Notes under the pieces: generated by a model
The model's database searches: none
Seen by the model: the letters and a program-made list of their open reading frames with translations, nothing else
Told to the model about the DNA's origin: nothing
Position numbers and translations under genes: made by a program
In this document: positions 1-64,000 of the stretch, piece after piece
How the letters are laid out: every line of letters starts with the position of its first letter
How positions within the stretch are numbered: the stretch's first letter is position 1
Assembly (NCBI GenBank): GCA_963765085.1
Contig: CAVXVL010000037.1
Coordinates: 29,852 to 93,851, forward strand
Reading direction: 5' to 3'
From: Terriglobia bacterium
GTDB taxonomy: Bacteria > Acidobacteriota > Terriglobia > Bryobacterales > Bryobacteraceae
Length of the DNA: 64,000 nt

Positions 1-559
1 GGGCGGCGCGCGATATTTGCAGGATCACTTCGGCGCTCACGTGATTGCGTCGGCGCCGGATTGGGATCTCATGGAACACGACAAAGGCGCGTGGCCCAAG
101 CCCAAGCGCGACATGATCGCCATCGACGGCCAGAAACTGACGCTCGGCGACACGACACTTACTCTTTACATGACGCCGGGGCACACGCTCGGCACGATCT
201 CCACGTTGATTCCGGTGAAGGATCACGGAAAATCTCATATGGTCGCGGAATGGGGCGGGACCGCGTTTAACTGGCTGCGCTCCCCAGCCCTCTACGAAAC
301 GCCCGAAAGACCCGGTAGTTTTTGGTTCGAGGCCTACAGCAATTCAGCGCAACGTTTCCGCGACATCGCTGCCGCCGCCGGCGCCGATGTGTTGATTTCC
401 AACCACACCGTCTACGATGGATCGGCAGTGAAGCTGGCCGCCTTAGCGAAGCGGAAGCCGGGAGATCCAAATCCGTATGTGGTGGGCGCGGACAGCGTCA
501 GGCGATATTTGACGGTCGCTGATGAATGCGCCAAGGCCGGACTGTTACGAAATCAATAA
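1..559 (+). CDS. MBL-fold metallo-hydrolase, C-terminal fragment (5' end upstream of window)
   Basis: The frame of ORF 17..559 stays open back to the window edge. The YMTPGHTLGTIS and SNHTVYDG segments resemble the late His motifs of the metallo-beta-lactamase fold. Confidence 0.55.
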   Translation, partial: GGARYLQDHFGAHVIASAPDWDLMEHDKGAWPKPKRDMIAIDGQKLTLGDTTLTLYMTPGHTLGTISTLIPVKDHGKSHMVAEWGGTAFNWLRSPALYETPERPGSFWFEAYSNSAQRFRDIAAAAGADVLISNHTVYDGSAVKLAALAKRKPGDPNPYVVGADSVRRYLTVADECAKAGLLRNQ

Positions 560-637
560 AGTGTTGTGGATATAAAAAAGTTTGCTGAGTCTCACCGTCA
601 GGTTCGGAGAGACTCAGCAATTTACAGCAAGGGAGAG

Positions 638-1330
638 TTACTTGCGGCGAGTATCCGAGTCGCGATCCAGCGAATGGACAAACCGCTCGGCCGCCGGAGG
701 CGTGGCAACCTGACCCCTGAGGATCTCCTGATTGTTCGTATCGCGGCCGTAGAGTTCCTTGTCGGTCGGTGCGTCCGGACGAAGCGTCGCTCCATTCACC
801 GAAATGCCGGCAAACAATCCGCGCGACCGCGAATAGGCAAGGATTTCCGCTTGTAGCTTGGCGTCGGTTTCAGCGTTCGCCTCGCGGCCAACCGGTCCCG
901 CCGCGACGGACGCGTCTCCGCCGAGCGTGAACTTATCCGCCAACAAATGCCGCATGGCTCCGTCATTCATAACGAGCAACACGACGTCGGTTTCCGATGC
1001 GCCGATCTGGAAGCCGAAACTACCGCCTTCCATACGGACCGCGGCCGGCGCCGTCCACCCGGCTCCGCCTTTGCGGCATGACGCGAACCCGCGCCCATAC
1101 TCGGCGCCGACGATGAAGCCGGCCTTTTTCATGCCCGGAAAAACGACGACGCAGTGAGCTTTGTCGAGCAAGTCCTGAGGTATACCTTTGTCGCTGGCGT
1201 TCATGGAAGCTTTCAGGGCATCCGCCGCGGCGGTCAGTCTGTCGTCGACTTTCACTTCCCGGTCGGCGGCCCATGCGACACCGCTGGCGAGAGCGGCGGT
1301 CGCTAAAAACGCGAAAAACTTCTGACTCAT
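638..1330 (-). CDS. secreted SYLF/Ysc84 (DUF500) lipid-binding domain protein
   Basis: Internal ATG at 1330 with GGGAGG about 8 nt upstream. Signal peptide MSQKFFAFLATAALASGVAWA. Family-typical segments VVVFPGMKKAGFIVGAEYGRG and GGSFGFQIGA. The ORF-track start at 1447 gives an implausible N-extension. Confidence 0.7.
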   Translation of the reverse strand: MSQKFFAFLATAALASGVAWAADREVKVDDRLTAAADALKASMNASDKGIPQDLLDKAHCVVVFPGMKKAGFIVGAEYGRGFASCRKGGAGWTAPAAVRMEGGSFGFQIGASETDVVLLVMNDGAMRHLLADKFTLGGDASVAAGPVGREANAETDAKLQAEILAYSRSRGLFAGISVNGATLRPDAPTDKELYGRDTNNQEILRGQVATPPAAERFVHSLDRDSDTRRK

Positions 1331-1684
1331 GTAGATCCTCCCTAGGTATTTCACCATTCCGAACGTTATCGAGAGCACCGGGGTGGCCAATCCACCGTTT
1401 ACACGCAAAACCACCCACTTTCTTTCTACCCCATCGATCGGGCTCAATTCAAGAAGTTGCGTAATCTTTGAAATTCAATAGTTTCCAGCCGTCTTTCTCA
1501 CACCGCCCGGATCTTGGCGATGACGGAGCCGCTATTTGCGGAGATGGAAAGGCGACGGCGCTGAAAATGACGGAAAAAAATTCCGTGGGGTTGAAGCATT
1601 CACTGCGTAATCGCGCAAGCACGATGTACGATCGTCAGAGATCTCGCGCCGCGCGTCACGGCGAGAGCAACAAAGAAGGTACAG

Positions 1685-1891
1685 TTGAGGGGAGGTTCGC
1701 GCACATTGGCAAAACAAAAAGAAACGACAGAGAAAAAAGAGACCGCTTCGAAAGAAACTGCGGCCACGAGCGAATCGGCTCCGAAGGCAGCGACGAAGTC
1801 CGTGAAGGTGGGGAAACTGCTTCCCAAGAATAAGTCGCGTCTCCCACGCCGGGAGAAGAAAGCGCAGAAAAAGGCCGCAGGACGATTGTAA
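1685..1891 (+). CDS. small Lys/Ala-rich basic protein, unknown function
   Basis: Purine-rich, Lys-rich ORF in a GC-rich genome. GAGGGGAGG at 1687-1695 with an in-frame TTG at 1706 as a possible true start. No recognisable domain. Confidence 0.3.
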   Translation: MRGGSRTLAKQKETTEKKETASKETAATSESAPKAATKSVKVGKLLPKNKSRLPRREKKAQKKAAGRL

Positions 1892-1977
1892 TCTCCGGAC
1901 CCGAGTGCGCGCCCCATCGCATTCGGTTTTTTCAGCCGGAGAAGAACTCGCCACGTGAAATTTGTGCGCCGGAAGTT

Positions 1978-3327
1978 TTAATGCGAAGGCATTTCGCGAG
2001 CCTTCCGGCGTGCCTCGACCTCCTCGTCGGTGAGACGCGCGTCGTAGATCGAACGTGATTCGATCGTCCGAGCGACCAGCGTCGCGCTCGCGACGGCAAG
2101 GATCAAGGGCACGATAAACGAGCGATCCCGGCCCGTTAGTTCCATCATCAATACCACGGCTGAGATCGGACCCTGCGTCGTCGCGCCAATCACGGCGGCC
2201 GCACCGAGCACCGCGGAAAATCCAGGAGGCGCGCCGGGCCACAACCACATCCACGCCTGCCCCAACCACGCTCCGAGCAGTGCGCCGACGGTAAGCGATG
2301 GAGTGAACAAGCCGCCGGGCGCGCCGCTGCCGACGCACATCGCCGTCGCCAAGGGTTTGAGGAAAAGCAGCGCCACCAGCACTGCGGGGGCTACCTGATT
2401 CGTGAAGGCCAGTTGCGAAACATCCTTGCCGTTCCCGAGCAACTGGGGAAACCAAATCGACGCGACGCCGAGTAATCCCAAGGCCACCACCGGAGCCGTG
2501 AACCGGCGCCAACTTTTCGGCTTGTGGCGATCCGCCCACGTGATCGCGCGAACGTATCCGACCGAGACCACTCCCGCGATCGGTCCCAGAATCAGCGCCC
2601 AGGCCATGTTGGAAACGGAGTTCGAATACGACGGGATGAGATAGGTTGGAGCATCGGGAAGTGCGATCCACGAGACCGCTGTCGCGACCACCGAACAAAC
2701 CAATGCGGGCAGGATGAAGCGCAGCGCGAACATTCCGCGCATCACTTCCAGCGAGAAAAGCGTACCGCCCAAGGGCACTCCGTAAGCGGCAGCCATGCCT
2801 GCTCCCGCGCCGCAGGCCACCAGAAGCCGGCGTTGTTCGTCAGACAGCCGCGCCGCATCGGAAAACAAATTGGCGAAAACCGCGCCGGCTTGTTTGGGAG
2901 CACCCTCGCGCCCGAGCGAGGCACCCATGCCGACAATAATCACGGAGAGGACCGCGCTGGCGAGCGTTCGCCAGGCGGGCATGCGTCCGGCATGGAACCA
3001 GATGGCGGCCGTGGTGTCGATGCCGTTGCCGCTCGAAAGCTGCTTGAGAAGAAGCTGACCGAGTCCAGTCACCACACCGGCTCCGAGCAGCACCAGTAGA
3101 TGGCGTTCAACGCTCGTATTCCGGGCCGCTTCCAAAATATCCGTGCCCGACCCTTTCCAAACGGCGCGCTGCACCGCTTCCAGCAATCGCGTGAGTGCGG
3201 CCGCCGCCACACCGGTGCCGATGCCCGTGAGCAGCACCGCGAGCCAGAAATGGACCGCGCCGGGGCGAACCAGTGTCGCGGGAATCGCGGCAACGCTCGC
3301 GGACGGCGGCGTGGGAGTCGATTGCAT
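1978..3327 (-). CDS. ClC family voltage-gated chloride channel / H+-Cl- antiporter
   Basis: 449 aa polytopic protein with ClC selectivity-filter motifs GREGAPKQ, GVPLGGTLFSLEV and GSGAPGGLFTPSL. Confidence 0.85.
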   Translation of the reverse strand: MQSTPTPPSASVAAIPATLVRPGAVHFWLAVLLTGIGTGVAAAALTRLLEAVQRAVWKGSGTDILEAARNTSVERHLLVLLGAGVVTGLGQLLLKQLSSGNGIDTTAAIWFHAGRMPAWRTLASAVLSVIIVGMGASLGREGAPKQAGAVFANLFSDAARLSDEQRRLLVACGAGAGMAAAYGVPLGGTLFSLEVMRGMFALRFILPALVCSVVATAVSWIALPDAPTYLIPSYSNSVSNMAWALILGPIAGVVSVGYVRAITWADRHKPKSWRRFTAPVVALGLLGVASIWFPQLLGNGKDVSQLAFTNQVAPAVLVALLFLKPLATAMCVGSGAPGGLFTPSLTVGALLGAWLGQAWMWLWPGAPPGFSAVLGAAAVIGATTQGPISAVVLMMELTGRDRSFIVPLILAVASATLVARTIESRSIYDARLTDEEVEARRKAREMPSH

Positions 3328-3544
3328 ATTAGGCGACGAACTTCATGACAACATCATATAGTCGATCGCCGTGCCGAAGACGCGTTACGAAGTAACCAAG
3401 TAAATAACGCACAAAATCCTGGGCGTACAAGTAAATTTACTGGCTTCCGACGGCGATTTTTGTTCGTGAGTTCTGCGGCCAAGCGCTATCTCGCTGAAAC
3501 GCCAAGCACGGATGAGCTGGTCCATCACTTGCAACATTGGCAGC

Positions 3545-5288
3545 ATGAAACGCTTTCCGAAACAAGCGGCTCTCGTTCTCGCGGCGAGCCTCTCTTTACT
3601 CGCCCAGGAACCAAATCCCAATACCGCGGCCCCGCAGCCCGAGCCCGGAGGGCCGAACCCGATCTTCCGTGTTCAGGTCGTCGACCGATCGATTGCCGCC
3701 GTGAACTATCTGCATCGCGGAGGATCGACGAAAATCAATTTCGCGGCCACCACGCTGATGCCGGGTGGGGCCGGCATGGCGACCGTCGAGAGCGAGCGCG
3801 GTGTGATCCGTGTTTCGGCGGAGTTCAAGAACTTCGTTCAGCCGAGCAGTTTCGGTCCGGAATATCTTACGTACGTTCTGTGGGCGATCTCTCCCGACGG
3901 ACGGCCGGTGAACATCGGTGAGCTCACGCTCGACCACTATGGCCAGGGGTCCAGCAGCGAGATCAAAACCACCAGCGACCTGCAAACCTTCGGCATGATC
4001 GTCACCGCGGAACCGTATTACGCCGTGACGCAGCCGAGCGACGTGGTTGTCCTCGAAAACGTGGTTCGTCCCGATACACGCGGTGTCATCGAGACCGTGA
4101 ACGCCAAATATGAACTCCTCCCCCGCGGCCTGTACACTGGCGAAGGCAAAGCGAGTGGTTTCGTCGCGGTGCAAGTCGACAAGAAAAATCCGTTCGAATT
4201 GTACGAGGCGGAGAACGCCGTGATACTCGCGCGCCTGGCGGGCGCCGACAAATACGCGGCCGATAGTTATCGAAAAGCGATCGAGTCGCTCGACTGGGCG
4301 CGGCGGAATCAGGCGCAGAAGCCCGGTCAAAAGCCGGCCATCACCATGGCGCGTGAAGCTGTTCTTCGGGCCGAGGATGCCCGTGTGATCGCGATCCGCG
4401 CCGAGCGCGAAGAAGCGCTCGCGCAGGAACGGCAAGACGCCGCAAATCGGGAAGCCGCCGCGAAAGCGCAAGCGGATGACGAGGCGCAGCGGCGCGCCCG
4501 CGCCGATCAGGAACGTGCCGCGGCCGATGCACAAAGAGTTCAAGCGGAGGCGGATCGCGCCGTTTCGGAGCGTGCACGGGCGCTGGCTGAAGCGGCTGCC
4601 GAGGCCGATCGCCTAGCGGCGGAGCAGGCCAAGGCCGACGCGCTCGCGGCGACACAACAGGCGAATAACGATCGGCAGCAGGCTCAGATAGCCAAACTGG
4701 AAGCCGATCGCGCCCGGCAGGACGCTGTGGAGCAGCAGCAAAAACTGGATGCAGCCCGCGCAGCGGCGGGAAAAGGCCCAGCAGGACCAAGCCGAATTAC
4801 GGCGGCAACTCCTTGTCCAGTTCAATCAAATTTTGCAGACAAGGGAAACCGCACGTGGCCTCATCGTCAATATGTCCGACGTTCTGTTCGATACCGGTCA
4901 GTATTCCCTAAAGCCGGGCGCGCGCGAGAAACTCGCGAAAATATCCGGGATCATTCTGGCTCACCCCGGTCTGACGATTACGGTCGAAGGCCACACCGAT
5001 AGCGTCGGCCCGGACGATTACAATATGAAGCTTTCTCAGAATCGCGCCGATGCGGTGCGCGCGTACCTGGTAGGGCAAGGACTGAACGCGGGGACGGTCA
5101 CGGCGCAGGGCTTCGGCAAAACGCGTCCGGTGGCCGATAACCGGACGGCGGCGGGCCGTCAGCAGAACCGTCGCGTGGAGATGGTCGTCGCCGGCGATGT
5201 GCTCGGCGGACCGGTGAGTTCTCAGGATGGCGCGCCGAATCCGAACGGAACCGTCACCTTCCCCGCCGACGCCGCGAGTCCACGATAG
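3545..5288 (+). pseudogene. OmpA-family envelope protein with long Ala/Glu/Arg/Gln coiled-coil linker; one frameshift as assembled
   Basis: Signal peptide MKRFPKQAALVLAASLSLLAQE from ATG 3545. The C-terminal OmpA_C domain ([14 protein letters not shown]...[25 protein letters not shown]...NRRVEMV) is in another frame (ORF 4749..5288). The frames join at about 4764-4777 (gcggcgggaaaagg). Confidence 0.75.
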
Positions 5289-5384
5289 GTTCTTCGCACA
5301 CTTACGGCGCTGTGTTACGAATGGCTGTTAACACTCCGTTGCAAACGCCGTTTAACAGTGGAAAAGTAGGGTGAGGAGCAATCG

Positions 5385-5777
5385 ATGAAATTCGCGCTGC
5401 TTGCCTTGCTTGCCGGAGCCGTGACTATCGCGATCCCGGCTTACGCCCACCACTCTTTCGGCGCCTTTTATTCCGAAGACCAGTCGGTTACGGTTGACGG
5501 AACGATATCGGCCTTCTTGTACCGCAACCCCCACTCTTTCGTGGACGTGGAGACCGTTGACGGTCACGGCAACGTCACGATGTGGGCCGCGGAGTGGTTT
5601 GGATCGGGGCGGTTAAGCCGCATCGGAGTGAATCCGGATACATTCAAAGCAGGTGACCGCGTGATCATTACGGGCGCGCCGGGACGCGAGGCCGGCGAGC
5701 ATCGCATACACCTCAAAACCATTTCACGTCCATCGGATGGATTGAAGATCGATCGACTCCAGCGCGGTAGCCGCTAG
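5385..5777 (+). CDS. DUF6152-like small secreted protein (mature N-terminus His-His)
   Basis: Signal peptide ending AYA, then HHSFGAFYSE...NPHSFVDVE...GDRVIITG, the pattern I associate with DUF6152. RBS GAGGAG lies upstream. Confidence 0.7.
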   Translation: MKFALLALLAGAVTIAIPAYAHHSFGAFYSEDQSVTVDGTISAFLYRNPHSFVDVETVDGHGNVTMWAAEWFGSGRLSRIGVNPDTFKAGDRVIITGAPGREAGEHRIHLKTISRPSDGLKIDRLQRGSR

Positions 5778-5966
5778 CGCAAGCGAGAATCGCTCTGGCG
5801 GTCACCGCATGGTAAGTGACCGACAAGTGACCTCTCTGCGTCGCGGAGCCGTGGTCGAATTGTGATACCATCCGGTGGTTCCCATGTCTGCCGATCCTGA
5901 AACGGGCACGCGCGACGAACGCTTCCACATGCCCGCACTCGTGTTAATCCAAAAGAGACTCGCCGA

Positions 5967-6413
5967 ATGCTACTTGTCGAAAATCCTTTAAATTCATCTC
6001 CGCTGATTTTTCCGACGCTCGAATGCTTTCACATCGCGGGGTTCATTCTCGCCATCGGGAGCACCGCGCTGGTCGACTTTCGTCTGCTCGGTTGGGGGAT
6101 GCTGCACCAGACTCCATCCCAGATAGCGAAGGATGTCCAGCCGTGGACGCTGGGGGCGCTGTTGGTCGCCATCTTCTCCGGTCTGGGACTCTATTCATCC
6201 GACCCGGATATGTATTATCTGAATTGGTCGTTCATCATTAAAATGGTCTGCCTGGTGGCGGCCATCGGCTTCAGCCATACGATTCACCGCAAGGTGGTCC
6301 AGGGCGACGGCAAATCCGGCGCGGCAAAACTCGTGGCGATTGTTTCGCTGGCCTTGTGGGTATCGATCATTTTCGGCGGGATCTTCATCGCATTCATTAC
6401 GGAAGGACTATAG
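5967..6413 (+). CDS. 4-TM integral membrane protein, divergent paralogue 1 of 3 (DUF6644/CopD-like, tentative)
   Basis: Shares FH-x7-G-x6-DFRLLGWGM and a later TM His (SHTIHRKV) with the next two ORFs. Confidence 0.6.
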   Translation: MLLVENPLNSSPLIFPTLECFHIAGFILAIGSTALVDFRLLGWGMLHQTPSQIAKDVQPWTLGALLVAIFSGLGLYSSDPDMYYLNWSFIIKMVCLVAAIGFSHTIHRKVVQGDGKSGAAKLVAIVSLALWVSIIFGGIFIAFITEGL

Positions 6414-6431
6414 CTTCGAAAGCGTCCCATT

Positions 6432-6980
6432 ATGCTTGTATCCTTTATGCGGTGGATCGAAAATGTCAGTCCTTTTGCCGAGTTGCGCGGATCGTCCACC
6501 GCCTATCCGGTCATCCTCTCTCTGCATCTCGTGGCGATGGCGCTTTTCGGAGCCATGATCGTGATGACGGACTTGCGTCTGCTCGGGTTGGCCATGCGCC
6601 AGCGATCGATTTCGGACGTGGTCGATCAACTGCGCTGGCCCAAGCGCATCGGCTTCCTGCTGGCCGTCGCCTGCGGGCTGTCGCTGTTTTTCTCGAAAGC
6701 GGAAGAGTATTACTTCAACGCTTTCTTCCGAGTCAAGATTCTGCTGTTCGTCCTGGTTGCTGTCCACGCCCTCCTTTTTCGAGGGAGCGTGTATAACAAC
6801 GCCGCGCAACTCGACGCCGCGCCCGCAGTTCCGGCGCGAGCGAAACTCGCCGCGGGACTCTCGCTGACGTTGTGGGCCGGCATTATGATCTGCGGTCGCG
6901 GGATCGGCTATCTCCGCGCCATCAGCGATACCCACTACGCTAAGCTCTTCGAGTTTCTGCGCCATTTTCACGGAGTCTGA
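6432..6980 (+). CDS. 4-TM integral membrane protein, paralogue 2 of 3
   Basis: Very similar to 6984..7520 (LSLHL-A--LFG-MIV-TDLRLLG, VDQLRWPKRIGF, SKAEEYY-NAFFR, VHAL-FR, AKLAAGLSL-LW--IMI-GRGIGY). Confidence 0.65.
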   Translation: MLVSFMRWIENVSPFAELRGSSTAYPVILSLHLVAMALFGAMIVMTDLRLLGLAMRQRSISDVVDQLRWPKRIGFLLAVACGLSLFFSKAEEYYFNAFFRVKILLFVLVAVHALLFRGSVYNNAAQLDAAPAVPARAKLAAGLSLTLWAGIMICGRGIGYLRAISDTHYAKLFEFLRHFHGV

Positions 6981-6983
6981 TTC

Positions 6984-7520
6984 ATGCTTTTGTCAGCGGC
7001 CATTTGGCTGCAGGCGACCGACTTTTTCACTTACATACGGCTCGCGTCTTACGTATACGCTGCGGTTCTTTCGCTTCATCTGGCGGCCATTTCTCTGTTC
7101 GGAGGAATGATCGTCGTTACCGATCTGAGGCTGCTCGGATGGGTGATGCCGAGCCGCTCCATCGCCGATGTGGTGAATCAACTGCGTTGGCCGAAACGCA
7201 TCGGCTTTGTGCTCGCCCTCACGTGCGGATTTTTGCTTTTTGGATCGAAAGCGGAAGAGTATTACTACAATGCCTTCTTCCGCGCGAAAGTGACACTGCT
7301 GTTACTCGTGCTGGTGCATGCGCTCGTTTTTCGCCCGAGCGTCTACGATCGAGCGGCCGAACTGGATCGAGCGCCTGAACTGCCGCGACGCGCGAAGTTG
7401 GCTGCGGGTCTCTCGCTCGCGCTATGGACGTGCATTATGATCGCGGGCCGCGGAATCGGATACATCGAAGTTCCCTTCGGACTGCATGCGATGGTCGCGG
7501 CGCTCACGAACTTCGTGTAA
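6984..7520 (+). CDS. 4-TM integral membrane protein, paralogue 3 of 3
   Basis: Tandem duplicate of 6432..6980, separated from it by 3 nt. Confidence 0.65.
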   Translation: MLLSAAIWLQATDFFTYIRLASYVYAAVLSLHLAAISLFGGMIVVTDLRLLGWVMPSRSIADVVNQLRWPKRIGFVLALTCGFLLFGSKAEEYYYNAFFRAKVTLLLLVLVHALVFRPSVYDRAAELDRAPELPRRAKLAAGLSLALWTCIMIAGRGIGYIEVPFGLHAMVAALTNFV

Positions 7521-7528
7521 GCCGGCCG

Positions 7529-8656
7529 TTAATTTTTGGCGGCCGGATAAACCGGCAGCGTCACGTGATCGCCGAAAGCGGCCTTCAGTCCCTCGATGGC
7601 GCAGGCCTCATCCGCGTTCCCGCCCCCGACGCCGATCGCGCCGATCATCTGCCCGTCGACCACGATCGGAATTCCGCCCGAGTTCGAGAACAGATTGAAA
7701 TAGGTGGTCGATCGCGGAATGCCGCCGGGATTATTCTTGAGTTGCGCGTTAATGACCGAAGTAGGCTGACGCGTCTTCAGCGAGGTCTGTGCCTTCAGCA
7801 GCGCGGTGCGGATGTTGTTGGAGGTTTGGCCGTCCATGCGCTCCATGTGCACGAACTCGCCGGCGTTGTCCAGAATGTAGAGCGAGATCGCGCCGCCTTT
7901 CGAAGCGGCCCAATCGCGGCACGCTGTCGCGATATTCTTGGCCGCTGCAAGCGAGATCTGATTGCCGTCGAAAACATTCCCGGCGCCTTTTCCGCCCACG
8001 ACATATTGCGAATCGAGAGCAGTCTTCGGCGGGGTAGCCGTCGCGAAACGAGGAACCGGAGCGCTCGCCGCATTCGCCGGACGATTCGGCGGAAGGTCTT
8101 CGAGCAGCGGCGGAACCGACGCGCCGAGCACTTCGGTCATACCCTTGTGCCCGCAAATCTCGTCGCTCCAGGTGGGCGGATTCGGACGCGAACCGCCGAC
8201 GCCGACCACGCCGATCATTTGCTTATTGACCACGATGGGAAGTCCGCCGGAGTTCGGAAATTCGTTGAGCTGGATGAATTGCAGCTCGCGCGTAGGATCT
8301 TTAATCGCCGCGTTCATGACCGTTTTGCTGGGTGCGCGCAGCATCAGCGCCGTGCGCGCCTTCATATCGGCGGTGATGATGTTGAGATAGCCCTGGCCGT
8401 CCATGCGATCCATGTACACCTGATTGCCATCGTTATCCAGCACGATGATGCTGATCTGTACGCCTTCAGCCATCGCCGCCTTCTCGCACACTTCGGCGAT
8501 GCGCTGAGAGGTCGCGAGATTGATGGTCGTGAAATCCTGAATCTTTTCGGCCATTTTGCCGCTCACGACGAATTGCTCCGGCACAGCCTGAGCGACCGCC
8601 AGGCCGCTCAGCGCGAATGCGCCCACGACCGCCCAACCTACGTTGCGATGTTTCAT
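7529..8656 (-). CDS. secreted protein with two tandem GlcG/HbpS-like (DUF336) haem-binding domains
   Basis: ATG at 8656 with GGAGAA upstream; signal peptide MKHRNVGWAVVGAFALSGLAVAQA. Two repeats each end in the family signature (GGLPIVVNKQMIGVVGVGGS and GGIPIVVDGQMIGAIGVGGG). Confidence 0.8.
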   Translation of the reverse strand: MKHRNVGWAVVGAFALSGLAVAQAVPEQFVVSGKMAEKIQDFTTINLATSQRIAEVCEKAAMAEGVQISIIVLDNDGNQVYMDRMDGQGYLNIITADMKARTALMLRAPSKTVMNAAIKDPTRELQFIQLNEFPNSGGLPIVVNKQMIGVVGVGGSRPNPPTWSDEICGHKGMTEVLGASVPPLLEDLPPNRPANAASAPVPRFATATPPKTALDSQYVVGGKGAGNVFDGNQISLAAAKNIATACRDWAASKGGAISLYILDNAGEFVHMERMDGQTSNNIRTALLKAQTSLKTRQPTSVINAQLKNNPGGIPRSTTYFNLFSNSGGIPIVVDGQMIGAIGVGGGNADEACAIEGLKAAFGDHVTLPVYPAAKN

Positions 8657-8775
8657 TTCATGTTCTCCTGAGTCACGTCCGGCCCGGCTCGCAGGCCTCT
8701 CGATTCTTGCCCTTTGCGGAATGAGGATATCACAAGCGTCGATCGGGAAGCACTGCATCCCGCGAATTCGGACGC

Positions 8776-10692
8776 TTATCGAGTCACTCGGAACGTGGCG
8801 CGGCCAGAGATTTGGCCGTCCGAATTTTGAATCTGAAAAGTTAAGTCCCCCGGCCGTGCAAACAAGGGCGGCGGTACCGTCGCGCTGAGCCCGTCGGAGC
8901 CTCCGAAGGCGGTTTCGGTCTTTTGACCGTTCAGCAAGACGATCGACCCGGGACGGAAGTTTTGACCCATCACGCTGATTGCGGCCGACCCGTCGGGCTG
9001 GACGTTGAATCCGATTCCCGCGTGCGTTTCCGTGGGAATGAGATGAGAGATCGCGGGCGGCGGAGCTTTCCTATTGACGTTCTCCCCGGCAAAACTCCGG
9101 AATTCATCGGTCGCATCCTGCCACTTGAATTGGTCGTCGTAGCGAAAGAAAAATGCGTTCGGATGCTGCAACCATCGTGACAAATCCTTCGCATCGATCC
9201 AGTCTCTTCGCGGTACCGTCACTTGCTCCAGGTCGGGATCACGGTAAGCCAAATGGAACAAGTTCCCCGCTCCGAAGTTCCAGGCGCCGATGCCCTGCCA
9301 GTCCTCAATGAAAATCAGGGCGTGGCCCGTGACGCGATCGAGCGGCAGCGGGGGCGATGACAGCACCGACGAATCCACACGATGGGCAGTGGCAAAATAG
9401 CCTGACTTGATTCCTCGCGCGGCATCGACGCGCGTAGCGGCAATGGTGCCGGCGATGAGAACCATCGCGCAGATGAGTCGAGCATGGCGCGACTGGAACA
9501 CTTTGAGACCCCAATCGACGGCGGCTCCCACCAACATGCAGTATCCGCAAAGCGCGAGATTCCCGTGCCAAAAATAGCCGCCGCTATAAACGGGAACAAT
9601 CAGAAACACGGCGATCCACGCGCAGGCAAATAACCCATATTTGCAATGCCGGGCCTGGTCACGCCACAACTGAAGCCATGCGGCGGTTACGAGAAGAAGT
9701 AGTTCCACTCCGATCAGAGTGTTTCGGGTGTTGATGTAGCCGAGCGCCTGGACGGCGTGATCCGGCGACACGCCATAGATGCGGGCGAACCACAGCGGAT
9801 ACTTGGCCATGTTTTCGAGGATCAGGGTCCAGTTCGCACCGAGCCGGTAGTCTCCGCTGCTCCCGAATTGCGATGCCAAACTCCGCAAGTGAGCGGTCCA
9901 GTACAACGGAATGAGCGCGCCAAACGGAATCAGCCTGAGGACTTCTCGACACACGTCGCGACGCGCGCTCAATCGCCGCGGTTCATAAGCCAGCAGAATC
10001 GCGGACGCAAACAGCAAAAAGACGGGGATTACGATCGTGATCTCTTTACAGGTGAGCGCAATCACGCAGGAAATCCACGAGAGAAAAGTCAGAATATGAC
10101 TCTTTAAGCCGGATGCTCGATAACCGGCGATGAACGTGATGACGCAGATCAATGTGAAGACGATGTGGAGAAAATCGAAGGCGAAAAGCTCGTGGAGGGG
10201 CGCGTAGATGGTCGGCACGCAGGTGAAGTACAGAGCCGCGAAGAACGCTGCGGTGCGGCGTCCCGGCATGAGTTGCAGCACCAGAATATAGATCAGCGCG
10301 CAAACCGCAACCACAGTCAGAAGTTCGGCGTAGCGCCATCCGGCGAGATCATGCCAATCGAGGAAATGATCGCCGATCCAATACGGCAGGAGGAATTGAG
10401 TAGGGCGATACCAACCATAATCGAAGTGAAGATATTGCGCCAGAATGTTCACGAGCGGCTGATGATGCGTGAACACGAAGAACAGCGAGAATTCCGGTCC
10501 GAAGCTTTTGGACCGAATCAAGCCGCGGAATTCCACGACCGAAATTAGTGCGAGGCAGAGGATCAGAAGGAAATCGAGGCGAAATGATCCCAGGCCGGTT
10601 GTCCGCTCGGGCTTGACGGAAAAGGCGAAAGGTCGCCCGGGCGTCGTCGTGACATTTAGTCGCTGAGGCGGTGGCGAGGCTGTGGAAGGCAA
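8776..10692 (-). CDS. polytopic GT-C-like (ArnT/PMT-type) membrane protein with C-terminal IPT/TIG-like beta-sandwich
   Basis: About 12 predicted TM helices over the first ~430 aa, a large soluble region, and a C-terminus (IGFNVQPDGSAAISVMGQNFRPGSIVLLNGQ...LTFQIQNSDGQISG) typical of IPT/TIG repeats. The family assignment is tentative. Confidence 0.6.
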   Translation of the reverse strand: MPSTASPPPQRLNVTTTPGRPFAFSVKPERTTGLGSFRLDFLLILCLALISVVEFRGLIRSKSFGPEFSLFFVFTHHQPLVNILAQYLHFDYGWYRPTQFLLPYWIGDHFLDWHDLAGWRYAELLTVVAVCALIYILVLQLMPGRRTAAFFAALYFTCVPTIYAPLHELFAFDFLHIVFTLICVITFIAGYRASGLKSHILTFLSWISCVIALTCKEITIVIPVFLLFASAILLAYEPRRLSARRDVCREVLRLIPFGALIPLYWTAHLRSLASQFGSSGDYRLGANWTLILENMAKYPLWFARIYGVSPDHAVQALGYINTRNTLIGVELLLLVTAAWLQLWRDQARHCKYGLFACAWIAVFLIVPVYSGGYFWHGNLALCGYCMLVGAAVDWGLKVFQSRHARLICAMVLIAGTIAATRVDAARGIKSGYFATAHRVDSSVLSSPPLPLDRVTGHALIFIEDWQGIGAWNFGAGNLFHLAYRDPDLEQVTVPRRDWIDAKDLSRWLQHPNAFFFRYDDQFKWQDATDEFRSFAGENVNRKAPPPAISHLIPTETHAGIGFNVQPDGSAAISVMGQNFRPGSIVLLNGQKTETAFGGSDGLSATVPPPLFARPGDLTFQIQNSDGQISGRATFRVTR

Positions 10693-10721
10693 TTGGACGG
10701 CTTTCTGCGCACAGGCGAAAT

Positions 10722-10752
10722 CGTGGGCGCGTGGGCGCGTGGGCGCGTGGGA
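10722..10752. repeat. octamer microsatellite (CGTGGGCG) x ~3.9
   Basis: Read directly from the sequence: cgtgggcg cgtgggcg cgtgggcg cgtggga. It lies 30-60 nt upstream of the minus-strand start at 10692. Confidence 0.9.
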
Positions 10753-11039
10753 AGGAGTTCCGTCCGATATTCTCAGGCATCACAATCTCTCTGAATCAGC
10801 TCTGCATTAGCAAGCGAAATGCCACGGCGAGACGCGGCATTTCTAGCCGCATCCCCACGCAAAAACGCATCGATATACACGCGTGTTTTCTATGCGCTTT
10901 CAGCGCATTTTCCTGTCGTTTCGTGTAATTTATCGGCGCGCGATTCGGCGCACATTCGGGAAGAGGCGGCGGGCCGAAGCGCCCCACCGCTGGAGACTTT
11001 GGACACAGAGTCCAGACCGTAGGCCCCTGTTATGTAACT

Positions 11040-11807
11040 CTACGGACGCGGCGGAATGGGACCTTCGTAGCGATGATTGCTGAGGCTCTCCGGGTGAGGG
11101 TCGCCACGATGGCAGGTAAAGCAGGTCACTTCCTGTTTGCCCGCGGGATAGACGCCGGTGCCGGGGAAGTTCGCATTGACCGCGCGCAGGAGCTGGATCA
11201 TTTTTCGCGTGATGTCTTTGCGCGGGTTCGTATCGTCGGCCTGAGGTCCTTTGCCGCCGTGACAGAAGCCACAATCCACATTGAGCGCGTCGCGCCAGTC
11301 TTCCATCAGCGAATGCGCTCCGTGAACCGGAGTGTCCGGCGGCAGCGCTTTCAGATTCACTCCCGGGGTGGTCTCCTTGTTTGGTCCGTTGCGGGCCTCG
11401 CGAGGGGCAATCCAATAAAATGCCGCCTTGGTTTCCGGCTGCGTCTTGCCGCGATGGCACGTGAAGCAATCGACCTCGTGGTAGCCGCGCGGAAACGGGC
11501 CGGCCGTGGACGGGAAAAAGGTCTCCGCGTCCCGCACCAGCGTGATCATCTTGCGCGCCGTTTCCTTGTGCGGGTTATCGTCGGACGCGAAGTCTCCGGC
11601 CACGTGACAGTAGGTGCACTGCACGCCGAGCGCTTCGTTGAATCCGCGCATGACGTCCATCAGGTCGACACCTGTCGCGGGGATCAGCTTCAAGTTCTTC
11701 GGCGTGGGGGCAGGGGCCTTGGTCTCTTGGGCCGAAAGACAGCCGGCTGCGATCATCAGCGTCAGAACAGCGCGCAGGGGGATGTGCTGGATCTTGATAA
11801 AGGGCAT
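11040..11807 (-). CDS. tetrahaem c-type cytochrome, photosynthetic-reaction-centre cytochrome c subunit-like
   Basis: ATG at 11807. N-terminal signal/lipobox-like MIAAGCLSA. Four CxxCH motifs (CTYCH, CFTCH, CGFCH, CFTCH) arranged as two internally duplicated halves. Confidence 0.8.
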   Translation of the reverse strand: MPFIKIQHIPLRAVLTLMIAAGCLSAQETKAPAPTPKNLKLIPATGVDLMDVMRGFNEALGVQCTYCHVAGDFASDDNPHKETARKMITLVRDAETFFPSTAGPFPRGYHEVDCFTCHRGKTQPETKAAFYWIAPREARNGPNKETTPGVNLKALPPDTPVHGAHSLMEDWRDALNVDCGFCHGGKGPQADDTNPRKDITRKMIQLLRAVNANFPGTGVYPAGKQEVTCFTCHRGDPHPESLSNHRYEGPIPPRP

Positions 11808-11946
11808 CTCATCTAAAGTACTGCAAAATGGCTCTAAGAACACAGGGGGTGGGGCCTGTGGCGTAGCCCTTCAAACCTTGCATTGAAAACACTTAGGTGT
11901 CAATGGTCTGGGAATTGCGCCGGATGGAACAGAAAGCGGAGATCTT

Positions 11947-12220
11947 ATGACTACGTTTCTGAGAGCATTCATTCCCTGCACGATGTTGTTCGCCGCGACT
12001 GCGGTGGCTCTGCCACATGCCCCGACTGCAACGCGGTGAGGTCATCGCGTTTCCAATGACGGGAGAAAATGCCGCGCCGATTCCCAGCGGATTCATTCAC
12101 GACTGGATCGGCGCTGCATTCGTGCCCGGCGTCGCGCTCGAAAAGAGTATTGCGTTTCGTCGAGATTACGCAATCTCACAAATAGTACGGGCCCCTCATC
12201 GCGCGAACGAATCTTCATGA
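11947..12220 (+). pseudogene. possible remnant of a secreted-protein gene (signal peptide plus ~65 aa in a second frame)
   Basis: ATG 11947 encodes MTTFLRAFIPCTMLFAATAVALPHA and stops after 30 codons. ORF 12017..12220 continues in another frame (GEVIAFPMTGENAAPIPSGFIHDWIGAAFVPGVALEKS) and then ends abruptly. Confidence 0.25.
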
Positions 12221-12249
12221 CCGGCGTGACGATCAGGATTTAATTTCCA

Positions 12250-12729
12250 CTACAGAGTGCGTTCGAGGGAACGGGGAGAAACCCAAAAAACGGGATGAGA
12301 CGCGGGTTCGCTGGCGCGGTCGCGTGCCGTGGCCGAGAGCAACACCGGGGCGTCGGCGGGGGGAATGAGTTGGATGTATCCCATCTCCAGGGCGCAACGT
12401 GTCCACTTCTTCAAGATCTGACCGACGCGGGAACGCACGACGCCGTAGCGGACAGCAATTTGACCGCAACTCCAGCCCAGTACGAAAAACAATTGCGCAA
12501 TTTTACGTTGCAAGTCGGGGCGGTCCTCGCGGTCGAAGATCGGCACCTGACTCGGAAAGCTAATGGCGTTCGTCCGCAGGGCTTGACGCAAGCGATCGAT
12601 ACGCAGACTATCCAACGGAACTTCGCCCAATGGAGGGAGCGTCCGCCCCTCATACCGCTGCCGCCGCATCGGTTTCGGCATCATTTCCGAAACGGTGCGA
12701 TAACCGTCCGACATCTTCCCCGCGTGCAT
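12250..12729 (-). CDS. stand-alone sigma-70 region-4-like HTH protein
   Basis: The segment DLQRKIAQLFFVLGWSCGQIAVRYGVVRSRVGQILKKW resembles the region-4 HTH of ECF sigma factors. No region 2 is present. The start codon is uncertain (several in-frame Met within the first 21 codons). Confidence 0.5.
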   Translation of the reverse strand: MHAGKMSDGYRTVSEMMPKPMRRQRYEGRTLPPLGEVPLDSLRIDRLRQALRTNAISFPSQVPIFDREDRPDLQRKIAQLFFVLGWSCGQIAVRYGVVRSRVGQILKKWTRCALEMGYIQLIPPADAPVLLSATARDRASEPASHPVFWVSPRSLERTL

Positions 12730-12750
12730 GCCTCAGTATGCGCCGGGCGA

Positions 12751-12767
12751 TATCAAAAAGGCATAAA
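12751..12767 (-). promoter_or_regulatory. KdpE-operator-like direct repeat (TTTATG-CCTTT-TTGATA)
   Basis: Minus-strand reading tttatgcctttttgata, lying between the RR stop (12775) and the HTH gene start (12729). Confidence 0.4.
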
Positions 12768-12774
12768 CGGGGAT

Positions 12775-13506
12775 CTATTCGTCGGAGACGCCGCTCTGCT
12801 CAAAGTCCGAAGGATTGCGGAAGCGATAACCGACCCACGCTTCGGTGAGAAGGTATTGCGGGCGTGCCGGATCGTCTTCGATCTTCTTGCGCAACATGCG
12901 AACGTAGGTGCGTAGATATTCGACTTCGCCGCCGTATTCCGCGCCCCACACGGCGCGCAACAGCCTGACGTGGGTGAGCGGCGCGTTCTGATTTTTCATG
13001 AAGAACGAGAGCAGATCGATCTCTTTGGGAGACAGTCGAATTTCTTCGTCGCGTTTCCATAAGAGCCGCCGCTCGAGGTCCATCCGGAGATCGCCGGCAC
13101 GCAGGATTCTTGGATCCGCTCCGCTGGCCTGAGTCCTGCGCAGCACGGCTCCCATGCGCGCGACCAGCTCGCGAAACCGGAAAGGCTTCGTGACGTAATC
13201 GTCGGCGCCGGCGTCGAGCGCGCGGACCTTATCCTCTTCGGCGTCGCGCACGGTAACCATTACGATGCCCGTCTTCGGCGCAAAGGCGCGAATCTGGCGG
13301 CACGCCTCCACGCCGCTCATGCCGGGCATGTTGACGTCGAGCAGCACGAGATCGAAAGGGCGCTGTTGGATGAACGTAAGCGCCTCCGCACCGGTGCCTG
13401 CTTCTTCGACGGTGAAGCCGCCGGCCGCGAGCGAGGACCGGATGACCTTGCGAAGCGCGGGCTCGTCGTCCACCACCAGCACGTTAACCAGCGGCGGCGA
13501 GATCAT
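12775..13506 (-). CDS. OmpR-family response regulator, KdpE-like
   Basis: Receiver domain (VVDDEP...DLVLLDVNMPGMSG...KPF) plus a winged helix with KdpE-like LSPKEIDLLSFF...VWG...YLRTYVRMLRKKIEDDPARPQYLLTEAWVGYRF. Confidence 0.9.
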   Translation of the reverse strand: MISPPLVNVLVVDDEPALRKVIRSSLAAGGFTVEEAGTGAEALTFIQQRPFDLVLLDVNMPGMSGVEACRQIRAFAPKTGIVMVTVRDAEEDKVRALDAGADDYVTKPFRFRELVARMGAVLRRTQASGADPRILRAGDLRMDLERRLLWKRDEEIRLSPKEIDLLSFFMKNQNAPLTHVRLLRAVWGAEYGGEVEYLRTYVRMLRKKIEDDPARPQYLLTEAWVGYRFRNPSDFEQSGVSDE

Positions 13507-15022
13507 GATTTTCGTTTTCTGGGATCGGCAAAGTCAGGCGAAACGTAGTCCCCTCCACTGCGGCGCTTTCGTTGTCCAGATCGAGCGTACCGCCGAGCGC
13601 TACGGCGATTTTGCGAGCAACATATAACCCAAGCCCGGAGCCATGCGTATGGCGCGCGTCCATCCCCCGGTAGAAGCGATCGAAGATTTTGGTTCGCTCG
13701 CTCGACGGTACCGGATTTCCGCGGCTGATCACGCGCAGCGTAATCGACCGGCCGGCGCGTTGAACGTGCAGCGTGACGACCGAACCGGGCACGGAGTATT
13801 TGCAGGCGTTATCGAGAAGCTGGCTAAGCGCGAGACGAAGCAGTTCCGGATCGGCAAGCGCTTCGCTCGAATCGCAATCTTTGACGACGGAAATCTGATG
13901 GCCGGCGGACTGTCTCTGATACTGTTCCACGGTGTCGGCGATGACCGAACACACGTCGATGAGTTCGATCCACGGTTTGACGGCCTCGCGCTCCAGGCGC
14001 GCGGTGCGCAGAAGACGAGTGGTCAGACGTCCCAATCGAGCGGCCTCCAATTCCACGGTTTCCGCCATTTCGCGATGATGCGGACCGAGGCTATCCGCCT
14101 CGCGCAGGGAACCCGCCGCGGCGAGAATCGTCGACAGCGGGGTCTTGAATTCGTGCGCGAGCGCGTCGAGGACGGCGGTTCGATACGATTCAGTGTGAGC
14201 GGCGGCGGCGGCGCGGCTGGCCTTCGCGAAGGAATGAGTTCTTTCCAACTGCGCGGCGGCCAAGGCAGCCAACGGGCCCGCGGTGAGTTCCGGAGTTTCG
14301 AGTCCCTCAAATCCGATCGCGCCGATGGTGCGTCCTCCCACGCGGATGCACCGGCCCGAAATGCTGAGTTCCGGATCTTCCATGTCCCTCGATCGGATGA
14401 AGACTTGTCCGGTCTTTTCCTCGAGCAGAACGCCCGCGCGTCCCGCGATATGCACCTCGGAACTGAGCGCATCGTACAAACACACAGCCCTCAGACTAAA
14501 TACTTCTAGAAACGGCTCCAGAAAATCGTGCCTGCCGTCCACATCCGGCTCGAGGGCGAGCAGTTGCTGCGCCAGATTGTAGAGCTGCTGGAGCTGCTCT
14601 TTCTGAAGCCGCGTCGATTCCGTTCTGGTTCGTACTTTCGTCACTAGCCGCGTGATCACCAGCCCGGTGGCGAGAAACGAGATCAGCGCGACGATGTCGA
14701 GCGGATTCTGGACCTGAAACGAAAACCGCGGGTACGTGAAGTAAAACTCGAGGGATCCGACCGCGAGAACCGAAACAACAACCGAGGAAGCGAAGTCACC
14801 CGCCAGACACAGCAGCACGAGATCCAATAAGAAGCCAAAACTCGCCGTCGCAAGATTGAGCTCCAGGCGGTACATGACCAGCGTTAAGATGGCAACGCTC
14901 AACGCTCCGATTGCCGACCACTTCACGGCCCGCCAGAAGCCGCTTCGCCGTATCCGTGGAAGTGTGAACGTCCTCGACGTGAATTTCAGCGCTTGCCGCA
15001 GCGGCCGTGACGTTTCAAACAT
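13484..15022 (-). CDS. DUF4118-GAF-HisKA-HATPase sensor histidine kinase (KdpD C-terminal-type, lacking the KdpD N-terminal/Usp domains)
   Basis: Four TM helices of DUF4118 type. H-box LAHEFKTPLSTI, N-box LLDNACKYS, G-boxes DRFYRG and GSGLGLYVA. Overlaps the downstream RR gene by 23 nt. Confidence 0.9.
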   Translation of the reverse strand: MFETSRPLRQALKFTSRTFTLPRIRRSGFWRAVKWSAIGALSVAILTLVMYRLELNLATASFGFLLDLVLLCLAGDFASSVVVSVLAVGSLEFYFTYPRFSFQVQNPLDIVALISFLATGLVITRLVTKVRTRTESTRLQKEQLQQLYNLAQQLLALEPDVDGRHDFLEPFLEVFSLRAVCLYDALSSEVHIAGRAGVLLEEKTGQVFIRSRDMEDPELSISGRCIRVGGRTIGAIGFEGLETPELTAGPLAALAAAQLERTHSFAKASRAAAAAHTESYRTAVLDALAHEFKTPLSTILAAAGSLREADSLGPHHREMAETVELEAARLGRLTTRLLRTARLEREAVKPWIELIDVCSVIADTVEQYQRQSAGHQISVVKDCDSSEALADPELLRLALSQLLDNACKYSVPGSVVTLHVQRAGRSITLRVISRGNPVPSSERTKIFDRFYRGMDARHTHGSGLGLYVARKIAVALGGTLDLDNESAAVEGTTFRLTLPIPENENHDLAAAG

Positions 15023-15334
15023 GAGTGTCGGAGATGACCGCTAGAGCGGAAACCCCCAGCCTCCTGCGAGCGTCCCCGGAACTGTGCTTTCGACGCCCGA
15101 TTTCCCGCGGGCGGCTCGGGATCGTGGCGAGACTGATAGATGGCGGAAGATCGCGACGAGTATGTTTCCTGCTTGCGGCAAGGCGGGGCGTTTCGCGGCG
15201 TCGGACACTTTCACCGTTCCTTTCGCAACGTCCTACAAGTCTTACCGAGAATCTGAGTAAAGAGTTGAAAATCGCACGACCCGCGCAGCATGGGCGGAAC
15301 TTCATCGTGCTGCATACGAGTGTGGGCCACGAAT

Positions 15335-15351
15335 CGTAAAAAAGGCATAAA
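15335..15351 (-). promoter_or_regulatory. KdpE-operator-like direct repeat (TTTATG-CCTTT-TTTACG), facing the HK/RR operon
   Basis: Minus-strand reading tttatgccttttttacg, 313 nt upstream of the HK start at 15022. Confidence 0.5.
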
Positions 15352-15675
15352 AGCCGGGGGAGGGTTCCGCCGACGGCGAGCGCCTTTTCTTCATGTGGTT
15401 ATGATAGCCCTCCTTCGCTCGCGTGCTATAAAATAACACGAATTGCGCAGGCCGGGGCGAGTGCAAGTCCAAACGCAGGAAGGCCGCGCCATTTTTATAG
15501 ACTTTATACGCCAAATGCCGCGTGACAGGTCCGCGGAGCGCCTTCCGCAGGGCCGCTGCAAATGCACTCGCTTTAGCAGCACAAAACGAACACCCGCTAT
15601 GCGGGATATCGGCCCGAAAAGGGGAAAACGTTTATAAGCCCGATCAAAATTTCCTTGGACGGATTTCGCTCTCTC

Positions 15676-15692
15676 TTTATGACTTTTTTACG
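15676..15692 (+). promoter_or_regulatory. KdpE-operator-like direct repeat (TTTATG-ACTTT-TTTACG), facing the porin gene
   Basis: Plus-strand tttatgacttttttacg, 170 nt upstream of the proposed GTG start at 15862. An isolated TTTATA half-site lies at 15631-15636. Confidence 0.5.
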
Positions 15693-15861
15693 GCCTAAGA
15701 CCCACACTGACCATATACCCATGAGTCAGTGTTTTGCTCGCTTAGCAACATCTACTGACACCTGCTGGCCAACGTCAAAGCCAAACCCACGTAGGATGCG
15801 GCTGAGTCATCCACGACGAATAGTTTCACGCCGGCGCCTGAAGAAGAATAGGAAAGAAATA

Positions 15862-17520
15862 GTGCTGCTCCTCAAGAGGCGCAAGAGTTCGCAGGCGCTC
15901 GTCTTCGTCGCACTGGTGGGAACTTGCTATGTGCGCAGTGCTTCCGCGCAGGAGGCGCGTACCGTTCCCGATGCGGACCGATCAGCCGCCATGGATAATT
16001 CCGATTCCAACTTCGCGTCCGCGGCGGATACCATAGAAGTGGCGAATGCTGCAGATTCCAAAGCCGATGCGGACCCCCAATCGGTCGTCACCCCCGCGCT
16101 CCCCATTCCTGCTGCCGCGGCAGTACCCGCGGCGAATGCGGTTCCGGCCCAAGTACAGCGCGGATTTTGGAGCCGTTTCATCAAGGCATACGCGGATGAC
16201 TGGCATCCTCCGGCCGCAAGCGAAGAGTCGAAGTATCGCGGATATCCTCCCGTCGAGAGCAGCCCCCCGTATCCGTTCAGCGTGTGGCCGATCGGCGGCA
16301 CGGTGTGGATCGGCTATAACAACGCGACCGCGTATCCTCTGACCACGGCACTCCAAAACGGCCCGCACGGCGACTGGTGGAAGAAGGCCAACATTCAAAT
16401 TTACGGATGGGCCAACGCGGGAATGAATTTCAGCAGCAGCACCGAGCAGGTGGGCGGCAAGTACGCGAACTCACCCGCGGCCTACGATCAGATCCCCAAT
16501 TCCATTCAACTCGATCAGCTCGTTACGTATATCGAGCGCACTCCCGATACCGTCCAGACGGATCATTTCGATTGGGGCTTCCGCTTTACGAGTCTGTATG
16601 GCGGGAACTATCGTTTCACGACATCGAAGGGTATCTTTAGCCAGCAGCTTTTGACCATCCAGCCGGATGGGACCCTCGGCAAGCAGTACGGCTGGGATCC
16701 GGTCATGGCATACATCGATCTGTATTTTCCGCATGTCGCCTCAGGCATGATTCTGCGCGTGGGGCGTTACGTTTCTCTGCCAGACATCGAAGCGCAGTTA
16801 GCCCCCAATAACTACACCTACACGCACTCGCTCACCTACACGTATGACTGCTATACACAGACAGGCGTGAACGCGACTATCAAGTTGAGCGATCACTGGA
16901 CCTGGCAGGGCGGCATCTCTCCTGGGTGCGATGCGGCTCCGTGGAAAGCGGATGCTCGCGTCACGGGAAACACCTGTTTGCAGTTTATGTGGCGACAGGG
17001 CCAGGACGATATTTACGGCTGCGCCAACTCGATCAACAACAGCAAGTACGCCTACAACAATCTTGCAGCCTATTACTTGACCTGGTATCACAAGATCAAC
17101 GCCCAGTGGCACGTTGATTTCGAGTCCTGGTATCAGTACATGAAGGATACGCCCAATATATTCAATCCAATTGGGCAGACGCTCGTCGAGACCAATTCGA
17201 ACGGCGCGTGGTGCAACCAAGTGTCTCAGGTGACCTGCTACGCTCCCGAATGGGCCTTCTTGAATTACACGAACAGGCAGTTGGGGCCGCACGATTCGAT
17301 CAGTTTGCGCGACGAATATTTCGACGACATCAAGGGTCAGCGGACCGGCTATAAGGGCCATTACGTGGAAGGTGGGGTATCCTGGAATCACTGGATTGGC
17401 ACCACAATCGTTCTGCGCCCGGAAGTGCGGTGGGAGCACAACTTCGAAAATCCGGCCTACGACGGCGGAAATCGTCACAGTCAATTCATGTTCGCTGGTG
17501 ACGTGATCTGGTTCTATTGA
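15862..17520 (+). CDS. outer-membrane beta-barrel porin-like protein
   Basis: In-frame GTG at 15862 preceded by AGGAAAG gives the signal peptide VLLLKRRKSSQALVFVALVGTCYVRSASAQE. Alternating amphipathic strands and a C-terminal ...GDVIWFY aromatic terminus. The ORF-track start at 15655 would add ~70 non-signal residues and would cover the operator-like site. Confidence 0.65.
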   Translation: MLLLKRRKSSQALVFVALVGTCYVRSASAQEARTVPDADRSAAMDNSDSNFASAADTIEVANAADSKADADPQSVVTPALPIPAAAAVPAANAVPAQVQRGFWSRFIKAYADDWHPPAASEESKYRGYPPVESSPPYPFSVWPIGGTVWIGYNNATAYPLTTALQNGPHGDWWKKANIQIYGWANAGMNFSSSTEQVGGKYANSPAAYDQIPNSIQLDQLVTYIERTPDTVQTDHFDWGFRFTSLYGGNYRFTTSKGIFSQQLLTIQPDGTLGKQYGWDPVMAYIDLYFPHVASGMILRVGRYVSLPDIEAQLAPNNYTYTHSLTYTYDCYTQTGVNATIKLSDHWTWQGGISPGCDAAPWKADARVTGNTCLQFMWRQGQDDIYGCANSINNSKYAYNNLAAYYLTWYHKINAQWHVDFESWYQYMKDTPNIFNPIGQTLVETNSNGAWCNQVSQVTCYAPEWAFLNYTNRQLGPHDSISLRDEYFDDIKGQRTGYKGHYVEGGVSWNHWIGTTIVLRPEVRWEHNFENPAYDGGNRHSQFMFAGDVIWFY

Positions 17521-17543
17521 TCTATGGGAGAGGACATCAACTC

Positions 17544-17843
17544 GTGAGCGACCGAAGACAAGTGCTGCGGGGCCTCGCCGGGCTGTTTTCCGCGGGCGCG
17601 GTGGCGGCGTCGGCGCAAGACGCAACACCCAAGCGGGAAAAAAACGTCGTCAAGGGCGAACGCGAAGCGAAGAAGATGCTGCTCCTGATGGATAAGGACA
17701 ACAACGGCAAAGTGTCGAAACAGGAGTTCATGAGTTTCATGGAAGCGGAATTCGATCGCCTGGATGTAGACAAAAGCGGCGAATTGGACGTCAAAGAATT
17801 GACGCAAGCGAGAGTTCGAACGACGACGGGAGTTTCGCGGTAG
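17544..17843 (+). CDS. exported EF-hand calcium-binding protein (two EF loops)
   Basis: GTG 17544 after GGGAGAGGA. Tat-like leader SDRRQVLRGLAGLFSAGAVAASA. EF loops DKDNNGKVSKQEF and DVDKSGELDVKEL. Lies immediately downstream of the porin stop. Confidence 0.7.
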   Translation: MSDRRQVLRGLAGLFSAGAVAASAQDATPKREKNVVKGEREAKKMLLLMDKDNNGKVSKQEFMSFMEAEFDRLDVDKSGELDVKELTQARVRTTTGVSR

Positions 17844-17847
17844 ACAA

Positions 17848-18291
17848 GTGAACACGGACACACTTCTAAACTTCGCGTGGGCGATCCTGTGCATCGGCGC
17901 ACTGGGTCGTACTTGGCGGTGCGAGCGGCAACGCGCGCACCCGCGAAGCCGGCGTGTGCGAATTTCGCGTATGGCCTCGGTCTTCATGGCGGGGCTGATC
18001 CTGTTCCCCTGCATCTCTATTTCGGACGACTATGCCCGCGCGCGGCTGCAAAACATCGATCCGGCTTCCAGTTCTCGTCTGGCGGCGCGGACGGAGGGCA
18101 GCCCCAACTTTCTGCTGGCGTCACAACTTGAGGAGACCGAGCACATTCGGCCGGTAGTCCCCTTTGTTCTGGTTTTGGTTCTTTGTTTTCTGCTCGTCGT
18201 CCTCCCCATAGAGCGCGCCACGCTGTGCGCTTCTCATTGGGACACCCGTGGCCGGGCCCCCCCTTGTGCTCTTCTCCTTCCCGCTTTTTGA
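17848..18291 (+). CDS. hypothetical small membrane protein preceding the efflux operon
   Basis: GTG-initiated ORF with three hydrophobic segments and no recognisable domain. Confidence 0.35.
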   Translation: MNTDTLLNFAWAILCIGALGRTWRCERQRAHPRSRRVRISRMASVFMAGLILFPCISISDDYARARLQNIDPASSSRLAARTEGSPNFLLASQLEETEHIRPVVPFVLVLVLCFLLVVLPIERATLCASHWDTRGRAPPCALLLPAF

Positions 18292-18364
18292 AATTTAAGT
18301 TTCAGGAGCAAGTCCAGCTTTGTAGAGAAGCAACCGGCCTATCCAGGCCGCGAAAAGGTGTTGG

Positions 18365-19633
18365 ATGAAGAGACATTTACAGGTCCTATTGTTTTTATGG
18401 GGCGGCCTGGCGGCATCGGATTTGCTCGCCCAACGCCCCTTGACGTGGGAAGAAGTCAAAACGAAATTCTCGGCCGCGAACCCGACTTTACAGGCCGCGC
18501 AACTCAATATTGACGAAGGCCGCGCAGCGGAAATTACGGCGTATCTGCGCCCCAATCCGGATTTCAGTCTGACGGCCGACGGCTTTCAGATCGCGCGTAA
18601 CAACGGCGTGTGGGCCCCGCTCAGCGGCGTCGTCGAAACGCCGGGACTCAGCTACCTGCACGAGCGGCAGCACAAGCGCGAACTGCGGCGCGACCAGGCG
18701 AAGGAGAACACGGCGATCTCAGAATCGACGTACCTCGATCAGGAACGTAATCTGGTCTTCACTCTGCGCAGCGCCTTCGTACAAGTGCTGCAGGCGAAAG
18801 CGGTGCTGCAGAACGCGACGGAGAATCTGGCGTATTGGGATAAGGAACTGGATGTGAATCGCACGCGCTTCAAAGCGGGCGACCTTGCGCAAGTCGATCT
18901 AAATCGTCTGGAATTGCAGCGCGTTCAATTCGAATCCGATTTTGAAACCGCGACCGTCAATCTGCGAACTGCGAAGATCCAACTCCTGATGTTGATGAAC
19001 GAGCGGACGCCGATCGAGCGGTTCGACGTGACCGGACCGTTTGAATTCAGCGCGGAACTGCTGCCGCTCGAAAACTTTCATAAGGTCGCCATGGAGACGC
19101 GGCCCGATTTGAAGGCCGCGATGCAAAACATAGAGCTCGCGAAAGTCACCCACGATCTTGCGGTCGCCAACGGCTCGACCGATCCGACCTGGAGCGTGTG
19201 GTATTCACACAATCCGTCCTTCGCGAATTCCTCGGCGGATGAAACCGTCGGGGGCAGCGTGAGCATCCCTTTGCGCATCTTCGATCGCAATCAGGGACAA
19301 AAAGCGCTCACGCAGATCGACATCGGAAGGAACGAACGGTTGCGCGATGCCAACGAAGCGCTCGTGTTCAGCGACGTCGATTCGGCGTACTACACGATCG
19401 TTCAGAACGTGAATCTTCTGAAGCCGTACAAAGACAAATACCTGCCGCTGGCAACCGATGTCCGCGACAGAATGTCGTTTTCGTATCGAAATGGCGGCGC
19501 GTCGTTGCTCGATTTCCTGGATGCAGAAAAATCGTATCGCGATACGCGGTTGGCTTACTTGAATTTGATTGGCTCGTATTTAACAGCCGGCGCCCAAATG
19601 AATATGGCCGCGGGCCGGGAGGTCATCCAATGA
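18365..19633 (+). CDS. TolC-family outer-membrane efflux protein (CzcC-like)
   Basis: 422 aa with a signal peptide and two OEP-type repeats (LTWEEVK...NPTLQAA; ...ARPDLKAA). The stop overlaps the next start (ATGA at 19630). Confidence 0.85.
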   Translation: MKRHLQVLLFLWGGLAASDLLAQRPLTWEEVKTKFSAANPTLQAAQLNIDEGRAAEITAYLRPNPDFSLTADGFQIARNNGVWAPLSGVVETPGLSYLHERQHKRELRRDQAKENTAISESTYLDQERNLVFTLRSAFVQVLQAKAVLQNATENLAYWDKELDVNRTRFKAGDLAQVDLNRLELQRVQFESDFETATVNLRTAKIQLLMLMNERTPIERFDVTGPFEFSAELLPLENFHKVAMETRPDLKAAMQNIELAKVTHDLAVANGSTDPTWSVWYSHNPSFANSSADETVGGSVSIPLRIFDRNQGQKALTQIDIGRNERLRDANEALVFSDVDSAYYTIVQNVNLLKPYKDKYLPLATDVRDRMSFSYRNGGASLLDFLDAEKSYRDTRLAYLNLIGSYLTAGAQMNMAAGREVIQ

Positions 19634-20823
19634 GTCGTCTTTTTATTCTTAAAGCGGTTGCTGGCGCGGGCCTGGTCCTCTTCCTGGCCGGTTGCGAAGG
19701 AAACGTCAAGGCCAAGGAGGGGGTGCCAGGACGGGACCGGTCCCGTGCCGGTCACGGTCGAGGCCGACCTGGACGCAAACAATTTCAAAGTGGATAAGCC
19801 GGAACAGTTTCCGCTGGCCACCGCCGGCGAGCATATCGCGGCGCCGGAGCTGAACGTCACGGGCGTGGTAAGTCCGGACGTTTCACGACAGGTTCCGGTG
19901 CCGTCGCTCGCCACCGGGCGCATCGTCGAAATCAACGCGCGCCTCGGCGATGAAGTGAAGAAGGGTCAGATCCTGTTTAAAGTTCGAAGCACCGACGTGG
20001 CGGGCGCGTACTCCGACTATCGCAAGGCCGTGAAGAACCTGGATCTCGCGATGGATAACGAGCGCCTGACGAAGATCCAGCTGGACCGTGCCAAGCTTCT
20101 GTACGACGGTGGTGCGATCCCCAAGAGCTCGCTCGATATCGCCGAAAACGCGGAAATGGGCACGAAAACTGCGTCGAAAACGCCAGGATCGATATCGAGA
20201 CCGCTAAAGAGCATCTGCAGGTGCTCGGCTCGGATCCGGAGCATCCTTCGGGAATCGTCGACGTCATGGCGCCCGTTTCTGGAACGATTACCGACCAACA
20301 GATCACGAATCAATCCGGCGTGCAGGCGCTGACGCCGCCGAACCCTTTCACGATTTCCGACATGTCGCACGTGTGGATCATCTGCGATGTGTGGGAGAAC
20401 AACATGTCGCAAGTGCACGTCGGCGAATATGCGGACGTGCATCTGGCGGCATATCCGGACAGAGTCCTGAAGGCGCGGATCAGCAATATTCTGCCGATCG
20501 TCGATCCCGACGATTCGCACCGCGAAAGTCCGCCTGGAGGTGGAGAATCCGGGACTGATGCGGTTGGGGATGTTCGTCACCGCGACATTCCACGGCGAAA
20601 CGATGGAAAAGCACGCGACGGTTCCAGCGACAGCCATTCTCCATCTGCACGATCGCGAATGGGTTTACACGCCCACCGAGACGACCGGCACGTTTCCGGC
20701 GCATGGAAGTGGTCGCCGGGAGCATGCTGCCCGGCAAACATGCAGGAAGTCGTGAGCGGACTGAAGCCGGGAACGCCGGTGGTCGCCAACGCACTGGTCT
20801 TCCAGAACACGGTTGAGCAGTAG
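19630..20823 (+). pseudogene. RND efflux periplasmic adaptor (CzcB/HlyD family); at least 5 frameshifts as assembled
   Basis: ATG 19630 encodes the lipoprotein leader MSRLFILKAVAGAGLVLFLAGCEG. Family sequence then continues through ORFs 19658.., 20221.., 20540.. and a third frame (RRMEVVAGSMLPGK). Frame changes are at about 19710-19745, 20150-20165, 20508-20518, 20693-20700 and 20738-20745. Confidence 0.8.
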
Positions 20824-20835
20824 GAACCGCATCAG

Positions 20836-23800
20836 ATGATTCGCAAGCTTGTCGATTTCGCGCTGGAGAACCGCTTCCTGGTCTTTGCGGCGGCGATTCT
20901 GCTCTTCATCTGGGGCGGCGATCGCGTTCCACAATCTCCCCGTGGAAGCTTATCCCGACGTCGCCAATAACTACGTCGAGGTCATCACGCAGTGGCCGGG
21001 AATCTCCGCCGAACAAATCGAGCAGCAGGTCACCATTCCGCTCGAAATCGTGATGAACGGGATTCCGGGCGTCGTGAACCTGCGCTCGTTCTCGATTTTC
21101 GGGCTCTCCGATTTGAAGCTGGTCTTCGATGACGACACCGACAACGCCTGGAACCGTGAGCGGGTTCTCGAACGTTTGTCGCAGGTCACGCTGCCCGCCG
21201 AACGTGGTCCCGCAGATGGGCACCGGACTGGAGTCCGGTCGGCCAGATCTATTTCTTCACGCTGCACAGCACCAATCCGGCGTACGATCCGATGGAGTTG
21301 AAGTCGCTCGAAGACTGGGTGGTCGAGAAGAATTTCAAATCGGTTCCGAATATCGTCGACGTGGCGAGCTTCGGCGGCCCCACGCGCGAATATCAGGTTC
21401 GCGTGGATCCCAACAAACTGATCTCCTACGGCCTGAGCATCGGTCAAGTGGAGCAGCAACTCACCAACAACAACGCCAACGCCGGCGGCAGCTTCATTGA
21501 AGCGGGCCTGCAGCAGATCAACATTCGCGAAGTGGGATTGGTGAAGACCGTTCACGACATCGAAAACACGGTGCTGATGACCAAAAACGGGACGCCCCTT
21601 CACGTGAAGGATATCGCGGTGGTCCAGCAAGGCCCCAAAATCCGTCTGGGCCAGTTCGCTCGCGCGATCCGCCATGAAGACGGAAAGATCGTGGATAACG
21701 ACGACGTGGTTTCCGGCATCGTGCTGCTGCGCAAAGGCGCCGAGGCGGACGCGGCGCTCCGAGGGCATTCACGCGAAAGTGGACGAACTCAACGACCATA
21801 TTCTGCCGGCCGGCGTGAAGATCGTACCCTTCATCGACCGCAGCGACCTGGTGCACTTCACCACTGAAACCGTGCTGCATAACCTCACCGAAGGAATCAT
21901 TCTCGTCGTGGTAGTCCTGTTTGCGCTGCTCGGGAATGTGCGCGGCGCGATCATCGTCGCGCTGACCATTCCCTTCGCGCTGCTGTTCGCCGCGACCTGT
22001 CTCAGCTTGAAAGGGATTCCGGCGAATCTGCTGTCGCTGGGCGCGCTCGATTTCGGAATGGTGGTCGACGGAGCGGTCGTGATGGTGGAGAATATCGTCC
22101 GCCACCTGGGGCGCACGGGCCATAGCGACCGAACACCGAAGCAGAAAATCTTCGATGCCGCGCACGAGGTGCAGAGGCCGGTGTTTTTCGCGATCGGCAT
22201 CATCATCACGGCTTACCTGCCGATCTTCACGCTGCAACGCGTGGAAGGCCGCTTGTTCAAGCCGATGGCCTGGACGGTGGCTTTCGCGCTGCTCGGCGCG
22301 ATTATTTTCTCGATGCTGATCGCGCCCGCGCTCGCCAGCGTGCTGTATCCCAAGGGAACGCAGGAATGGCACAACCCCGTGATGGCGTGGCTGATCAAGG
22401 CTTATCGCAACGCATTACGGAAAGCGATCCAATATCGCTGGCTTACCGTCGGCTTGGGCGTCGCGAGCCTTTTCGTCTCGATCTTTCATCAAGACGCAGA
22501 TCGGCTCCGAATTTCTGCCTCACCTGGACGAAGGCTCCTTGTGGGTCCGCGGCACGCTCGCGCCGAGCACCGGATATACGGAAGGCTTCCGGGTGGCGAA
22601 CCAGGCTCGCATCATATTGTGCTCGTTCCCGGAGGTGAAACAGTGCACCAGCCAGGTCGGGCGTCCCGACGATGGAACCGACACGACCGGATTCTTCAAT
22701 ACGGAATATTTCGTCGATCTGAAACCGAAAGAGGAATGGCGGCCCGGCTTCCATCAGAACAAAGAGGAAGTTATCGCCGCCATGAGCAAGGAGCTGGGGA
22801 GCATTCCAGGCACTTTGTGGAACTTCTCCCAGCCGATCGCGGACAACATGGAGGAAGCGGTCAGCGGCGTCAAAGGCCAGCTGGCCACCAAAGTTTACGG
22901 CGACGATTTGAGAACGCTGGAGCGGACAGCCGATCAGATCGTCGCGTGATGCGTCAGGTGAAGGGAATCGAGGATCTCGGCGTGTTTCGCGTGGTCGGCC
23001 AGCCGAACGACAACTTCATCGTCGACCGGCAAGCCGCCGCGCGTTATCAAATCAATATCGCCGACGTTCAGGACGCGATTCAAACCGCGGCGGGTGGCAA
23101 CGCACTCACGCAGGTTTTGCAGGACGAACAGCGCTATGACCTCGTCATGCGCTATCTCCCGCAGTTCCGCGACACTAAGGAAGCACTGGAAAATATCCGG
23201 CTTCTTGCTCCCACGGGAGAGCGCGTTTCGCTCGCGCAATTGTGCAAGATCGAAGAGCGCGACGGAGCTTCCGAAATTTACCGCGAAGGCAATCAACGCT
23301 ATATCGCGATCAAGTACAGCGTGCGCGGCCGCGATCTCGGCGGCGCGGTGGAGGACGCGATCAGTACCGTGGGCAAGAAAGTGCAATTGCCTCGCGGTTA
23401 TCACTTGCTGTGGGAGGGCGAGTACGAAAGCGAAAAGCGCGCGGAAGCCCGTCTGCTGATCGTCGTGCCGCTGACGATCCTGCTGATCTTCATCATTCTG
23501 TACATCATGTTCCGCTCATTCAAATGGGCGATGCTGATCCTGGTCAACATTGCGATCGCGCCCTTGGGAGGGTTGCTCGCGCTATATCTTACGCACACCA
23601 ACTTCAGCGTGTCCTCGGGCGTCGGGTTCCTGGCGTTGTTTGGAGTCTCCGTCCAAACCGGCGTCATCATGCTGGAGTACATCAATCAGCTGCGCGTGCA
23701 AGGACACGCCATCGCGGATGCCGCGGTGGAAGGAGCCGTATTGAGGCTTCGTCCCATCATGATGACGATGCTGGTCGCGACGCTCGGCCTGCTGCCGGCC

Positions 23801-23978
23801 GCCACTGTCGCATGGGATTGGATCGGATTCGCAGCGGCCTTTCGCCATCGTGATCGTCGGCGGACTGATCTGCGCGCTGTTCATCAGCATCTTCGTGCTC
23901 CCCACGCTGTATGTGTGGATTGCCGGAGAAGACGACATTCTGCCGGAACGGGAAGCGGAGTTCGACGAACACGGCTGA
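20836..23978 (+). pseudogene. CzcA/CusA-family heavy-metal RND efflux pump; about 7 frameshifts as assembled
   Basis: MIRKLVDFALENRFLVFAAAILLF... from ATG 20836. Conserved RND sequence can be followed across ORFs 20849.., 21129.., 21292.., 21674.., 22539.., 21674-frame again and a final frame ending ...GIGSDSQRPFAIVIVGGLICALFISIFVLPTLYVW...DEHG, with TGA at 23976-23978. Frame changes are near 20915, 21195, 21225, 21760, 22490, 22945 and 23806. Confidence 0.85.
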
Positions 23979-24071
23979 GGCCCATGAACAGGCTCTTCCG
24001 AGGGCCTTGCGGCAGGACAGCGGACCGGGCCGCGGGATCTTCACCCGGCCGGATCAGAGGACGGAGGAAAC

Positions 24072-24758
24072 GTGAAGACCGCCAAAGTACCCGAATCCAC
24101 AATTCGCGACGGCATTCGCGCCCGCATCGAAGAGATCGGCATCATACCGGCCATCCGCCTGTCGTCGGCCGAGGACGCCCTGTTCGCTGCCGAAGCGATC
24201 ACCAACGCGGGCATTCCGATCGTCGAAGTGACGATGACGGTTCCGGGCGCTATGAACGTGATCCACGAGCTGGTTCGAGCGCACCCGGATATGATCGTGG
24301 GCGCGGGCACGGTGCTCGACATTATGGCGGCGCAGCGCTGCTTGGATGCGGGTGCGAGTTTTATCACCAGCACCGGGTTCGACCGCGAAGTAGTGGATTT
24401 CACGCGGAAGAAGGGCGTGGTTGTGATCCCCGGCGTCCTGACGCCGACGGAAGTCATCGAGGCGTGGAAGGCCGGTTCCGATTTCGTAAAGGTATTCCCG
24501 TGCGCTCAGGTCGGAGGACCGGGGTACATCAAAGCTCTCAAAGGTCCCTTCCCTGAATTACGCCTGATCGCCGCCGGGGGCGTCACCCAAAACAGCGCCC
24601 CCGATTTTATTCACGCAGGCGCCGTCGCGCTGGGCATCGGTCAAAATCTGATTCAGCCGCAGGCCATTCAGAACCGGGAACGGGACTGGATTCGCGAACT
24701 CGCGCGCCGCTTCCTCCGCATGGTGCAGGAAGCGAGAGCGGTCGTCGCAGAAAAGTAA
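24072..24758 (+). CDS. eda: KDPG / 4-hydroxy-2-oxoglutarate aldolase
   Basis: GTG start. Family-typical IIPAIRL, IPIVEVTMTVPGA, VGAGTVLD, PGVLTPTEV, GSDFVKVFP, LIAAGGV. Confidence 0.85.
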   Translation: MKTAKVPESTIRDGIRARIEEIGIIPAIRLSSAEDALFAAEAITNAGIPIVEVTMTVPGAMNVIHELVRAHPDMIVGAGTVLDIMAAQRCLDAGASFITSTGFDREVVDFTRKKGVVVIPGVLTPTEVIEAWKAGSDFVKVFPCAQVGGPGYIKALKGPFPELRLIAAGGVTQNSAPDFIHAGAVALGIGQNLIQPQAIQNRERDWIRELARRFLRMVQEARAVVAEK

Positions 24759-24823
24759 TTCCCACGATCGGTGGGCGCCAGCCCGCGTCACGGTTTCGCT
24801 TGCGCCGGCGGTTCTCCCACGCG

Positions 24824-25963
24824 CTATTTTTTCGCGGGCCCGGCCACCCGAGGCAAGGAGAAAAGGACGCACAGGCGATCCCTTTCCGGCGGTTTGGGAT
24901 CGAAGTCGAGCGTTCCGCCGTGCGCGAGCGCAATTTCGCGCGCTTGATACAGCCCCGCCCGTGCCTCTCCCCACGCGCTGCGCGCCCGCGTTCCACCGTA
25001 AAGAGGCTCGAAAACGCGATCGCGCTCCAGCGGCGAAAGTGAGCCGGCGTGGCTTGAAATTTCCACCACGGCAAAGGCTTCGCGCGCTGCGATTTCGACC
25101 GTAACGGAGGATTCAGTCGCCGCCTGTTTGCTCACGAAATCGAGCACTTGACCCAGCGCGACCAGGATCAAGTCCGCATCCGCGAGCACTTCGCAAACCT
25201 CCCCTCGATTCGCGAAAGTGATTTCGCGTTCGGGAGACTTTTGCGTGTACTGCTGCACAGCCTGCGCGGTCAGCATCGTGAGGTTGGTCGTATCCACGCG
25301 GGGTTGAATTTCGCCCTGGTCCAACCGGGCGATCCTATCCACCCACGAAATCAGGTTCCCTAGCCGCGAGGCTTCCTCCTCCACCATACGCGCCATTTCC
25401 AATTGCACCGGTGACAGAGGCCCTGCCTCGCGAAGTCCGCCGGCAGCCGCGAGAATGGCCGTCAATCTGTTCTTGAACTCGTCGCCTAATTGGCGGCGCA
25501 GGCGCGTGCGCTCGTAAAGAGCGGCGACGAGAGCAATCAACGGCTCGACGGTTTGCTCGGGATCCTTCAGCCCTTTAAAGGCAATTACCGCGGTAATCCG
25601 GCCGTTCGCCCGGATGCATCGGATGGTGATGGCGGAGGCGGGATCGTCGTTATCCTTGCCGCTCAGACAGGCATTTCGTGTGAGGGACTCCAGTTCAGGC
25701 GTGGCCGATCCGATGCGATACACCGTTTCCGTGCGCGCGTCGAACAAGCAGATCGCGGTGATCCCGAAAACGCCCTTGAACGGCGTCAGAAGTTCGGTTC
25801 CGTCGGTGATATTCGGCTCCAAAACGAGCAGGTGCTGAGCGAGTTGGAACAGTTGGTGCAGCCGTACCTTTGACAGCTCCGACACTTTCGCGCCTTTCGT
25901 CTTGCTGGGAGATGTGGGGTTCGCGCGATCGCTGGATGCGCCTCCGCCGACTTGGGAGGTCAC
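24824..25963 (-). CDS. soluble degenerate histidine-kinase paralogue (pseudo-kinase): no TM domain, phospho-acceptor His replaced by Asp
   Basis: Aligns with HK 13484..15022 and HK 30019..31638 from the post-membrane linker (LHQLFQLAQHLLVLEP) to the C-terminus. The H-box reads LGDEFKNRLTAIL (paralogues: LAHEFKTPLSTIL). The N-box reads VLDFVSKQA (paralogues: LLDNACKYS). The G2 box reads EARAGLYQA (paralogues: GSGLGLYVA). Confidence 0.8.
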   Translation of the reverse strand: MTSQVGGGASSDRANPTSPSKTKGAKVSELSKVRLHQLFQLAQHLLVLEPNITDGTELLTPFKGVFGITAICLFDARTETVYRIGSATPELESLTRNACLSGKDNDDPASAITIRCIRANGRITAVIAFKGLKDPEQTVEPLIALVAALYERTRLRRQLGDEFKNRLTAILAAAGGLREAGPLSPVQLEMARMVEEEASRLGNLISWVDRIARLDQGEIQPRVDTTNLTMLTAQAVQQYTQKSPEREITFANRGEVCEVLADADLILVALGQVLDFVSKQAATESSVTVEIAAREAFAVVEISSHAGSLSPLERDRVFEPLYGGTRARSAWGEARAGLYQAREIALAHGGTLDFDPKPPERDRLCVLFSLPRVAGPAKK

Positions 25964-26018
25964 AGCAATGGCTGGCGACAGGAGACGGGGCTGTCTTTAC
26001 AGACGTTAACTGGGAATC

Positions 26019-26035
26019 CATAAAAAAGTCATAAA
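26019..26035 (-). promoter_or_regulatory. KdpE-operator-like direct repeat (TTTATG-ACTTT-TTTATG), facing the pseudo-kinase gene
   Basis: Minus-strand reading tttatgacttttttatg, 56 nt upstream of the start at 25963. Confidence 0.5.
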
Positions 26036-26224
26036 AACGCGTTCCCGTGGCAATGTTCAAAGAATCGTGCCGACACCGAGTGGACCGCCGACGAAGCAGA
26101 TCGATACCGTCAAACGCGTGCTCCTTCGCGTGTTCGAGCGCGCGACCGCCGAAAGACGGCCTCTCGCGCGGGACACGGTTGCTTCATGAGAAACACGATT
26201 ACCCCATGAAAAACTCACGGCTTT

Positions 26225-26241
26225 TCTATGAGTTCTTCATG
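26225..26241 (+). promoter_or_regulatory. degenerate KdpE-operator-like direct repeat (TCTATG-AGTTC-TTCATG)
   Basis: Plus-strand tctatgagttcttcatg, about 420 nt upstream of the porin start at 26660. Confidence 0.35.
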
Positions 26242-26387
26242 CCTTTCGCACTATGCTCAGACCGTGCGAGTGAGTCAGAAGAAAATGTAAAACTTCTTAT
26301 CTTGATGACGGCACGGGACGTCGTGGATGGGGGATGCGGTCTGTTATGAGACCCATTAAAATTTCCTTTCATTCTTCTTTCACGCTT

Positions 26388-26404
26388 TTTATGACTTTTT
26401 CATG
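26388..26404 (+). promoter_or_regulatory. KdpE-operator-like direct repeat (TTTATG-ACTTT-TTCATG), facing porin 2
   Basis: Plus-strand tttatgactttttcatg, 256 nt upstream of ATG 26660. It is preceded by AAAATTTCCTT at about the same distance as at 15646-15656 upstream of porin 1. Confidence 0.5.
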
Positions 26405-26659
26405 AGCCCGGTTGCATACTGGGTCCACAACGCAGCTCAAGAAAAAAAGCCTCGATCTTCAGGGAGGCTTCGAAGGCTTGGGCGGCCCAGGGTAATTTAA
26501 GCGACTCCCGTCCGAAATTTACTGACACCATTTGCCGCCACACCCCGGTCCGGTACGGCAGCGCCCCTCGAGACACGCTTTCGGGGGCAGTGTCAGAGAA
26601 CCATAGCCAAAGTTCTATCGCTCGCTCTCTGTTAGGCAGAGGGCAAGGAAGGATATTTC

Positions 26660-28333
26660 ATGCACCACAAAAAGCATAGGAAAGGCCGAGGTGTCCTCGT
26701 TGCGAGCTTCTGCACGGCGGGGCTCCTCGCTTTCGCTGCGCAGAACGTCGTTGCGCAACAAGTCGCCGCGCAGCCGCCAGCGGTCGAACAAACGGTTTCC
26801 GACCAGAGTTCGGCGGACGCCAAACTGGACGCACTCAAGAAGCGCGCCGCGGAACGAGGAGCCGCCGCGGAGAAAGACACAAAGGATCCGGTATTAGTGG
26901 CGGATGCCTCACCGGCGCCAGCCCCCGATGCCGATGCGCAAGCCGCCCCGCCCGCGGCTCCGCCGGCGGCCGCGCCCGCGGCTCCCGCCGTGGATAACGA
27001 CACGCCGTTCGCGTTCGCCGACTTTACGTGGATGCTTTCCAATCCGCGTAATCACGACGAAGTTCTCGATGGCAAGTATTATTCCGGTGAGTTCCGCATC
27101 GATACCAACTACATGTACGATCTGAATCACCCGATCGATCACACGCTCGGTGGCACCACCGAAGGTGAGCGCACCGGTGAATTTCTGATTCAGGCCGTCA
27201 ACGTCGGCGGCGACTTCCATGCCGGCAATATGCAGGGACGCATCCTAACGCAGTTCGGCGCTGTCTCCACCGCTGTCCCGCGCAACGATGCCAGCTATAG
27301 CTTGGGCCAGTGGCAGTTAAATGATGCCTACCGGTATATGACGGAAATGTATGCCGGCTATCACATCAACTACAAACACGGTTTAAATATTCAAGTCGGC
27401 GACTTTCTGTCGTTTATTGGTCTGTTCAGCTATTACAGCTTTGATAACTGGACCTATCAGCCGTCTTATGTGTCGTCGAACACGCCGTGGTTCTTCACCG
27501 GAATGCGCGCGCAGTTCTTCCCCACGAATAAGCTGAAGATCGAGCCGTGGCTCATCAACGGCTGGCAGACCTATGCCAAATACAACGGCCGTGAAGGCGT
27601 CGGCGGTCAGATACTTTACCGGCCCACCGGAAACTGGGACTTTGTATGGAACAGCTATACCCTCGGCCGCGATACTTTGGGCAATGATCAGCGCTCGCGC
27701 TACCACGCCGACTGGAGCCAGGAGTGGAAGTTTTACGAAAAGGCCGACGGAAAAGGTTTCCACCGCATGGCGACGACCATGACCGAAGATTTCGGTTGTG
27801 AAACCGGCGGTGGTGTCGCCTGCCGCGGCAACTGGAGCAAAGGCATCCCCGCGCAGAACTTCATCGGCATCATGGGGTATATGAAGATGTGGCTCGATAC
27901 CAAGGAACGCTTCGCCTTCAACTTTGGCGGCGGCGTGATGAATAACCCGGGCCGTTATCTCGTGCTGCTTCCCCCGATCAACGGGGCGACGGCCACCACC
28001 GGAACGCCATACTTCCCGGAAGCCCCGGGTCTGCCCTTCAAGGGCTACGATTTCCAGGTCAACTTCAGTTACATGCCGAGCCAGTGGGTTACCTGGATGT
28101 TCGAGTTCACGCAACGCGGTTCGACCGTCCCGTACTTTACCGGTTCCGGCGGTGTGACGCCGCAGGCGGTTCCCGGTACGTACGTAAACACCGGCAACCC
28201 TGGTTCGTATACCTGTAACGACGGAGTCGCGTCCGGCAGCGCCACCGGTTGCGGAGGCGACGGCGGCCTGTGGAGTCCGGATCTGCGCAAGCAGGAACGC
28301 CGGTTCACGATCGCCCTTCTGGTGAAACTGTAA
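26660..28333 (+). CDS. outer-membrane beta-barrel porin-like protein with Ala/Pro-rich N-terminal linker
   Basis: Signal peptide ...LLAFAAQNVVAQQ, low-complexity PAPAPDADAQAAPPAAPPAAAPAAPA, then ~430 aa of alternating beta-strand pattern rich in Y/W/G/N. RBS AAGGAAGGA lies upstream. Confidence 0.65.
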   Translation: MHHKKHRKGRGVLVASFCTAGLLAFAAQNVVAQQVAAQPPAVEQTVSDQSSADAKLDALKKRAAERGAAAEKDTKDPVLVADASPAPAPDADAQAAPPAAPPAAAPAAPAVDNDTPFAFADFTWMLSNPRNHDEVLDGKYYSGEFRIDTNYMYDLNHPIDHTLGGTTEGERTGEFLIQAVNVGGDFHAGNMQGRILTQFGAVSTAVPRNDASYSLGQWQLNDAYRYMTEMYAGYHINYKHGLNIQVGDFLSFIGLFSYYSFDNWTYQPSYVSSNTPWFFTGMRAQFFPTNKLKIEPWLINGWQTYAKYNGREGVGGQILYRPTGNWDFVWNSYTLGRDTLGNDQRSRYHADWSQEWKFYEKADGKGFHRMATTMTEDFGCETGGGVACRGNWSKGIPAQNFIGIMGYMKMWLDTKERFAFNFGGGVMNNPGRYLVLLPPINGATATTGTPYFPEAPGLPFKGYDFQVNFSYMPSQWVTWMFEFTQRGSTVPYFTGSGGVTPQAVPGTYVNTGNPGSYTCNDGVASGSATGCGGDGGLWSPDLRKQERRFTIALLVKL

Positions 28334-28347
28334 GTGTGAATGCAACC

Positions 28348-28379
28348 GTGCCGGAGCACTCGCAAGGGTGCTCCGGCAC
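28348..28379 (+). terminator. rho-independent-type hairpin after porin 2
   Basis: Perfect 12-bp stem gtgccggagcac / gtgctccggcac with loop tcgcaagg, 15 nt after the stop. The downstream T-tract is weak (acaaaacgttt). Confidence 0.55.
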
Positions 28380-28420
28380 ACAAAACGTTTCGAAGTGAAT
28401 CCATGTAAGGAGGCTCGTTT

Positions 28421-29137
28421 ATGTGCCACGTCTCGAAAGCATTTACGGCGACGTTACTTTCCTTCTCCGCAGTCGCCTTGATCGCCGCCGCCGATCCGTC
28501 CTGGCGCGCGAAGTCCATGGATCAGTGGACGGCGCAGGACGCCAAGCAGGTGCTCACGAATTCCCCGTGGGTGAAAACGACCACGGTGAAAGCATACATC
28601 CCCAAGAACGAGGATCAACTCCGGCAAGCCGGGCGCATGGGCGGAGGCCAAGGCATCGGACTCCAGGGTTTGGATCCGAAGGGTTTTCTTTTGGGCGCGA
28701 GCACAAAGCGAAATCGTCCCGAAGCGGGTCCTGTCAATGCGCTGCAGGTTCGTTGGGAGAGCTCGGAGGCGGTTCGGGCCGCGGAGTTGAAGCTCCCGAA
28801 CGAAAGCGCACCCGACGCCTGGAAGGGCGAGTATTATGCCATCGCGGTCTACGGTGTGCCGATCCCGCCGGAGGATTTGAGCAACGAGTCGAATAACTGG
28901 AATTTGAAGAAGCTCGCGACACTGAAACGGGACGGTAAGAAAGAAGTGGCGCCGATCAAGGTCGACGTCTCGGTGCAGACGGAAAAGCTCAGCATCGTCG
29001 TTTACTTTTTTCCGCGGAGCGCGGCCATTACAACGGACGATGATCACGTGGAGTTCGACGCCCGCATCGGACGGCTGATGTTGGATCAGAAATTCGACGT
29101 CAAGGAAATGCTGCTTGGCGACAAACTTCAGCTGTGA
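28421..29137 (+). CDS. secreted protein of unknown function, 'W-x2-D/E-A-x2-V-x-NSPW' family, paralogue 1
   Basis: RBS AAGGAGG; signal peptide. Conserved blocks shared with 29245..29967 and 48238..48990: WTAQDAKQVLTNSPW, RWES, YYAIAVYG, VVYFFPRS, RIGRL. Confidence 0.6.
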   Translation: MCHVSKAFTATLLSFSAVALIAAADPSWRAKSMDQWTAQDAKQVLTNSPWVKTTTVKAYIPKNEDQLRQAGRMGGGQGIGLQGLDPKGFLLGASTKRNRPEAGPVNALQVRWESSEAVRAAELKLPNESAPDAWKGEYYAIAVYGVPIPPEDLSNESNNWNLKKLATLKRDGKKEVAPIKVDVSVQTEKLSIVVYFFPRSAAITTDDDHVEFDARIGRLMLDQKFDVKEMLLGDKLQL

Positions 29138-29244
29138 GTGATTTTTGCCGTGGCGTTTGGACGCCGCTGCGGTAAAGTCGTAATTACACACATGGCGAGG
29201 CGTCTTCGGACCTTCGCCATGGACTGTTTAAAGAGGTATACGCT

Positions 29245-29967
29245 ATGTCTCACGTGAAATTGCCGTTCGTGTTGTCGCTTAGCGCCGTCCTTCTGCTCGC
29301 TGCCGATCCCGTTTGGAAGACGAAACCCGTTCCGGCGTGGACGGAACAGGACGCCGTGCAGGTTATCACGAATTCTCCGTGGTCGAAACTGACGACCGCG
29401 GGAATCGCGCGCCTCCAATCCGAAGACGAGCGCCGCGAGGGCGGAAATATGGGACAAGCCACCGGCGTCGGGTATGACGGAATCAATAACGGAAAAAAGC
29501 CCATGCCCAATGCTTCGAGCGTCTTCGGCGGGCCGAACGCCGACCCGAAGCGCACCGGCCAGGATACGTTTTACAAGCTGCGATTAGTGTGGGAGAGCGC
29601 GCTCCCGGTTCGCCTTGCCGAATTGAAGGCGCGCGACGTTGAACCGCCCACGTCGACCACCGAATGCTACATGCTGGCCGTCTACGGTGTTCCCGGAAAA
29701 TACTTTGTGGGCGATCCGCAAAAATTAGGGAAACCCCTGATCGAGGACGCGGTCCTCAAACGAGAGGGCCAAAAAGACGTAAAGCCCTTTAACGTGGAAG
29801 TTTTTCAGCGCGACAGCGGTCCCGTAGTCGTCTACATGTTCCCGTTGTCGGCCGAAATCTCAAAAAAAGACGCGTCTGTCACGTTCGAGGCAAAACTGGG
29901 ACGGCTCATCATCTCTCAGGTATTTAATTTGGCGGAGATGGAGTTTCAGGGGAAGCTCGAAATCTAG
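29245..29967 (+). CDS. secreted protein of unknown function, NSPW family, paralogue 2
   Basis: Tandem to paralogue 1. Blocks WTEQDAVQVITNSPW, VWESALPVRLAE, YMLAVYGVP, VVYMFPLS, KLGRL. Confidence 0.6.
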   Translation: MSHVKLPFVLSLSAVLLLAADPVWKTKPVPAWTEQDAVQVITNSPWSKLTTAGIARLQSEDERREGGNMGQATGVGYDGINNGKKPMPNASSVFGGPNADPKRTGQDTFYKLRLVWESALPVRLAELKARDVEPPTSTTECYMLAVYGVPGKYFVGDPQKLGKPLIEDAVLKREGQKDVKPFNVEVFQRDSGPVVVYMFPLSAEISKKDASVTFEAKLGRLIISQVFNLAEMEFQGKLEI

Positions 29968-30018
29968 AGAAAGGCAAGCGGCCGGATCTGGCGCCAACCC
30001 ATCAGAACCGAAATCCGC

Positions 30019-31638
30019 ATGCCTCCACAAAACGATCTGGAAGATCCAACCGACTCGCTCATTCCTGCGAGCCTGCGATCGCTTCTGGCAATCGGTTCGA
30101 ATCTTCTCGATTTCCCCGCCTCCGGCAGGCCCCGAGCTAACATAGAAGCAGGCCTAAAAATGGAGTTGGCAAAAGGGGGCGCCCCGTGGGATCGCGTCAG
30201 GCGCACATTGTATGGCATCGTGGCGGTGGTGCTTGCCACGGCTCTCTGTTTCCGGCTGCATTTAGGGGCGTCCGGAACCATCCCCGTATATCTGCTCATT
30301 GTTGTACTCAGTTCCCTGGCCGGCGATTTATTATCCGCCGCGATCATCTCCCTGCTCTCCGTGCTGTCGTTGGATTATTTCTTCACTAGCCCGCTTTTTT
30401 CCCTGCGCGTGAGTAATCCGACCGAAATCCTGGCGTTGCTCTCTTTTGCGATGACGGCTTTGGTGATTACGCGTCTGGTGACGCGCGTGCGCGCGGAAGC
30501 GGAATCGGCCAGCCTTCAGAAGGACCGGCTGGACCGGTTGTATCAGCTCTCCCAGCAGCTTCTGGCATTGGAACCGGGCGATGCCGCAAGCCCCACCTTT
30601 CTCGCTCCATTCCGCCGCCTTTTCAACGTAAACGCAATTAGTATTTTCGATGCGGGGACGGGAGACCAGCACCTTGTGGGAGAATCGCGTTTTGGACTGA
30701 CGGAGAAAACGCGTCAGGCCTATCTACAGGCCCGCGATTTTGAAGATCGAACCGCGGGCATCGCCGTTCGGTGCGTCCGCGTGGGAGATCACTTGATCGA
30801 AGCGATCGGATTCGAAGGGCTTCGTCATCCGGATGAAACCGCCGGCCCGCTTACGGCCGTCACGGCGACGCTGCTCGCGCGCATTCGGGCGTTTCGTAAG
30901 GAGAGTTCCGCATCGGCCGCCGCACAAACGGAAATGTATCGCTCCGCCGTACTGGATGCCCTGGCCCACGAATTTAAGACGCCCTTGGCTACCATTCTGG
31001 CGGCCATAGGGGGCCTGCGCGAATCGGGTCCGTTGGCGCAAGAGCAAGTGGATATGGCCGATACCGTGGAGAACGAAGCGGCGCGCCTGGGAAGTCTGAC
31101 TTCGCGGCTGCTCAGAACAGCGCGGCTCGACAGGGAAGATATTAAGCCACGCATGGAATGGATCGATCTGGCGGCTCTCGCGGCAAAAGTCGCGGTATCC
31201 TACGCCGCCCGGTCGTCGGACCGCGAAATAAAAGTGGCGTCCCACGAGCCGGTGCTGGTGCCCGCGGATCCGGAGTTGCTGCAGTTGACGGTGGGACAAC
31301 TGATCGAAAACGCCTGCAAGTATTCGCAACCCGGTTCGATCGTTCGCGTCGGTCTGGAGGTTATGGGTGATTTCGTTTCCTTGAAGGTGACCAACACCGG
31401 GAGTTCGATATCCCCGCACGAACGGCGGCGCATTTTCGATCGCTTCTATCGCGGTGCGGACGCCCGGCGCTCGACGTCGGGCTCGGGTTTGGGATTGTAC
31501 GTGGCACGCAAAATCGCGATCGCTCACGGCGGCGCTCTGGATCTGGAGACCGGAACACAAGTTGAGGATAACGTGACATTTTCGTTGAAGTTGCCCTACG
31601 CCGCGCAAGGAATGGAATATGCCGCCGCAACAGAATAG
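30019..31638 (+). CDS. DUF4118-GAF-HisKA-HATPase sensor histidine kinase (KdpD C-terminal-type)
   Basis: Paralogue of 13484..15022. H-box LAHEFKTPLATI, N-box LIENACKYS, G-boxes DRFYRG and GSGLGLYVA. Overlaps the RR gene by 20 nt. Confidence 0.9.
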   Translation: MPPQNDLEDPTDSLIPASLRSLLAIGSNLLDFPASGRPRANIEAGLKMELAKGGAPWDRVRRTLYGIVAVVLATALCFRLHLGASGTIPVYLLIVVLSSLAGDLLSAAIISLLSVLSLDYFFTSPLFSLRVSNPTEILALLSFAMTALVITRLVTRVRAEAESASLQKDRLDRLYQLSQQLLALEPGDAASPTFLAPFRRLFNVNAISIFDAGTGDQHLVGESRFGLTEKTRQAYLQARDFEDRTAGIAVRCVRVGDHLIEAIGFEGLRHPDETAGPLTAVTATLLARIRAFRKESSASAAAQTEMYRSAVLDALAHEFKTPLATILAAIGGLRESGPLAQEQVDMADTVENEAARLGSLTSRLLRTARLDREDIKPRMEWIDLAALAAKVAVSYAARSSDREIKVASHEPVLVPADPELLQLTVGQLIENACKYSQPGSIVRVGLEVMGDFVSLKVTNTGSSISPHERRRIFDRFYRGADARRSTSGSGLGLYVARKIAIAHGGALDLETGTQVEDNVTFSLKLPYAAQGMEYAAATE

Positions 31639-32365
31639 CGTGTTGATTGTGGATGACGAGTCGTCGCTGCGAACGGCCCTGCGCAGCTCGCTCACGGCGA
31701 GCGGATTTGCCGTGGGCGAGGCGCGCAATGGAGAGGAAGCTCTGGGGACGGTTCAGCATACGCCGTTCGATCTGGTCCTCCTCGATATCAATATGCCGGG
31801 GATCAGCGGTCTGGATGCGTGCCGCCGATTGCGAGAGATGGCTCCCACGCTAGCCATCGTGATGGTCACCGTCCGCGAGCTGGAAGATGACAAGGTCCGT
31901 GCGTTGGAAGCGGGCGCCGACGACTACATCACGAAGCCTTTTCGCTACCGGGAACTGACTGCTCGCTTGCGCGCGGTTCTGCGCAGAACCCGCACTCAAC
32001 CGGCGGCGGAACCCTCCCCTATCTTGGAAGCTGGCGAACTGAAGCTCGACGTCGAGAAGCGCCTGCTGTGGAAGGGAGAAGAACAGATCCGTCTCTCTCC
32101 CACCGAATTCGAGCTGCTCACCTTCCTCATGCGCAACGAGAACGCACCGCTCACGCACGCGAAGCTGTTACGCACGGTGTGGGGGCCGGAAAAAGGCGAG
32201 GAGCTCGAATACTTGAGATCCTACGTCCGGATGCTTCGCAAAAAAATCGAGGATGATCCAGGCAAGCCGCAATACATCTTGACCGAGCCCTGCGTCGGAT
32301 ATCGCTTCCGCAATCCTTCCGATCCGGACGCACCGGCGGTACCGATCGAGGGATCGGACTATTAG
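31619..32365 (+). CDS. OmpR-family response regulator, KdpE-like
   Basis: Receiver domain plus winged helix LSPTEFELLTFL...VWGPEKGEELEYLRSYVRMLRKKIEDDPGKPQYILTEPCVGYRF, close to the E. coli KdpE pattern. Confidence 0.9.
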   Translation: MPPQQNSVLIVDDESSLRTALRSSLTASGFAVGEARNGEEALGTVQHTPFDLVLLDINMPGISGLDACRRLREMAPTLAIVMVTVRELEDDKVRALEAGADDYITKPFRYRELTARLRAVLRRTRTQPAAEPSPILEAGELKLDVEKRLLWKGEEQIRLSPTEFELLTFLMRNENAPLTHAKLLRTVWGPEKGEELEYLRSYVRMLRKKIEDDPGKPQYILTEPCVGYRFRNPSDPDAPAVPIEGSDY

Positions 32366-32384
32366 CGTTCGAACGGCGCGAGAG

Positions 32385-32585
32385 CTAGGGTTGAACTTTG
32401 CGAATCAAGCTGCCGGATTTTGCGCGTTCTTCCGGAGTCTCGCGAATGAACTCGTGACTGGAGCTTACCGGCGGCTTCGGACTTGGTCCTTTGCCGACCT
32501 TTTCCGCGATGGCCCGATTCTGTGCGATGCGTGCGGCGGTTCGTTCCGCGGGAGTCATCAAATGAAATGGTTTGCTCGTAGCCAT
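32385..32585 (-). CDS. small hypothetical protein (66 aa)
   Basis: Internal ATG 32585 (MATSKPFHLMTPAERTAARIAQNRAIAEKV...) with an AGGGGA/GGAG-like RBS upstream. The longer ORF-track versions have implausible N-termini. Confidence 0.3.
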   Translation of the reverse strand: MATSKPFHLMTPAERTAARIAQNRAIAEKVGKGPSPKPPVSSSHEFIRETPEERAKSGSLIRKVQP

Positions 32586-32780
32586 AAAGTCCCCTTGCTC
32601 CAGTGCGCGGATACGCTCCCAGTGTAAGAGGAACCGCCTGCGGTGCGCAACGAACGATCCCCTTCGCCGACCCCACGTTCCGTATCCGAAATGTTTTCCG
32701 TAGAGGCGTGAGTCGGGTGCGAAGGATCTGATAAAATCGTGTGCGTCGCTGCCCGATCCGACGAACAAGGAGCATGCACA

Positions 32781-33275
32781 ATGAGCAACATCGCACTGAA
32801 GGTCAACGGCAAAATGCACGCGTTGGATGTCGACGCTTCGACGCCGCTGTTGTATATACTACGCAACGACCTTGGCCTGCAAGGTCCGCGCTTTGGCTGC
32901 GGACTGGGCCAATGCGGAGCTTGTACCGTCATCGTGAACGGCGCGGCCATCCGGTCGTGCGTCACGCCGGTGTCGGCCGTGAAGACTGAGGTCACGACGC
33001 TCGAAGGAATCTCGAAGGACGGCAAGCTGCACCCGTTGCAACAGGCCTGGATCGAGGAGCAGGTCCCGCAGTGCGGCTTCTGCCAGAACGGCCAAATCAT
33101 GACGGCCAAGGCGATGCTCGATAAGAATCCGCATCCCACCGACGCGCAGATTCGCGAAGGCATGAATCGGACGCTGTGCCGGTGCATGACTTATTACCGG
33201 ATTCAGGCCGCCATAAAGCGAGGGGCAAAAATCATCGCGGAAGCACACGACGCAGAGAAGGCGGTGGTGGCATGA
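32781..33275 (+). CDS. (2Fe-2S)-binding small subunit of an aldehyde oxidase/xanthine dehydrogenase-family enzyme (IorA-like)
   Basis: ATG 32781 after AAGGAG. Two cluster motifs: GCGLGQCGACTV and CGFCQNGQIM...CRC. Confidence 0.9.
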   Translation: MSNIALKVNGKMHALDVDASTPLLYILRNDLGLQGPRFGCGLGQCGACTVIVNGAAIRSCVTPVSAVKTEVTTLEGISKDGKLHPLQQAWIEEQVPQCGFCQNGQIMTAKAMLDKNPHPTDAQIREGMNRTLCRCMTYYRIQAAIKRGAKIIAEAHDAEKAVVA

Positions 33276-35662
33276 CAACTTTTACCAGCGTTCCCAGACA
33301 GGTCGAAGAAGAACTCGAGAAGCACCTCGTCACGCCGTCGCGCAGGGACTTCCTCAAGAGCGCCGGACTGCTCGTCGTCAGCTTCAGCGCCGCAGGCACA
33401 GGTGCGCTGGTCACGCAAGCGGACGCGCAAACTCCCGCGGGCTCTCCAGGAGCCGGTCCCTATCACGACCCCGACTTTCATCAGCTCGATTCGTGGATTG
33501 TGATCCGTGAGGACAACACCGCGACCTTCTACGTCGGCAAGACCGACTGCGGTCAAGGCACAGGCACGTCGTTCCGTCAGCTGATGTCGGATGAGTTGGA
33601 CATCGCCTACGATAAAACCGCGTGCGTAATGGGCAGCACGGACATCACGGTGGACCAAGGCGGGTCGGGTGGTTCGACAGCGATGGAAAGAGATGCCTGG
33701 CCGATGCGCCGGGCCGCTGCCGAGGCGCGCCGTGTGCTTTTGGAAATGGGATCTACCCGGCTCGGCGTTCCGGTCGATCAGCTGACCGTAAACGCCGGTG
33801 TCATCGCCGTCAAAGCTGATCCATTAAAGAGCGTTACCTACGGACAACTGATCGGTGGAAAGAGATTCAACGTCACGCTGACAGGGAAAGACGTCAACGC
33901 AGCCACCGGCATCGCCAAAGTCAAACCGGTGCAGGACTACCAGATTGTCGGCCAGTCTCCGCAGCGTTACGATATTCCCGCGAAGGTCGATGGATCGCTG
34001 AAATGGGCCGTGGACGTGAAGCTCCCCGGGATGGTTCATGCGCGCAACGTGAAGCCGCCCGTCGCCGGCGCGAAGCTCGTCAGTATCGACGAATCGTCCG
34101 TGAGCGGGTTGCCCGGCTTCGTAAAGGTCGTCAGTAAGGGCAACTACGTCGCGGTCGTTTGCGAGCGTGAAGAACAAGCGATCAAGGCCGCCAAACAACT
34201 GAAAGCGAGCTGGGAGAAGCCGGCCTCGGCGCCGTTCCCTGCCTCCGAAGACCTGTTCACGTATATGCGGAGCGTCACGCCCACGTCCAGCGGCACGCCG
34301 ATCGTGGTGGGCAATCCGGAATCGGCTTTTGCCGGCGCGGCGCAAGTGATCGAAGCCGACTACGATATCCCGTTTCAGGGCCACACGGCGTTCAGCCCGG
34401 CGCATGCCATGGCCGATCCATCGAACGATCTCATGACGATCTATTCGAACGACATGAAGTCTTACGGAATGCGCCGCGGCGTCGCGACCTTTTTGGGCAT
34501 GCCGCAGGATCGGGTCCGTGTCGTCTGGATGGAAGGCCCGCAAGGTTTCGGACGCACTGCCGCTGAGGATGCCGGATGCGAGGCGGCTTATATCGCCAAA
34601 GAGATCGGCCGGCCGGTTCGCATGCAATGGATGCGCGACGAAGAGACCGCCTGGGACACGAAGGCCCCGGCGTTTACGGTGAGAATGCGTGGAGCATTAG
34701 ACGCCGCAGGCAACTTGGTGGCTTACGACTATAACGGTCGCGCGGCGGACTACAATCACCTTGGCTATAACGAGCCAGACACAGTGCTGATCGCGCAACT
34801 CATGGGAATGCGCCGCACTACGCCGGCAGCCGGTAGCGCGTCGACGCCTTCGGACGTGTACGCGATCCCCCATCGCCAGATGACCAGTCATGTGGTGAGC
34901 TTGCCGTCGATCTGGGAGACGCCCGTTCGCACCGGAAACCTCCGCGATCCGAACGGACCCCAGGCAACCTTCGCGTCCGAATCTTTCATCGATGAACTCG
35001 CGGCGGCGGCGAAGACCGATCCGCTCGAATTCCGCATGAAGATGCTGATGGCCGGGAAAAATGACGACAACGCATTTCGGCGCGCACGGTCGATCGCCGT
35101 CCTCAAAACGGTGGCTGAAACCTACGACTGGGATTATCGCTCTTCGCCAAAGCCGCGCGGAGATGGAGATATTCTAACCGGCCGTGGCGTCGGCTACGCC
35201 TTCCGCAATCAGACGGTGGTGGCCGAGATCGCCGAGGTGGAGGTGAATCGCCGCACCGGTCATGTCTGGGTGAAACGGCTGGTCTGCGCCCACGACTGCG
35301 GGTTGATCGTCAATCCGCAATCCCTGCGTCACACCATCGAATGCGCCATGCTCCACTCCGTGAGCCGCACGCTCCACGAAGAAGTGCAGTTCAACACCGA
35401 AAAGGTCACGAGCGTGGATTGGAACTCGCATCCCACTCTCACGCACGCCGACACACCCGAAAGGATTGACGTCGTGCTGGTGAACGGCGATCCCCATCCG
35501 ACGCGGTCCGACCTCGCTCCCTATGGAGCCGGCGAAACGGCTTGTAAACCGCTGCTCGCGACAATTGCGAATGCAATCTACGATGCCACGGGCGTCCGGC
35601 TCCGCCGCGTGCCCTTCCGCCCGGCGCGCGTGCTCGCCGCTTTGCAAACAGCGCGCGTTTGA
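33272..35662 (+). CDS. molybdopterin-binding large subunit (IorB-like), Tat-exported
   Basis: ATGA overlap with the small-subunit stop. Twin-arginine leader SRRDFLKSAGLLVVSFSAAG. About 800 aa aldehyde oxidase/xanthine dehydrogenase Mo-binding architecture. Confidence 0.9.
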   Translation: MTTFTSVPRQVEEELEKHLVTPSRRDFLKSAGLLVVSFSAAGTGALVTQADAQTPAGSPGAGPYHDPDFHQLDSWIVIREDNTATFYVGKTDCGQGTGTSFRQLMSDELDIAYDKTACVMGSTDITVDQGGSGGSTAMERDAWPMRRAAAEARRVLLEMGSTRLGVPVDQLTVNAGVIAVKADPLKSVTYGQLIGGKRFNVTLTGKDVNAATGIAKVKPVQDYQIVGQSPQRYDIPAKVDGSLKWAVDVKLPGMVHARNVKPPVAGAKLVSIDESSVSGLPGFVKVVSKGNYVAVVCEREEQAIKAAKQLKASWEKPASAPFPASEDLFTYMRSVTPTSSGTPIVVGNPESAFAGAAQVIEADYDIPFQGHTAFSPAHAMADPSNDLMTIYSNDMKSYGMRRGVATFLGMPQDRVRVVWMEGPQGFGRTAAEDAGCEAAYIAKEIGRPVRMQWMRDEETAWDTKAPAFTVRMRGALDAAGNLVAYDYNGRAADYNHLGYNEPDTVLIAQLMGMRRTTPAAGSASTPSDVYAIPHRQMTSHVVSLPSIWETPVRTGNLRDPNGPQATFASESFIDELAAAAKTDPLEFRMKMLMAGKNDDNAFRRARSIAVLKTVAETYDWDYRSSPKPRGDGDILTGRGVGYAFRNQTVVAEIAEVEVNRRTGHVWVKRLVCAHDCGLIVNPQSLRHTIECAMLHSVSRTLHEEVQFNTEKVTSVDWNSHPTLTHADTPERIDVVLVNGDPHPTRSDLAPYGAGETACKPLLATIANAIYDATGVRLRRVPFRPARVLAALQTARV

Positions 35663-35723
35663 TCGAAGGCGTTTCGGCGAGACACAGGAAAATTTCAGCG
35701 AACGATCAGGAAAGTGTCGACGG

Positions 35724-37259
35724 TTAGCGCTCGCGCGATCGCCGGCGGTCTCCGATCAGAGCTGCCGCGCTCAAAGAACTCGCGAGCGCAAGGGCGACGG
35801 ACAGCCACAAGACTGTTCGAAAGCCGTCGACAAAGGCCTCTTCGATCGCTTGCCGTCCTCGTACGTCATCTGTTACCACGGCGGCAAGCTTCCATCGCTG
35901 GCTTTCAATGTTTGCCCGCACGGCGGGGGCGACATTGGAATGATCCAACCGCCGATGCAAACTGCCTTGGAACACGCCGCTCAGCAAGACTCCAAAGATG
36001 GCCACGGAAAGTAAGCCGGCCACACGCGAAACGGCGTTGTTCATGCCCGACGCCGCACCCGCATAACTTTGCTCCACCGCGTCCATCACGGTCGTGGTCA
36101 GGGGAGCCACGCTGATTGCCATGCCGAACCCGAGCGTCATCACGGCCGGGAAGAAAGTCGTCCAGTAAGATCCGCCGATACCCGGAATCGTAAACAGCCC
36201 GAATCCGACGGCGGTAATCAACGGGCCCACGACCAACGGAGCCTTCGCCCCGTAGCGATCGAGAAGTCCGCCGGACCAGCGCGAGAGCAAAAACATCAAG
36301 AGGATGAGGGGCAGAAGGGCGGCTCCCGCCGCCGTGGCCGAGTAGCCTTGGACCTGAATCAAATTAAGCGGGAAAAAGAAAAGAAGGCCGTTGAGCGCGG
36401 AGTACAGAAAAAAGGTCATCAGGCTTGCTCCGCTCAAATTACGGGAGCGGAACATGCCGAGCGGGATCATCGGCGAGCTCGACCGCGCCTCCCAAAACAG
36501 CAGCCCTGCCAAGGCAGCCGTCCCCATTACCCCGGCTCCCGGTTTCGATTCGATCAAGCCAAACACGATTCCGCCCAATCCGAGTGCTGCCAACAGGCCG
36601 CCCAACGCATCGAAGCGCTGATTCGAGGAGCCAGACCGGCTTTCCGGGACCTTCCACAAGGTGAGCAAAACAACAACAAGCCCCACGGGGACGTTAATGA
36701 AAAACACGGATCTCCACGAGCCGTGCTCAACAAACCATCCGCCCAGCACCGGACCGATCGCGGCGGTGATGGAAGTAAAACCGGACCATGTCCCGATCGC
36801 GCGTCCGCGCTGCCCTTCCGGAAAATTGGCGCTAATCAGAGCCAGGCTTCCGGGGACGAGCAGCGCGCCTCCCGCTCCTTGGACGCCTCGGGCGACGATG
36901 AGCTGACCGATATTGGACGCAATCCCGCACCAAGCCGAGGCTGCCGAAAATACAACGACGCCGATTACAAAAATCTTGCGGCGGCCGTACAAGTCTCCCA
37001 AGGATCCACCAACGAGCAGGAGCGCCGCCAGAAACAGCGCGTAGGATTCCACAACCCATTGAACCTGTGCCAGCGTCGCGCCGAGAGCCGATTGAATCGC
37101 CGCCAACGCGACATTCACGACCGTTCCGTCGATGAACGCCATGCTGGAGCCGAGGATGGTCGCCGCCAGAATCCAAGGTCCGTTGTTTGTTTCGGGACTC
37201 TCGCAATGGCCCGCGAGGATCGCGGCTTCGGCGCACGGAGGCCGGACGATACTGGCCAT
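35724..37259 (-). CDS. MFS transporter, DHA2 (EmrB/QacA, 14-TMS) family
   Basis: 511 aa, 14 hydrophobic segments, motifs [11 protein letters not shown] and GAGGALLVP. Confidence 0.85.
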
Positions 37260-37376
37260 ACTTCATTCTCCGCCAGACAAAATCGGATCGGTAAGGGCCG
37301 AGGCCCACCACATGATTGCAGCGGTGCGTGGATACTCTATATGCTGGTTGGGCCGCTCGAACGGCAGGGAGCTCGT

Positions 37377-37847
37377 ATGTCCTCAAAACGTAACGTGAAC
37401 GCTGCCACGCGACGCCGCAGTTTGGCTAGTTTGGCCGGGATGGCCGCGTTTGCTTCGGCGACCAAAATAGCCTGGAGCGCAGAGCCCCAGTCCGGTGTGC
37501 CACAAAGCGGTTCGATGATCAAGCGAGCTTCGCTGCTCGCGCGAAAACCGGGGACGTCTCACGAACAGTTCGTGAAGCACTGGGTCGAGGTGCACGCGCC
37601 GATGGCCCGCGCCTGCCCTGGTATCAGCCGTTATATACTCACGATCGTCAAATCCGCCTCGACGCGCAAAGACGTGGCGCCCATTGAAATCCAGGTCGAC
37701 GGCATTGCCGAGTTGTGGTTCAAAGATCAGGCGGCATTCGATTTGTATCAGAACTCGCCGGCCACCAAACGGCTTCGTGACGATGGAGCGACCTTCATCG
37801 GCCGCGAAATCGATTTCGTCACTGAGGAAAAGGTCGTCATTTCGTAA
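37377..37847 (+). CDS. EthD-domain protein with twin-arginine leader
   Basis: ATG 37377 after AGGGAG. Leader TRRRSLASLAGMAAFASA. EthD-like core FVKHWVEVHAPMA...IAELWF...F. The 592-aa ORF 36069..37847 is otherwise antisense to the MFS gene. Confidence 0.7.
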   Translation: MSSKRNVNAATRRRSLASLAGMAAFASATKIAWSAEPQSGVPQSGSMIKRASLLARKPGTSHEQFVKHWVEVHAPMARACPGISRYILTIVKSASTRKDVAPIEIQVDGIAELWFKDQAAFDLYQNSPATKRLRDDGATFIGREIDFVTEEKVVIS

Positions 37848-37957
37848 AATCGCCCGAACGCGGTCTTTTGTCCGGTTCACCTCGTTCGCGATAGATAGTT
37901 GCTTAAAAGTCGGGCGAAGACTGTATACTTACTTCAAACTGCCATCTTGGAGGGCCA

Positions 37958-39043
37958 ATGGAGAGTCGTCGCTCTTTTTTTCAAGATGTAGCGATCCTCT
38001 CGGCTCTTGCCGCGGCGTTTGCCGGCGAGGTCGAGGCCCAGCCTGCCGCGAAAAAGACGCAGGAATTCTGGGATGAGTACTTCGACGAGGCCGAACGCAC
38101 GGACGATCGGACCAGCCGAGGAGCCACAGGGCCTACGACGCTGGATCCGAAAAAGATCGCGAACTTTCTGCAAGGAACCGACAACGGCCTTCGGTTTTCG
38201 AGCGATATCGCCAATACCGAGCTGATGGCTCCTCCGAGTCCGGAGAAGGACGTCGTGGTTACGGTAACCCCCGGCGTTTTTCGCCCGAGCACAGACGATC
38301 ATTCACGCATCCAGGAGGCCCGGGGATCCCAAGTGCGCGTCGATTGGTTTCAGAAGCAACCCTTGATGAACCTGGTGTCCCCCATGGCGTGGGCCGGTCT
38401 GGCGGCCTGGTCCCCGAACCGGAACGACCCGATGACGAAAAAGCCGAAGGCCGCGCCTCTGCCCCCGGACCTCACAGGTCTGAATTTTCGCGACCCGAAC
38501 TCGCCTGATGCGCCGGCCAATAATCAAGTCATTCTGATGGGAGGCTCGGGCAAGATGGCGGTCAACGTCAACGCCGTGCGTCACAACGACAAAGTCGATG
38601 CGGCGCTGAAAGCAACCGTCGACTACTCGTCGATTGTGGCGCCCTACTTCGGATTTGCTCCGCTCGCCATTCCGGCCCTCCGGGCTTTCACTCAGCTGAT
38701 CGGTTATCTTTATCACCGCGAATACGTGCTCATGAATTCGGTCCCTGTGAACATCGTGGCAACTCAGGACGCCGGATCGAACGACGGCTCCGCGAACAAG
38801 GTGAAGATGGTCAGCGGCCAATATCTGGCGGTGCCGGATGAACATCTCGACAGGCTCAAGAGTTCCATGCCGCAGCTCCGCATCGACGATACCGGCTGGC
38901 TGGTGCATCAGGATTCCGACAAGAATGCAAAGCCCGCGGAACGAGGAGCGGATCCGAAAGTGCCGGACGCCACTTACATGTCCATGAATGTGAAGGTCAG
39001 CCTGCTGAGCGACGCGATGAAGGAAAAGGCAAAAGGCGCTTAG
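37958..39043 (+). CDS. Tat-exported protein of unknown function
   Basis: Leader SRRSFFQDVAILSALAAAFAG, 361 aa, no domain I can recognise. Convergent with the caspase gene. Confidence 0.55.
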   Translation: MESRRSFFQDVAILSALAAAFAGEVEAQPAAKKTQEFWDEYFDEAERTDDRTSRGATGPTTLDPKKIANFLQGTDNGLRFSSDIANTELMAPPSPEKDVVVTVTPGVFRPSTDDHSRIQEARGSQVRVDWFQKQPLMNLVSPMAWAGLAAWSPNRNDPMTKKPKAAPLPPDLTGLNFRDPNSPDAPANNQVILMGGSGKMAVNVNAVRHNDKVDAALKATVDYSSIVAPYFGFAPLAIPALRAFTQLIGYLYHREYVLMNSVPVNIVATQDAGSNDGSANKVKMVSGQYLAVPDEHLDRLKSSMPQLRIDDTGWLVHQDSDKNAKPAERGADPKVPDATYMSMNVKVSLLSDAMKEKAKGA

Positions 39044-39121
39044 GCCCGGGAATCGGGCGATTGCTGGAGGATTTCAGAGCTGTCGGTTCGCTGCTCAATA
39101 TCAGGAAGCGAAATCGGCCGG

Positions 39122-41551
39122 TCACTTCGGAACGCTGAGAATTGGCACTTGTTCCAGGCCCCAGGTTGTGGGAACGGCCGGGTTGCGCAAGGAGCCTCTC
39201 GTTCCTGAAGCACCGACATCCGATAGCAACTGAGTCAAGCGATCCTGATACTCGATTCCGCGGGACGCGCCCTTGGTTCGAACGCCGTCAAACTCAAAAA
39301 TCCGGGGATCTTCGATGGGCTGCTTCGACGTCAACAGAAAGTAGGTGTCGACGCCGTACGGTTCGGCGACTTCGAAATCGTAGTCTTGATTTTCGGTCAC
39401 TTGAATTTCAGGCTGAATATCCCTGCGATCGTTCTTCTTTCTCGGGAATTGATTTCCCGCGTTGCCTTCTCCGAGTGCCGGAAAAAGCAGGGTTCCCTTC
39501 CCGTAACCATCGATCGCGAAAATATAGATCCACCGATCGGCGACGCCGCGTCGAATGTCATCCTCGGATGCGCGCAGATACATCTTATAGCGAAGGCCGC
39601 CCTTCATCTCGTTGCCGGTAACGAAGCCGGTTTTGGCTTTGCCCACTTCGCGAAAGGCAAGATGATACGGAAATGCCGACGCAGTCTCCGCGCCTTCTGG
39701 AGGGGCGAGCAGCGTAAGCCATGCTCTCAGCCGGCCCAAGCGAAGCACATGGACGGTCAGATCGCTGGCGGCCCGATGGACGGACTCGGGCGGCTCACCG
39801 AACGCGATCCAATCGGTTCGCAGAGGCAGCGGCAAGCGTTCGGCTGCACCTTTTTCGGTCGCCATTTTTCGAACGCTCTCTTCGGTTGCGTCGATCTGGA
39901 CCCACGCATACTCCACGCCGGATGCGCCGGCGCGGCCCAGGAGCCGATACTGATCGCCGCCCGGCTGCTGCAGGATCTTGACGCTCGAACCACCGCCGGT
40001 GAGTTTGAGTTCATCCACTAATTCAGGCGTCGGCGGCAGGATGAGCAGGAAATTCGTATTCTTCTCGATGCGGGCGCGGACCTGGTCCGCAGTCGGATTC
40101 ATCCCTAGCCGCAGCGGAATCCCCGACGCGGGATTCTTCTCGATCAGCCACTCTTTCCCGTCCCAATGCATCACTTGCCCGGGAGTTTTTTCCGTGGAAT
40201 CGCTGACCCAGCGAACGGACTTATCACCGCGCAGTTTGCCGATCTCAGCCGCGACGTTCGAAACCACCGCCGCAGGCGCCGTGGGAGGCAGATAAACGCT
40301 CAACATCGGATCGTCCGGAATCACCCACCGGTCGACTTCAAAAACATCGTTCTTGTGGATGGTTCCAGCACCTTCGATCTTTTGCGCCTCAGACCGCACC
40401 AGATCGAGCGACGAAGTAACCCGAATCTCTATCGGACTCTCCGTACTCAAAATCCGTTTCATCTCGCAGCCTTGGTAGATCCCGATCGCCTTTCCACCGC
40501 GCAAAATGATCTTCCCGTCATTGCCGATGGAATCGACAACGGCCGTCGTGGAACTGACCGCGCTGGCGGGCAGTCCGAAAAGAGTGATGCCGTGGACATC
40601 TTTTCCTTTCAATTCGGGCTGCTGCGCAAAGTTATCGGTTTTCAAAAGCGATGCCGCGCGCTGGACGACGAGGTCGGCAGGTTGATCGAGCCCCTGTTCA
40701 AGAGCCTTTCTCAACGCCCAAGTGAATGCGCCGTGCTGACCCTCCGGCGTATCCGGATTCTCCTGCGCGGGTTCATCGTCTTGCGAGGCAGCCAGAAAAA
40801 CGACGCCCGCGTCGACGGGATTAATCTCTTTGCCGGTTGCGGGATCCTTATCGGCTGGATCGTCGATCTGGACTGGATACGGTTTCGCGTCGGGAGCGGG
40901 CGCGCCCCGCGCGGTTCGGGTCATGCCGCGCTCATTCCAAACTCCGCGCGATAATCCGCCGCTATGGCAGCTATCGGCGATGAAAATCACCTTCACGCCC
41001 TTCTTGCCCGCCTTCCACAAAATTCGCGAGAGTTCCTTGTCCCGGATATCGGGAACATCGCCTTTGTAGTGATCCGCGGGAACGATGGTCTGATCGAGCT
41101 TATATCTCTCGTTGGTCGCTTCGTTCCGGACCGTGCTGCCGTGGCCGGAATAGTAGACGACGCGAATATCGCCCTTGACCGTTTCATCGATCAGTTTCCG
41201 CTGAAGAGTTGCCAGAATCGCATTGGCGGTTGCATCCTGATTTTTCAACACCGCAATATCTTTAAAACCTAATTTGTCCGACGACAGAATGCTTTCGATA
41301 AGCTCAATATCCTTGACCGCTCCTTGAAGATCGGGAAAAATCCACGCCGACCAATTTCCTCGCGCGGACGGCCTTTTCACCATCGGCGTCGTGTCCTTGG
41401 ACGCAGACGGATTCTTAGGGTTGTAGACATCGATCCCGATCAGCACCGCGCTTTTTTGCTCGGCCGCGAAGACACCCACGAAGGGGATGAGAAAGAGCAG
41501 AACAAACGGCCACAGCCGCCGATTTCGAATCCGTGGACGGGAGAGTGCCAT
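39122..41551 (-). CDS. secreted peptidase C14 (caspase-fold) protein with C-terminal DUF4384-like module
   Basis: Signal/anchor RRLWPFVLLFLIPFVGVFAA. Catalytic His (VYYSGHGS) and Cys (FIADSCHSGG) are intact. The C-terminus (YKMYLRASEDD...WIYIFAIDGYGKGTLLFP...DTYFLLTS) resembles DUF4384. Confidence 0.85.
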   Translation of the reverse strand: MALSRPRIRNRRLWPFVLLFLIPFVGVFAAEQKSAVLIGIDVYNPKNPSASKDTTPMVKRPSARGNWSAWIFPDLQGAVKDIELIESILSSDKLGFKDIAVLKNQDATANAILATLQRKLIDETVKGDIRVVYYSGHGSTVRNEATNERYKLDQTIVPADHYKGDVPDIRDKELSRILWKAGKKGVKVIFIADSCHSGGLSRGVWNERGMTRTARGAPAPDAKPYPVQIDDPADKDPATGKEINPVDAGVVFLAASQDDEPAQENPDTPEGQHGAFTWALRKALEQGLDQPADLVVQRAASLLKTDNFAQQPELKGKDVHGITLFGLPASAVSSTTAVVDSIGNDGKIILRGGKAIGIYQGCEMKRILSTESPIEIRVTSSLDLVRSEAQKIEGAGTIHKNDVFEVDRWVIPDDPMLSVYLPPTAPAAVVSNVAAEIGKLRGDKSVRWVSDSTEKTPGQVMHWDGKEWLIEKNPASGIPLRLGMNPTADQVRARIEKNTNFLLILPPTPELVDELKLTGGGSSVKILQQPGGDQYRLLGRAGASGVEYAWVQIDATEESVRKMATEKGAAERLPLPLRTDWIAFGEPPESVHRAASDLTVHVLRLGRLRAWLTLLAPPEGAETASAFPYHLAFREVGKAKTGFVTGNEMKGGLRYKMYLRASEDDIRRGVADRWIYIFAIDGYGKGTLLFPALGEGNAGNQFPRKKNDRRDIQPEIQVTENQDYDFEVAEPYGVDTYFLLTSKQPIEDPRIFEFDGVRTKGASRGIEYQDRLTQLLSDVGASGTRGSLRNPAVPTTWGLEQVPILSVPK

Positions 41552-41587
41552 GGCGCGAATTTTACCAATATTTACGGAGGAGTTTAA

Positions 41588-42796
41588 TCATGACAGCTCC
41601 CGGCTCGCTTGCGCGGCAGGTGCTTCGGATGCGTCGTGCGCAGGCTCGGCGTGGGCCTTCCACTTTGCCAACTCTTTCACAAGTTTTCGATGTTCGATCG
41701 CATGCTCCATGGTGAATTCCACCAACTTATGAAAGAACATCCCGAGCAAAACCGGAACAAAGCTAAAGAAATACCCAGAGGTGCTGAAGGCGGCGACACT
41801 GAGCAGGATGGCAAAGAAAGGTATCAGGAAAAAAGATAAAAGCAGTACCCAAATCCGGTGCAGGAACCAGGTCGCCGTGAGCAAGCATATGCCGAGCGTC
41901 AAGTCGATTCCGAGGAAGACCTCCGGCGTGGGCGAGGTAATTTTTTTCTCCATCGAAGAGATTGTCAGAGCGAGGATATCCACGCCATCCAGATAGCCAA
42001 CGGGCGTAACGTATTTGTCGCGCGCGGCGCGATACGATCCTCCGATGAGCGCGATCCTGTCTTTCAACGGGTTGGAATTTCGCCAGGCTTCCGCAGTCGC
42101 AGCTTTTACGACTGTTTCAGCGGAAACGTGCGGAAACGAGACGCCGCCGCCCGCATAATTCACGAGCTTCTCCTGGTCTGAATCGCTATCGGACGGCACG
42201 ACCGAGAAGCTCGGAGGATTGCACGCCAGTGAAAGATTCAAGTCCAACTGTTCGATCACAAATGCGAAATTCCCGGCCGCGATCATTTGACCCTGTCGTT
42301 CCTCGCGCATGACGGGAACGTAGCCGCGAACCACGCCGTATTCGTCCGGCATGGAAGCCGGTACACCCTGGCAGGCGGGCGACGTCAATCCCTTCAATTC
42401 GTCGAGGTGCGATGATTTTGTGGCCGGGTCGTACGATCCGCCGACCGCCCAGGCGAGCCTCGGGGCGCTGCCGGAAGGCGACGACGCCGTGACGGCGGCG
42501 ACTAGATTCATTCGCTCTTCCGCCGTCCAATCGGACGTGTCAAGATCGACGGCGATTACCTTTGCGCCTGAAAGAGCGCACGCCCGCACCAGTTCCAGCA
42601 CCGTCTGCGGAGACAGTGGACTCTTGTTCCCGAACATCTCCTCGTAGTCGGTATCCGTGACGGAAACCACAACGATATTCGCGGATTCGGGCGGCCTTTT
42701 CTGACTCAGAAACAGGACATCGAGATTCGTCATCTCGAGGTTCCTCAGCACGTCGTGCCTGTGCAGATACCAGGAGAACGCGCCGATGACAAGCAC
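41588..42796 (-). CDS. CHASE2-domain membrane protein without a cytoplasmic output domain
   Basis: GTG start. Periplasmic region with CHASE2-like blocks (IVVVSVTDTDYEE, AKVIAVDL, RIALIGGSY...D.Y.TP), followed by three TM helices and a tail of only ~45 aa. Confidence 0.7.
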   Translation of the reverse strand: MLVIGAFSWYLHRHDVLRNLEMTNLDVLFLSQKRPPESANIVVVSVTDTDYEEMFGNKSPLSPQTVLELVRACALSGAKVIAVDLDTSDWTAEERMNLVAAVTASSPSGSAPRLAWAVGGSYDPATKSSHLDELKGLTSPACQGVPASMPDEYGVVRGYVPVMREERQGQMIAAGNFAFVIEQLDLNLSLACNPPSFSVVPSDSDSDQEKLVNYAGGGVSFPHVSAETVVKAATAEAWRNSNPLKDRIALIGGSYRAARDKYVTPVGYLDGVDILALTISSMEKKITSPTPEVFLGIDLTLGICLLTATWFLHRIWVLLLSFFLIPFFAILLSVAAFSTSGYFFSFVPVLLGMFFHKLVEFTMEHAIEHRKLVKELAKWKAHAEPAHDASEAPAAQASRELS

Positions 42797-42863
42797 GAGA
42801 GCAATCCCGGAGGAGAAGTGCCGCCAGGCGGAACGACCCGGTTCGTGGTCCGAATTCCAGAAG

Positions 42864-43676
42864 CTACTTGGCAGGCGCTAACCTCTCTGAAAGTTGCATC
42901 AGCACGGCCGCAAGATAATCGTGCCGCGCGGAGGCCATGTCATCCGGCCAACCGCTAGAGACTTGCGCCGCGTTAACAAAATCGGTTCGTAGGACCGCTG
43001 CCTGACGAGGAGTGGTGACGAGCACCACGATCGGCCTGCCTCCCGGCATCAACTGAAGCGTGTACAGGCCCGCCCGAATCGAAGGACCTTTCGCGAGGGC
43101 TTTCGGCGGTTCCCAGCGAAGGCCGAGTGGAACGACTCTACTGTCCTCTCCCAGCGATGTCAATTCCGCATCGAAAACTCCTCGCTCCAGGCCCGCGAGC
43201 GCCGGAGCGAAATCGGGCATGCCTCCCTGGAGGGCGAGCACGCTTTCTCGCGCGTCCACAGAGGAAATTTGGATTCCGCGGCTCATCGTGAAAACGGGCG
43301 CAGGAGATGCGGAAATCGTGAGTCGGCTCCAGATCGCCTGCATACGCTGTGGGATCGTACGATCGGCCGTTGTCAGACTGACTTCCAACGGTTGAGCGCA
43401 TTCGTTGGGCGCGCTTCTACAGTCCCGACTTCCCACTGTTCCATCGAGCAGACCAACATGGATATAGGCGCCGGCCGGTTCTCCCCGCAGCGCCACCACG
43501 TCATGGTTGTGTAGCGCCATGCCGCGCACAAGACCGGAAGCGTATTGCGGAGCGATCCGCCAGTCGCCCTGGATCTCGAAAACGTAGGCGACGGTGTTAT
43601 CGGGGGTCGTTTGGCCGAACGCGCAGCAGGCCGCGAAACAGATCCCCGAAAACAGCAGCCGTGAAGAGCGGTTCAT
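42864..43676 (-). CDS. secreted protein, N-terminal FecR-like beta-sandwich (tentative)
   Basis: ATG 43676; signal peptide MNRSSRLLFSGICFAACCAFGQ. The segment AYVFEIQGDWRIAP...GMALHNHDVVALRGEPAGAYIHVGLLDGTV resembles the FecR domain pattern. Confidence 0.5.
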   Translation of the reverse strand: MNRSSRLLFSGICFAACCAFGQTTPDNTVAYVFEIQGDWRIAPQYASGLVRGMALHNHDVVALRGEPAGAYIHVGLLDGTVGSRDCRSAPNECAQPLEVSLTTADRTIPQRMQAIWSRLTISASPAPVFTMSRGIQISSVDARESVLALQGGMPDFAPALAGLERGVFDAELTSLGEDSRVVPLGLRWEPPKALAKGPSIRAGLYTLQLMPGGRPIVVLVTTPRQAAVLRTDFVNAAQVSSGWPDDMASARHDYLAAVLMQLSERLAPAK

Positions 43677-43919
43677 GATGCGAGCGGAACCAGCCGCGCA
43701 GCAATTGAATATGGCCAATCGCGGAATCGTGGTTTCCGATCCACGAATTCGTATTGCTGCCGTTGGGCTATTCTGCCATTTTCGACGGTATCGAATCAAC
43801 TAACAGTGTCCCGGCGCCGCCGCTCAAGGAATCGGCACAGGCCCCGCAATCGGATTCACGAGAGCGGGGCGTCTATCGATAATGGCCTCGCAGCCTCCCG
43901 TGCTGTGCATAATGAACGC

Positions 43920-44468
43920 ATGGCGCTTTCATTCACAACCTCGTGCCTCGAGGACTCACTGAGCCTTTTCCGCCAATACCAACGGCTTTCGGAAAGAGCG
44001 ATCGAACAAGCGACGGACGCACAACTCCTCATCCATCTCGACCAGGAGTCGAACTCCATCGCGCTCATCGTGAAGCATCTGTCCGGGAATTTGCGTTCGC
44101 GTTGGACGGATTTCCTGACGACTGACGGGGAAAAACCCGATCGCGACCGCGATCGTGAATTTCTGGAACCACCCGCCACGCGCGCGGAGCTTCTCAAAAT
44201 GTGGACGGAGGGCTGGGATTGCCTCTACCTCGCGGTCGGTCAGCTCACCGAAGCCGATCTCTCCCGCACGATTTATATCCGTGGGGAAGCGCATTCGGTG
44301 ATGCAGGCGATCCATCGCGCGGTGGGACATTGCGCCTATCATTGCGGGCAGATCGTGATGCTCGCCAAACACTTGAACAGCACGCACTGGCAAACGCTCA
44401 CCGTGCCGCGCGGTAAATCGAAGGAATATCACCAGCAGGTCAGCCGCGGCGAAAAATCACAACGTTAG
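43920..44468 (+). CDS. DinB-superfamily (DUF1572-like) protein
   Basis: ATG 43920. Four-helix-bundle pattern with the conserved His triad context (IVKHLSGN, HRAVGHCAYHCGQIV). Confidence 0.65.
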   Translation: MALSFTTSCLEDSLSLFRQYQRLSERAIEQATDAQLLIHLDQESNSIALIVKHLSGNLRSRWTDFLTTDGEKPDRDRDREFLEPPATRAELLKMWTEGWDCLYLAVGQLTEADLSRTIYIRGEAHSVMQAIHRAVGHCAYHCGQIVMLAKHLNSTHWQTLTVPRGKSKEYHQQVSRGEKSQR

Positions 44469-44472
44469 CGAT

Positions 44473-45006
44473 TTACTTCGCGTCCGAGCAAACCGGACCC
44501 AGCCATTTGGAGGTTCCGGAAATGTTCATGTTCATATTGGTGGCCTTGCCGTCGCCACCGCTTGCAACCACGGCAAACTTCATGGACTCGGGGCTGAGCG
44601 CCTCAATCGTCATCGTGCCGGACTGTTTCTTTCCGCCGTGATCGCAATCCACCTGAATCACCTGCTTACTGGAGGACGAGCTCAGCACGTTGGTCTTGCA
44701 GTTTGCGTCGTTGTTCAGAGGCAGCCGGGTGAGATCTTCCTTCTTCGTGCAGGACTTCGAAGTCGCCGTCCGCGGGGCGCCGTTCATCTGCGCCATCATG
44801 GCTTGCAGCTTGGCGCGCTGTTCGGGCGGAATCTGAGCGAGCTGCTCGGGCGTGAGCTGCGGCATCTGATGCGCCTGTTGCGCCATGCCGGTAATCTGGG
44901 TGGTCACCGTGGTTTCCCACTGTCCAATCTTGACGTCCATGGGAACGAGATCGGCGGCCCAAACCGCGGGGGCGGCGACGAAAATGAGGGCGAGCGAAAA
45001 CTTCAT
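44473..45006 (-). CDS. DUF3617-family secreted protein
   Basis: ATG 45006 after GGAGGA; signal peptide. Family pattern GQWE...C.KKED...C...C.HGG..Q.G...W.GP.C. Confidence 0.7.
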   Translation of the reverse strand: MKFSLALIFVAAPAVWAADLVPMDVKIGQWETTVTTQITGMAQQAHQMPQLTPEQLAQIPPEQRAKLQAMMAQMNGAPRTATSKSCTKKEDLTRLPLNNDANCKTNVLSSSSSKQVIQVDCDHGGKKQSGTMTIEALSPESMKFAVVASGGDGKATNMNMNISGTSKWLGPVCSDAK

Positions 45007-45133
45007 CGTTATTCCTCCGAAAAACGCGATGCGGTAGCGCGCACTTCGCGCGGCATCGATCATGTTCCTTAAGGTAGCATTTTGCTTGCGGCGGCCGAAA
45101 TAAGGTGTCTGCATTAATACCGGCTGTACGAAA

Positions 45134-46996
45134 TTATTCCAGCGCGAACGCGTTCAGCCCACTGCTGACGATCACGACGTACTGCTTCCCATTCTTACCC
45201 ATGTACGTCATGGGATTTGTGTGGCCTTCCGTATCCAGCTTCGTTTCCCATAACAGCTTGCCTGTCTTCGTTTCGAACGCGCGGAAATGCGCGTCGATGG
45301 TACCGGCGATGAAAGTCAGGCCTCCGTTCGTCGTGATGGGACCACCCTGGCCGAACGAGCCCGTATTGTGGACGCCGCGGGCTTCCATCACGTCGCTGGT
45401 GCCGAGCGGAATGCGCCATGCGATGTCGCCGGTATTCGCGTTCACTGCCATCAATTCCGCCCACGGCGGCTGCTGGCACGGCAGTTGATTCGAGGGATCC
45501 CAGAAGCGCGCGTTGTTGGTTCCCACGCCGAGCGGACTGAATCGTCGATACGCCACTTGATCGTTGTCGGGACGCTTGTCCAGGCGTCCCATTCCCGCGA
45601 CGTTGCGAGTGTTCACAATCACATAGCCGAGCTTCGGATCGACGGAAACGCCGCCGTAATTCGGTCCGCCCTGCTGACCCGGGAAAATGACGCGGAATTC
45701 CTTGCTGCTATACGGTGTGTACGATCCGTAACTGTGAATGCCCCCGATTTTTTCGACCAGGTCCTTGCAGAATTTCTCGTGCTCCGGCTCGCCCGTGAAC
45801 ACTTCATCGGGACGCATCCCCTGGCGGGTGAGCGGAGGCGGCTTCAACGGGAACGGCTGCGTGGGCCAGCTCTCTTCTCCCGGAATGTCGCTCTGCGGCA
45901 CGGGACGCTCCTCCATTCCGTAAATCGATGTCCCCGACTCACGATCCAGGAAGAACATCAGACCCGGCTTCGAGACGGCCACCACAACGGGAATTTTCTT
46001 GCCATCGCGTGTGATGTCCATCAGCGTGGGCGCGGCCTCAGCGTCGTAATCCCACATGTCGTGGTGCGTGAGTTGAAAATACCAGCGCACCTTGCCGGTA
46101 TTTGCGTCGAGCGCCACAATCGACGACGAATACAGATTCTGCCCGTGGCGCGCACCGCCGTAATATTGCGCGGCCGGCTGCCCGATTGGCAGAAAAATTA
46201 ATCCGCGCTGCTGGTCGACCGTGGCCGCCCCCCAATTCGCGGGAGATCCTGCCTTGATCCAATGATCCTTGGGCCAGGTTTCGTAGCCCGGTTCACCGGG
46301 ATGCGGAATGGTATGGAATGTCCAATTCAATTTTCCGTCGCGCAGATCCCACGAGCGAACATCCATGGCGGGGCCGTCCGGATCGTCTTCCTTGCCCTGG
46401 GCGCCGGTAATGATCGAATTGCGATAGATCGCTCCGGGAGAAGCCATATGGTACGGCGCACCGGGAAAATGGTCTTCCACGCCCTGCTTCAAATTTACGA
46501 AGCCTTCGTTGCCGAAACCCGGCACCAGCTTCCCGGTCTTGGCATTCAGCTCGATCAATTTTCCGTCGTTCGTCCCCGCCAGAATGGATGCAGGATGATC
46601 TTTATCGCCCGCCCAATAACTCACGCCGCGCAAGGGCGCGCCCACGCTGCCGAGCGCGTAGGTCCAGATCTCCTTACCGGTTTCAGGCTCCAGCGCAACG
46701 ATCGTCCGGCTGCGCGTCGGAGAATACAAAATCCCGCCGACCATAATGGGAACCGCTTCGGTGGAGGTCAGCAGACGCGTCGCGGCGTCCATATCCGTGG
46801 GCGTTGGGCGCGAGTCGATGCCATACTGCCACACCGGCTTCAGCTTCTTGACGTTCGCCGTATTGATCTGCGTGAGCGGCGAATGGCGCTGGCCGAACGC
46901 ATCTTTTCCGTAGCCGGGCCAATCGTTCTGCGCGAAAAGCGCACCGCCCGCCATGCTCATCAAACATGCAAACCACAACGATCTCACTAAGCTCAT
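45134..46996 (-). CDS. periplasmic PQQ-dependent dehydrogenase (glucose/quinate dehydrogenase-type beta-propeller)
   Basis: ATG 46996 after GGGGAG; signal peptide. Eight-bladed propeller repeats with W-motifs (KPVWQY, GKEIWTY, GKLNWTF, GKVRWYF, GDIAWRI, GKLLWET). Confidence 0.85.
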   Translation of the reverse strand: MSLVRSLWFACLMSMAGGALFAQNDWPGYGKDAFGQRHSPLTQINTANVKKLKPVWQYGIDSRPTPTDMDAATRLLTSTEAVPIMVGGILYSPTRSRTIVALEPETGKEIWTYALGSVGAPLRGVSYWAGDKDHPASILAGTNDGKLIELNAKTGKLVPGFGNEGFVNLKQGVEDHFPGAPYHMASPGAIYRNSIITGAQGKEDDPDGPAMDVRSWDLRDGKLNWTFHTIPHPGEPGYETWPKDHWIKAGSPANWGAATVDQQRGLIFLPIGQPAAQYYGGARHGQNLYSSSIVALDANTGKVRWYFQLTHHDMWDYDAEAAPTLMDITRDGKKIPVVVAVSKPGLMFFLDRESGTSIYGMEERPVPQSDIPGEESWPTQPFPLKPPPLTRQGMRPDEVFTGEPEHEKFCKDLVEKIGGIHSYGSYTPYSSKEFRVIFPGQQGGPNYGGVSVDPKLGYVIVNTRNVAGMGRLDKRPDNDQVAYRRFSPLGVGTNNARFWDPSNQLPCQQPPWAELMAVNANTGDIAWRIPLGTSDVMEARGVHNTGSFGQGGPITTNGGLTFIAGTIDAHFRAFETKTGKLLWETKLDTEGHTNPMTYMGKNGKQYVVIVSSGLNAFALE

Positions 46997-47084
46997 GCAA
47001 TCTCCCCGTTCCTTCGGCAACCCACTACTTTACTCCGGTCGGGAGAGGCCGATGAGTTCCGTCGTCAAATCACGTGCGTGATTT

Positions 47085-48185
47085 TCAGGAGAAGGGCAAC
47101 CGCGGCGCCGATCGCCGGACAACGCAGGCCGCACCCAGCATGATGAGCCCCCCCTGCGTGCGGAGCGGAGCGGGAAGACTTCGAATCCACGCGGGGAGGT
47201 CGTCGTAGAACGGCACCCCTGCACGCCCGATGTTTCCGTTGGATGGGAAAGATACGGAATTGGGTATATGCGTTGCGTGGACTTGCGCACTCGCGTCGTG
47301 TGCCTTCAACGGCGCACTGGAATCCCGCGGAGGAGTCCCCGGCGTCTTCCACGAGAGCTCGAATAAAGTTTCGATCTGACCGCAAATGGCCGCCAATCCC
47401 TGGGGCCGTTGCGCGGGGGCCTTCGCCATGCACCGTATAATCATGTCGACGATGAGCGGCGGCGTTTGCGCCTGTTCCAGCGGGTCCATCGGAACGGGCC
47501 GATATAAAATCTGGTCGAAAACTTTTTCGAGCCGGTCGCCGGTCACGGGCTTGACGCCGGTCATCAGTTCGTACAACACGACGCCATAAGCGTAAACATC
47601 GGCCTGGGCGGTCGCCGGTTGCCCCATGACCTGTTCGGGAGCCATATAAAACGGGGTTCCGAGCGTAGTCCCGCTGCGCGTAAGCGTCGCGTCCTCGCTT
47701 TTGGCGATACCGAAGTCCATCAGGGTCAAACGGCCGTCGCGGTCGACGTTGATGTTTTCGGGTTTGATATCGCGATGAATGATTTTTTTGGAATGAATGT
47801 ATTCGATGGCGCGCGCGAGTTGTAGCGCAATTTTAAGCTTGCGGCGATAATCGCCCACGCGGTCCGCCTTGATGGCTGCGCGCAGGCTTTCGCCCTCCAG
47901 GTATTCCATCACCATGAAAGGACGCCCGTTCTCCTGCCCGAAATCGTAAACCGCGATCACGTTCTCGTGGCTGACGTGCGAGGCAATGCGGGCTTCCTGG
48001 AGAAAGCGCGCTTTGGCGTCAAGATCGGAACTTGCGGCCTCGGTGAGGATTTTGATAGCGACCGTGCGCCCCAGAACCGCGTCCTTGCCCCGATACACAT
48101 GGGACATTCCGCCGCCGAGAAAAGCCTCGATCTCGTACTTCCCGATGCGGGAAGGATGCTCCGTCAGCGCGTCAGGCAGTGACAC
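47085..48185 (-). CDS. Hanks-type Ser/Thr protein kinase with C-terminal membrane anchor
   Basis: GGGMSHVY...VAIK, HRDIKPEN, DFG, GTPFYMAPE. A hydrophobic GGLIMLGAACVV segment lies near the C-terminus. Confidence 0.9.
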   Translation of the reverse strand: MSLPDALTEHPSRIGKYEIEAFLGGGMSHVYRGKDAVLGRTVAIKILTEAASSDLDAKARFLQEARIASHVSHENVIAVYDFGQENGRPFMVMEYLEGESLRAAIKADRVGDYRRKLKIALQLARAIEYIHSKKIIHRDIKPENINVDRDGRLTLMDFGIAKSEDATLTRSGTTLGTPFYMAPEQVMGQPATAQADVYAYGVVLYELMTGVKPVTGDRLEKVFDQILYRPVPMDPLEQAQTPPLIVDMIIRCMAKAPAQRPQGLAAICGQIETLFELSWKTPGTPPRDSSAPLKAHDASAQVHATHIPNSVSFPSNGNIGRAGVPFYDDLPAWIRSLPAPLRTQGGLIMLGAACVVRRSAPRLPFS

Positions 48186-48237
48186 CCTTCAGTGTAGACA
48201 AAATGCGTGAATAGCGGCGCGCGGCGCCAAAAACCGT

Positions 48238-48990
48238 TCAAAGTTCCAATTCGTCGCGCAGCAGCATTTCCCCGGCGAAAAAATTCTGCGTCACGAAAAG
48301 CCGCCCGATCTGCGCCGCGAACACCAGCCATCCGTCCCGCTTGCTGATTTCCACGGAACGCGGGAACAAGTACACGATCGTCGCCTTGTCATTTTCCTCG
48401 CGCAGAATCTCCACCCGTACTGGCTTAAAATCTTTCTTGTTGTTGCGGCGGATATACGCGACACCTTTGAGTTCGCTGGCCAGATTGAATTTCTTCGGAG
48501 TGGCGATATCGTACACGGCAATCGCGTAGTATTCGCCGTCGCCGACGGGAACGCCGTTCTCGCCCGCTTTTTGTTCGGCCGTGCGGATCGGAAGCGCGCT
48601 TTCCCAGCGAATCATGACCGCGTCCACCGGGGGTTTTGCGTGCGCGCGCTTGATGGCCGCGTCGGCCCGCGCGGAGCCGCCGAATAATCCCAGTAGAGCC
48701 TCCCAGCCGACACCATGGCCTTCGGTGGCTTGCCAGTCTCCGCTCTCGCGGCGCTCGTCGGGACTTAAATCGCGCAACCACTGCGGCGATGCGAATTTCA
48801 CCCATGGCGAATTGGCGAGCACGTCTTTCGCTTCCTCGTCGTTCCACTGCGCCACCGGTTTGTTTTTCCAGGACGGCTGTGTGGGCGAAGATGCGTCCGC
48901 AGCCCACGCCGGTCTCACGCTCCAGGAAGAACTCAGCAGCATGATCGCCGCCGCGGAGAGTAGCACACGGAAACTCAGCGTCCGATACAT
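48238..48990 (-). CDS. secreted protein of unknown function, NSPW family, paralogue 3
   Basis: Signal peptide. Blocks WNDEEAKDVLANSPW, IRWESALPIRTAE, YYAIAVYD, IVYLFPRS and QIGRL are shared with 28421..29137 and 29245..29967. Confidence 0.6.
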   Translation of the reverse strand: MYRTLSFRVLLSAAAIMLLSSSWSVRPAWAADASSPTQPSWKNKPVAQWNDEEAKDVLANSPWVKFASPQWLRDLSPDERRESGDWQATEGHGVGWEALLGLFGGSARADAAIKRAHAKPPVDAVMIRWESALPIRTAEQKAGENGVPVGDGEYYAIAVYDIATPKKFNLASELKGVAYIRRNNKKDFKPVRVEILREENDKATIVYLFPRSVEISKRDGWLVFAAQIGRLFVTQNFFAGEMLLRDELEL

Positions 48991-49069
48991 ATTTTGCTCC
49001 TAGGTGAGAGGACTCGACGCGGCGTCCTGCTAAAAGTATATCCTGCGATTTCGCCGGCGCAGAGATGGT

Positions 49070-50035
49070 CTAGTGGTGATGATGGTGAGCTTCGCGATGA
49101 GCTTCCGCATGCAGGGGCGCGGTGCAGTGCTCGTCCGCGTGTTCGCAGCGTAGGTGTTCGAACTGTACGGTGGTATGACGAATCTGAAAGCGGCCGGCCA
49201 AAATCTGATTGATGCGCAGAAGGATCGCATGGCTCGCCGAAGGCGGCATATCCTCGATCAGCACGTGGCAGCTGAGCGCGCGCGACTGCGAGCCGATGTT
49301 CCAGATGTGCAGATCGTGGACGTCGATCACACCCTCCACGCCCCCCAGTTCGCCAGTCACGTCGCGGAGCCTCAAACCCTTCGGCAATCCTTCGAGCAGG
49401 ATGTTCAGCGAGTCCCGAATGATGCCCCACGCCGTCCACAAAATTCCGATGCCGATCACAATGGAGAGCGCCGGATCGATCACCTGCCAGCCGGTGTAAT
49501 GCATGACGATCGCGCCGCCGATAATGGCTACGCACGCCGCCGCATCGCCCAGCATATGGATCCACGCCGCCCGCACGTTGAGATCGTGGTGATGATCGCC
49601 ATGACCGCCGAGCGCCTGCACAATCCCGACGTTCAGCACCAGAGCCAGGGCCGCCACGACGATCATCGTAATCTCGCCGACGGGCTCGGGATGCAGCAGC
49701 CTCCGGTAGCTTTCGTAGAACAGCACCACAGAAAGAGCGGCGAGCGTCAGCGCGTTCACGAACGCAGCGAGCACACCCGCGCGCTGGTATCCGAAGGTCT
49801 TGACGTGATTGCCGGGCCGCGCCTCCCAATACACGCCGCAAGCCGCGAGCAGCAGCGCGAAGGCATCGGTGAAATTATGACCCGCGTCGGAGAGCAGCGC
49901 CAGGCTATGCGAGCGGAAGCCGGCGAAAGTCTCGATGATCACGAATCCCAGCGTCAGCGCCAGCGAAACGAACAGGACACGCGACGTTCGCTGCGAAGGT
50001 GAATGGGAGTGAGGATGTGCGTGAACGTGATCCAT
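49070..50035 (-). CDS. cation diffusion facilitator (CzcD/ZitB-type) with His-rich termini
   Basis: ATG 50035 (MDHVHAHPHSHSP...). Motifs SLALLSDAGHNFTD and HMLGDA. C-terminal HAEAHREAHHHHH. Confidence 0.85.
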   Translation of the reverse strand: MDHVHAHPHSHSPSQRTSRVLFVSLALTLGFVIIETFAGFRSHSLALLSDAGHNFTDAFALLLAACGVYWEARPGNHVKTFGYQRAGVLAAFVNALTLAALSVVLFYESYRRLLHPEPVGEITMIVVAALALVLNVGIVQALGGHGDHHHDLNVRAAWIHMLGDAAACVAIIGGAIVMHYTGWQVIDPALSIVIGIGILWTAWGIIRDSLNILLEGLPKGLRLRDVTGELGGVEGVIDVHDLHIWNIGSQSRALSCHVLIEDMPPSASHAILLRINQILAGRFQIRHTTVQFEHLRCEHADEHCTAPLHAEAHREAHHHHH

Positions 50036-50108
50036 CCAATTCCATCGTACATCCGTTGAATGGGAATGTGGCGTTTTGAAGCGCGTATCATGAGAAGGTG
50101 AGCTTCCT

Positions 50109-50306
50109 ATGAAAGCTATCGAATTCGAGAGCACTGCTAGCCTAGGCGGCCAGATTGCGGTTCCGCCGGAAGTTGCCAGCGAGATCCCGCTCGGTGAACA
50201 TATCCACGTCGTGGTGATGTGGGAGTCCGACGTTGACTCATCCCTGCGCTTAGCGGGCCGTGCAAGGTTTGAAGCAGCTTACGCACCAGAAGATGCAATA
50301 TACTGA
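50109..50306 (+). CDS. putative type II antitoxin (AbrB/MazE-like swapped-hairpin)
   Basis: 65 aa. GGQIAVPPEVASEIPLGEHIHVVV resembles the AbrB/SpoVT fold. Lies 11 nt upstream of a PemK/MazF-like ORF. Confidence 0.5.
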   Translation: MKAIEFESTASLGGQIAVPPEVASEIPLGEHIHVVVMWESDVDSSLRLAGRARFEAAYAPEDAIY

Positions 50307-50317
50307 TCAGTTGATCG

Positions 50318-50658
50318 ATGATGACGCTGCCGTTCGGTGAGGTGGTCCTCATCCGCATCCAGTTCCACCAAACCGCAGGGGCGAAGGTTCGCCCAGCGGT
50401 GGTTCTGCTTGATTCAGGCGACGAAGACTTTGTCGCGGCACCCGTCACGTCGCAACCGAGAAACTCCGAATACGACCTCGCGATAGCAGGTTGGCGCGCT
50501 GCCGGCCTCAACACTGCATCGTACATCCGTCTGAATAAGGTGACCGTCTTGGGGAAGGCAGATATTCTCGGAGGCTCGCGCAGATCCCGGAACTCGATCG
50601 CAAGTCCTTATCCTCACTCCTTTGCCGCACCTTCTGCCCTAGCGAGGCGCGGGGTTAG
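50318..50658 (+). pseudogene. PemK/MazF-family toxin; 3' frameshift as assembled
   Basis: GEVVLIRIQFHQTAGAKVRPAVVLLDSGDEDFVAAPVTS...WRAAGLNTASYIRLNKVTVL. After ~50568 the expected tail ([22 protein letters not shown]) is in the +1 frame, ending TAG 50656-50658. Confidence 0.6.
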
Positions 50659-50663
50659 TCGAG

Positions 50664-51693
50664 CTAGAACAACGTATTCTGCGCCCCGCCCCGCATTTTT
50701 TTCGCGACCTTGAAATATTCGAATGCGCGCTCGGTGCCGATCCGTCCTCGCGGCGTGCGATCCAAAAATCCGAGCTGCATCAGATACGGCTCGTAGACTT
50801 CTTCGATGGTGCCCTGCTCCTCGTCGATCGCCGCGGCGATCGTACCCAGTCCGACCGGCCCGCCGCCATATTTTTCGAGCACGGTCAGCATGATCTTCTG
50901 ATCGATTTCGTCGAGACCGATAGCGATCCACTTCGAGTAGATCGAGCGCCTTCAGCGCGACATCGGATATCGATATGACCCGCCGCCCGGACCTGCGCGT
51001 AGTCGCGAACCCGGCGCAGCAGACGGTTCGCGATACGCGGCGTCCCGCGGCTGCGGCGCGCGATTTCTTCCGCGCCCGCTGCGTCGATCGCGATGTCCAG
51101 AAGCTGCGCCGAACGCCGCACGATCTTGTCAGTTCCTCGGCTTCGTAAGGATTCAGCCGCAGCACCAGGCCGAAGCGGCCGCGCAGAGGCGCGCTGATGA
51201 TTCCCTGCCGCGTGGTCGCGCCGATGGCCGTGAACGGCTTGATATCCATCGCCACCGTGCGCGCGCCCGGACCCGTTCCGATCAGGATATCCATGCGGAA
51301 ATCTTCGAGCGCCGAATAAATCATCTCCTCCACATCCGGCTGCAGGCGATGAATTTCGTCGATGAAGAAAACTTCGCGCTCCTGCAAATTACTCAGGATG
51401 CCGACCAGATCGAGCTTCTTCTGCAACACCGGGCCCGAGGTCTGCTGGATGTTCACGCCGAGTTCGGCGGCGATGATTCCGGCGAGCGTGGTTTTACCCA
51501 GTCCCGGAGGGCCATAGAGCAGCACATGATCCATCGCTTCGCCGCGCTGCTTGGCGGCCTCGATGGCGATCGCGAGATTCTCTTTGATCTTCGGCTGGCC
51601 CGCGAAATCGGCCAGGCGCGACGGGCGCAGAGCGGCCTCGAACTGCCGCTCGTCTTCCTTCAACGATGCCGAAACGATGCCCTGTTCCCGCAT
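50664..51693 (-). pseudogene. ruvB: Holliday junction helicase RuvB; 3 frameshifts as assembled
   Basis: Walker [18 protein letters not shown], then conserved sequence hops frames near 51125, 50968 and 50922 (ORFs 50614..51693, 50885..51121, 50664..50891). C-terminus ...[20 protein letters not shown]. Confidence 0.9.
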
Positions 51694-51707
51694 GAAGTAT
51701 CAGTGTA

Positions 51708-52359
51708 CTAGGGGTGAGAGGACGGGGACAGAGGACAGGGTCGGAAATGCTGGGCTATTCGCACGATCTTCAACGCACGCCGAAATAATGCGTCGAATTC
51801 GTTGGATTCCGTGGTCGACCGCGCCTTCACCACCGCCGCTTCGCCCGACGCGCGCGTGGCGCCGAAGTTCATCAGCGCGGAGATCACGTCTTCTTCGTGT
51901 ACTTTCGAATGCCGATCTTCACACGGGCCGCGTCGGCGGGAGCGCGCAGGCACCGCGAAATCGAGCTTATCTCGCAGTTCCAGCACCATGCGCTCGGCGG
52001 TTTTCTTGCCGATGCCGGGAATGCGCACCAGTTGTTCGATCGCGCCCGAGCGGATGGCCGCGGCGAGGTCGGCCGCCGTCATTCCGCCCATCGCTTTGAT
52101 CGCGACGCTCGGTCCGATGCCGGACACGGCGATCAATTTTTCAAACAGCATCTTATCCACGGACGCGTGAAATCCAAAAAGCGAAATGGCATCCTCGCGG
52201 ACATGCGTGTACACGTGCAACTGCACGGGCGCGCCTTTTTCCGGGAAGCGAAGAGAAGGCCGAAACCGGAATCGCGAGCTCGTATCCGACGCCCTGCACA
52301 TCGAGAATAACGGCGTTCGGATGCTTTTCGAGAAGAGTGCCGCGCAGATGGGCGATCAT
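51708..52359 (-). pseudogene. ruvA: Holliday junction DNA-binding protein RuvA; 1 frameshift at a T5/A5 run
   Basis: The N-terminus MIAHLRGTLLEKHPNAVILDVQGVGYEL (ATG 52359) is in the frame of ORF 52153..52488. The rest (VQLHVYTHVREDAISLFGF...VSGIGP...IPGIGKKTAERM) is in ORF 51708..52301. The junction is at 52236-52246. The last ~17 codons run into a heptamer repeat. Confidence 0.85.
51711..51744. repeat. GAGGNCA-type heptamer array, copy 1
   Basis: ggggtga gaggacg gggaca gaggaca gggtcgg, at the ruvA 3' end / ruvA-ruvB junction. Confidence 0.8.
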
Positions 52360-52416
52360 TAAACGATAAGGATACCCGAGAGCGCACGGCTCGTCGTTGT
52401 GCGCGGTTAAATACCT

Positions 52417-53185
52417 ATGCGGCGGCGATTTTTCGTGGATCAGGTGCGCAACGGACGCGCGGAAATTTCCGGAGACGACGCCCAGCATCTGACTCGCGTT
52501 CTGCGCGTGGAAGCCGGCGAAAAGTACGAGATCTCCGACAATCGCAACGTATATCTGGCGGAGGTGGAAACCGCCCGCAAGAGCGCATGTGGTTTTTCAG
52601 ACACTCTCGAAAATTGGAATCGTCCGAGCCGCCCGTGCGAAATGATCCTGTGCGCCTCGCTCATCAAGTTCGATCATTTCGAATGGATGATCGAAAAAGC
52701 GACTGAGTTGGGAGTGGCTCGCATCGTTCCCGTGATCGGTCCGCACCGAACGCGGGCTCGAAAAGGCTGCGCGACAAACGCGTCGAGCGATGGCGCCGCA
52801 TCGCACTGGAAGCGAGCCAGCAGTCGCGGCGCGCGCATCTGCCGGTGATCGACGATCCGGTTCGATGGGCGGATGTTTTATCCGTCGTAGTCGCCACTAT
52901 CCGTACGTGTTGGAAGAAAATCCGGGAGCTGCAACCTTTTGCTGGCGGCCTTCCCGGAAGTGCGAGGCTCTTCGCGACACCGTCGCATTGCTCGTCGGTC
53001 CCGAAGGCGGATGGACGGACGAAGAGCGTGCCGATTTTTCGCAAGCGAACTGGACGCCGGTTTCCCTGGGCCCCTCGATTTTGAGAGCCGAGACTGCTGC
53101 GATCGCAGGACTGGCAATCGTGAGCGCGGCGTGGTTGGCGGAAGAGGACAGAGGACAGAGGTCAGAGGACAGGGGTCAGGCGTGA
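52417..53185 (+). pseudogene. rsmE: 16S rRNA (uracil1498-N3)-methyltransferase RsmE; at least 3 frameshifts as assembled
   Basis: MRRRFFVDQV...GDDAQHLTRVLR, KFDHFEWMIEKATELGV, then RVERWRRIALEASQQSRRAHLPVI and LLVGPEGGWTDEE...LGPSILRAETA in other frames. Junctions are near 52740, 52772 and 52885. Confidence 0.8.
53141..53182. repeat. GAGGNCA heptamer array, copy 2 (5 units)
   Basis: gaa gaggaca gaggaca gaggtca gaggaca ggggtca gg. It encodes the atypical RsmE tail EEDRGQRSEDRGQA. Confidence 0.85.
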
Positions 53186-53257
53186 AGCGGGAGGCCGGCG
53201 TCGTATCGACTCCGGAAATTCGGAGCTCTGAGTAAACGGCCGAGGCACGTCCGTTGC

Positions 53258-53290
53258 TGACCTCTTCCCCGACCTCTGGCCTCTGGTTTT
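53258..53290. repeat. GAGGNCA heptamer array, copy 3 (inverted relative to copy 2)
   Basis: tgacctcttccccgacctctggcctctggttttt. Its reverse complement ccagaggccagaggtcggggaagaggtca pairs with 53150-53180 (about 15/16 over the first stretch). Confidence 0.8.
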
Positions 53291-53312
53291 TAACGACTGT
53301 TACACTAACTAG

Positions 53313-54400
53313 TTGATCCACCGTCTGGTCATCGAAAACCTCAAACACCGCCCCATCCGGACTCTGCTCAGCGCCGTCGCCATCGGCGTACAGGTGACGA
53401 TGATCCTAACCCTGGTCGGTGTCAGCAACGGGGTCCTGGGAGACATCGCCGAGCGCTCGCGCGGCACGGGCGCGGATATGATGGTGCGTCCGCCGGGCAG
53501 TTCCGTGCTGGCGTTTTCGGGCAACATGCCGCAGGGCGTGGTCGGCGTGATCCGCAAAGAGCCGCATGTCGCGCTGGCGACCGGAGTCCTGGTGCAGTCG
53601 ATCGGCAACTTCGATTCGATCACCGGCATCGATCTCGATCAGTTCAATGCCATGAGCGGCGGCCTTCATTACACTTCCGGCGGGCCGTTCACCGGCCCCA
53701 ACGACCTGATCGTCGACGACGTCTACGCGAACGCGCATCATCTGAAGCCCGGCGATACCCTGGACCTGGGATTGAAGTGGCGCATTTGCGGGGTGGTCGA
53801 ATCGGGGAAGCTTTCGCATCTTTTCGCACCCTTGGATTCGCTACAAGAGAAATATTCCGCGACGCGACAAGGTCAGCATGGTGTATGTCAAGCTGGACAA
53901 TCCGGCGAACACCACGGCCGTTATTAGCGAGCTTGAGGACTCGTCTGCCGGATTACAAAGTCTTCTCGGTCGATCAGTTCGTTTCTCTCATCTCGGTGGA
54001 CAGCATTCCGATTTTAAAGCGCTTCACGAGCGTGGTGATCGGCCTCGCGGTGATCGTCGGATTCCTGGTCGTGTTTCTTTCGATGTACACGGCCGTGCTC
54101 GAACGCACACGCGAGATCGGGATCTTAAAAGCGCTGGGCGCCTCGCCTGGATACATCATGTCCATGTTGATGCGGGAAACGCTCGTGCTGGCGGTGACGG
54201 GCGCGATTGCCGGAATCCTGATGAGCTACGGCACGCGTTGGATCATGCGAGTTTTCGTGCCCACCATGCCCATGGTGATCGTGCCCGCGTGGTGGCCGTG
54301 GGCGGCGCTGACCGCCTTGACCGGATCGCTGATCGGCGCGATTTATCCCGGATTGAAAGCATCGCGTCAGGATGCCATCGAGGCTCTCGCATATGACTGA
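53313..54400 (+). pseudogene. ABC transporter permease, MacB/FtsX type; 2 frameshifts as assembled
   Basis: TTG start. MIHRLVIENLKHRPIRTLLSAVAIGV, a periplasmic domain, and the FtsX C-terminus (ERTREIGILKALGASPGYI...YPGLKASRQDAIEALAYD) in ORF 53777..54400. Junctions are at about 53865 and 53940. Confidence 0.8.
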
Positions 54401-54486
54401 GCTGGAGGGACATGCGGCTCTGTCCACCAGTGACTGCGCATGGGAAACTCTTACCTGGGGGACGAGAGCCTGTCCCCGTCTCGCTC

Positions 54487-55154
54487 ATGATTAAAATCCA
54501 CGATCTCAAAAAGACCTATCACGTGGGCGAGGTCGACGTGCATGCGCTGCGCGGCGTGAATCTATCCGTCGCAGCGCGGCGAGTTTCTCTCCGTCGTGGG
54601 TCCCAGCGGATCGGGCAAATCGACGTTGTTTCATATTCTCGGTGGCCTGACGCCGCCGACCTCGGGAACGGTCCACATCGATGGACGCAATCTCGCGGAG
54701 ATGACCGATGCGGAACGCACGAACCTACGCAAGACAACGGTCGGATTCGTCTTCCAGAAATACAATCTGTTGCCGACGCTGAGCGCGGCGCGATAACATC
54801 GAAATCGCACGCGATATCGCGGGCAAATCGGGTGCGTCCTGGGACCCGCAGTTCGAACACGTCATCGATTTACTGGGCATTCGAGCGCGTTTGCACCATA
54901 AGCCGCGGGCGCTTTCCGGAGGCGAGCAGCAGCGCGTGGCCATCGCCCGCGCGCATCGTGAACGGCCCGCGATTCTGCTCGCGGACGAGCCCACCGGCAA
55001 CCTGGATACGGAGAACTCGACGGCGGTGCTCGGGCTGCTGCGCGATCTGAACGCGCGGCTCGGCCAGACCATCCTGATGATCACGCATAATCCCGAAGCG
55101 GCGGCTTATGGGCATCGGCACGTGCGAATGCTCGACGGCCGGATGGTGGATTGA
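54487..55154 (+). pseudogene. ABC transporter ATP-binding protein (MacB/LolD-like); 2 frameshifts as assembled
   Basis: [28 protein letters not shown]. Walker [10 protein letters not shown] is in ORF 54596... Signature LSGGEQQRVAIARA and Walker B ILLADEPTGNLD are in ORF 54891..55154. Junctions are at about 54569 and 54789. Confidence 0.85.
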
Positions 55155-56018
55155 GTGCGCGGCGGGCAGCGCCGCCAGCGCGGGAAGCGAGTAGAATAAA
55201 AACAGTGAGTTCCGAAAACATCACGGACCAGGCCTCGCCTGAAATCCAGGCCGCGGTTCCACCAGCTCTCCCGCCGCCAACCGTCGTCAGCGAACGTCCG
55301 CGTAGCGCGGTCGCCGAATGGACCGTCACCATTCTGCTGCTGCTGTTCCTGACCACGACGCTGGTGCAGGCGTACGTGATTCCGACAGGTTCCATGGAAG
55401 ATACGCTGCTCATCGGCGATCACCTGCTGGTGGACAAGATGGCCTACGCGCCCTCCGGCCCGATCAGCAAATATATCCTGCCGTATGAAATCCGCGCGCG
55501 CGGCGACATCATCGTGTTTCGCTATCCCGTGGATATCCGGCAGACCTTCGTCAAGCGTGTGATCGGCGAGCCGGGCGATCGCATCCGCATCGTCAACAAG
55601 CAGATTTATCGCAACGGCGTCGCGTTGAACGAGCCGTACAAGTATCACAAGACCGATTACATCGCGCCCTATCGCGACAATTTTCCCAGCCGAGCCGGAC
55701 GTGATGGTGGATCGTGGCGCCATCGACATGCTGACCAATCACGTGGTGAACGGCGAAGTCGTGGTTCCGCCCAACAGCTATTTCGCGATGGGCGATAACC
55801 GCGATAATTCGCTCGACAGCCGCTATTGGGGCTTCGTCCCCCGCGAAAACATCATCGGCAAACCGCTGATCATCTACTGGTCGTTCGACGCGCCCAGTTC
55901 GGAATTGCAGGATCCGTCGATCGGCGTCGACCACATCATGGACGTCGCGAAGAACTTCTTCGGGAAGACCCGCTGGCGCCGCAGTTTCATGCTGATTCAC
56001 CCCTATCGCGGAAAATGA
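55151..56018 (+). pseudogene. lepB: signal peptidase I; 1 frameshift as assembled
   Basis: [39 protein letters not shown], then (after ~55690) [21 protein letters not shown] in ORF 55701..56018. An alternative GTG start lies at 55205. Confidence 0.85.
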
Positions 56019-56773
56019 GCAAGCTCGAACAGGGCACACGGGATTTCATTTTCGAGTGGACCCTGAACATCCTGATTCTGCTGTTCGGCACCACGACGCT
56101 GGTGCAGGCCTTCATCGTCCCGACGCCTTCGATGGACACCACCGTCATGGTCGGCGATCATCTGTTGGTCGACAAACTCTCCTACGCGAACACGGATCCG
56201 ATCAGCAAGCATCTTCTGCCGTATACGGAGCCGAAGCGCGGCGACGTGATCGTGTTTCGCTATCCGCTGGATATCAGCCAGAACTACGTGAAGCGCGTGA
56301 TGGGCGTGCCCGGCGATCGCATTCATATACTCAATAAAATCGTTTACCTGAACGGGACGCCGCTCCAGGAGCCCTATGCGGAACATATTTTTCCGGGCCT
56401 GGAGCCGTATCGCGACACGTTTCCCATGAATCCGAAAGAGGCGGAGCCGCTGATCGCGGCGACGCGCGTGGATACGGAGCGAGCGGTGGACATGCTGACC
56501 AATCACGTGGTGAACGGCGAGCTGGTGGTTCCTCCCGGCAGCTATTTTGCGATGGGCGACAATCGCGACGATTCGCTCGACAGCCGCTATTGGGGATTCG
56601 TGCCGCGCGATTACATCATCGGCAAACCGCTGTTTATTTTCTGGTCGTACGACGCACCCACCGCGGATTGGATCGGCGGAAGCGGGCACTACGTGGATCT
56701 ACTGGAGAATTTTTTCACGAAGACGCGCTGGAATCGCACGTTGAAGCTGATTCGCGGCATCCCGATCGGTTAA
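56015..56773 (+). CDS. lepB: signal peptidase I (second, intact copy)
   Basis: ATG 56015 overlaps the preceding stop (ATGA). [60 protein letters not shown]. Confidence 0.9.
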
Positions 56774-56782
56774 AGTCGGATC

Positions 56783-56962
56783 ATGCCCCACCTTTTCGGT
56801 CTCATCCTGGCGGGGGGACGAGGGACGCGCTTCTGGCCCCGCAGCCGCCGCAGCCTATATGGAACCGCGAATGTGAATGAGCGGGCAGCCGCGAGAGGAA
56901 GTTTTTCGGCCCGCTCGATCAGTCTCGTGGTTCTCATTCATCGACGCGCTGAGGCCGCCTGA
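56783..56962 (+). pseudogene. 59-codon ORF whose first 24 codons duplicate the 5' end of the downstream guanylyltransferase gene
   Basis: 56783-56855 versus 56966-57038: 65/73 nt identical. MPHLFGLILAGGRGTRFWPRSRRS versus MSHLYGLILAGGRGTRFWPRSRRS, then unrelated sequence up to TGA 56960-56962. Confidence 0.5.
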
Positions 56963-56965
56963 CTT

Positions 56966-58033
56966 ATGTCGCACCTTTATGGACTCATCCTGGCGGGCGG
57001 ACGGGGGACGCGTTTCTGGCCCCGCAGCCGCCGCAGCCGCGCGAAACAAATCCTGAGCTTCTTCGGCGAACGCACGCTGATTCAGCAGACCGTGGACCGC
57101 CTGAAGCCTTTGCTTCCGCCCGATCGCATCTGGATTCTGACGAATCATCACTTGCGCGCGGAGATCATCAAGCAGCTTCCCGAAGTTCCGAAGGCGCAGA
57201 TTTTAGCCGAACCCGCGCAGCGCAATACCGCGCCGGCGATCGGACTGGCCGCGCAGATTATTTCGACCATCGATCCCGAGGCGGTGATGGGCGTGTTTCC
57301 AGCCGACCACGTCATCGTCAAGAATCGCGATTATGTCCGGCTCCTGCGACCTGCGTTCAAAGCGGCGGGCGAAGGCAAGATTGTCGTGATCGGCATCCAG
57401 CCACGCTGGGCCGAAACCGGATACGGCTACATAGAATTCAGCAGCTCGCCGGAACCGGGCACTGCGGTTCCGGTCTCAAGTTTCCGCGAAAAACCGGATT
57501 TGAAAACCGCGGAAGCGTTCGTCGAAGCTGGGAATTTCTATTGGAACGCGGGCATGTTCTTCTGGAAGACATCGATTCTGCTGGAGAATCTGCGCGTTTT
57601 TCAGCCGAAAACGGCATCCTTACTCGCGAGCCTTCCTCCGATCACAAGCCGCCAGTTCGCACCCAAGCTCGAAGCGACATTCCCTCTGTGCGAGAACATC
57701 TCGATCGATTACGCGGTGCTCGAACGAGCGAAGAACGTCGTGGGCATTCCCGCGGGCGATATTGGCTGGAGCGACGTCGGGAGTTGGAACGCGGTGTACG
57801 AACTGCATAAACGCGACAGCCAGGGCAACGCGCTACGCTCTCCTTCGATTATCGAGGCGAGCACGGGCAATTACGTGGAAGCCGACAAGAAGCTGGTCGC
57901 GCTGCTCGGCGTAAAAGATTTAATCATTGTGGATACGCCGGATGCCCTGTTGATCGCGGATCGCGGACGGGCGCAAGAGGTCGGGGATTTAGTGAAGCGG
58001 CTGGAGAAAGCCGGTCACGATCATTTGCTTTAG
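56966..58033 (+). CDS. mannose-1-phosphate guanylyltransferase (nucleotidyltransferase domain only)
   Basis: G-loop LILAGGRGTRFWPRSR, EPAQRNTAPAI, FPADH, GYGYIE, FREKPD, YWNAGMFFW, SIDYAVLE. 355 aa, with no C-terminal isomerase/cupin domain. Confidence 0.85.
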   Translation: MSHLYGLILAGGRGTRFWPRSRRSRAKQILSFFGERTLIQQTVDRLKPLLPPDRIWILTNHHLRAEIIKQLPEVPKAQILAEPAQRNTAPAIGLAAQIISTIDPEAVMGVFPADHVIVKNRDYVRLLRPAFKAAGEGKIVVIGIQPRWAETGYGYIEFSSSPEPGTAVPVSSFREKPDLKTAEAFVEAGNFYWNAGMFFWKTSILLENLRVFQPKTASLLASLPPITSRQFAPKLEATFPLCENISIDYAVLERAKNVVGIPAGDIGWSDVGSWNAVYELHKRDSQGNALRSPSIIEASTGNYVEADKKLVALLGVKDLIIVDTPDALLIADRGRAQEVGDLVKRLEKAGHDHLL

Positions 58034-58138
58034 CACGGACTGCGCCGCACAGAAGAATAAGCCCCGGCGTCGGCATGAGTGCCGACGCGGCACGCGTGGG
58101 CGCGTGCGCCACAGAGCTCCCTGGGCAGTCCGCTGAAA

Positions 58139-60445
58139 CTATCGCACCACGATCTTCGCCAGGCCGACGTTTCCGGCGGCATCGAATACGCGCACCACGA
58201 CGACGTGCTCGCCGGACGGGAAATTGTCGATGTGGATCAGGAATTTCTCACGCGGGGAATCCGTCAGTCCGTCGATAGCTTCGACCGGCAGCCACGGTTG
58301 CGTGTCGAGCGAATATTCGCAGCGGCGGAGATCGGAAGCGCGATCCTCGGCGTCGACGTTGATGTCCACCGCAGTTCCTGAACGCACGGGGGCGCTGGCC
58401 GTCACGACGGGCGGGGTGTTATCGATCACCACTGGAGCACTTACGAGTTCGGTCTGCCGCGCTTGATCCGCCGCATTCGAGGGGCGATCCGACGCCACAA
58501 CTCGGAAATAATAGCGGCCGTCGGCGAGCGCATCGGAGTCGAGCGGATAAGTGTTGTCGCTGATGTTCGCGCGCAGGAGCTTCCATTCACGCTCCTCCTC
58601 GCCGCGGAAGTACAGCGTGTAGGAGAGCTTGTCGCCATCGGGATCGTCGGCCTGCCAGATCACCTGCATCTGCTGCCCCGAAGGACGTCCGAAAGTCTGC
58701 GCCTGCGTACCTGCGGGCGTGGATGCGTCGCCGGTGTCGGTCACGGTAATCGAGTAGGGGGAGGATGCAGAGGCAGTCGCGGAAGACGCCGCTTTCGTGG
58801 GAGAATTCGCGGATGACACGCTGATGCTTCGAATGATCGGCGGCGCGTTCTGAGGCAAGTACGCCAGCCTGACACTCGCAAGTTCCACCGGCGCTCCTGA
58901 GAACTCGGCTCGCCATTGGATGAAGCGAGCGTTCGGACTTGTGATATTCGCGGGACTCGCCAGCGGCGAAGACCAATCGCTCCACGCAGAATCGGGACGC
59001 GACGAGTTGCCGGTGCGAGTTTTCAGCATCACGCCCGCCTGCGGTGCGCCGCCATTCCCGCCGGTGCCAGGAGATCCTGCCCCAACGTGCGACGGCACCG
59101 GCGTCGTGCACGGGAGATTCGAACCAGCCGCCGGTTGTGCTGTTGGTGTCGAGTCGCACCAGCTTCGCGGCGCTTCCCATGGCCGCGAACATCCCTCGCG
59201 GCGAGGCGATCAGTCGCGTCGCATCGCTCTCATTGGCTTGTGCGATAAGCGCAGGATCTTGAGAGCTGATCGCCGCGGAATCGGTGCGGCGGGCGTCGAT
59301 CCTATAAATGCGTCCCTGCGCGTCGGTTAAAAGAAGCAGCGTGCCGGAGGGTTCGGCGGCGACGTCGTAAATGTTTTCGTCCTTCGAACTCCACAAGGTT
59401 TCGACGGAATTGTCCGGTGAGATCCGATACAGCGCGGACCGTTCGACGCCGGTGTATTCGGCCGTGGTGGCGGCCGACGGAAATTGTCGGAGGTGTGCTC
59501 GATGGCTTCGGCGCTTCGGGCTTCGGAGGCGTGATCATCGCTGCCTGTGCGTCAGCGGTAACAGTAATGCTCGTCAGCCGGAGCAGTCACCGTCACTCCC
59601 GAAGTCTGTATCGCCGATGATGCCGCTCCCACGCGGCGCGCAACGCTGCCGCCGAGCGCGGACGCATAGATCGTCCCATCGGGTGCGGTGAGAATCGAGC
59701 GGATCTCCGGGAGGTGCGATTGATACAACACGAAGGCCTTCCCGGGATTGCCTGTGATCCGATACAGGACGCCGTTCGGCTCACTCCCCGCCAGCAGGCG
59801 TCCTTCGCGGTCGAAGGCCAACGCCGTCACGTGCGATTGGCCGGTTTCATAATAGAGTTCGCCTCGGCCGGCGGCCGTGACACGGTAGATCTTGCCTTGC
59901 TGCCCGGTACCGACGTAGAGCGATCCATCGGGCGCAATCGCCAAGGCCCAGATGTAAGGCTCGCCTGGGGAAAAGTACTCGGTGGCTTTGCTGTTCTCGA
60001 TCCGATAAACCTTGCCGTCGGGCGATGTGCCCAAGTAGACGACGCCCGCCTTATCGACGGTCAGCGCGAAAATCTCCGGCTGGTCCGCGGTCCAAATAAC
60101 GGAACCTTTTCCCGACGCATCCACTTTGATAAGACGTCCACGATGGCCGGTTCCGAGATAAAGCGAGCCGTCGGGTGCGGAAGCGATCGCCCAAATCTCC
60201 GGTTGATCGGACGAGTAAACCGGTACGAGAGCAGGACCGGGCGTGAGCCGACCATCGCGGGTCAGCGAGAGCCCGCTGAGGCGGCCGCGCAAGAAATCCT
60301 GGTTGCCGTTCAATTCCCAAACCGTGGTCGTGGCAGCTTGCGCGCTGACTGAGAGTAAGCCGAGGGCCAGAACGGCAAACAGCAGGTCCCTCGACTTCGC
60401 TCGGGATGACTTGGATTGGATGGACTTCGCCAGGCTCTGGGTCAC
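58139..60445 (-). pseudogene. secreted beta-propeller / FN3-like repeat protein; about 3 frameshifts as assembled
   Basis: GTG 60445; signal peptide. Repeated APDGSLY-GTG..G.IYR blades (ORF 59552..60445) continue through frames 59302.., 58587.. and 58139..59098 (FN3/Ig-like C-terminus). Junctions are at about 59550, 59480 and 59075. Confidence 0.7.
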
Positions 60446-62197
60446 TAATCCTTCACCTCAACCTGCACCGTCTTCGTTCCGGTGACGACGAGCCCGGGGC
60501 CGGGAGAGACTTCGATCTCGGCGAGCTTCGCACCGCGGGCGATTGCCAGATTCGTGCTGCCTGCCTGCGCGCGCGTCAGAATCATGGCGAGCGAGGCGGG
60601 CGGCGAGGGAAGATCGCGGCCTTCGACTGTGAAAGACGGCTCCGAACGCCACACGCGAAGATACGCCTTCGTATTCGAGCGCAGACCGTTCAGCAGATTT
60701 AACACTTCGGCAGGCGAGTGCTGCGGCGTGCCGACCGCGGCCTGGAATTCGATCGTATTCGTCGCGGTGGCGTCCGCGATGGAGAAGTAGAGCGTTCCAT
60801 TCGGTGCGCCGATGGGCACTCGATAGCGTACGTGGCGCGACGTTTCCACGCCGTTCTGTTCTCCCAGAACAACAAGGATATCGAGATCGTCGCCGGGACG
60901 GGCCGTGCGCGGGGCAATCAGATCCAGAATCTGGCTCTGGCCGCGCTTCAGAACGGAACTCACATCGAGCATTATATTTTTGACTCGCAACGCATCGAAG
61001 CCGCTTTGCAAAGCGAATCCCACGTCCGACGCGACACCACCCGACGCAATCGCGGCGACGGCCACGTCACCGGTATATACATCGTCAACGCGAACCGTGC
61101 CGCCGGCAAAATCGATCTGACCACGAATGGAATACGTCTCCGGCCCGATGCTGCGCTCGGTCGCGTCGATTGCTGAAAACACGGCCATTTGTGTGAGCAG
61201 GGGAGTCATCACGCGATCCTCGATCATGCGCATCTTATAAACATTCGCACCAACGCGAATCTCCACCGGAATCATCGACGCCGCGCGTCCGGTCACGCCC
61301 GCGATGGCCGTGTCGCGATCCGCGGTAATCGAACCCATCCATTCGCGCGCAGTCGAGAATCTTAAAGGAGCTCGCGAAATTAGGCAGCAGCGCGAGGACT
61401 TCCGCCTGCGCGAACGGCATATCCGTAGGTCCCGCGGCCATGAAGCGGTGACCGAAGGCGTACAGATGATCGCCATCGATGGCAGTGACGGTTCCGTCGG
61501 CACCCGTGGACATATCGCCCGAAAGAAGTTGCACGCTGATCATGGAGCCGGGCTCGAGTTTTTTCGGATCGCCGAGCTGCTCGCTGGGGGCGCCGCCGCC
61601 CGAAACTCCTTGCCGCGGATCGAGCCCGATGGTGCGAAGCTGAGGAGCAAAATGATCCAGCGTCGCGGTGGTGAATCCCGCAAACGAAACGGGCGTGGCG
61701 ATTTCTTCCAACCGCTGATTGCCCGCGACGAACGGGCTGCGGCGCGGCGGAAGGGTTGAAGCCAGCTGACGAGTTCCGTCCGCGGCAGGCTCGGGGTCGA
61801 CGCGCAACATATCTTCAATCGGACGAATCCCCGCGATGGCTACTTTCGATTGGGGGAAGCTCAGAGCGACCGCGCCCACCAGCTTTCCATCGATATAAAC
61901 GGGCGATCCGCTCATGCCCTGCATGACGCCCGTCTCGGCTAGCGGTCCACCGCTCAACCGCGCGAGAATGATCGATTGACGGGGTCCCAGGTTATCGAGG
62001 ACACCCAGAATCTCGACCTGAAAATCTTCGACACGCGTTCCCGCAAAAACGGTTCGTCCGATGCCGTGTTGCCCGGCGCGAACATCTTTAAGAGGAAAGA
62101 TCGCGGGAGCGGCGTGCAAAGCGAAGGGAAGACTCAACGCAATACGCAGCCACACGAAGCACCGAACCGAACCTCGTGTTAAAAAATGTCGAGCCAC
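60445..62197 (-). pseudogene. SpoIVB/peptidase S55-like serine protease domain protein; 1 frameshift as assembled
   Basis: Signal peptide, FQVEILGVL...GVMQGMSGSPVYIDGKLVGAV...ITPI-like core (ORF 61235..62197). The C-terminal ~330 aa are in ORF 60445..61503. The junction is at about 61370. The stop shares 1 nt with the next start. Confidence 0.65.
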
Positions 62198-62435
62198 GGC
62201 ACCATTTTAGGTCCTTTCGCACGCGCCGCGGAGAGCGCCGGCGTGTGAATAATGCGTGACTCGGGAATGAACCCTAGTCTACAATCGTATGAACCTTAGC
62301 CAAGAAATGCCCGTAATCGGTTGTAACAGCTTGGGTAGGACGTGCATCCGGAACACGTAGTAGTATAGGTAGAACGCCGAGTCTTACGGGGCGCGGTGGC
62401 ACTTTGCAGACTTATATTTTTTAGGGAGGTATCCC

Positions 62436-62999
62436 ATGTGGAACCGCCGCAAGGACGAAGTTAATACCAGGCCCACCACGGCCACCCCGGTCTCATCGCC
62501 AGAACCAGCTAAGGAAGGAACCTCGATGTCCACATTACCCACACGCGCGGTAGAAACGCACCATGACACAAGCCGCGGAGGAGGGCCTGCCATTCTCGGC
62601 AAGTCCGTCATCGTCAAAGGTCAGATTTACGGGCGGGAAGATCTGACGATCGATGGAGAGGTCGAGGGAACCGTGGAACTGCAGGAGCATCGCCTCACGA
62701 TCGGGCCGAACGGCAAGGTGACGGCGACCGTGAAGGCGCGCGAGGTTGTGGTGCTCGGCACGTTGCAGGGCAATGTGGAGACGCGCGATAAGATTCACAT
62801 ACGCAAGGATGCGAAGTTGGTGGGCGACATCAAGACGGCGCGGATTGAAATCGAAGACGGGGCCTATTTCAAAGGCAATATCGATATCACGCGGACCGAC
62901 GCCAAGCCGGCCGCCGCGCCCAAACCCCAGGCCGTAGCCTCGGCGGCATCAGCTACGAATGCTCCAGCCGCCGCAAGTGCCGGCGACCACAAGAGGTAA
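62436..62999 (+). CDS. bactofilin (polymer-forming cytoskeletal protein)
   Basis: RBS AGGGAGG. Beta-helical DUF583 core IVKGQIYGREDLTIDGEVEGTVELQEHRLTIGPNGKVTATVKAREVVVLGTLQGNVET..KIHIRKDAKLVGDIKTARIEIEDGAYFKGNIDI, flanked by disordered Pro/Ala-rich tails. Confidence 0.85.
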   Translation: MWNRRKDEVNTRPTTATPVSSPEPAKEGTSMSTLPTRAVETHHDTSRGGGPAILGKSVIVKGQIYGREDLTIDGEVEGTVELQEHRLTIGPNGKVTATVKAREVVVLGTLQGNVETRDKIHIRKDAKLVGDIKTARIEIEDGAYFKGNIDITRTDAKPAAAPKPQAVASAASATNAPAAASAGDHKR

Positions 63000-63002
63000 G
63001 GG

Positions 63003-63608
63003 TTGGTTCGCGCGCCGGCCGCGCTCGAAACGCGCAACAGCAACGGGTTGAGCCAGTTCTGTAGCACGCTCGAAGAGCGTCCGGGATTATCGATTCTGGA
63101 TTTTGCGCCCGCCAATCAATCGACCGTCAGCTTCATCACCGGCTACGGACATCGTCTGTACTCAGACGATTTCGTGCATCAATTGGACCAGTGCTTCGGC
63201 GCGTCCGGCGACTTCTTCGAGAATCAATCGAATCCGTTGCTGGTCAACCGTTTTTTGGAGGCGGCACTGGATTTCGAAGATCAATCGTTCGACGGAGCGC
63301 TGGTGTGGGATTCTTTGCAATTTCTGACCCCGGCGCTCCTGCAAACGGTCGTGAGCCGGTTGCACCGTGTGCTGCGGCCGGGATCGAGTTTGCTGTCGAT
63401 CTTCCATGCCGAGGAACGCGTGGAACAGATCTCCACGTTTTCGTATCGCATTCAGGATCAGAAAACCGTGCTCATGGCGCAGCGCGCGAAGCGCAAGCCG
63501 GCGCAGATTTTCAACAATCGCAATCTGGAGAAACTGTTCCAGGATTTCTCGTCAGTGAAGTTCTTCTTAACGAGAGATCACTTGCGCGAAGTGATCGTGA
63601 AGCAGTAG
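63003..63608 (+). CDS. class I methyltransferase-like protein with atypical motif I
   Basis: TTG start 3 nt after the bactofilin stop. FDGALVWDSLQFLTP...LHRVLRPGSSLL resembles SAM-MTase motifs II/III, but the motif I position reads ILDFAPANQS (no GxGxG). The start codon is uncertain. Confidence 0.5.
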   Translation: MVRAPAALETRNSNGLSQFCSTLEERPGLSILDFAPANQSTVSFITGYGHRLYSDDFVHQLDQCFGASGDFFENQSNPLLVNRFLEAALDFEDQSFDGALVWDSLQFLTPALLQTVVSRLHRVLRPGSSLLSIFHAEERVEQISTFSYRIQDQKTVLMAQRAKRKPAQIFNNRNLEKLFQDFSSVKFFLTRDHLREVIVKQ

Positions 63609-63701
63609 CTCCCATTTTTCGTCGACTGCTTTAACTTCAGTTTCGACCGCCAACTTTGTCTCGCTCGCTCTCCTCCCTCTATACTTCCTTAAGGAGCATC
63701 C

Positions 63702-64000
63702 TTGTCCCTCGAAGACGAACTTCTAGAGCAACGCGTCCGCCGCATCGCTGAAATCGAAGCACTTGGGTTCCGCGCCTACGGGCAGCGGTTCGATTTCACG
63801 CACACGATTCCGCAGATCCTGGCCACACAGAACGCGCGGACCGCCGAGGAGTTGGACGCCGAGAAGCCTCGCGTAAAGATCGCCGGCCGCATTCAGACCG
63901 TCCGCCGCATGGGCAAAGCAGGCTTCATGCATCTGGCGCAATCGGGCGAGCGTCTGCAAGTGTACGTTCGCAAGGATGCGGTCAGCGAGCGTGAATACGC
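63702..64000 (+). CDS. lysS: lysine--tRNA ligase, N-terminal part (3' end beyond window)
   Basis: TTG 63702 after AAGGAG (63691-63696). LSLEDELLEQRVRRIAEIEALGFRAYGQRFDFTHTIPQIL...VKIAGRIQTVRRMGKAGFMHLAQSGERLQVYVRKD is the class II LysRS N-terminal OB-fold pattern. It is open to the window end, so it is absent from the ORF track. Confidence 0.8.
   Translation, partial: MSLEDELLEQRVRRIAEIEALGFRAYGQRFDFTHTIPQILATQNARTAEELDAEKPRVKIAGRIQTVRRMGKAGFMHLAQSGERLQVYVRKDAVSEREY

Follow-up and report, generated by a model that had tools for sequence, protein, structure and literature searches.

A KdpE-type protein probably switches on back-to-back promoters that control outer-membrane pores as well as its own genes, as judged from the sequence of the 64-kb stretch of Bryobacteraceae DNA analyzed here (hereafter, the window). 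These promoters follow a single composite design, i.e., TTYATG-N5-TTYAYG (the so-called box), 10 bp, and either CAYACT or TAnnnT as a -10-like hexamer. The explanation favored here, which combines an activator-dependent promoter read by KdpE-family regulators with a Kdp-type regulon, is given a probability of about 0.7 as a whole.

Two pairs of oppositely oriented boxes

Direct reading of the window gives TTTATGACTTTTTTACG for box A+ (TTTATG-ACTTT-TTTACG) and TTTATGCCTTTTTTACG for box A- (TTTATG-CCTTT-TTTACG), in both of which a 6-bp unit is directly repeated at a period of 11 bp, with a T-rich 5-nt spacer. An earlier note on this DNA had described these 17-mers and their hexamer-repeat layout, and the description proved to be exact. 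A search with the pattern TTTATGNNTTTTTTACG, allowing up to 2 mismatches, returned 4 matches in the window, far above the 0.04 expected from 100 dinucleotide-preserving shuffles, none of which reached 4 matches. The remaining two matches make up another pair in opposite orientation, designated boxes B- and B+ (Table 1). The earlier note had also put forward a matrix scan for intergenic enrichment; when run on the window, a PWM scan returned six sites above 18 bits, all six of them intergenic, while intergenic DNA makes up 15% of the window. The PWM maxima in shuffled sequences were mostly 8–15 bits, with a single one at 17.5. The weakest of the six sites, box 6, may with its TATGCT hexamer represent a second upstream promoter or an auxiliary site.

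Table 1. Genes, boxes and candidate -10 hexamers of the window, in order of position
Feature	Position	Strand	Remarks
Small HTH-like protein, 159 aa	12250..12729	-	own box promoter; conserved directly after the regulator gene
-10-like CATACT	12740-12735	-	box 5-N10-CATACT-5 nt-ATG(12729)
Box 5, TTTATGCCTTTTTGATA	12751..12767	-	20.2 bits; between RR-A and small HTH gene
RR-A	12775..13506	-	OmpR/PhoB-family response regulator; KdpE-type recognition helix EYLRTYVRMLRKK
HK-A	13484..15022	-	DUF4118 + HisKA + HATPase_c; equivalent to C-terminal half of KdpD
-10-like CACACT	15319..15324	-	10 bp after box A-
Box A-	15335..15351	-	29.7 bits; faces HK-A/RR-A operon
Box A+	15676..15692	+	32.4 bits; faces porin A
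-10-like CACACT	15703..15708	+	10 bp after box A+
Porin A	15862..17520	+	BBP2, PF07642
Secreted EF-hand protein	17517..17843	+	after porin A; conserved in L083 and L085
Soluble HK paralog	24824..25963	-	HisKA + HATPase_c, no DUF4118; downstream of box B-
-10-like TAACGT	26008-26003	-	after box B-
Box B-, TTTATGACTTTTTTATG	26019..26035	-	33.9 bits; faces soluble HK
Box 6 (weaker), TCTATGAGTTCTTCATG	26225..26241	+	18.4 bits
-10-like TATGCT	26252-26257	+	10 bp after box 6
Box B+, TTTATGACTTTTTCATG	26388..26404	+	31.2 bits; faces porin B
-10-like CATACT	26415-26420	+	after box B+
Porin B	26660..28333	+	BBP2
Protein X (two tandem secreted paralogs)	28421-29137, 29245-29967 (span 28421..29967)	+	
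HK-B	30019..31638	+	DUF4118 kinase; 50% identical to HK-A
RR-B	31619..32365	+	65% identical to RR-A; EYLRSYVRMLRKK

Gene content of the two loci

The flanks of the first pair are as had been claimed, with a DUF4118 kinase/regulator operon on one side and a porin followed by an EF-hand protein on the other, and the boxes that face them are both conserved in orthologous clusters. Porin A, whose true start is probably the GTG at 15862, has more than 3800 homologs, in Bryobacteraceae, with a best match of 78%. The small HTH protein is 59% identical to a 118-aa protein of relative L083, and the gene order porin-X-(X)-HK-RR is common to L002 and L085. An AlphaFold model of protein X, based on three window paralogs, was of moderate quality (pLDDT 63, pTM 0.64), and its comparison with PDB folds returned no significant match (best E 0.05, TM at most 0.28, a generic beta-sandwich). 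The third X paralog adjoins a CDF cation-efflux gene. Two further open reading frames were set aside as probably spurious, i.e., 15015-15305 (-), which is Arg-rich and lies inside the HK-A leader, and 28454-29191 (-), which merely mirrors the genuine X1 gene on the opposite strand.

Architecture of the proposed composite promoter

In all four strong boxes of the window, and in box 5, the -10-like hexamer is located exactly 10 bp downstream, and the inverted repeat of locus A covers the entire 33-nt composite. Among 102 additional boxes gathered without bias, 74 had an nAnnnT hexamer at the expected offset, compared to 0–9 at any other offset. The distance between CACACT and the ATG is 4–9 nt in the VWA family, and exactly 6 nt in five of eight loci, while the ATG of the small HTH gene lies 5 nt downstream of CATACT. 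Start codons this close to the hexamer, mostly 5–7 nt, point to leaderless mRNAs and thus argue that it is a real -10; these gene starts, which also place the probable transcription start, support its assignment as a -10 element. The -10 hexamers are weak.

A scan of both intergenic regions for consensus sigma70 promoters found none, which is consistent with activator dependence, although it is not evidence by itself. With 10 bp between its end and the -10-like hexamer, each box spans approximately -39 to -23 and overlaps the -35 position. Tandem direct repeats, a 10-bp distance to a TAN3T-type -10 and the lack of a -35 consensus were thus all found, and these are the features of a PhoB-type (class II, -35-replacing) promoter; the pho-box geometry, the class II definition and the presence of porins within the Pho regulon have been described (PMC1906773).

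A search of the whole window against Rfam at gathering thresholds returned no match, and the long porin and HK leaders therefore correspond to no known riboswitch or RNA family. The element TACTGACACC, considered as a leader motif shared by both porins, proved not to be conserved in a set of 45 porin leaders, among which only the ribosome-binding site AAGGAAGGA recurs.

Conservation in relatives and metagenomes

Bryobacteraceae relatives reuse the composite before orthologous porins, DUF4118 kinase/regulator operons, the small HTH gene and the soluble kinase. In L083 and L085, boxes precede porin B, the HK, the HTH gene and porin A, the last being orthologous boxes before porA-type porins. Kinase/regulator operons with an upstream box were also found in 16 metagenome instances, while the position of box 5 is kept in L083 (at 6101) and in 20 metagenome instances. 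The soluble HK is preceded by a box in four relatives, the divergent arrangement of box B- is conserved in L089, L091, L112 and L204, and a box identical to B+ lies upstream of porB-type porins in L085 and at many metagenome loci.

The strict composite was found 132 times in metagenomes, and in 107 of the 113 evaluable instances a porin, a VWA protein, the HTH protein, an HK/RR operon or a member of a 145-aa coiled-coil family lies downstream; kdpA was downstream of none of the 132. Across 120 soil and peat metagenome contigs, 234 boxes were recorded, the majority of which precede outer-membrane porins.

Regulators and kinases

The two regulators had been described as KdpE-like, and this holds for their DNA-binding residues, as both RR-A and RR-B keep the KdpE-specific Y-L-R motif together with the equivalents of R200 and T215. 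It does not extend to equivalog status: with 182 bits (RR-A) and 180 bits (RR-B) against NCBIfam model NF007820, both fall below the KdpE cut-off of 325 and, by this score, are not KdpE equivalogs, while they score about equally against the PhoB, MtrA and YycF models. In the alignment to 3ZQ7 (EYLRTYVRMLRKK...LTE), Arg193 of the recognition helix, described as 'conserved only among KdpE orthologs', lies inside Y-L-R. The motif tracks kdpABC adjacency (16/27 versus 2/53, p=5e-8) in a sample of 80 loci from a genome-collection scan, in which the generic pattern GADDY[VI]TK retrieved mostly unrelated OmpR-family regulators that form the control set. The subfamily of RR-A and RR-B has the recognition helix EYLR[TS]Y, not the PhoB-like RTVDVH, and the half-site is TTTAYG, not a TGTCA-type pho box.

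Both HK-A and HK-B consist of a DUF4118 membrane domain followed by HisKA and HATPase_c, and match E. coli KdpD residues 393–880 in tblastn searches. The KdpD N-terminal domain (PF02702) and the Usp domain are absent from both kinases, and neither was detectable anywhere in the 64-kb window; relatives encode such domains as stand-alone genes (L164, L208 and a JGI contig). The membrane and C-terminal half of E. coli KdpD is by itself capable of K+ sensing.

Link to kdpFABC

The E. coli kdpFABC operator given in the earlier note is correct, as the site upstream of kdpF in L001 reads cattTTTATACTTTTTTTACAcccc. A KdpE operator has two 6-bp direct repeats of the form TTTA(T/C)A around an AT-rich spacer of 5 bp, for a period of 11 bp. 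The window sites, TTTATG-NCTTT-TTTAYG, have the same half-site, spacer and period as this operator, apart from half-sites that end in G instead of A; the TTTA core, i.e., the first four bases, of each KdpE half-site is critical (PMC3264566). The proposed likeness is thus upheld, and it also applies to kdpFABC promoters of Acidobacteriota, where the boxes read TTTATGACTTCTTTATG (L006), TTTATGACTTCCTTATG (L005) and TTTACGACTTCCTTACG (L208). The last of these, from a member of the Bryobacteraceae, has the same geometry, TTTACGACTTCCTTACG-N10-TATTCT, and is not accompanied by an adjacent HK/RR pair. Kdp-type boxes are slightly different (spacer ACTTC, second half YTTAYG), and these differences could separate two regulator paralogs.

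Homologs of KdpA, KdpB and KdpC were not detectable in the 64-kb window, in agreement with the earlier statement that no kdpFABC pump genes occur there. The accompanying idea of a 'rewired' KdpE regulon fared less well, as relatives keep kdp beside the porin cluster. In L164 the order is kdpC-KdpDN-KdpDN-HK-RR-box-HTH-RR-box-porin, and the regulator in the kdpE position belongs to the same helix subfamily as the window regulators (56% identical); in a JGI contig the kdp operon abuts the porin cluster. In L010 the order is RR-porinA homolog-kdpFABC, with the porin A homolog (50% identical) located within the kdp operon. Because of these adjacencies, this porin and the L208 box, comparative sequence evidence suggests that the regulon was probably expanded, not redirected, with kdpFABC still a member and kdp promoters read in relatives.

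Proposed mechanism and alternatives

It is considered quite likely that the composite is an activator-dependent promoter to which the adjacent KdpE-family regulators are predicted to bind. Each box would act as the activator site of a sigma70-type promoter without a -35 element, where a phosphorylated dimer of RR-A and/or RR-B would bind the two TTYAYG half-sites head-to-tail and recruit RNA polymerase to the weak -10, in the fashion of PhoB at the pho box. The box A- promoter would provide autoregulation of the DUF4118-kinase/regulator operon, while that of box A+ would drive porin A together with the EF-hand protein and, in the original arrangement, a CzcCBA-like RND efflux operon. Four or more further promoters in the window would serve porin B-X-X-HK-B-RR-B, the soluble kinase paralog and the small HTH protein. 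Given this mechanism, K+ limitation is a somewhat favored input signal. The promoters would then constitute the Bryobacteraceae Kdp regulon, in which KdpD is divided between stand-alone N-terminal sensors and DUF4118 kinases, and which has been extended to outer-membrane cation porins, parallel to PhoE, the outer-membrane porin of the E. coli Pho regulon. More tentatively, and with odds below even, one may envisage a dismantled and much enlarged K+-starvation system, in which stand-alone KdpD-N proteins, at least one DUF4118 kinase and a soluble kinase would act on KdpE-type regulators. By way of a rigid class II promoter of the pho-box kind, these would in turn activate kdpFABC, a large BBP2 family of dedicated K+/cation porins, and secreted VWA and EF-hand proteins.

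The same promoters and the same regulator binding could also serve KdpDE-derived paralogs that sense an input other than K+, such as Ca2+/divalent cations or envelope/ionic stress, and the likeness to the KdpE operator would then represent inherited DNA specificity, not the sign of a K+ regulon. The kinases without the KdpD N-terminal and Usp sensor domains, the presence in one window of two paralogous HK/RR pairs plus a soluble HK, and the lack of kdpA after any strict composite all favor such an input; moreover, the co-regulated EF-hand protein, the acidobact_VWFA/MIDAS proteins, the CzcB-type RND system and the X paralog beside the CDF cation-efflux gene hint at divalent cations as much as K+. 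We nevertheless regard a non-K+ input as rather unlikely, given that in L164 the regulator subfamily takes the place of kdpE, right behind kdpC-KdpDN-KdpDN-HK, that kdpFABC of L208 carries the box while lacking its own HK/RR, that a porin A homolog resides within the kdp operon of L010, and that the domains retained by the kinases are those sufficient for K+ sensing in E. coli.

The remaining explanations concern the box itself. It would be a very improbable outcome for the motif to be read by the small HTH protein, which has a sigma70-region-4-like fold, or by an alternative sigma factor, with the 17-mer as an unusual -35/UP-type element: even if the HTH gene is retained immediately behind the regulator gene, and the box covers the -35 position, the similarity to Sigma70_r4 and HTH_23 is weak, with Pfam matches below threshold, an 11-bp-period tandem repeat is the signature of head-to-tail OmpR/PhoB winged-helix dimers and not of a single HTH or sigma region 4, and the Acidobacteriota kdpFABC promoters with a box adjoin KdpE homologs, with no HTH gene of this kind seen there. 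The oppositely oriented 17-mers might, alternatively, be the terminal inverted repeats of a MITE-like or invertible segment of ~340-370 bp located between divergent genes, as inverted arms of 33 nt flank 324 bp at locus A and arms of 19 nt flank 348 bp at locus B. This idea is effectively refuted, since orthologous clusters have single, co-directional boxes that each precede a gene, conserved divergent pairs are spaced anywhere from ~90 to 350 bp apart, loci A and B share no conserved interior, and arm identity is limited to box and -10 hexamer, each arm being itself a direct repeat in the style of an OmpR-family site. That the boxes are chance AT-rich stretches within a GC-rich intergenic region has a negligible likelihood; intergenic DNA is indeed more AT-rich than coding DNA, yet the excess over shuffled sequence, the conservation of boxes across loci that have diverged at the protein level and the fixed -10 offset are at odds with it.

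Implications

To our knowledge, the question of how K+ passes the outer membrane under scarcity is rarely asked. A literature search of incomplete coverage found no kdp-linked or KdpE-controlled porins and nothing linking BBP2 porins with potassium, and this silence is a weak indication that KdpE-controlled porins are novel. If the input is K+, the activator-dependent promoters proposed here offer a model, amenable to testing, of how a specific nutrient governs outer-membrane permeability in abundant, poorly studied soil Acidobacteria, along with a naturally occurring case of a split KdpD served by several kinases; the enlarged system, if true, would give the Kdp response its first nutrient-specific arm at the outer membrane, with the BBP2 porins as a 'PhoE for potassium'. 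The composite TTYATG-N5-TTYAYG-N10-CAYACT may also serve as a regulon signature for the annotation of Acidobacteria genomes. Finally, the use of a single operator in two geometries, i.e., upstream in E. coli and apparently overlapping the -35 position here, bears on the contacts between OmpR-family regulators and RNA polymerase.

Comparison with known systems

In the EnvZ/OmpR system, OmpR binds tandem direct-repeat sites and controls the ompF and ompC porin genes under ionic/osmotic conditions. The window likewise has OmpR-family regulators with tandem direct-repeat sites at outer-membrane porin genes. The OmpR sites (F1-F3, C1-C3), however, have another consensus and are located upstream of a recognizable -35, and the porins under OmpR are of the general OmpF type, as opposed to BBP2 here. 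The pho box is closer in design, with 11-bp-period tandem repeats 10 bp upstream of a TAN3T-type -10 that replace the -35 (PMC1906773), and the Pho regulon resembles the proposed one in its combination of a high-affinity inner-membrane transporter, a starvation-induced outer-membrane porin and two-component autoregulation. PhoB differs from the window regulators in half-site, recognition helix and probable nutrient.

The likeness to E. coli KdpE/KdpD lies in the Y-L-R recognition helix and in a kinase with a DUF4118 membrane domain and a HisKA/HATPase core. The half-site (TTTAYG versus A-ending) and the position of the site are different, the E. coli site being located at -72 to -50 relative to the transcription start. 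E. coli KdpE is moreover a single-target regulator (PMC5934670), whereas a KdpE-type regulator appears, contrary to this paradigm, to control many promoters of a single fixed design here, with at least six within 20 kb and dozens across relatives. The apparent targets are porins, VWA proteins, kinases and the HTH protein; KdpD is split, and two copies of the system lie in the window. KdpE is known to act beyond kdpFABC in S. aureus, EHEC and Caulobacter (PMC3610689; PMC3482499; bioRxiv 10.1101/2023.07.05.547876), where the extra targets reported in these papers are virulence or miscellaneous genes and include no porin family; here, in contrast, the extra targets would predominate and have a single rigid promoter design in common. 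KdpD is split or truncated in Deinococcus and cyanobacteria, where the N-terminal sensor domain is reported as a separate protein in the kdp operon (PMC5716572). Compared to that arrangement, the Bryobacteraceae system has two tandem KdpD-N genes, and its DUF4118 kinase and regulator reside in the porin cluster, sometimes far from kdp.

Operator-like boxes and gene content of the two porin loci

The earlier note described two KdpE-operator-like boxes between a histidine kinase/response regulator (HK/RR) operon and a porin gene, TTTATGACTTTTTTACG and TTTATGCCTTTTTTACG (boxes A+ and A-, Table), both of which were read directly in the window at the positions claimed and are, as claimed, 6-bp direct repeats whose period is 11 bp and whose 5-nt spacer is T-rich. 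With up to two mismatches allowed, the box pattern matched the window four times against 0.04 expected, a count that no shuffled sequence reached, and these matches include a second oppositely oriented pair (boxes B- and B+). A position weight matrix (PWM) built from these sites returned six window sites above 18 bits, boxes 5 and 6 being found by the matrix only, while shuffled maxima were mostly 8-15 bits. All six sites are intergenic, the intergenic share of the window being 15%, and the motif was absent from the other promoter regions of the 64 kb, indicating that it is regulon-specific and not a general promoter trait of the organism.

Table. Boxes, genes and other features of the window
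Feature	Coordinates	Strand	Locus	Remark
Small HTH gene	12250-12729	-	A
Box 5	12751-12767	-		CATACT 10 bp after box
RR-A	12775-13506	-	A	Response regulator
HK-A	13484-15022	-	A	DUF4118 kinase; intergenic region follows
Arg-rich ORF	15015-15305	-		Inside HK-A leader
HK-A leader	15023-15318
Box A-	15335-15351	-	A	CACACT 10 bp after box
Box A+	15676-15692	+	A	CACACT 10 bp after box
Porin A	15862-17520	+	A	BBP2; probable GTG start
EF-hand protein	17517-17843	+	A	Secreted; after porin A
147-aa protein, then OEP, MFP, RND efflux genes		+	A	After EF-hand gene
OEP gene	18365-19633			Intact
Soluble kinase paralog	24824-25963	-	B	Intergenic region follows
Box B-	26019-26035	-	B	TAACGT 10 bp after box
Extra YATG half-sites	26184-26257		B	At 26184, 26205, 26226, 26237; phase 21/21/11 bp; range includes the box 6 composite
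Box 6	26225-26241	+	B	TCTATGAGTTCTTCATG-N10-TATGCT
Box B+	26388-26404	+	B	CATACT 10 bp after box
Porin B	26660-28333	+	B	BBP2
X1, X2	28421-29137, 29245-29967	+	B	Secreted protein X paralogs
HK-B	30019-31638	+	B	DUF4118 kinase
RR-B	31619-32365	+	B	Response regulator
Third X paralog	48238-48990	-		Directly downstream of CDF gene
CDF cation-efflux gene	49070-50134

RR-A and RR-B are 65% identical, HK-A and HK-B 50%, and the two porins 26%. Homologs of KdpA, KdpB and KdpC are indeed lacking from the 64 kb, and a search for a KdpD N-terminal homolog in the window was likewise negative. The soluble kinase paralog possesses the sensor-core, HisKA and HATPase regions of the DUF4118 kinases without a membrane domain, and has its own box promoter. 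The HTH protein is small (118-159 aa) and conserved, always follows the regulator, carries a weak sigma70-region-4/HTH_23-like helix-turn-helix, and could act as a co-regulator. Protein X (~240 aa, secreted) has no Pfam or NCBIfam match; two paralogs separate porin B from HK-B, with up to three there in relatives, and its AlphaFold model predicts a beta-sandwich core for which PDB comparison gave no significant match. A 245-aa ORF at 28454-29191 (-) was rejected as an antisense shadow of X1, where a longest-ORF gene picker takes the wrong strand.

Compared with the intact orthologs of the orthologous cluster L085, at least five frame changes interrupt the CzcB-like MFP and the RND gene (efflux genes at 19658-23975), with an MFP frame switch near 20164-20170 and RND pieces at 20836-20916, 20921-21220, 21226-21759, 21761-23806 and 23808-23975; these breaks represent either pseudogenes or assembly indel errors. 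The HK-A promoter lies ~290 nt from the start codon. Such a long kinase leader (~270-290 nt from motif start) is common to four metagenome relatives; others place the kinase start immediately after the promoter. The HK-A leader has no Rfam match, and the Arg-rich ORF inside it is probably spurious.

A probable composite promoter

The locus A inverted repeat extends over 33 nt, comprising the box, 10 bp and CACACT, and a hexamer follows exactly 10 bp after each of the window boxes (Table). Box 6 forms a third composite at locus B, aimed at porin B and located ~160 bp before the main box; it may serve as an auxiliary site or as a second promoter. A consensus sigma70 promoter was not found in either intergenic region. 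A metagenome scan with TTYATGNNTTTTTYAYG-N10-CAYACT returned 132 composites on 120 contigs. Sufficient sequence lay downstream of 113 composites, and 107 of these precede a same-strand gene of a recognised family: 43 BBP2 porins, 20 acidobact_VWFA proteins (TIGR03436), 20 HTH proteins, 16 HK/RR operons, 6 members of a 145-aa coiled-coil family and 2 others; kdpA followed none of these strict composites. The secreted VWA targets (20/132; loci such as L086 2922, L103, L150 and L154) have no counterpart in the window.

Since the scan pattern itself imposed the -10, this element was tested independently on 102 more boxes from the same contigs (at least 18 bits, outside the strict pattern): an nAnnnT hexamer occurs at exactly +10 in 74, compared to 0-9 at each other offset from 20 to 39. 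The ATG of the VWA family lies 4-9 nt after CACACT (exactly 6 nt in 5/8 loci shown) and that of the window HTH gene (12729) 5 nt after CATACT, distances that would imply leaderless mRNAs with their 5' end at the expected transcription start. From these starts and the composite geometry, the box would span about -39 to -23 and replace the -35 element.

Operator and regulator resemble those of KdpE

The E. coli operator given in the earlier note was confirmed by reading the kdpFABC promoter, where cattTTTATACTTTTTTTACAcccc is oriented towards kdpF. KdpE half-sites are TTTA(T/C)A with a critical TTTA core; KdpE R193 is 'conserved only among KdpE orthologs', and R200 and T215 are required (PMC3264566). 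Aligned to KdpE, the window regulators read EYLRTYVRMLRKK...LTE and EYLRSYVRMLRKK...LTE, both retaining Y-L-R, R200 and T215. The proposed KdpE likeness stands for the recognition motif. Neither regulator scores as a KdpE equivalog over its full length: RR-A reaches 182 bits and RR-B 180, where 325 are required, about equal to their scores for PhoB, MtrA and YycF, and the best PDB matches, RegX3 and KdpE, are nearly level. Among 80 OmpR-family regulator loci, kdpABC lies within 10 kb in 16/27 with the Y-L-R helix motif versus 2/53 without it (Fisher p=5e-8), and because the motif tracks kdpABC adjacency, the DNA-reading part of the window regulators appears to be KdpE-type.

Boxes in relatives and the link to Kdp

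The closest regulator relatives are Acidobacteriota, with near-identical boxes upstream of their kdpFABC operons: TTTATGACTTCTTTATG, followed by more half-sites in 11-bp phase (L006), TTTATGACTTCCTTATG (L005), TTTATAGATTCTTTAGG (L013), CTTACGATCTCTTTACA (L014) and CTTACAACTTCTTAACG (L010). These kdp-type boxes differ slightly, having the spacer ACTTC. Together with the recognition helix, the conservation of the boxes supports reading them as operators.

The porin A family (>3800 members, best match 78% identity) is centred on Bryobacteraceae. In the orthologous clusters L083 and L085, loci A and B form a single co-directional array, porinB-X-X-(X)-HK-RR-HTH-porinA-EFhand-...-OEP-CzcB-RND, in which porin B, HK, the HTH gene and porin A each have a box upstream; L085 has a tandem box pair upstream of porin A. 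The soluble-kinase-facing box, divergent from a porB-type porin, is kept in no fewer than four relatives (L089, L091, L112, L204), where the two boxes lie roughly 90 to 350 bp apart. A mobile or invertible element bounded by inverted repeats was rejected, as orthologs have single co-directional boxes, the inter-box distance varies and the interior is not conserved.

In the Acidobacteriaceae MAG L010, a porin A homolog (50% identical, 10892-12280) preceded by a box separates the regulator from kdpF-A-B-C, the most direct genomic hint that this porin family serves K+ uptake. On a JGI contig the porin cluster directly adjoins a convergent kdp operon ending in two stand-alone KdpD N-terminal (KdpDN) genes. 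L164 reads, on one strand, kdpC-KdpDN-KdpDN-(fragment)-HK-RR-[box]-HTH-RR2-[box]-porin-X, its first regulator helix (EYLRTYIRLIRRK) belonging to the same subfamily as the window regulators. No clearly different kdpFABC operator was seen in the nearest lineage examined, the Bryobacteraceae MAG L208, whose kdp operon comprises TTTACGACTTCCTTACG-N10-TATTCT, a 149-aa protein and kdpF-A-B-C-KdpDN-KdpDN, with neither HK nor RR beside it. Tandem KdpDN pairs (PF02702, with or without Usp; L164 230-2418, L208 8988-11065, L207 8898-11110) are typical of these Acidobacteria, usually at the kdp operon end; that of L207 has no kdpFABC within 10 kb.

Proposed reading and alternatives

We infer that the DUF4118 kinases and window-type regulators represent the split KdpD/KdpE of this family. 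The proposal of a rewired KdpE-type regulon holds in that KdpE-type boxes occupy the porin and HK/RR promoters, but 'expanded' describes it better: the regulon would be an expanded one, its promoters having class II geometry and its sensor being split and duplicated. The serious alternative is an input other than K+: a divalent-cation theme would be an equally good fit to the co-regulated genes (EF-hand, VWA and Czc-like) and to the X paralog beside a CDF transporter. That the small HTH protein, and not the regulator, binds the boxes is unlikely in view of their tandem-repeat design and their presence at kdp promoters that have KdpE homologs alongside.

Comparison with known systems

By genomic SELEX, E. 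coli KdpE has a single target (PMC5934670). In pathogens and Caulobacter KdpE has further targets, none of them a porin in the papers examined, and literature searches yielded no account of kdp-linked porins. The window regulators fail formal membership of the KdpE equivalog, as do the kinases that of full-length KdpD. Pho boxes lie '10 bp upstream of the -10 sigma70 binding consensus TAN3T/A' (PMC1906773), a geometry shared by the window composite, which differs in this respect from the E. coli KdpE site at -72 to -50 (PMC3264566). The window system is similar to PhoB, the pho box and PhoE in promoter logic and regulon composition, and would resemble KdpE in DNA specificity.

What the first reader, a model, noticed from the sequence alone, without database searches (positions are those of the whole stretch)
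24824..25963. Soluble histidine-kinase paralogue with His->Asp at the phospho-acceptor and degenerate ATP-lid motifs
The protein aligns end-to-end with the cytoplasmic portions of the two DUF4118 kinases in the window. It differs in four ways:
- it lacks the membrane domain;
- it has a ~20 aa deletion just before the H-box;
- it reads GDEFKNRL where the paralogues read AHEFKTPL;
- it has lost the N-box Asn (DFVSKQ versus DNACKY) and the G2 box (EARAGLY versus GSGLGLY).

The ORF is otherwise intact (379 aa, no frameshift) and has its own KdpE-like box. That argues for a maintained, regulated pseudo-kinase. It could be a phosphomimetic decoy, an RR-sequestering factor or a phosphatase-like modulator of the neighbouring KdpE-like regulators.
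Basis: seen in the sequence. Interest (0 to 1): 0.65.

Follow-up and report, generated by a model that had tools for sequence, protein, structure and literature searches.

The report
Conserved His-less soluble histidine pseudokinase family
This gene encodes a cytoplasmic copy of a bacterial sensor kinase that cannot phosphorylate itself yet has been kept by selection across many soil Acidobacteria, where it most likely damps a neighbouring two-component signalling system rather than acting as a kinase.

Summary
The ORF is a soluble paralogue (37-38% identity) of the window's two DUF4118 histidine kinases. It has an exact 20-aa gap before the H-box, Asp in place of the phospho-acceptor His, and degenerate N, G1 and G2 boxes.

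One correction: the true start is probably GTG 25885, giving 353 aa rather than 379.

It is not a strain-specific decay product. About 35 distinct homologues from uncultured Terriglobia form one clade, and none has the His (D, E, S, G, N or T instead). dN/dS is about 0.2 overall and about 0.1 in the DHp.

The clade shows three stages:
- (b) His lost, N and G2 boxes kept.
- (a, this window) 20-aa deletion plus loss of the ATP-binding motifs.
- (c) CA domain lost entirely.

All forms sit divergent from the same BBP2 porin-hypothetical(-HK-RR) operon. Each is preceded by a conserved KdpE-type direct repeat (TTTATG-N5-TTYATG).

H-box residues E(+1), K(+3) and N(+4) stay nearly invariant. N(+4) is the HisKA phosphatase residue.

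Best reading: an autoregulated pseudokinase that acts through its DHp on the KdpE-like regulator, as a phosphatase or sink. The rival is heterodimerisation with the partner kinase. This is a new variant of a known kind (DivL, RocA).

The parts
24824..25885 (-). Pseudokinase coding sequence, 353 aa from GTG 25885 to the stop at 24824-24826
   Evidence: ORF. The window's own protein is called as 353 aa (P0001). Orthologues begin at MSELSKVRL, MAELSKVRL or MLELSKVRL. An AAAGG Shine-Dalgarno-like motif lies 8-12 nt upstream.
25886..25963 (-).
   Evidence: The upstream alignment A4 shows 1- and 2-nt indels between orthologues here, so the reading frame is not kept.
25574..25801 (-). N-terminal alpha/beta sensor-like (PAS/GAF-like) domain, residues 29-104, homologous to the cytoplasmic linker domain of the DUF4118 kinases
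   Evidence: AF2 model with pLDDT 86-92 in this part. 73% aa identity within subclade a and dN/dS 0.19.
25319..25561 (-). DHp four-helix-bundle helices alpha1 (residues 109-153) and alpha2 (159-189), the most conserved part of the protein
   Evidence: AF2 secondary structure. 85% aa identity within subclade a and dN/dS 0.10. HisKA hit.
25463..25489 (-). Degenerate H-box LGDEFKNRL. D135 (codon 25481-25483) replaces the phospho-acceptor His. E136, K138 and N139 are retained, and the Pro at H+5 is lost.
25489..25490 (-). Junction of the 20-residue deletion (between Q132 and L133), which removes the helical linker N-terminal to the H-box
   Evidence: Alignments. The deletion is shared by subclades a and c.
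24848..25294 (-). CA-like (HATPase_c fold) domain with a degenerate N-box LDFVSKQ (25124-25144), G1 SSHAGSL (25037-25057), F-box FEPLYGG (24992-25012) and G2 EARAGLY (24947-24967)
   Evidence: Pfam 28.5 bits. Motif table. AF2 gives low confidence for the lid, residues 291-303. dN/dS 0.30. Coordinates.
26019..26037 (-). KdpE-type direct-repeat box TTTTTATGACTTTTTTATG facing the pseudokinase gene, 134 nt upstream of GTG 25885
   Evidence: The same box is present in orthologous loci, at the identical 134-nt spacing in L013, L008 and L014.
26386..26404 (+). Second perfect box TTTTTATGACTTTTTCATG, facing the divergent BBP2 porin operon. A degenerate copy lies at 26223-26241 (+).
25977..25996 (-). 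Nearly invariant leader element (A/T)GACAGCCCCGTCTCCTGTC (GACAG...CTGTC inverted repeat) between the box and the start codon
   Evidence: Conserved in all six aligned loci. Unique in the window. No Rfam match.
26660..32365 (+). Divergent partner operon: BBP2 porin (26660-28333), two ~240-aa hypothetical proteins (28421-29137 and 29245-29967), DUF4118 histidine kinase (30019-31638) and OmpR/KdpE-type response regulator (31619-32365)
   Evidence: Pfam and NCBIfam. Synteny in L001, L004-L008, L013, L020 and L026. This HK is sister to the HK encoded directly downstream of the pseudokinase in subclade b.
12775..17520 (.). Paralogous locus with the same architecture: RR (12775-13506, -) and DUF4118 HK (13484-15022, -) divergent from a BBP2 porin (15655-17520, +), with boxes at 15335-15353 and 15674-15692

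Best explanation
The gene encodes a selectively maintained, kinase-dead, cytoplasmic paralogue of the DUF4118 (KdpD-like) histidine kinases. It is a histidine pseudokinase.

Proposed mechanism:
- It is transcribed from a promoter that carries the same KdpE-type direct repeat as the divergent porin operon. Its level would therefore rise when the local KdpE-like response regulator is phosphorylated.
- It dimerises through its DHp.
- It docks the regulator on the conserved alpha1 surface.
- It either accelerates hydrolysis of the regulator's aspartyl-phosphate, using the retained H+4 Asn with the flanking acidic residues (D135/E136), or holds the regulator as a sink.
- The net result is negative feedback or insulation among several closely related kinase/regulator pairs.
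- ATP binding and the CA domain are not needed for this, which would explain why they decay stepwise in the family.

Shown here: loss of the catalytic residues, monophyly, purifying selection, conserved synteny and the conserved box.
Inferred: box occupancy by the regulator, regulator binding and phosphatase or sink activity.
For: 1. His is absent in every family member, while all 35 DUF4118 kinases in the same tree keep LAHEFKTPL, and the pseudokinases form one clade.
2. Purifying selection: dN/dS is 0.22 overall, 0.10 in the DHp and 0.30 in the CA domain, across orthologues 61-70% identical. The ORF is intact in 17 loci.
3. The solvent-exposed H-box residues remain fixed without the His: G(-1) 100%, E(+1) about 90%, K(+3) invariant, N(+4) 93%. 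In HisKA kinases the T/N at H+4 is the residue required exclusively for phosphatase activity. CrdS H371A keeps most of its phosphatase activity, with a CrdA~P half-life of 2.6 min against 0.7 min for wild type and 53.5 min alone (PMC3510030).
4. Auxiliary RR phosphatases (CheZ, CheX, RapH) work by inserting an amide side chain, often with an acidic one, into the receiver active site (PMC3035606). D135-x-x-x-N139 and E136-x-x-N139 lie on one helix face.
5. Alpha1 after the H-box (LTxILAAxGGLREAGPL) is nearly identical to that of the true kinases.
6. The CA domain is dispensable: five distinct CA-less members sit in the same genomic context, with no remnant downstream.
7. The box is conserved, with one copy facing the pseudokinase and one facing the porin, in nearly all orthologous loci. 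It is enriched 5 against 0.08 expected in the window. Its 6-5-6 architecture matches the KdpE site TTTATA-N5-TTTACA (PMC3264566).
8. In subclade b the gene is co-directional with HK->RR or directly with an RR.
Against: - There is no biochemical or expression evidence. Only DNA metagenomes hold the sequence.
- The Pro at H+5 is lost in every member, and CrdS P376A has clearly reduced phosphatase activity.
- PleC H610A loses phosphatase activity, so the His can matter for that reaction.
- A carboxylate at the His position could repel the regulator's phosphoryl group.
- Alpha2 positions that correspond to the HK853 specificity residues differ systematically from the true kinases (T->M/I/V, S/N->E; T179I and L183D). 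The partner surface may therefore not be the same regulator.
- The regulators near these loci are all 59-81% identical to each other, so no specific partner could be assigned.
Confidence: 0.45

Rival explanations
1. The pseudokinase acts on the kinase rather than the regulator. It forms DHp heterodimers or hetero-oligomers with the partner DUF4118 kinase (30019-31638 here; the co-operonic kinase in subclade b). This would poison or bias that kinase's kinase/phosphatase balance, as RocA does with CovS, RetS with GacS, and the ChrS CA-frameshift variant with HrrS.
For: - The DHp is the most conserved region.
- In subclade b the gene lies immediately upstream of a genuine DUF4118 kinase in the same orientation. 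That kinase clade is sister to the window's HK 30019-31638.
- RetS and DivL kinase cores are among the structural matches.
- There are precedents for pseudokinase-kinase interaction (PMC7028121; PMC9491836).
Against: - The 20-aa deletion in subclades a and c removes the helical linker above the H-box. A heterodimer with a full-length kinase would therefore be mismatched on its N-terminal side.
- The soluble protein lacks the membrane domain that RocA needs (the RocA requirement is recalled from background knowledge and was not checked here).
- This model does not by itself explain the strict conservation of the exposed E, K and N residues of the H-box.
- In the window and its closest relatives the gene is monocistronic and separated from the kinase.
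Confidence: 0.3
2. The protein is a DivL-like reversed sensor or scaffold. It reads a cytoplasmic signal through the conserved N-terminal PAS/GAF-like domain, or reads the phosphorylation state of a regulator. It passes that information allosterically to another protein without any catalysis.
For: - The N-terminal domain is retained in all three forms and is under purifying selection (dN/dS 0.19).
- DivL is a precedent for a His-less kinase whose output domain is reused as an input (PMC4211667).
- DivL is a detectable structural relative.
Against: - The same N-terminal domain is present in all the true DUF4118 kinases, so it is not a specific innovation.
- No candidate downstream partner other than the two-component genes is conserved next to the gene.
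- CA-less forms show that the CA domain cannot be the essential sensor surface, as it is proposed to be in DivL.
Confidence: 0.15
3. The gene is a decaying duplicate (pseudogene) of a DUF4118 kinase with no function.
For: - It has lost its membrane domain, the His, and the N, G1 and G2 boxes, and carries a 20-aa deletion.
- The neighbouring RND genes in this assembly show frameshifts.
Against: - The ORF is intact in 17 independent loci at 46-70% identity.
- dN/dS is 0.1-0.3.
- Synteny and the promoter box are conserved.
- Short-read contigs confirm the sequence without indels.
Confidence: 0.03
4. The protein is still an active kinase or phosphotransferase that uses another residue, for example phosphorylation on Asp135 or on a different His.
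For: Subclade b keeps the N-box Asn and the G2 glycines, so some nucleotide binding is conceivable there.
Against: - The window protein has no His in its DHp. The only invariant His, H322, is in the CA G3 region and is absent from the CA-less forms.
- The residue at the acceptor position varies (D, E, S, G, N, T) across the family.
- The window protein lacks the N-box Asn, G1 and G2.
Confidence: 0.02

Closest known systems
DivL of Caulobacter crescentus (histidine pseudokinase, His->Tyr)
   Same: It has the class-I HisKA + HATPase_c fold with the phospho-acceptor His naturally replaced. It is conserved, and its function is independent of autophosphorylation (PMC4211667 and PMC9491836). It is detectable as a structural and sequence relative.
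   Different: DivL has Tyr rather than Asp, is membrane-tethered with several PAS domains, and regulates the hybrid kinase CckA by binding DivK~P. It is alphaproteobacterial and is not reported to be autoregulated by an OmpR-type box. It shows no series of CA-domain loss.
RocA of group A Streptococcus (pseudokinase partner of CovS)
   Same: It is a kinase paralogue with a non-functional catalytic apparatus that modulates a genuine two-component system. Mutating its predicted His has no effect (PMC7028121).
   Different: RocA retains a His and is membrane-embedded. It co-immunoprecipitates with the kinase CovS. It is unrelated in lineage and context to the DUF4118 kinases.
Bifunctional HisKA kinases in their phosphatase mode (CrdS, EnvZ, HK853)
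   Same: Same DHp fold and same H-box neighbourhood. The H+4 Thr/Asn that is exclusively required for phosphatase activity is retained, and the His is only modestly needed in CrdS and EnvZ (PMC3510030).
   Different: Those proteins are also kinases, and they keep the His, the H+5 Pro and a functional CA domain. Here the His and Pro are gone and the CA domain is degenerate or absent.
Auxiliary response-regulator phosphatases CheZ, CheX/CheC/FliY, RapH and Spo0E
   Same: They are soluble helical proteins that insert an amide (Gln/Asn), often with an acidic residue, from one helix face into the receiver active site (PMC3035606). D135/E136...N139 offers the same chemistry.
   Different: There is no homology. 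Those families are not derived from histidine kinases, and activity of the present protein is untested.
KdpD/KdpE two-component system
   Same: The parental kinases share DUF4118 and the cytoplasmic part with KdpD (NCBIfam best hit). The regulators are KdpE/PhoB-like, and the box has the KdpE 6-5-6 direct-repeat architecture.
   Different: No KdpD N-terminal/Usp domain was found in the Pfam hits for the kinases examined, and no kdpFABC genes were among the neighbouring genes examined. The regulated genes examined here are BBP2 porins and unknown ~240-aa proteins.

Membership tests
Functional HisKA-type histidine kinase | Phospho-acceptor His in the H-box of DHp alpha1 | tested here: not met
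   Asp135 aligns to the His in pairwise, family and PDB-profile alignments. There is no His anywhere in the DHp.
Functional HisKA-type histidine kinase | ATP-binding motifs of the CA domain (N-box Asn, G1, G2) | tested here: not met
   LDFVSKQ, SSHAGSL and EARAGLY stand in place of LDNACKY, N-x-G-S-S and GSGLGLY. The HATPase_c score is 28.5 bits against about 75 for the paralogues.
Functional HisKA-type histidine kinase | DHp + CA fold | tested here: met
   The AF2 model (pLDDT 76.5) has a helical hairpin plus an alpha/beta CA domain. Foldseek matches HK853, WalK, VicK, RetS and DivL at E 1e-11 to 1e-17.
DUF4118 / KdpD-like sensor kinase | N-terminal DUF4118 membrane domain | tested here: not met
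   No Pfam hit. No remnant upstream by tblastn. All family members start at the membrane-proximal helix.
DUF4118 / KdpD-like sensor kinase | Homology of the cytoplasmic sensor-like + DHp + CA portion | tested here: met
   37-38% identity end to end, E 7e-57 and 4e-70.
Bacterial histidine pseudokinase (DivL/RocA kind) | Kinase fold with catalytic residues missing, yet conserved under purifying selection | tested here: met
   0 of about 35 members have His. dN/dS is 0.22. The clade is monophyletic.
Bacterial histidine pseudokinase (DivL/RocA kind) | Regulatory function exerted by binding a kinase or regulator, independent of phosphorylation | not testable with these tools
   This needs interaction and phosphotransfer assays. 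Only genomic association with HK/RR genes is shown.
HisKA-type response-regulator phosphatase activity | Thr/Asn at H+4 (required exclusively for phosphatase activity; PMC3510030) | tested here: met
   N139. Asn is present in 93% of the family, against Thr in 100% of the true kinases.
HisKA-type response-regulator phosphatase activity | Intact alpha1 geometry, including Pro at H+5 (P376A lowers CrdS phosphatase activity) | tested here: not met
   The Pro is replaced by R, G, A, T or S in all members. The consequence is unknown.
HisKA-type response-regulator phosphatase activity | Measured acceleration of RR~P hydrolysis | not testable with these tools
   A biochemical assay is required.
KdpE/OmpR-type regulon member | Direct repeat of two 6-bp AT-rich half-sites with an 11-bp period upstream of the gene | tested here: met
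   TTTATG-ACTTT-TTTATG lies at 26019-26037. The pattern is enriched 5 against 0.08 expected and is conserved in orthologous loci. The architecture matches the KdpE site. Binding itself was not tested.

The most novel reading that the evidence does not exclude
The family is a natural conversion of a sensor histidine kinase into a dedicated, transcriptionally autoregulated response-regulator phosphatase.
- Replacing the phospho-acceptor His with Asp or Glu next to the retained H+4 Asn would create a CheZ/CheX-like acid-amide catalytic dyad on DHp alpha1.
- Once that is in place the ATP-binding domain becomes superfluous and is discarded stepwise: motifs intact, then motifs lost, then the domain lost.
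- This would provide a living evolutionary series from kinase to a DHp-only phosphatase.
Probability: 0.3. Interest if true: 0.7.

Novelty: new variant of a known kind. Interest (0 to 1): 0.6.

Why it matters
Bacterial histidine pseudokinases are known from only a handful of studied cases, such as DivL, RocA, PsmA and a laboratory-evolved ChrS. How they arise is poorly documented.

This family offers a natural series within one positional orthologue. The His is lost first, then the ATP-binding motifs together with a 20-aa linker deletion, and finally the whole CA domain. Throughout, the DHp and the phosphatase-relevant H-box residues stay under strong constraint.

It would allow a direct test of two points:
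- whether a DHp lacking both His and a CA domain is sufficient for regulator dephosphorylation or sequestration in vivo;
- how cross-talk is controlled among the many near-identical KdpD/KdpE-like pairs of soil Acidobacteria.

It also defines a candidate cis-element and regulon (BBP2 porins plus unknown ~240-aa proteins) for an uncharacterised acidobacterial signalling system.

Tried and rejected
- Expression evidence: a search for public runs found only soil-metagenome DNA and no RNA.
- Rfam scan of 24700-26700 at E<=1: nothing.
- Sigma-70 promoter scan: nothing. One terminator-like hairpin after the stop (24761-24775) is below chance expectation.
- DUF4118 remnants upstream: none.
- Alternative H-box or alternative conserved His: none in the DHp.
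- Assigning a specific partner regulator by sequence: the regulators near these loci are all 59-81% identical to both window regulators, so this gave no discrimination.
- Using DHp alpha1 specificity positions to separate regulator-binding from kinase-binding: alpha1 is almost the same in all paralogous kinases and in the pseudokinases, so it is uninformative. Alpha2 differs systematically but cannot be interpreted without a complex structure.
- A first regex classification of H-boxes in the representative hits was too strict and was replaced by an HMM-based column read-out.
- The phosphomimetic-Asp idea was downgraded, because S, G, N and T occur at the same position in deeper family members.
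- Pseudogene or assembly-artefact reading: rejected.
- dN/dS is Nei-Gojobori with dS about 0.8-1.5, close to saturation. The values are indicative only.
Full report
**1. Observation**

The ORF 24824..25963 on the minus strand is present and uninterrupted (379 aa from a GTG).

Domain content and similarity:
- Pfam detects only a weak HATPase_c domain (28.5 bits) and a sub-threshold HisKA domain (23.8 bits against a cut-off of 26.9).
- BLASTP gives 38% and 37% identity (E 7e-57 and 4e-70) over the whole cytoplasmic part.

The three-way alignment confirms every detail:
- there is no membrane domain;
- there is a gap of exactly 20 residues directly before the H-box;
- LGDEFKNRL stands against LAHEFKTPL;
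- LDFVSKQ stands against LDNACKY;
- EARAGLY stands against GSGLGLY;
- the G1 box is also degenerate.

Further checks:
- A profile built from the family aligns the Asp to the phospho-acceptor His of a solved bacteriophytochrome kinase (VLGHDLRNPL).
- There is no other His in the DHp. The only invariant His of the family lies in the CA domain.
- tblastn finds no remnant of a DUF4118 domain upstream.
- Short-read contigs from independent soil metagenomes cover 24707-25747 without indels. The only difference (25469 G>A) is synonymous in Asn139.

One correction concerns the start codon.
- Orthologues begin at M-(S/A/L)-ELSKVRL.
- The window's own protein is called as 353 aa (P0001).
- The start is therefore most likely GTG 25885, preceded by AAAGG. 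In that numbering the Asp is D135.

**2. It is a conserved family, not a decaying copy**

- A search of about 5.8 billion proteins returned some 25 full-length homologues of 350-408 aa without DUF4118, at 47-71% identity, ahead of the true DUF4118 kinases at 33-43%.
- None of them has the His. The position holds D (most often), E, S, G, N or T.
- All 35 DUF4118 kinases collected from the same loci read LAHEFKTPL or a close variant. In a neighbour-joining tree the His-less proteins form a single clade.
- An exhaustive profile search of 1.84 billion 50%-identity representatives finds only about seven representative clusters of this family (P0003, P0075, P0030, P0061, P0046, P0131, P0190). The family is small.
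- The named genomes are uncultured Terriglobia (Acidobacteriota) MAGs.
- Nei-Gojobori estimates among the five subclade-a orthologues give dN/dS of 0.22 overall: 0.19 for the N-terminal domain, 0.10 for the DHp and 0.30 for the CA domain. Amino-acid identities are 73%, 85% and 58% respectively.
- dS is close to saturation (0.8-1.5), so these are rough values. Together with intact ORFs in 17 loci they exclude a pseudogene.

**3. A stepwise series of degeneration**

The family splits into three forms.
- **Subclade b** has lost the His and the H+5 Pro. It keeps the full-length helix before the H-box, the N-box (LDNAC[KR][YF]) and G2 (GSGLGLY).
- **Subclade a**, which contains the window protein, has in addition the 20-aa deletion and degenerate N, G1 and G2 boxes.
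- **Subclade c** comprises at least five distinct proteins (L024/P0046, L025-L026, L045, P0025, P0027).
  - It shares the deletion and ends a few residues after DHp alpha2.
  - tblastn finds no CA remnant downstream.
  - L026 lies next to the same porin (75% identity) and hypothetical protein (77%) as the window gene. These are therefore positional orthologues, not fragments.

The part that is always kept, and the most constrained, is the N-terminal domain plus the DHp.

**4. Structure**

- AlphaFold2 with the family alignment gives mean pLDDT 76.5.
- The model has an N-terminal helix, a small alpha/beta PAS/GAF-like domain (residues 29-104, pLDDT about 90), a long alpha1 (109-153) with D135 in its middle, alpha2 (159-189) and a CA-type alpha/beta domain (198-346). 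The lid (291-303) is modelled with low confidence.
- Foldseek matches full-length sensor kinases (bacteriophytochrome, WalK, VicK) and kinase cores (HK853, RetS, CusS, DivL) at E 1e-17 to 1e-11.
- The 20-aa deletion removes the helical linker between the sensor-like domain and the H-box. It equals three heptads minus one residue, so it should change the helical register. That last point is an inference.

**5. Context and cis-element**

Arrangement in the window:
- The gene lies between a convergent KDPG aldolase (24072-24758) and a 775-bp intergenic region.
- Beyond that region a divergent operon encodes a BBP2 porin, two ~240-aa proteins without family assignment, the DUF4118 kinase 30019-31638 and an OmpR/KdpE-type regulator 31619-32365.

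Arrangement elsewhere:
- The divergent pairing with the BBP2 porin and one to three ~235-aa proteins is found in every locus with enough flank (L001/L009, L004, L005/L006, L007/L016, L008, L013, L020, L026).
- In subclade b the pseudokinase is followed in the same orientation by a genuine DUF4118 kinase and a regulator (L004, L005), or directly by a regulator (L007).
- That downstream kinase clade is sister to the window's kinase 30019-31638, which is therefore the probable partner.

The box:
- The intergenic region carries TTTTTATGACTTTTTTATG (26019-26037, facing the pseudokinase, 134 nt before GTG 25885) and TTTTTATGACTTTTTCATG (26386-26404, facing the porin), plus a degenerate copy at 26223-26241.
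- The pattern matches five times in the window against 0.08 expected. The other two matches lie in the analogous intergenic region between kinase 13484-15022 and a second BBP2 porin.
- The paired arrangement recurs in nearly all orthologous loci of the three subclades, with the identical 134-nt spacing in L013, L008 and L014.
- Its half-sites (TTTATG-N5-TTYATG) have the 6-5-6 direct-repeat architecture of the E. coli KdpE site TTTATA-N5-TTTACA (PMC3264566).
Binding by the regulator is inferred.

**6. Mechanism**

What is shown:
- The protein cannot autophosphorylate on the canonical site, and in this subclade it almost certainly does not bind ATP.
- It is nevertheless maintained, with the strongest constraint on the DHp.
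- Within the H-box the exposed residues remain fixed although the His is gone: G(-1) 100%, E(+1) about 90%, K(+3) invariant, N(+4) 93%. The true kinases have A, E, K and T at these positions.

What the literature adds:
- In HisKA kinases the Thr/Asn at H+4 is the residue required exclusively for phosphatase activity.
- The His contributes only modestly in CrdS and EnvZ. The CrdA~P half-life is 0.7 min with wild type, 2.6 min with H371A, 47.6 min with N375A and 53.5 min alone (PMC3510030).
- Unrelated regulator phosphatases (CheZ, CheX, RapH) likewise insert an amide, often with an acidic residue, into the receiver active site (PMC3035606).
- D135/E136 and N139 lie one helical turn apart on the same face.

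Further support:
- Alpha1 downstream of the H-box, the main regulator-docking surface, is nearly identical to that of the true kinases.
- The local regulators are all close paralogues (59-81% identity) that presumably share the box. Cross-talk is therefore plausible, and a soluble phosphatase or sink would be useful.

I therefore favour an autoregulated, DHp-mediated action on the KdpE-like regulator, by dephosphorylation or sequestration, which gives negative feedback or insulation (confidence about 0.45).

Points against:
- the universal loss of the H+5 Pro, given that CrdS P376A has reduced phosphatase activity;
- the His-dependence of the PleC phosphatase;
- systematic changes in alpha2 (T179I, L183D);
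- the complete lack of experimental or transcript data.

Rivals:
- The main rival is heterodimerisation with the partner kinase, as for RocA-CovS, RetS-GacS or the ChrS pseudokinase with HrrS. It is supported by the operon arrangement in subclade b and by the conserved DHp (about 0.3).
- A DivL-like reversed sensor or scaffold is possible (about 0.15).
- A decaying pseudogene and a cryptic kinase are effectively excluded.

**7. Comparison with known systems and novelty**

- Bacterial histidine pseudokinases are an established kind: DivL, RocA, PsmA and the evolved ChrS variant.
- This family meets the defining features that can be tested in silico: a kinase fold, missing catalytic residues, and purifying selection.
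- It fails the definitions of a functional HisKA kinase and of a DUF4118 membrane sensor.
- It differs from the known cases in several ways: it is soluble, it carries Asp at the acceptor site with a retained phosphatase residue, it sits behind the regulator's own box, and it shows a graded loss of the CA domain among positional orthologues.
- No paper describing it turned up in the literature searches run here.
- I rate it a new variant of a known kind, with interest 0.6. It is well supported as a real, maintained pseudokinase with an unusually informative evolutionary series, but its mechanism is inferred only.

Noticed in passing
window 19658-24050 (+): The CzcB/CzcA-type RND efflux genes next to the finding are broken into pieces in different reading frames (ORFs 19658-20332, 20221-20823, 21674-24556 and 22539-22949). 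Independent short-read contigs differ from the window by 1-bp deletions at 20741, 21193, 21223 (depth 34.6, 3 contigs) and 23806, and by an AG insertion after 20821. The frameshifts are therefore probably assembly errors or strain variants rather than real pseudogenes. The orthologous locus L001 has an intact 1045-aa ACR_tran gene.
   Followed up: partly
window 25977-25996 (-): A nearly invariant 20-nt element, (A/T)GACAGCCCCGTCTCCTGTC (GACAG...CTGTC inverted repeat), lies in the 5' leader between the box and the start codon. It is conserved in subclades a and c, unique in the window and has no Rfam match. The palindrome GCGATCGC further downstream in the leader is also conserved. This could be an operator or a leader hairpin.
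   Followed up: partly
window 28421-29137 (+) and 29245-29967 (+); L004-L007, L016, L020: One to three tandem paralogous ~235-245-aa proteins with no Pfam or NCBIfam match always follow the BBP2 porin in the operon divergent from the pseudokinase. They are a conserved family of unknown function that is probably controlled by the same box.
   Followed up: partly
proteins P0058, P0081, P0118, P0119, P0161 (from the searches): Other relatives of the DUF4118 kinases have independently lost the phospho-acceptor His. P0058 (486 aa, full-length with DUF4118) reads LAQEFKTPL. P0081 has Q, P0118 has N, and P0119 and P0161 have Y as in DivL. Loss of the His seems recurrent in this kinase group.
   Followed up: no
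window 15023-15700; L001, L004, L005: The same KdpE-type box occurs between kinase 13484-15022 and a second BBP2 porin (15335-15353 and 15674-15692). The second of these lies inside the listed ORF 15655-17520, whose TTG start is therefore probably too far upstream. In related loci small EF-hand proteins accompany these BBP2 porins, which hints at a cation (Ca2+?) related regulon.
   Followed up: no
L001/L009 5995-6735, L008, L026: Sister genomes carry an extra OmpR-type regulator between the hypothetical proteins and the DUF4118 kinase (RR-HK-RR). The window lacks it: 29967 to 30019 leaves no room. It may be the pseudokinase's ancestral cognate regulator.
   Followed up: partly
true DUF4118 kinases of the window and related loci (for example window 30019-31638): The genuine kinases of this group have Asn or Ser rather than the canonical Asp at the first position of the G1 box (V-x-N-x-G-S-S-I).
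   Followed up: no

Follow-up and report, generated by a model that had tools for sequence, protein, structure and literature searches.

A gap of 700 bp separates the gene of a kinase-like protein, the pseudo-kinase, from the gene of porin 2 in the stretch of acidobacterial DNA that is analysed here (64,000 nucleotides, referred to as the window). The two genes are oriented away from each other, which raises the question of how transcription is started in both directions from the same gap and by which regulator it is controlled. The initial annotation had proposed a divergent promoter region with three KdpE-like boxes in this gap, one of them facing the pseudo-kinase and two of them facing porin 2. 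The letters of all three boxes are exactly as claimed (Table 1), and the distance from the end of the minus-strand box to the GTG start codon of the pseudo-kinase at position 25963 is indeed 56 nt.

Matches to Pfam and NCBIfam models reveal two paralogous two-component modules in the 64-kb window. The regulators RR1 and RR2, which consist of Response_reg and Trans_reg_C domains, are 65% identical to each other, and the kinases HK1 and HK2, which are made up of a DUF4118 membrane domain, a GAF-like region, HisKA and HATPase, are 50% identical. The names of the homologues of porin 2, of which there are more than 7,900, indicate Bryobacteraceae/Terriglobia, and an exact-protein look-up found no record of its exact sequence. 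The two secreted paralogues, HK2 and RR2, which follow on the plus strand (28421-32365), may be carried on a single transcript with porin 2. A motif scoring scan found no box 5' of HK2.

Table 1. Positions, within the window, of the genes, promoter elements and leader elements discussed in the text.
Feature	Position	Strand	Remarks
RR1	12775-13506	minus	OmpR-family regulator, module 1
HK1	13484-15022	minus	DUF4118 + HisKA + HATPase, module 1
Module 1 boxes	12751-12767, 15335-15351, 15676-15692	minus, minus, plus	TTTATGACTTTTTYATG matches with at most 3 mismatches
BBP2 porin 1	about 15862-17520		divergent from HK1, module 1
Pseudo-histidine-kinase, 379 aa	24824-25963	minus	weak HisKA and HATPase Pfam matches, module 2
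Predicted pseudo-kinase start	near 25996	minus	leader about 33 nt with conserved GACAG...CTGTC hairpin
Predicted -10 TAACGT, pseudo-kinase promoter	26003-26008	minus	10 nt past box
Strong box TTTATGACTTTTTTATG	26019-26035	minus	faces pseudo-kinase; TTTATG direct repeat, 11-bp period
Weak box TCTATGAGTTCTTCATG	26225-26241	plus	14/17 to consensus; -10-like TATGCT at 26252-26257
Distal half-site pair GTTATGAGACCCATTAA	26343-26359	plus	45 nt upstream of main box
Element AAAATTTCCTT	26358-26368	plus	recurs in porin-1 promoter at 15646-15656
Box U TTCATTCTTCTTTCACG	26368-26384	plus	14/17; starts 20 bp before main box; no -10 of its own
Main strong box TTTATGACTTTTTCATG	26388-26404	plus	faces porin 2
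Predicted -10 CATACT, porin 2 promoter	26415-26420	plus	predicted start near 26427
Porin-2 5' leader, 233 nt	26427-26659	plus	conserved; predicted start to ATG
P1	26522-26528 with 26590-26596	plus	CUGACAC with GUGUCAG
P2 hairpin	26534-26562	plus	loop CCGGUCC at 26545-26551
P3	26563-26567 with 26584-26588	plus	leader helix
P4	26624-26644	plus	directly before Shine-Dalgarno
Shine-Dalgarno AAGGAAGGA	26645-26653	plus	porin-2 leader
Porin 2, BBP2 (OmpL-like) outer-membrane beta-barrel	26660-28333	plus	Pfam PF07642, E = 9e-36
Two paralogous secreted proteins	28421-29137, 29245-29967	plus	3' of porin 2
HK2, DUF4118 kinase	30019-31638	plus	module 2
RR2, KdpE-like regulator	31619-32365	plus	module 2

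The pattern TTYATG-N5-TTYATG is found in the whole 64 kb only at the two strong boxes, against an expectation of 0.02. A search of the same 64 kb for the consensus TTTATGACTTTTTYATG with up to 3 mismatches gives six matches while 0.09 are expected, a count that none of 100 shuffles reaches, and all six adjoin the two paralogous two-component systems. Motif scoring revealed no further strong sites in the window. All of the strong sites have the form TTTATG-N5-TTYAYG with a period of 11 bp, and this agrees with sites of the OmpR/PhoB family, in which half-sites of about 6 bp are repeated directly and in tandem every 10-11 bp. The module-1 intergenic region also contains TTTATAGACTTTATACG at 15494-15510 (plus strand), in which two TTTATA words are 9 bp apart and which has no -10-like hexamer; on both counts it is out of phase with the other boxes. 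A reading of ATCAAAATTTCC as an IHF site was rejected because, by eye, it does not match the TTR portion of the consensus.

Four loci (L001, L002, L003 and L005) that are syntenic with the window and encode a porin 84-90% identical to porin 2 were used for comparison; a scan of the genome collection yielded three loci only, one of them a duplicate of L001. Across five related loci the two strong boxes are invariant or nearly so. The minus-strand box is identical in L001, L002 and L003 and has one mismatch in L005, and the main box is conserved in all four. Both strong boxes are kept together with their -10 hexamers, and the roughly 300 bp between them have diverged or have been deleted, so that in L005 the two boxes are only about 180 bp apart. 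On the pseudo-kinase side the box, the -10 and the short leader are all conserved in the four loci, and on the porin side almost all positions from about 26343 to the start codon of porin 2 are conserved among the syntenic loci. The proposal of a three-box region therefore holds for the two strong boxes but not for the weak third one, which is absent from L003 and L005 and is altered or partly kept in L001 and L002. This comparison makes the function of the weak box doubtful and suggests that it is dispensable. An 8-codon GTG ORF located behind it was also considered and was set aside, as it is not conserved in L001.

Between the end of each box and a -10-like hexamer (CATACT, CACACT, TAACGT or TATGCT) there are exactly 10 nt. 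This spacing was also seen in boxes of the fetched loci which had not been selected for a -10:.A...T stands at the expected place in 48 out of 49, whereas the background is 4.2%. In the orthologues, the hexamer of the pseudo-kinase promoter reads TAAGTT or TAATTT at the same position as in the window. A generic promoter and terminator scan detected no sigma-70 promoter in either intergenic region. The boxes thus combine a fixed distance of about 10 bp to the -10 with the lack of a -35 consensus, as do pho-box-type (class II, -35-replacing) sites. As each box ends exactly 10 nt before the -10, it is predicted to span about -39 to -23 and to occupy the place of the -35, a placement that would amount to pho-box geometry.

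The identification of the hexamer as a -10 is supported by two gene classes, encoding small HTH proteins and VWA proteins, in which the start codon is located 5-7 nt past the hexamer. This is where transcription should begin, and the mRNAs of both classes therefore look leaderless, beginning at the start codon. In the window, the -10 (CATACT, 12735-12740) of the box at 12751-12767 (minus strand) is separated by only 5 nt from the start codon, ATG, of the gene for a 159-aa protein with a weak match to HTH and sigma-70 region 4 (12250-12729, minus strand). The mRNA of this HTH protein is probably leaderless, and about 20 metagenome loci are organised in the same way. Among sequence runs searched for evidence on the starts, only five, all of them of soil DNA, contain parts of the stretch, at low word shares; it was found in no RNA run.

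The KdpE site of E. coli, TTTATA-CTTTT-TTTACA, is located at -72 to -50 (PMC3264566) and is identical to TTTATGCCTTTTTTACG at 14 of 17 positions. Both have two AT-rich direct repeats of 6 bp starting with TT and an AT-rich 5-bp spacer, the half-sites and spacer of the window reading TTTATG-(A/C)CTTT-TTYAYG. Alignment to 4KNY shows that RR1 and RR2 keep R193, R200 and T215 of KdpE as well as the YLRxY helix, and their recognition helices are near-identical; the DNA-contact residues of KdpE are thus found together with a half-site of the TTTAYA type. The best NCBIfam model is KdpE for RR1 and KdpD for HK2. However, RR1 (181.9 bits) and RR2 (179.8 bits) stay below the KdpE equivalog cut-off (NF007820, 325 bits), and HK1 and HK2 reach 127-128 bits against the KdpD cut-off of 1123 bits, with matches to KdpD positions 635-884 only. 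The window kinases resemble KdpD in having a DUF4118 membrane domain, a GAF-like region and a kinase core, but only the C-terminal third of KdpD is matched and its N-terminal and Usp domains are lacking. In contrast to the E. coli KdpE site, the predicted location of the window box is -39 to -23. In the acidobacterial case a genome has several paralogous systems, and the targets are not kdpFABC but porins, VWA proteins, the HTH protein and the kinases themselves. No kdpFABC gene occurs among about 110 downstream genes and ORFs of the fetched loci, which were sampled by box plus CAYACT, and no kdp gene is present among the window ORFs scanned.

The promoters of E. coli pstS and phoA, which are controlled by PhoB, depend on this activator and carry a direct-repeat box, with the half-site CTGTCA, that replaces the -35 and ends about 10 bp before the -10; some PhoB promoters have tandem boxes. 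The window promoters appear analogous, as the box is in the place of the -35, about 10 bp before the -10, and tandem boxes are present at some promoters, but the half-site sequence is different and the window system has no link to phosphate genes. At ompF and ompC, OmpR acts on porin genes from tandem sites that are arrayed at intervals of about 20 bp before a weak promoter. By analogy, the window would show a similar arrangement of an OmpR-family regulator, a porin target, tandem sites about 20 bp apart and a weak promoter, although its target is a BBP2 porin and not a general trimeric one, and although it differs from ompF and ompC in phylum, in site sequence and in the kind of kinase. The regulator-kinase system is, on these comparisons, best described as KdpD/KdpE-like in its predicted DNA recognition, PhoB-like in its predicted placement and an orthologue of neither.

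A scan of metagenomes with the DNA motif alone (box-N10-CAYACT) yielded at least 120 loci from soil and peat. Among the matches listed, the downstream gene encodes a BBP2 porin at 40, a small protein with a weak HTH/sigma-r4 match, like that at 12250-12729, at 20, an acidobacterial VWA protein (TIGR03436) at 17 and a DUF4118 kinase at 10. The presence of DUF4118 kinases behind the same box implies autoregulation. Among the same listed matches, the regulator helix YLR[STA]Y..LRKKIE is encoded in 54 of 120 loci (45%) and in 33 of the 53 loci of at least 4 kb, and a kinase with LAHEFKTPL in 41 of 120 and in 29 of 53, respectively. A putative cognate winged-helix regulator is thus encoded near the site in the window (RR1 and RR2) and co-occurs with it in the 54 listed loci. 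The family of the small HTH protein is represented in 49 fetched loci. A search of the literature for an acidobacterial KdpE regulon or for a link between kdp and porins found nothing relevant.

On this evidence, it is probable that the boxes are sites of phosphorylated KdpE-like regulators of the OmpR/PhoB family (RR1 and RR2), which act in the place of the -35 and drive both divergent transcripts. The original idea of a divergent promoter with KdpE-like boxes is supported by the enrichment of the motif, its conservation in orthologues, the fixed spacing to the -10 and the co-occurrence with KdpD/KdpE-like genes. In the mechanism that we infer, a signal would act through HK1 or HK2 to phosphorylate RR1 or RR2, and a dimer of the phosphorylated regulator would sit head-to-tail on the two 6-bp half-sites of TTTATG-N5-TTYAYG. 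Located at about -39 to -23, the box would substitute for the missing -35, with RNA polymerase being recruited as by PhoB, and the bound regulator would activate the pseudo-kinase, porin-2 and module-1 promoters. The leftward promoter would give rise to the histidine-less pseudo-kinase, a probable feedback modulator, and the rightward promoter to porin 2 and probably to HK2, RR2 and the other genes that follow. The long structured leader of the porin mRNA would add a second, post-transcriptional layer of control. A mechanism of this kind, an activator site of the OmpR/PhoB family, is ordinary; what makes this case worthwhile is the phylum, the breadth of the regulon and the unexpected pseudo-kinase and leader.

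It could be argued that the 33-bp motif is instead the promoter of an alternative sigma factor, with ATGAC/ATGCC as the -35 and CAYACT or TAANNT as the -10, and that no regulator is involved. The first half-site holds ATGACT or ATGCCT, which matches TTGACA at 4 of 6 positions and lies 18 nt before the -10, so that contact with sigma might account for some of the conservation. The fixed spacing between the two elements and the outcome of the generic sigma-70 scan, in which the region has no standard promoter, agree with this reading as well. However, the conserved block takes in the spacer (CTTTTTYAYG), a part to which sigma factors are indifferent, and the direct repeat of TTYAYG with its 11-bp period is as for OmpR/PhoB-family dimers and belongs to a site with 14/17 identity to that of E. 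coli KdpE. Further half-site arrays are present upstream of the porin promoters, and the motif accompanies a two-component family and not a sigma gene. We therefore regard a sigma factor acting on its own as improbable.

Little likelihood is also attached to a binding of the boxes by the small co-regulated HTH protein (12250-12729) in place of the response regulators. Its gene adjoins the two-component genes and stands behind a box itself, both here (12751-12767) and at 20 metagenome loci among the matches listed, and the HTH_23 and Sigma70_r4 models of Pfam match the protein weakly. With 17-20 bits, however, these matches do not reach the threshold, and direct repeats in tandem with a period of 11 bp are what winged-helix regulators typically recognise. 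The resemblance of site and helix to those of KdpE leads to the response regulators directly and more simply.

A site at -39 to -23 overlaps the footprint of the polymerase, and the regulator might thus be a repressor which blocks the promoter over the -35 region. This seems quite unlikely to us, since promoters that depend on an activator, such as those with pho boxes, are marked by just this combination of no recognisable -35 with weak -10s (CAYACT, TAACGT), and since kinase and regulator genes are found behind the same box, as is common for positive autoregulation. Finally, intergenic DNA is more AT-rich than coding DNA in the window, but an origin of the boxes as chance AT-rich words in GC-rich intergenic DNA can practically be dismissed, because no shuffle reaches the observed count, the boxes are conserved exactly in orthologues while neighbouring intergenic DNA diverges, and the genes downstream are consistent among the at least 120 independent occurrences in metagenomes.

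With the boxes read as activator sites of the KdpE-like regulators, the porin-2 promoter appears to carry additional sites of the same kind. The initial annotation had noticed that the flanks of the porin-facing box match the porin-1 region, and had named a comparison with shuffled controls as the test that could refute it. The 48 nt upstream of the box are identical at 29 positions in register between the two porin promoters, which is beyond the maximum of 25 in 20,000 shuffles (13.5 +/- 3.0), and other pairs of boxes have 10-16 identical of 48 upstream nt. The element AAAATTTCCTT is present in both porin promoters as stated, and its start precedes the box by exactly 30 nt in each of them, but the position given for it upstream of porin 2 (26356-26366) was off by two. 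The two porins are not close paralogues, as had been noted; they have no BLASTP similarity (E = 0.55), though both match Pfam BBP2. It is therefore the regulatory architecture that the two regions have in common.

Two sites upstream of porin 2 which had gone unmentioned, the distal half-site pair at 26343-26359 and box U at 26368-26384, are better conserved than the weak box. The distal pair has a counterpart in the porin-1 promoter (TTTATAAGCCCGATCAA at 15631-15647) and is conserved as CTTATGA-N5-CATYAA in 11 porin-2-type loci. Box U is probably a second site for a regulator dimer. Related loci have TTCATGCTTCTTTCATG at its position, related porin promoters have TTCATG-CTTCT-TTCATG, and in further porin lineages the upstream position is taken by TTCACG half-sites arrayed at intervals of about 11 bp. 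Box U and the TTCACG arrays together suggest that several regulator dimers bind in tandem, and the upstream sites suggest a cooperative or graded control of the porin promoter.

The term pseudo-kinase, used in the initial annotation, is appropriate. The protein is a soluble paralogue of the DUF4118 kinases which lacks the DUF4118 membrane domain and has degenerate N and G boxes. Its H-box reads GDEFKNRL as against AHEFKTPL in true kinases, the phospho-acceptor His being replaced by Asp. The position of the His is taken by D, S or N in every pseudo-kinase orthologue, whereas about 60 true kinases of the fetched loci have AHEFKTPL, and E-x-x-N is retained in the family beside the lost His. This occurrence of D, S or N in all orthologues points to a conserved histidine-less family and not to a decayed gene. 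The pseudo-kinase may be a dedicated phosphatase or a modulator of the regulators. The gene of the histidine-less kinase paralogue is always divergent from a porin gene and located behind a box.

Much of the conserved non-coding DNA on the porin side seems to be structured mRNA leader and not promoter. One position of P1 is A-U, G-U or G-C across loci, and the G-U pairs indicate an RNA on the porin-sense strand. Of 27 porin-class leaders, 19 have the core of P2, which is missing from all 43 leaders of the kinase, HTH or VWA classes. In 38 distinct hairpins, the inner helix of P2 is 97.4% paired; its closing pair is AU in 25, GC in 10 and GU in 3 and is never unpaired, and the middle pair is CG in 33 and UA in 2. 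The covariation score of P2 is 0.349 versus 0.194 +/- 0.028 for shuffles, none of which reaches it (0/500), and complementarity of the outer helix exceeds that of permuted flanks in all but 20 of 2,000 permutations. Covariation in P1 and P3 is modest.

The porin-1 leader (15710-15861) has the same layout, with GCUGGC ... AGCC-loop-GGCU ... GCCGGC. BBP2 porin leaders share a hairpin of the form RCC-CNNGUYN-GGY on a variable covarying stem inside a long-range helix, which is also seen in L007, L009, L025, L031, L078, L117, L123 and others. Folding of single sequences gives z = -1.8 for the porin-2 leader and z = +1.0 for the porin-1 leader; folding energy alone is uninformative and the case for a leader structure therefore rests on comparative evidence. 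A full three-helix covariance model has 12 strong matches, in porin-2-type leaders only; the porin-1-type leaders share the layout and have too little sequence in common for the model. No match at the gathering threshold of Rfam 15 was found in the window, and a search of both leaders and six related loci in E-value mode returned noise only (E above 0.1). A sigma-54 reading of CTGGCAC was rejected, as it needs TGGCAC-N5-TTGC with GG and GC 11 apart; the spacing in the window group is 2 nt short (TGGCACCATTTGCA), the window itself has TGACAC, and in the alignments other groups have no TTGC.

The porin leader is presented as a candidate new cis-regulatory RNA specific to porin mRNAs. Enterobacterial mRNAs for outer-membrane proteins such as ompA have long structured 5' UTRs before the gene of an abundant outer-membrane protein. 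The porin leader is similarly long and apparently structured and would by analogy be a plausible platform for control of mRNA stability or for small-RNA control, which is our conservative guess for its role, although there is no sequence or structural homology between the acidobacterial leader and the ompA-type 5' UTRs.

Acidobacteria are among the most abundant bacteria in soil and, to our knowledge, almost nothing is known of their gene regulation. We tentatively suggest, as a possibility that goes well beyond the promoter itself, that Terriglobia contain an expanded, undescribed family of KdpD-like (N-terminally truncated) and KdpE-like proteins which has been rewired from a K+ pump to an envelope regulon of BBP2 porins, VWA and HTH proteins. 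Such a family would act through -35-replacing boxes with many leaderless transcripts and a conserved pseudo-kinase feedback, and would include a new class of structured porin leaders (three-helix core, RCC-CNNGUYN-GGY) that might sense a ligand, a small RNA or a protein. The regulator and its site offer a directly testable system, and the promoter rule of a box, 10 nt and.A...T predicts transcription starts, leaderless ones included, across many uncultured genomes. The regulon would tie a KdpD/KdpE-like sensor to outer-membrane permeability, and the porin mRNAs would provide a candidate new cis-acting RNA element.

Several features of the surrounding genes were also observed. A perfect 12-bp hairpin (GTGCCGGAGCAC-N8-GTGCTCCGGCAC, 28348-28379, plus strand) is located 15 nt past the stop codon of porin 2 and has no clear T-tract; it may be an attenuator of read-through, or a stabiliser, between porin 2 and the downstream genes. 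For the secreted paralogues, which are about 37% identical to each other, more than 1,800 homologues exist, none of which has a name or a Pfam domain, and 2-3 copies of them stand in tandem behind porin genes. The secreted 240-aa protein has no Pfam or NCBIfam match, and its AlphaFold model (pLDDT 71.7), a generic beta-sandwich, matches no PDB entry at E <= 0.001. An extra OmpR-family regulator gene lies between the secreted proteins and the kinase in L001 (9442-10164) and L002 (5017-5754) and is absent in the window, and in L002 the kinase-regulator pair is inverted. The distance from the HK1 promoter to the HK1 start codon (15023-15318, minus strand) is about 290 nt as against 0-130 nt in related loci, and a 96-aa ORF in this interval (15015-15305) has no homologue in any fetched locus.

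The modules are flanked by the genes of a multi-haem cytochrome c (11040-11843, minus strand, CytoC_RC and Cytochrome_C7 matches) and of a molybdopterin oxidoreductase of the xanthine-dehydrogenase family (33176-35662, plus strand), both without a box. The gene of an RND efflux pump (20836-23975, plus strand) runs through frames 1, 2, 3, 2 and 3 when compared with its orthologue in L001 (1045 aa). This amounts to about four frameshifts, and the gene is therefore either a pseudogene or affected by indel errors of the assembly. The adaptor gene 5' of the pump (19658-21301) is also broken into several ORFs. Despite such frameshifts elsewhere in the window, the boxes are present in independent assemblies too.

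Follow-up and report, generated by a model that had tools for sequence, protein, structure and literature searches.

A stand-alone CHASE2 protein paired with an exported protein of an unannotated family, and its caspase-fold neighbors, in a Terriglobia bacterium

We propose that genes A and B together make up a conserved cell envelope module and that its partner is a Sec-exported caspase-fold protease, which in the window (the whole 64-kb stretch of DNA analyzed) is gene C. This is the explanation that best fits the gene neighborhoods, and we hold it, together with the cotranscription of A, B, and C that their spacing predicts, with about even confidence. An earlier note on this DNA had suggested a linked envelope proteolytic module. 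The adjacency of CHASE2, exported-protein, and caspase genes recurs across genomes, whereas neither a fixed gene order nor a FecR-like component was recovered.

Gene organization in the window

Genes A, B, and C are co-directional on the minus strand, and mechanical ORF calls reproduced the reading frames and the short gaps described previously (67 nt between A and B and 36 nt between B and C; Table 1). C is the only caspase-fold protease gene in the 64-kb window. All parts of the A, B, and C module are predicted to be extracytoplasmic, with the exception of the short tail of B. A consensus scan for promoters and terminators did not clearly delimit an operon. The host of the operon is a soil bacterium.

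Table 1. Coordinates of the four genes in the window
Gene	Position	Strand	Product and basis
A	42864..43676	-	Exported 270-aa protein; ORF and signal-like N terminus
B	41588..42874	-	Stand-alone CHASE2 membrane protein; mechanical ORF 41588..42796, with GTG start at 42796
C	39122..41551	-	Sec-exported 809-aa orthocaspase/metacaspase-type Peptidase_C14; Pfam match and signal sequence
D	37958..39043	+	Tat-exported 361-aa protein, convergent with C

The CHASE2 protein and its start codon

B matches CHASE2 (PF05226) at an E value of 5.6e-22 (79 bits; cutoff, 26.3), and its predicted topology consists of a first transmembrane helix (TM1), a periplasmic CHASE2 domain, three further TM helices, and a helical cytoplasmic tail of ∼41 to 55 aa, as the original reading of a CHASE2 domain, three TM helices, and a short tail would have it. 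The three C-terminal TM helices are clear, both from hydropathy (hydrophobic segments 293 to 311, 317 to 335, and 343 to 361) and from the AF2 model (pLDDT, 87.2; helices 291 to 310, 314 to 340, and 347 to 401). A cytoplasmic output domain (kinase, cyclase, or GGDEF/EAL) was found neither in B, which ends in one long helix beyond the last TM segment, nor in 24 aligned homologues. This helix carries the conserved residues H356 and E375 and is lengthened by a coiled coil of ∼90 aa in the homologues P0128 and P0129, and a conserved Cys pair (C142/C192) lies within the CHASE2 domain. A PDB sequence profile search found no solved CHASE2 structure. The idea that CHASE2 is a pseudo-caspase scaffold was rejected: hhalign of CHASE2 against the profile of C gave a probability of 0.2, and a Foldseek search with the model returned no caspase or gingipain match and nothing below an E value of 0.16.

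In-frame codons for TM1 are found only ahead of the first canonical start, GTG 42796, which cuts into the helix, and translation from this codon would make export of the CHASE2 domain doubtful. Homologues of B start ∼20 residues further upstream (MSE..RSA..HFSTG..). The ancestral ATG is replaced by AAT in the window, and there is no in-frame ATG, GTG, or TTG between the upstream stop and GTG 42796. A protein identical to B is recorded elsewhere (P0123) as a product of 381 aa, which would begin at Met22 and therefore lack TM1. These features could mean that B has decayed through loss of its start codon and truncation of TM1, leaving the module as a nonfunctional remnant, but several observations make this improbable. 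First, the 26 open codons upstream of the GTG (in-frame sequence, RSAWRHFSSGIAL) encode the expected basic-then-hydrophobic TM1 and differ from the orthologue in locus L147 mostly at synonymous third positions. Second, a CTG codon at 42874, preceded by AGAGAGG at a distance of 7 nt, is available for initiation. Third, the remainder of B is intact and every family-invariant residue is kept. The true start of B is thus likely to be the noncanonical CTG 42874, which overlaps the stop codon of A.

The exported protein paired with CHASE2

The N terminus of A, MNRSSRLLFSGICFAACCAFG followed by Q, resembles a signal peptide, in keeping with the export first proposed for this protein. The signal peptide is followed by a beta domain with conserved Cys86 and Cys93, a helix, and a flexible linker; a beta-sandwich and two C-terminal helices complete the layout. 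All 45 family sequences have W39 and R133, the latter as part of an invariant S-R133-G motif that is carried by the linker. The linker is indel-rich, and the block around R133 has a pLDDT of ∼56 in an AF2 model whose overall pLDDT is 86.8.

The N-terminal region of A had also been read as FecR-like, a likeness that neither profile nor fold searches could detect. Full-length A had no Pfam match at an E value of ≤1, FecR (PF04773) was matched by none of 45 family members at ≤0.1 and by none of 36 isolated N-terminal domains at ≤10, and a sequence profile search of the PDB found no solved structure. With the whole model as the query, Foldseek against the PDB returned nothing below an E value of 0.067, and FecR and PupR were absent from the top 50. 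None of these searches supports a FecR-like identity. A matches no Pfam, NCBIfam, or PADLOC family, and by sequence it is a member of an unannotated family without detectable FecR likeness; an exhaustive HMMER search recovered 222 representative clusters of this family at an E value of ≤1e-3.

The exported caspase and its companion gene

C matches Peptidase_C14 (PF00656) over residues 74 to 315 at an E value of 2.3e-21 (77 bits; cutoff, 21.4), as do all 23 members of its family alignment. The signal peptide and intact caspase dyad previously noted for C are both kept across these 23 sequences: each has an N-terminal hydrophobic signal, and His137 and Cys195 are invariant, with the motifs YYSGHGS and IADSCHSGG present in C. 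A cytoplasmic location of the caspase domain, which would have contradicted an envelope function, is not predicted for C. More than 120 full-length homologues with 32 to 78% identity were found, mostly in Acidobacteriota.

The caspase domain extends to about residue 315 and is followed by ∼350 aa without an assigned domain and by a divergent DUF4384 region (residues ∼672 to 745). For the proposed DUF4384-like C terminus the evidence is divided, as C itself falls below the cutoff for PF14326 (E value, 0.041; 14.4 bits; cutoff, 27), whereas 14 of 23 family members match it at an E value of ≤0.01 (best, 8.9e-7). DUF4384 homology of C is therefore likely by transitivity.

Metacaspases cleave after Arg or Lys, and a DSCHSG-type motif is of the metacaspase type. 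The presence of such a motif in C, with the conserved acidic residues D81 and D193, suggests that C is proteolytic and has Arg/Lys specificity at P1.

D is the commonest conserved neighbor of C-family caspases. It adjoins C homologues in ∼27 of 79 genome loci and likewise in L001 and L002, and all four possible orientations of the two genes occur. The twin-arginine motif of D (ESRRSFF) is kept in nearly all homologues read, and D has no match in Pfam, NCBIfam, or the PDB.

Caspase-fold neighbors of the A-B pair

B homologues served as anchors for a survey of 64 loci. Of the 46 loci that could be assessed, 43 have A directly upstream of B, and the two genes often overlap. The pair has a C14 or CHAT gene directly beside it in 25 of 28 loci and, under a strict criterion that requires at least 1.5 kb on both flanks, in 11 of 14. 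These raw counts overstate the number of independent cases, as many of the contigs anchored on B are short and several of the loci nearly duplicate one another; when B homologues are clustered at ≥60% identity, 17 of 30 lineages have a C14/CHAT neighbor and only two assessable lineages (L088/L150 and L090/L101) are without one. Protease ORFs occur at 1.34 per 10 kb up to a distance of 3.5 kb from the pair and at 0.28 per 10 kb farther off.

Protease type and orientation differ from locus to locus. The proteases that abut the pair are (i) TPR-CHAT proteins of ∼1,060 to 1,140 aa, encoded upstream, (ii) C14 proteins of 390 to 455 aa or CHAT proteins, encoded convergently, (iii) C14-pentapeptide proteins, encoded co-directionally by genes that overlap the stop codon of B, and (iv) members of the C family. 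Most of the N termini of partner proteases that were read are signal-peptide-like.

Caspase and CHAT effectors are common in systems of programmed cell death, anti-phage defense, and interbacterial conflict (PMC8195603), and a constant A-B pair with variable protease cargo is reminiscent of their "constant component plus variable effector" scheme. The PADLOC match of C to a generic "caspase" model would also fit such a system. The module could thus serve cell death, anti-phage defense, or interbacterial conflict in the manner of the cytoplasmic caspase/CHAT effector systems (EACC, Craspase, and CBASS-linked), but we consider this very improbable. All of its parts are predicted to be extracytoplasmic, the genes around the module loci are housekeeping or envelope genes, and no NTPase, nuclease, TIR, STAND, or other defense partner was seen in any locus. 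Membership in a known anti-phage system was rejected, as A, B, and D have no PADLOC match and C matches only the generic "caspase" model (1.2e-11).

Pfam searches of the other recurrent neighbors gave nothing informative, whether for the 1,048-aa and 688-aa proteins of L147, the 479-aa and 645-aa proteins of L002, the 353-aa protein of L003, or the 385-aa protein of L149. Outer membrane barrels of the TonB-receptor type recur near module genes (L147, L001, and L133). Such barrels are very abundant in Acidobacteria, and this adjacency may therefore be due to chance.

Conservation of gene order

The earlier note had named in advance a lack of conserved three-gene order as evidence against its proposal, and such a lack is what the survey showed. 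Among 79 genome loci anchored on C-family caspases, not one has an A-B pair within 10 kb, and strict A-B-C synteny is rejected. C-family genes occur near A-B pairs in four arrangements: that of the window, that of L002, that shared by L003, L084, and L151, and that of L147. The closest relative, L147, has three genes and 8.6 kb between C and the pair. In L001, which has the closest homologue of C (78% identity), an A-B pair is absent from the 8 kb upstream and the 4 kb downstream. As C-family caspases are usually found without the pair, C does not need it.

The same observations, with the presence of D beside C in about one-third of the 79 loci, would also be expected if the adjacency were incidental, i.e., if C worked with D and the pair had arrived by rearrangement in a "caspase island," serving another protease or none. 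Four points make us think this decidedly unlikely. A caspase-fold neighbor is almost always present beside A-B, and in the 64-kb window C is the sole candidate. The spacing is operon-like, with a 36-nt gap between B and C and a probable overlap of A and B. In L112, the co-directional layout of A, B, and C14 is repeated with a B that is only 27% identical. Finally, C-family genes are again found beside CHASE2 genes in Nitrospira: in two loci a C-family gene is accompanied by a distant, divergent stand-alone CHASE2 gene, and the latter is followed downstream by a gene for a weakly A-like protein in which the SRG motif is present.

Proposed mechanism

We predict the following for the A-B module and its partner protease. 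(i) A would be a periplasmic accessory protein and B a membrane-anchored CHASE2 protein without enzymatic output in the cytoplasm. (ii) A and the CHASE2 ectodomain may bind each other, an envelope cue, or both at the periplasmic face of the inner membrane and might tether the protease, gate it, or offer it substrate. The output of B would then be extracytoplasmic proteolysis rather than phosphorylation or cyclic-nucleotide synthesis. (iii) An Arg/Lys-specific enzyme of the metacaspase type might cleave A with Arg133 at P1, which could make A a cleavable switch; CHAT partners may not be Arg specific, and cleavage at Arg133 may thus not apply to all loci. (iv) D may be a second accessory of C-family caspases that could inhibit them, assist their maturation, or be their substrate.

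The polarity could also be reversed, with the protease cleaving A (at Arg133) or the CHASE2 ectodomain and thereby switching B, which would pass the signal to a cytoplasmic partner by way of its TM bundle and coiled-coil tail, resembling site-1 cleavage in anti-sigma systems. The invariant SRG motif in a flexible linker and, from knowledge of the family, the DSCHSG-type active site of C with its expected Arg/Lys cleavage fit such a scheme, as do the long conserved C-terminal helix of B (H356 and E375) and its coiled-coil extension in P0128 and P0129. However, no conserved cytoplasmic partner gene was seen beside the pair in any locus, the tail of B is ∼41 to 55 aa in most members, and the possible lack of Arg specificity in CHAT partners counts here also. 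We regard reversed polarity as unlikely.

The CHASE2 domain was reportedly defined by Zhulin et al. in 2003, and we know of no ligand or partner that has been established for it since. To our knowledge, bacterial caspase homologues have been studied almost exclusively as cytoplasmic effectors of death or defense. It is conceivable, although we advance this only tentatively and with more doubt than conviction, that the module represents an undescribed class of envelope signaling in which CHASE2 controls a periplasmic cysteine protease and A, cleaved at its invariant Arg, is the transducer. If so, it would provide the first defined molecular partner for CHASE2 and a regulatory logic for periplasmic caspases and CHAT proteases. 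With a minimal, output-less CHASE2 protein, one periplasmic protein, and an exported caspase or CHAT protease, it would be a simple system of three or four proteins, open to genetics and biochemistry and predicted to lie on one side of the membrane, that could reveal the binding partners of CHASE2 and the control of caspase-fold proteases outside the cytoplasm. Two unannotated protein families that are specific to A-B/caspase systems, A and D, emerge from the analysis as well.

Comparison with known systems

Fusion proteins of caspase and CHASE2 domains exist (PMC3501461, PMC2853523, PMC8195603), and the caspase domain is accordingly accepted as a CHASE2 partner. In these fusions, e.g., the metacaspase-CHASE2 protein of Trichodesmium erythraeum and EACC2-caspase-CHASE2 (PMC3501461, PMC2853523, PMC7475262, PMC8195603), as in the system described here, a caspase-fold protease is coupled to CHASE2 (1+3 TM helices) with no kinase or cyclase output. 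The fusions are single polypeptides with a caspase predicted to be cytoplasmic, whereas in the window caspase and CHASE2 are encoded by separate genes 36 nt apart, and the protease has a signal peptide that would carry it across the membrane to the side where CHASE2 is predicted to lie. The system of the window also has an obligatory additional periplasmic partner, A, and its protease may be CHAT instead of C14. No description of a CHASE2 and CHAT neighborhood was found in the literature searched.

The "BiofilmReg" operon of Burkholderia and its relatives have a periplasmic LysM/FecR-domain protein encoded upstream of a CHASE2 histidine kinase (PMC5192318). A occupies the same position, as a small exported protein encoded directly upstream of a CHASE2 gene, but it has no detectable FecR or LysM domain, B has no kinase, and the catalytic activity is that of a predicted exported protease rather than of a two-component phosphorelay.

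A C14-DUF4384 architecture is listed for cyanobacterial orthocaspases (PMC7475262), which C resembles in its C14 domain, whose His/Cys dyad is intact, and in its probable C-terminal DUF4384. C differs in having a signal peptide and a further conserved region of ∼350 aa without an assigned domain, and its family (∼800 aa) is mostly acidobacterial and travels with Tat-exported D.

FecA-FecR-FecI-type trans-envelope signaling and the regulated proteolysis of anti-sigma factors likewise combine a periplasmic part with an inner membrane protein that has a short cytoplasmic part; as in our proposal, proteolysis is the signaling step. TonB-receptor-like outer membrane barrels lie near module genes in L147, L001, and L133. 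Unlike these known systems, the system of the window has no sigma factor, anti-sigma domain, or detectable FecR homology. Taken with these precedents, we rate the A-B pair and its exported caspase as a variation on known CHASE2 and orthocaspase themes.

Architecture of the gene cluster

Three co-directional minus-strand genes, separated by 67 nt (A-B) and 36 nt (B-C), encode an exported protein (A), a stand-alone CHASE2 protein (B) and an exported Peptidase_C14 protein (C), with positions and spacing exactly as in an earlier sequence-only note; a fourth gene (D) is convergent with C. Window positions 37300..44600 contain 21 terminator-like hairpins, versus 8.9 ± 3.0 in shuffled sequence; most fall within coding regions, and none of them clearly delimits an operon.

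Features of the window and of related loci (L, locus; P, protein homologue)
Feature	Location	Strand	Description
A	42864..43676	-	270 aa; typical signal peptide
A, residues 131-136	43269..43286	-	Arg133 motif, [SA]-R-[GS]
B	41588..42796	-	402 aa from GTG; CHASE2
26 codons upstream of the GTG of B	42797..42874	-	still encode conserved TM1
CTG, probable start of B	42874	-	AGAGAGG 7 nt upstream
C	39122..41551	-	809 aa; Peptidase_C14
D	37958..39043	+	361 aa; conserved twin-arginine (Tat) signal; without known domain
3' part of long ORF 36069..37847	37400..37847	+	~150-aa protein with Tat-like signal (TRRRSLASLAGMAAF)
Nitrospira CHASE2/caspase loci	L055:309-2871; L071:1156-3655
Outer-membrane barrels	L147:6774-9983; L001:13921-17205; L133:13562-16873		CarboxypepD_reg + OMP_b-brl_4 (TonB-receptor-like)
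Small exported C14 units	L002:2048-4638; L003:4427-6750; L126:11088-13714; L142:10376-13280; L136:1426-4372
Extended CHASE2 tail	P0128; P0129; L151:7001-8473		~90-aa heptad-like coiled coil

The catalytic dyad of the protease is intact. Pfam assigns residues 74-315 of C to Peptidase_C14 (E=2.3e-21), the motifs YYSGHGS and IADSCHSGG are present, and the dyad that they supply (His137 and Cys195) is invariant in a 23-sequence family alignment, all members of which carry an N-terminal hydrophobic signal with the caspase domain beginning a few residues later. More than 120 full-length homologues (32-78% identity) make up this family of well-conserved ~800-aa proteins. The DUF4384-like C terminus proposed earlier lies under the Pfam cutoff in the window protein itself (E=0.041), but 14 of the 23 members match DUF4384 at E≤0.01, so the C-terminal domain of C is predicted to be a divergent DUF4384; the ~350 residues between it and the caspase domain have no domain match.

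The proposal that B combines CHASE2 with three C-terminal transmembrane (TM) helices and no output domain also held. The CHASE2 match (E=5.6e-22) is followed by three hydrophobic segments and then helix only, in the AlphaFold2 model (pLDDT 87.2) residues 291-310, 314-340 and 347-401 are helical, with nothing following, and this output-less architecture is common to 24 homologues of 376-494 aa. In some stand-alone CHASE2 proteins the cytoplasmic helix is extended by a coiled coil (see table), which suggests that the tail is not inert but serves in oligomerization or in binding a partner.

The start of B requires comment. Its homologues begin ~20 residues further upstream (MSE..ERSA..HFSTG..), which completes TM1. 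In the window, the frame 5' of the GTG is open and encodes ..SDHEPGRSAWRHFSSGIAL-VLVIGAFSWYL, but ATG, GTG and TTG are absent from it, and alignment with L147, the closest orthologue, places AAT at the ancestral ATG. One reading is that B is decaying after start codon loss; the codons after the AAT, however, differ from those of L147 mainly at synonymous third positions, indicating translation now or until very recently. Given this pattern, the open frame and the AGAGAGG preceding a CTG that overlaps the stop codon of A, B probably starts at this non-canonical CTG, which would give the canonical CHASE2 topology (three TM helices, with the N terminus and the tail inside and the ectodomain outside). 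With the GTG as start, it would be doubtful that the CHASE2 domain is exported.

For A, the earlier label “FecR-like” is unsupported. The protein has no match in Pfam, NCBIfam or PADLOC; neither FecR nor any consistent Pfam family was matched in 45 aligned members, and FecR was not matched in 36 isolated N-terminal domains even at E≤10. Foldseek of the A model against the PDB returned nothing under E=0.067, with FecR and PupR entries absent, and a PDB sequence-profile search gave no relevant match. What A does share is position: in Burkholderia and its relatives, genes for CHASE2 histidine kinases are directly preceded by genes for exported LysM/FecR proteins (PMC5192318), and A likewise precedes a CHASE2 gene. 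An exhaustive HMMER search defined an A family of 222 representative clusters (E≤1e-3), nearly all of 250-310 aa. The AlphaFold2 model (pLDDT 86.8) comprises a small beta domain (28-85), a conserved Cys86/Cys93 pair, a helix (107-121), a low-confidence linker, a beta-sandwich (145-221) and two C-terminal helices. Only Trp39 and Arg133 are invariant in 45/45 sequences, and the Arg133 motif opens the indel-rich linker (pLDDT ~56).

Association of A-B with caspase-fold proteases

Several lines of evidence link the A-B pair to caspase-fold proteases. First, in a B-anchored survey of 64 metagenome loci, A lies directly 5' of B, co-directional and often overlapping, in 43 of the 46 loci with ≥400 nt upstream, and a caspase-fold protease gene adjoins A-B in 25/28 loci, a count that includes short-flank loci that chanced to show a match, or in 11/14 when both flanks are ≥1.5 kb. 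Pfam identifies these partners as TPR-CHAT or CHAT proteins (~930-1,146 aa) encoded co-directionally a short way upstream, CHAT (602-1,134 aa) or C14 (389-455 aa) proteins encoded convergently 3-41 nt downstream, and one co-directional C14-pentapeptide protein (810 aa) overlapping the B stop; the majority of the N termini inspected are signal peptide-like. Clustering of B at 60% identity gave 30 lineages: 17 have a caspase-fold neighbor, 2 are genuinely negative (L088/L150 and L090/L101), and for the other 11 every contig is ~4 kb or shorter, which does not allow a judgment. Second, protease ORF density is 1.34 per 10 kb at ≤3.5 kb from A-B versus 0.28 farther off on the same contigs (~5-fold). 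Third, C-family caspases are found near A-B in four layouts: the order A-B-C of the window; in L002, a C gene that diverges from an A-B-D-X-C14 series; C, one gene, and then A and B in L003, L084 and L151; and C 8.6 kb from A and B in L147, the closest relative (59%, 71% and 74% identity to window A, B and C, respectively). Fourth, two Nitrospira MAGs have a C-family caspase gene in divergent orientation beside a stand-alone CHASE2 gene (518-540 aa; E=3.6e-21 and 3.7e-17); after the CHASE2 gene, in the reverse of the A-B order, comes a gene for a weakly A-like exported protein (321-329 aa) with the GYVE..G start and SSRG motif.

Conservation of the three-gene order, set beforehand as a refutation test, fails. 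Among 79 C-anchored genome loci (10 kb either side), mostly from Acidobacteriota (Bryobacterales, Terriglobia, Aminicenantes and Thermoanaerobaculia) with a minority from Nitrospira, Rhodothermia, Gemmatimonadales and Chitinophagaceae, homologues of A and close homologues of B are absent throughout. D, in contrast, directly adjoins C in ~27/79, in all possible orientations, and is the commonest neighbor and hence usual companion of C. Almost all D homologues carry the twin-arginine signal, and none matched Pfam or the PDB. A rival reading, held as less likely, is that A-B lies beside C by chance here and that C actually works with D. In L002, D shares an operon with A-B. On the neighbor counts, densities, C arrangements and Nitrospira loci, the broader association of A-B with exported caspase-fold proteases is robust. 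The earlier observation was largely correct: coupling of an extracytoplasmic caspase-type protease to an output-less CHASE2 protein is supported by comparative genomics, though more generally than first proposed and beyond the C family, and the FecR label and fixed operon do not hold.

Other genes lie nearby. In the window, D is closely preceded on its own strand by the sequence for the ~150-aa protein with a Tat-like signal. Large barrels recur beside these modules, and the one in L147 lies 18 nt 5' of A and is co-directional with it; they could indicate a trans-envelope system or chance in barrel-rich Acidobacteria. A second unit that recurs in the vicinity of A-B or C consists of small exported C14 proteases (382-455 aa), each with a same-operon upstream gene for an unannotated protein (~350-520 aa); those inspected (L002, L003, L108, L126 and L139) have a Cys-containing helical N-terminal domain (..GDAWYYRS..).

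Proposed mechanism

From the observed components, dyad, export signals and neighborhood statistics, we infer that A and the CHASE2 ectodomain work jointly in the periplasm and govern the neighboring protease, whether by tethering, activation, inhibition or substrate presentation, so that this CHASE2 protein would have proteolysis as its output. Arg133, in a flexible loop of A, could be a cleavage site, as a candidate P1 residue for a metacaspase-type (DSCHSG) enzyme, or, equally possibly, a key residue of an interface with the acidic cluster that is invariant in CHASE2 (D84, D86 and D260). CHASE2 was also tested as a caspase-like pseudo-enzyme scaffold, with a negative result. Polarity might be reversed, with the protease cleaving A or B and triggering signaling via the coiled-coil tail of B, but no conserved cytoplasmic partner was seen. 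A role in death or defense is a less likely alternative: supporting partners are absent and PADLOC was negative except for a generic caspase model.

Comparison with known systems

CHAT-CHASE2 neighborhoods may occur in cyanobacteria. Cyanobacteria and EACC2 systems have described fusions of a caspase to CHASE2, with the caspase placed in the cytoplasm (PMC3501461, PMC2853523, PMC7475262, PMC8195603); C14-DUF4384 orthocaspases are a listed architecture (PMC7475262), and N-terminal helices have been the basis for predicting exported metacaspases (PMC3501461). Our literature search found no description of a stand-alone CHASE2 protein and A-type partner beside exported CHAT or C14 proteases. The system varies known themes and involves two unannotated families, A and D, and interest is moderate to high because the A-B-protease set is a minimal system for learning the function of CHASE2.
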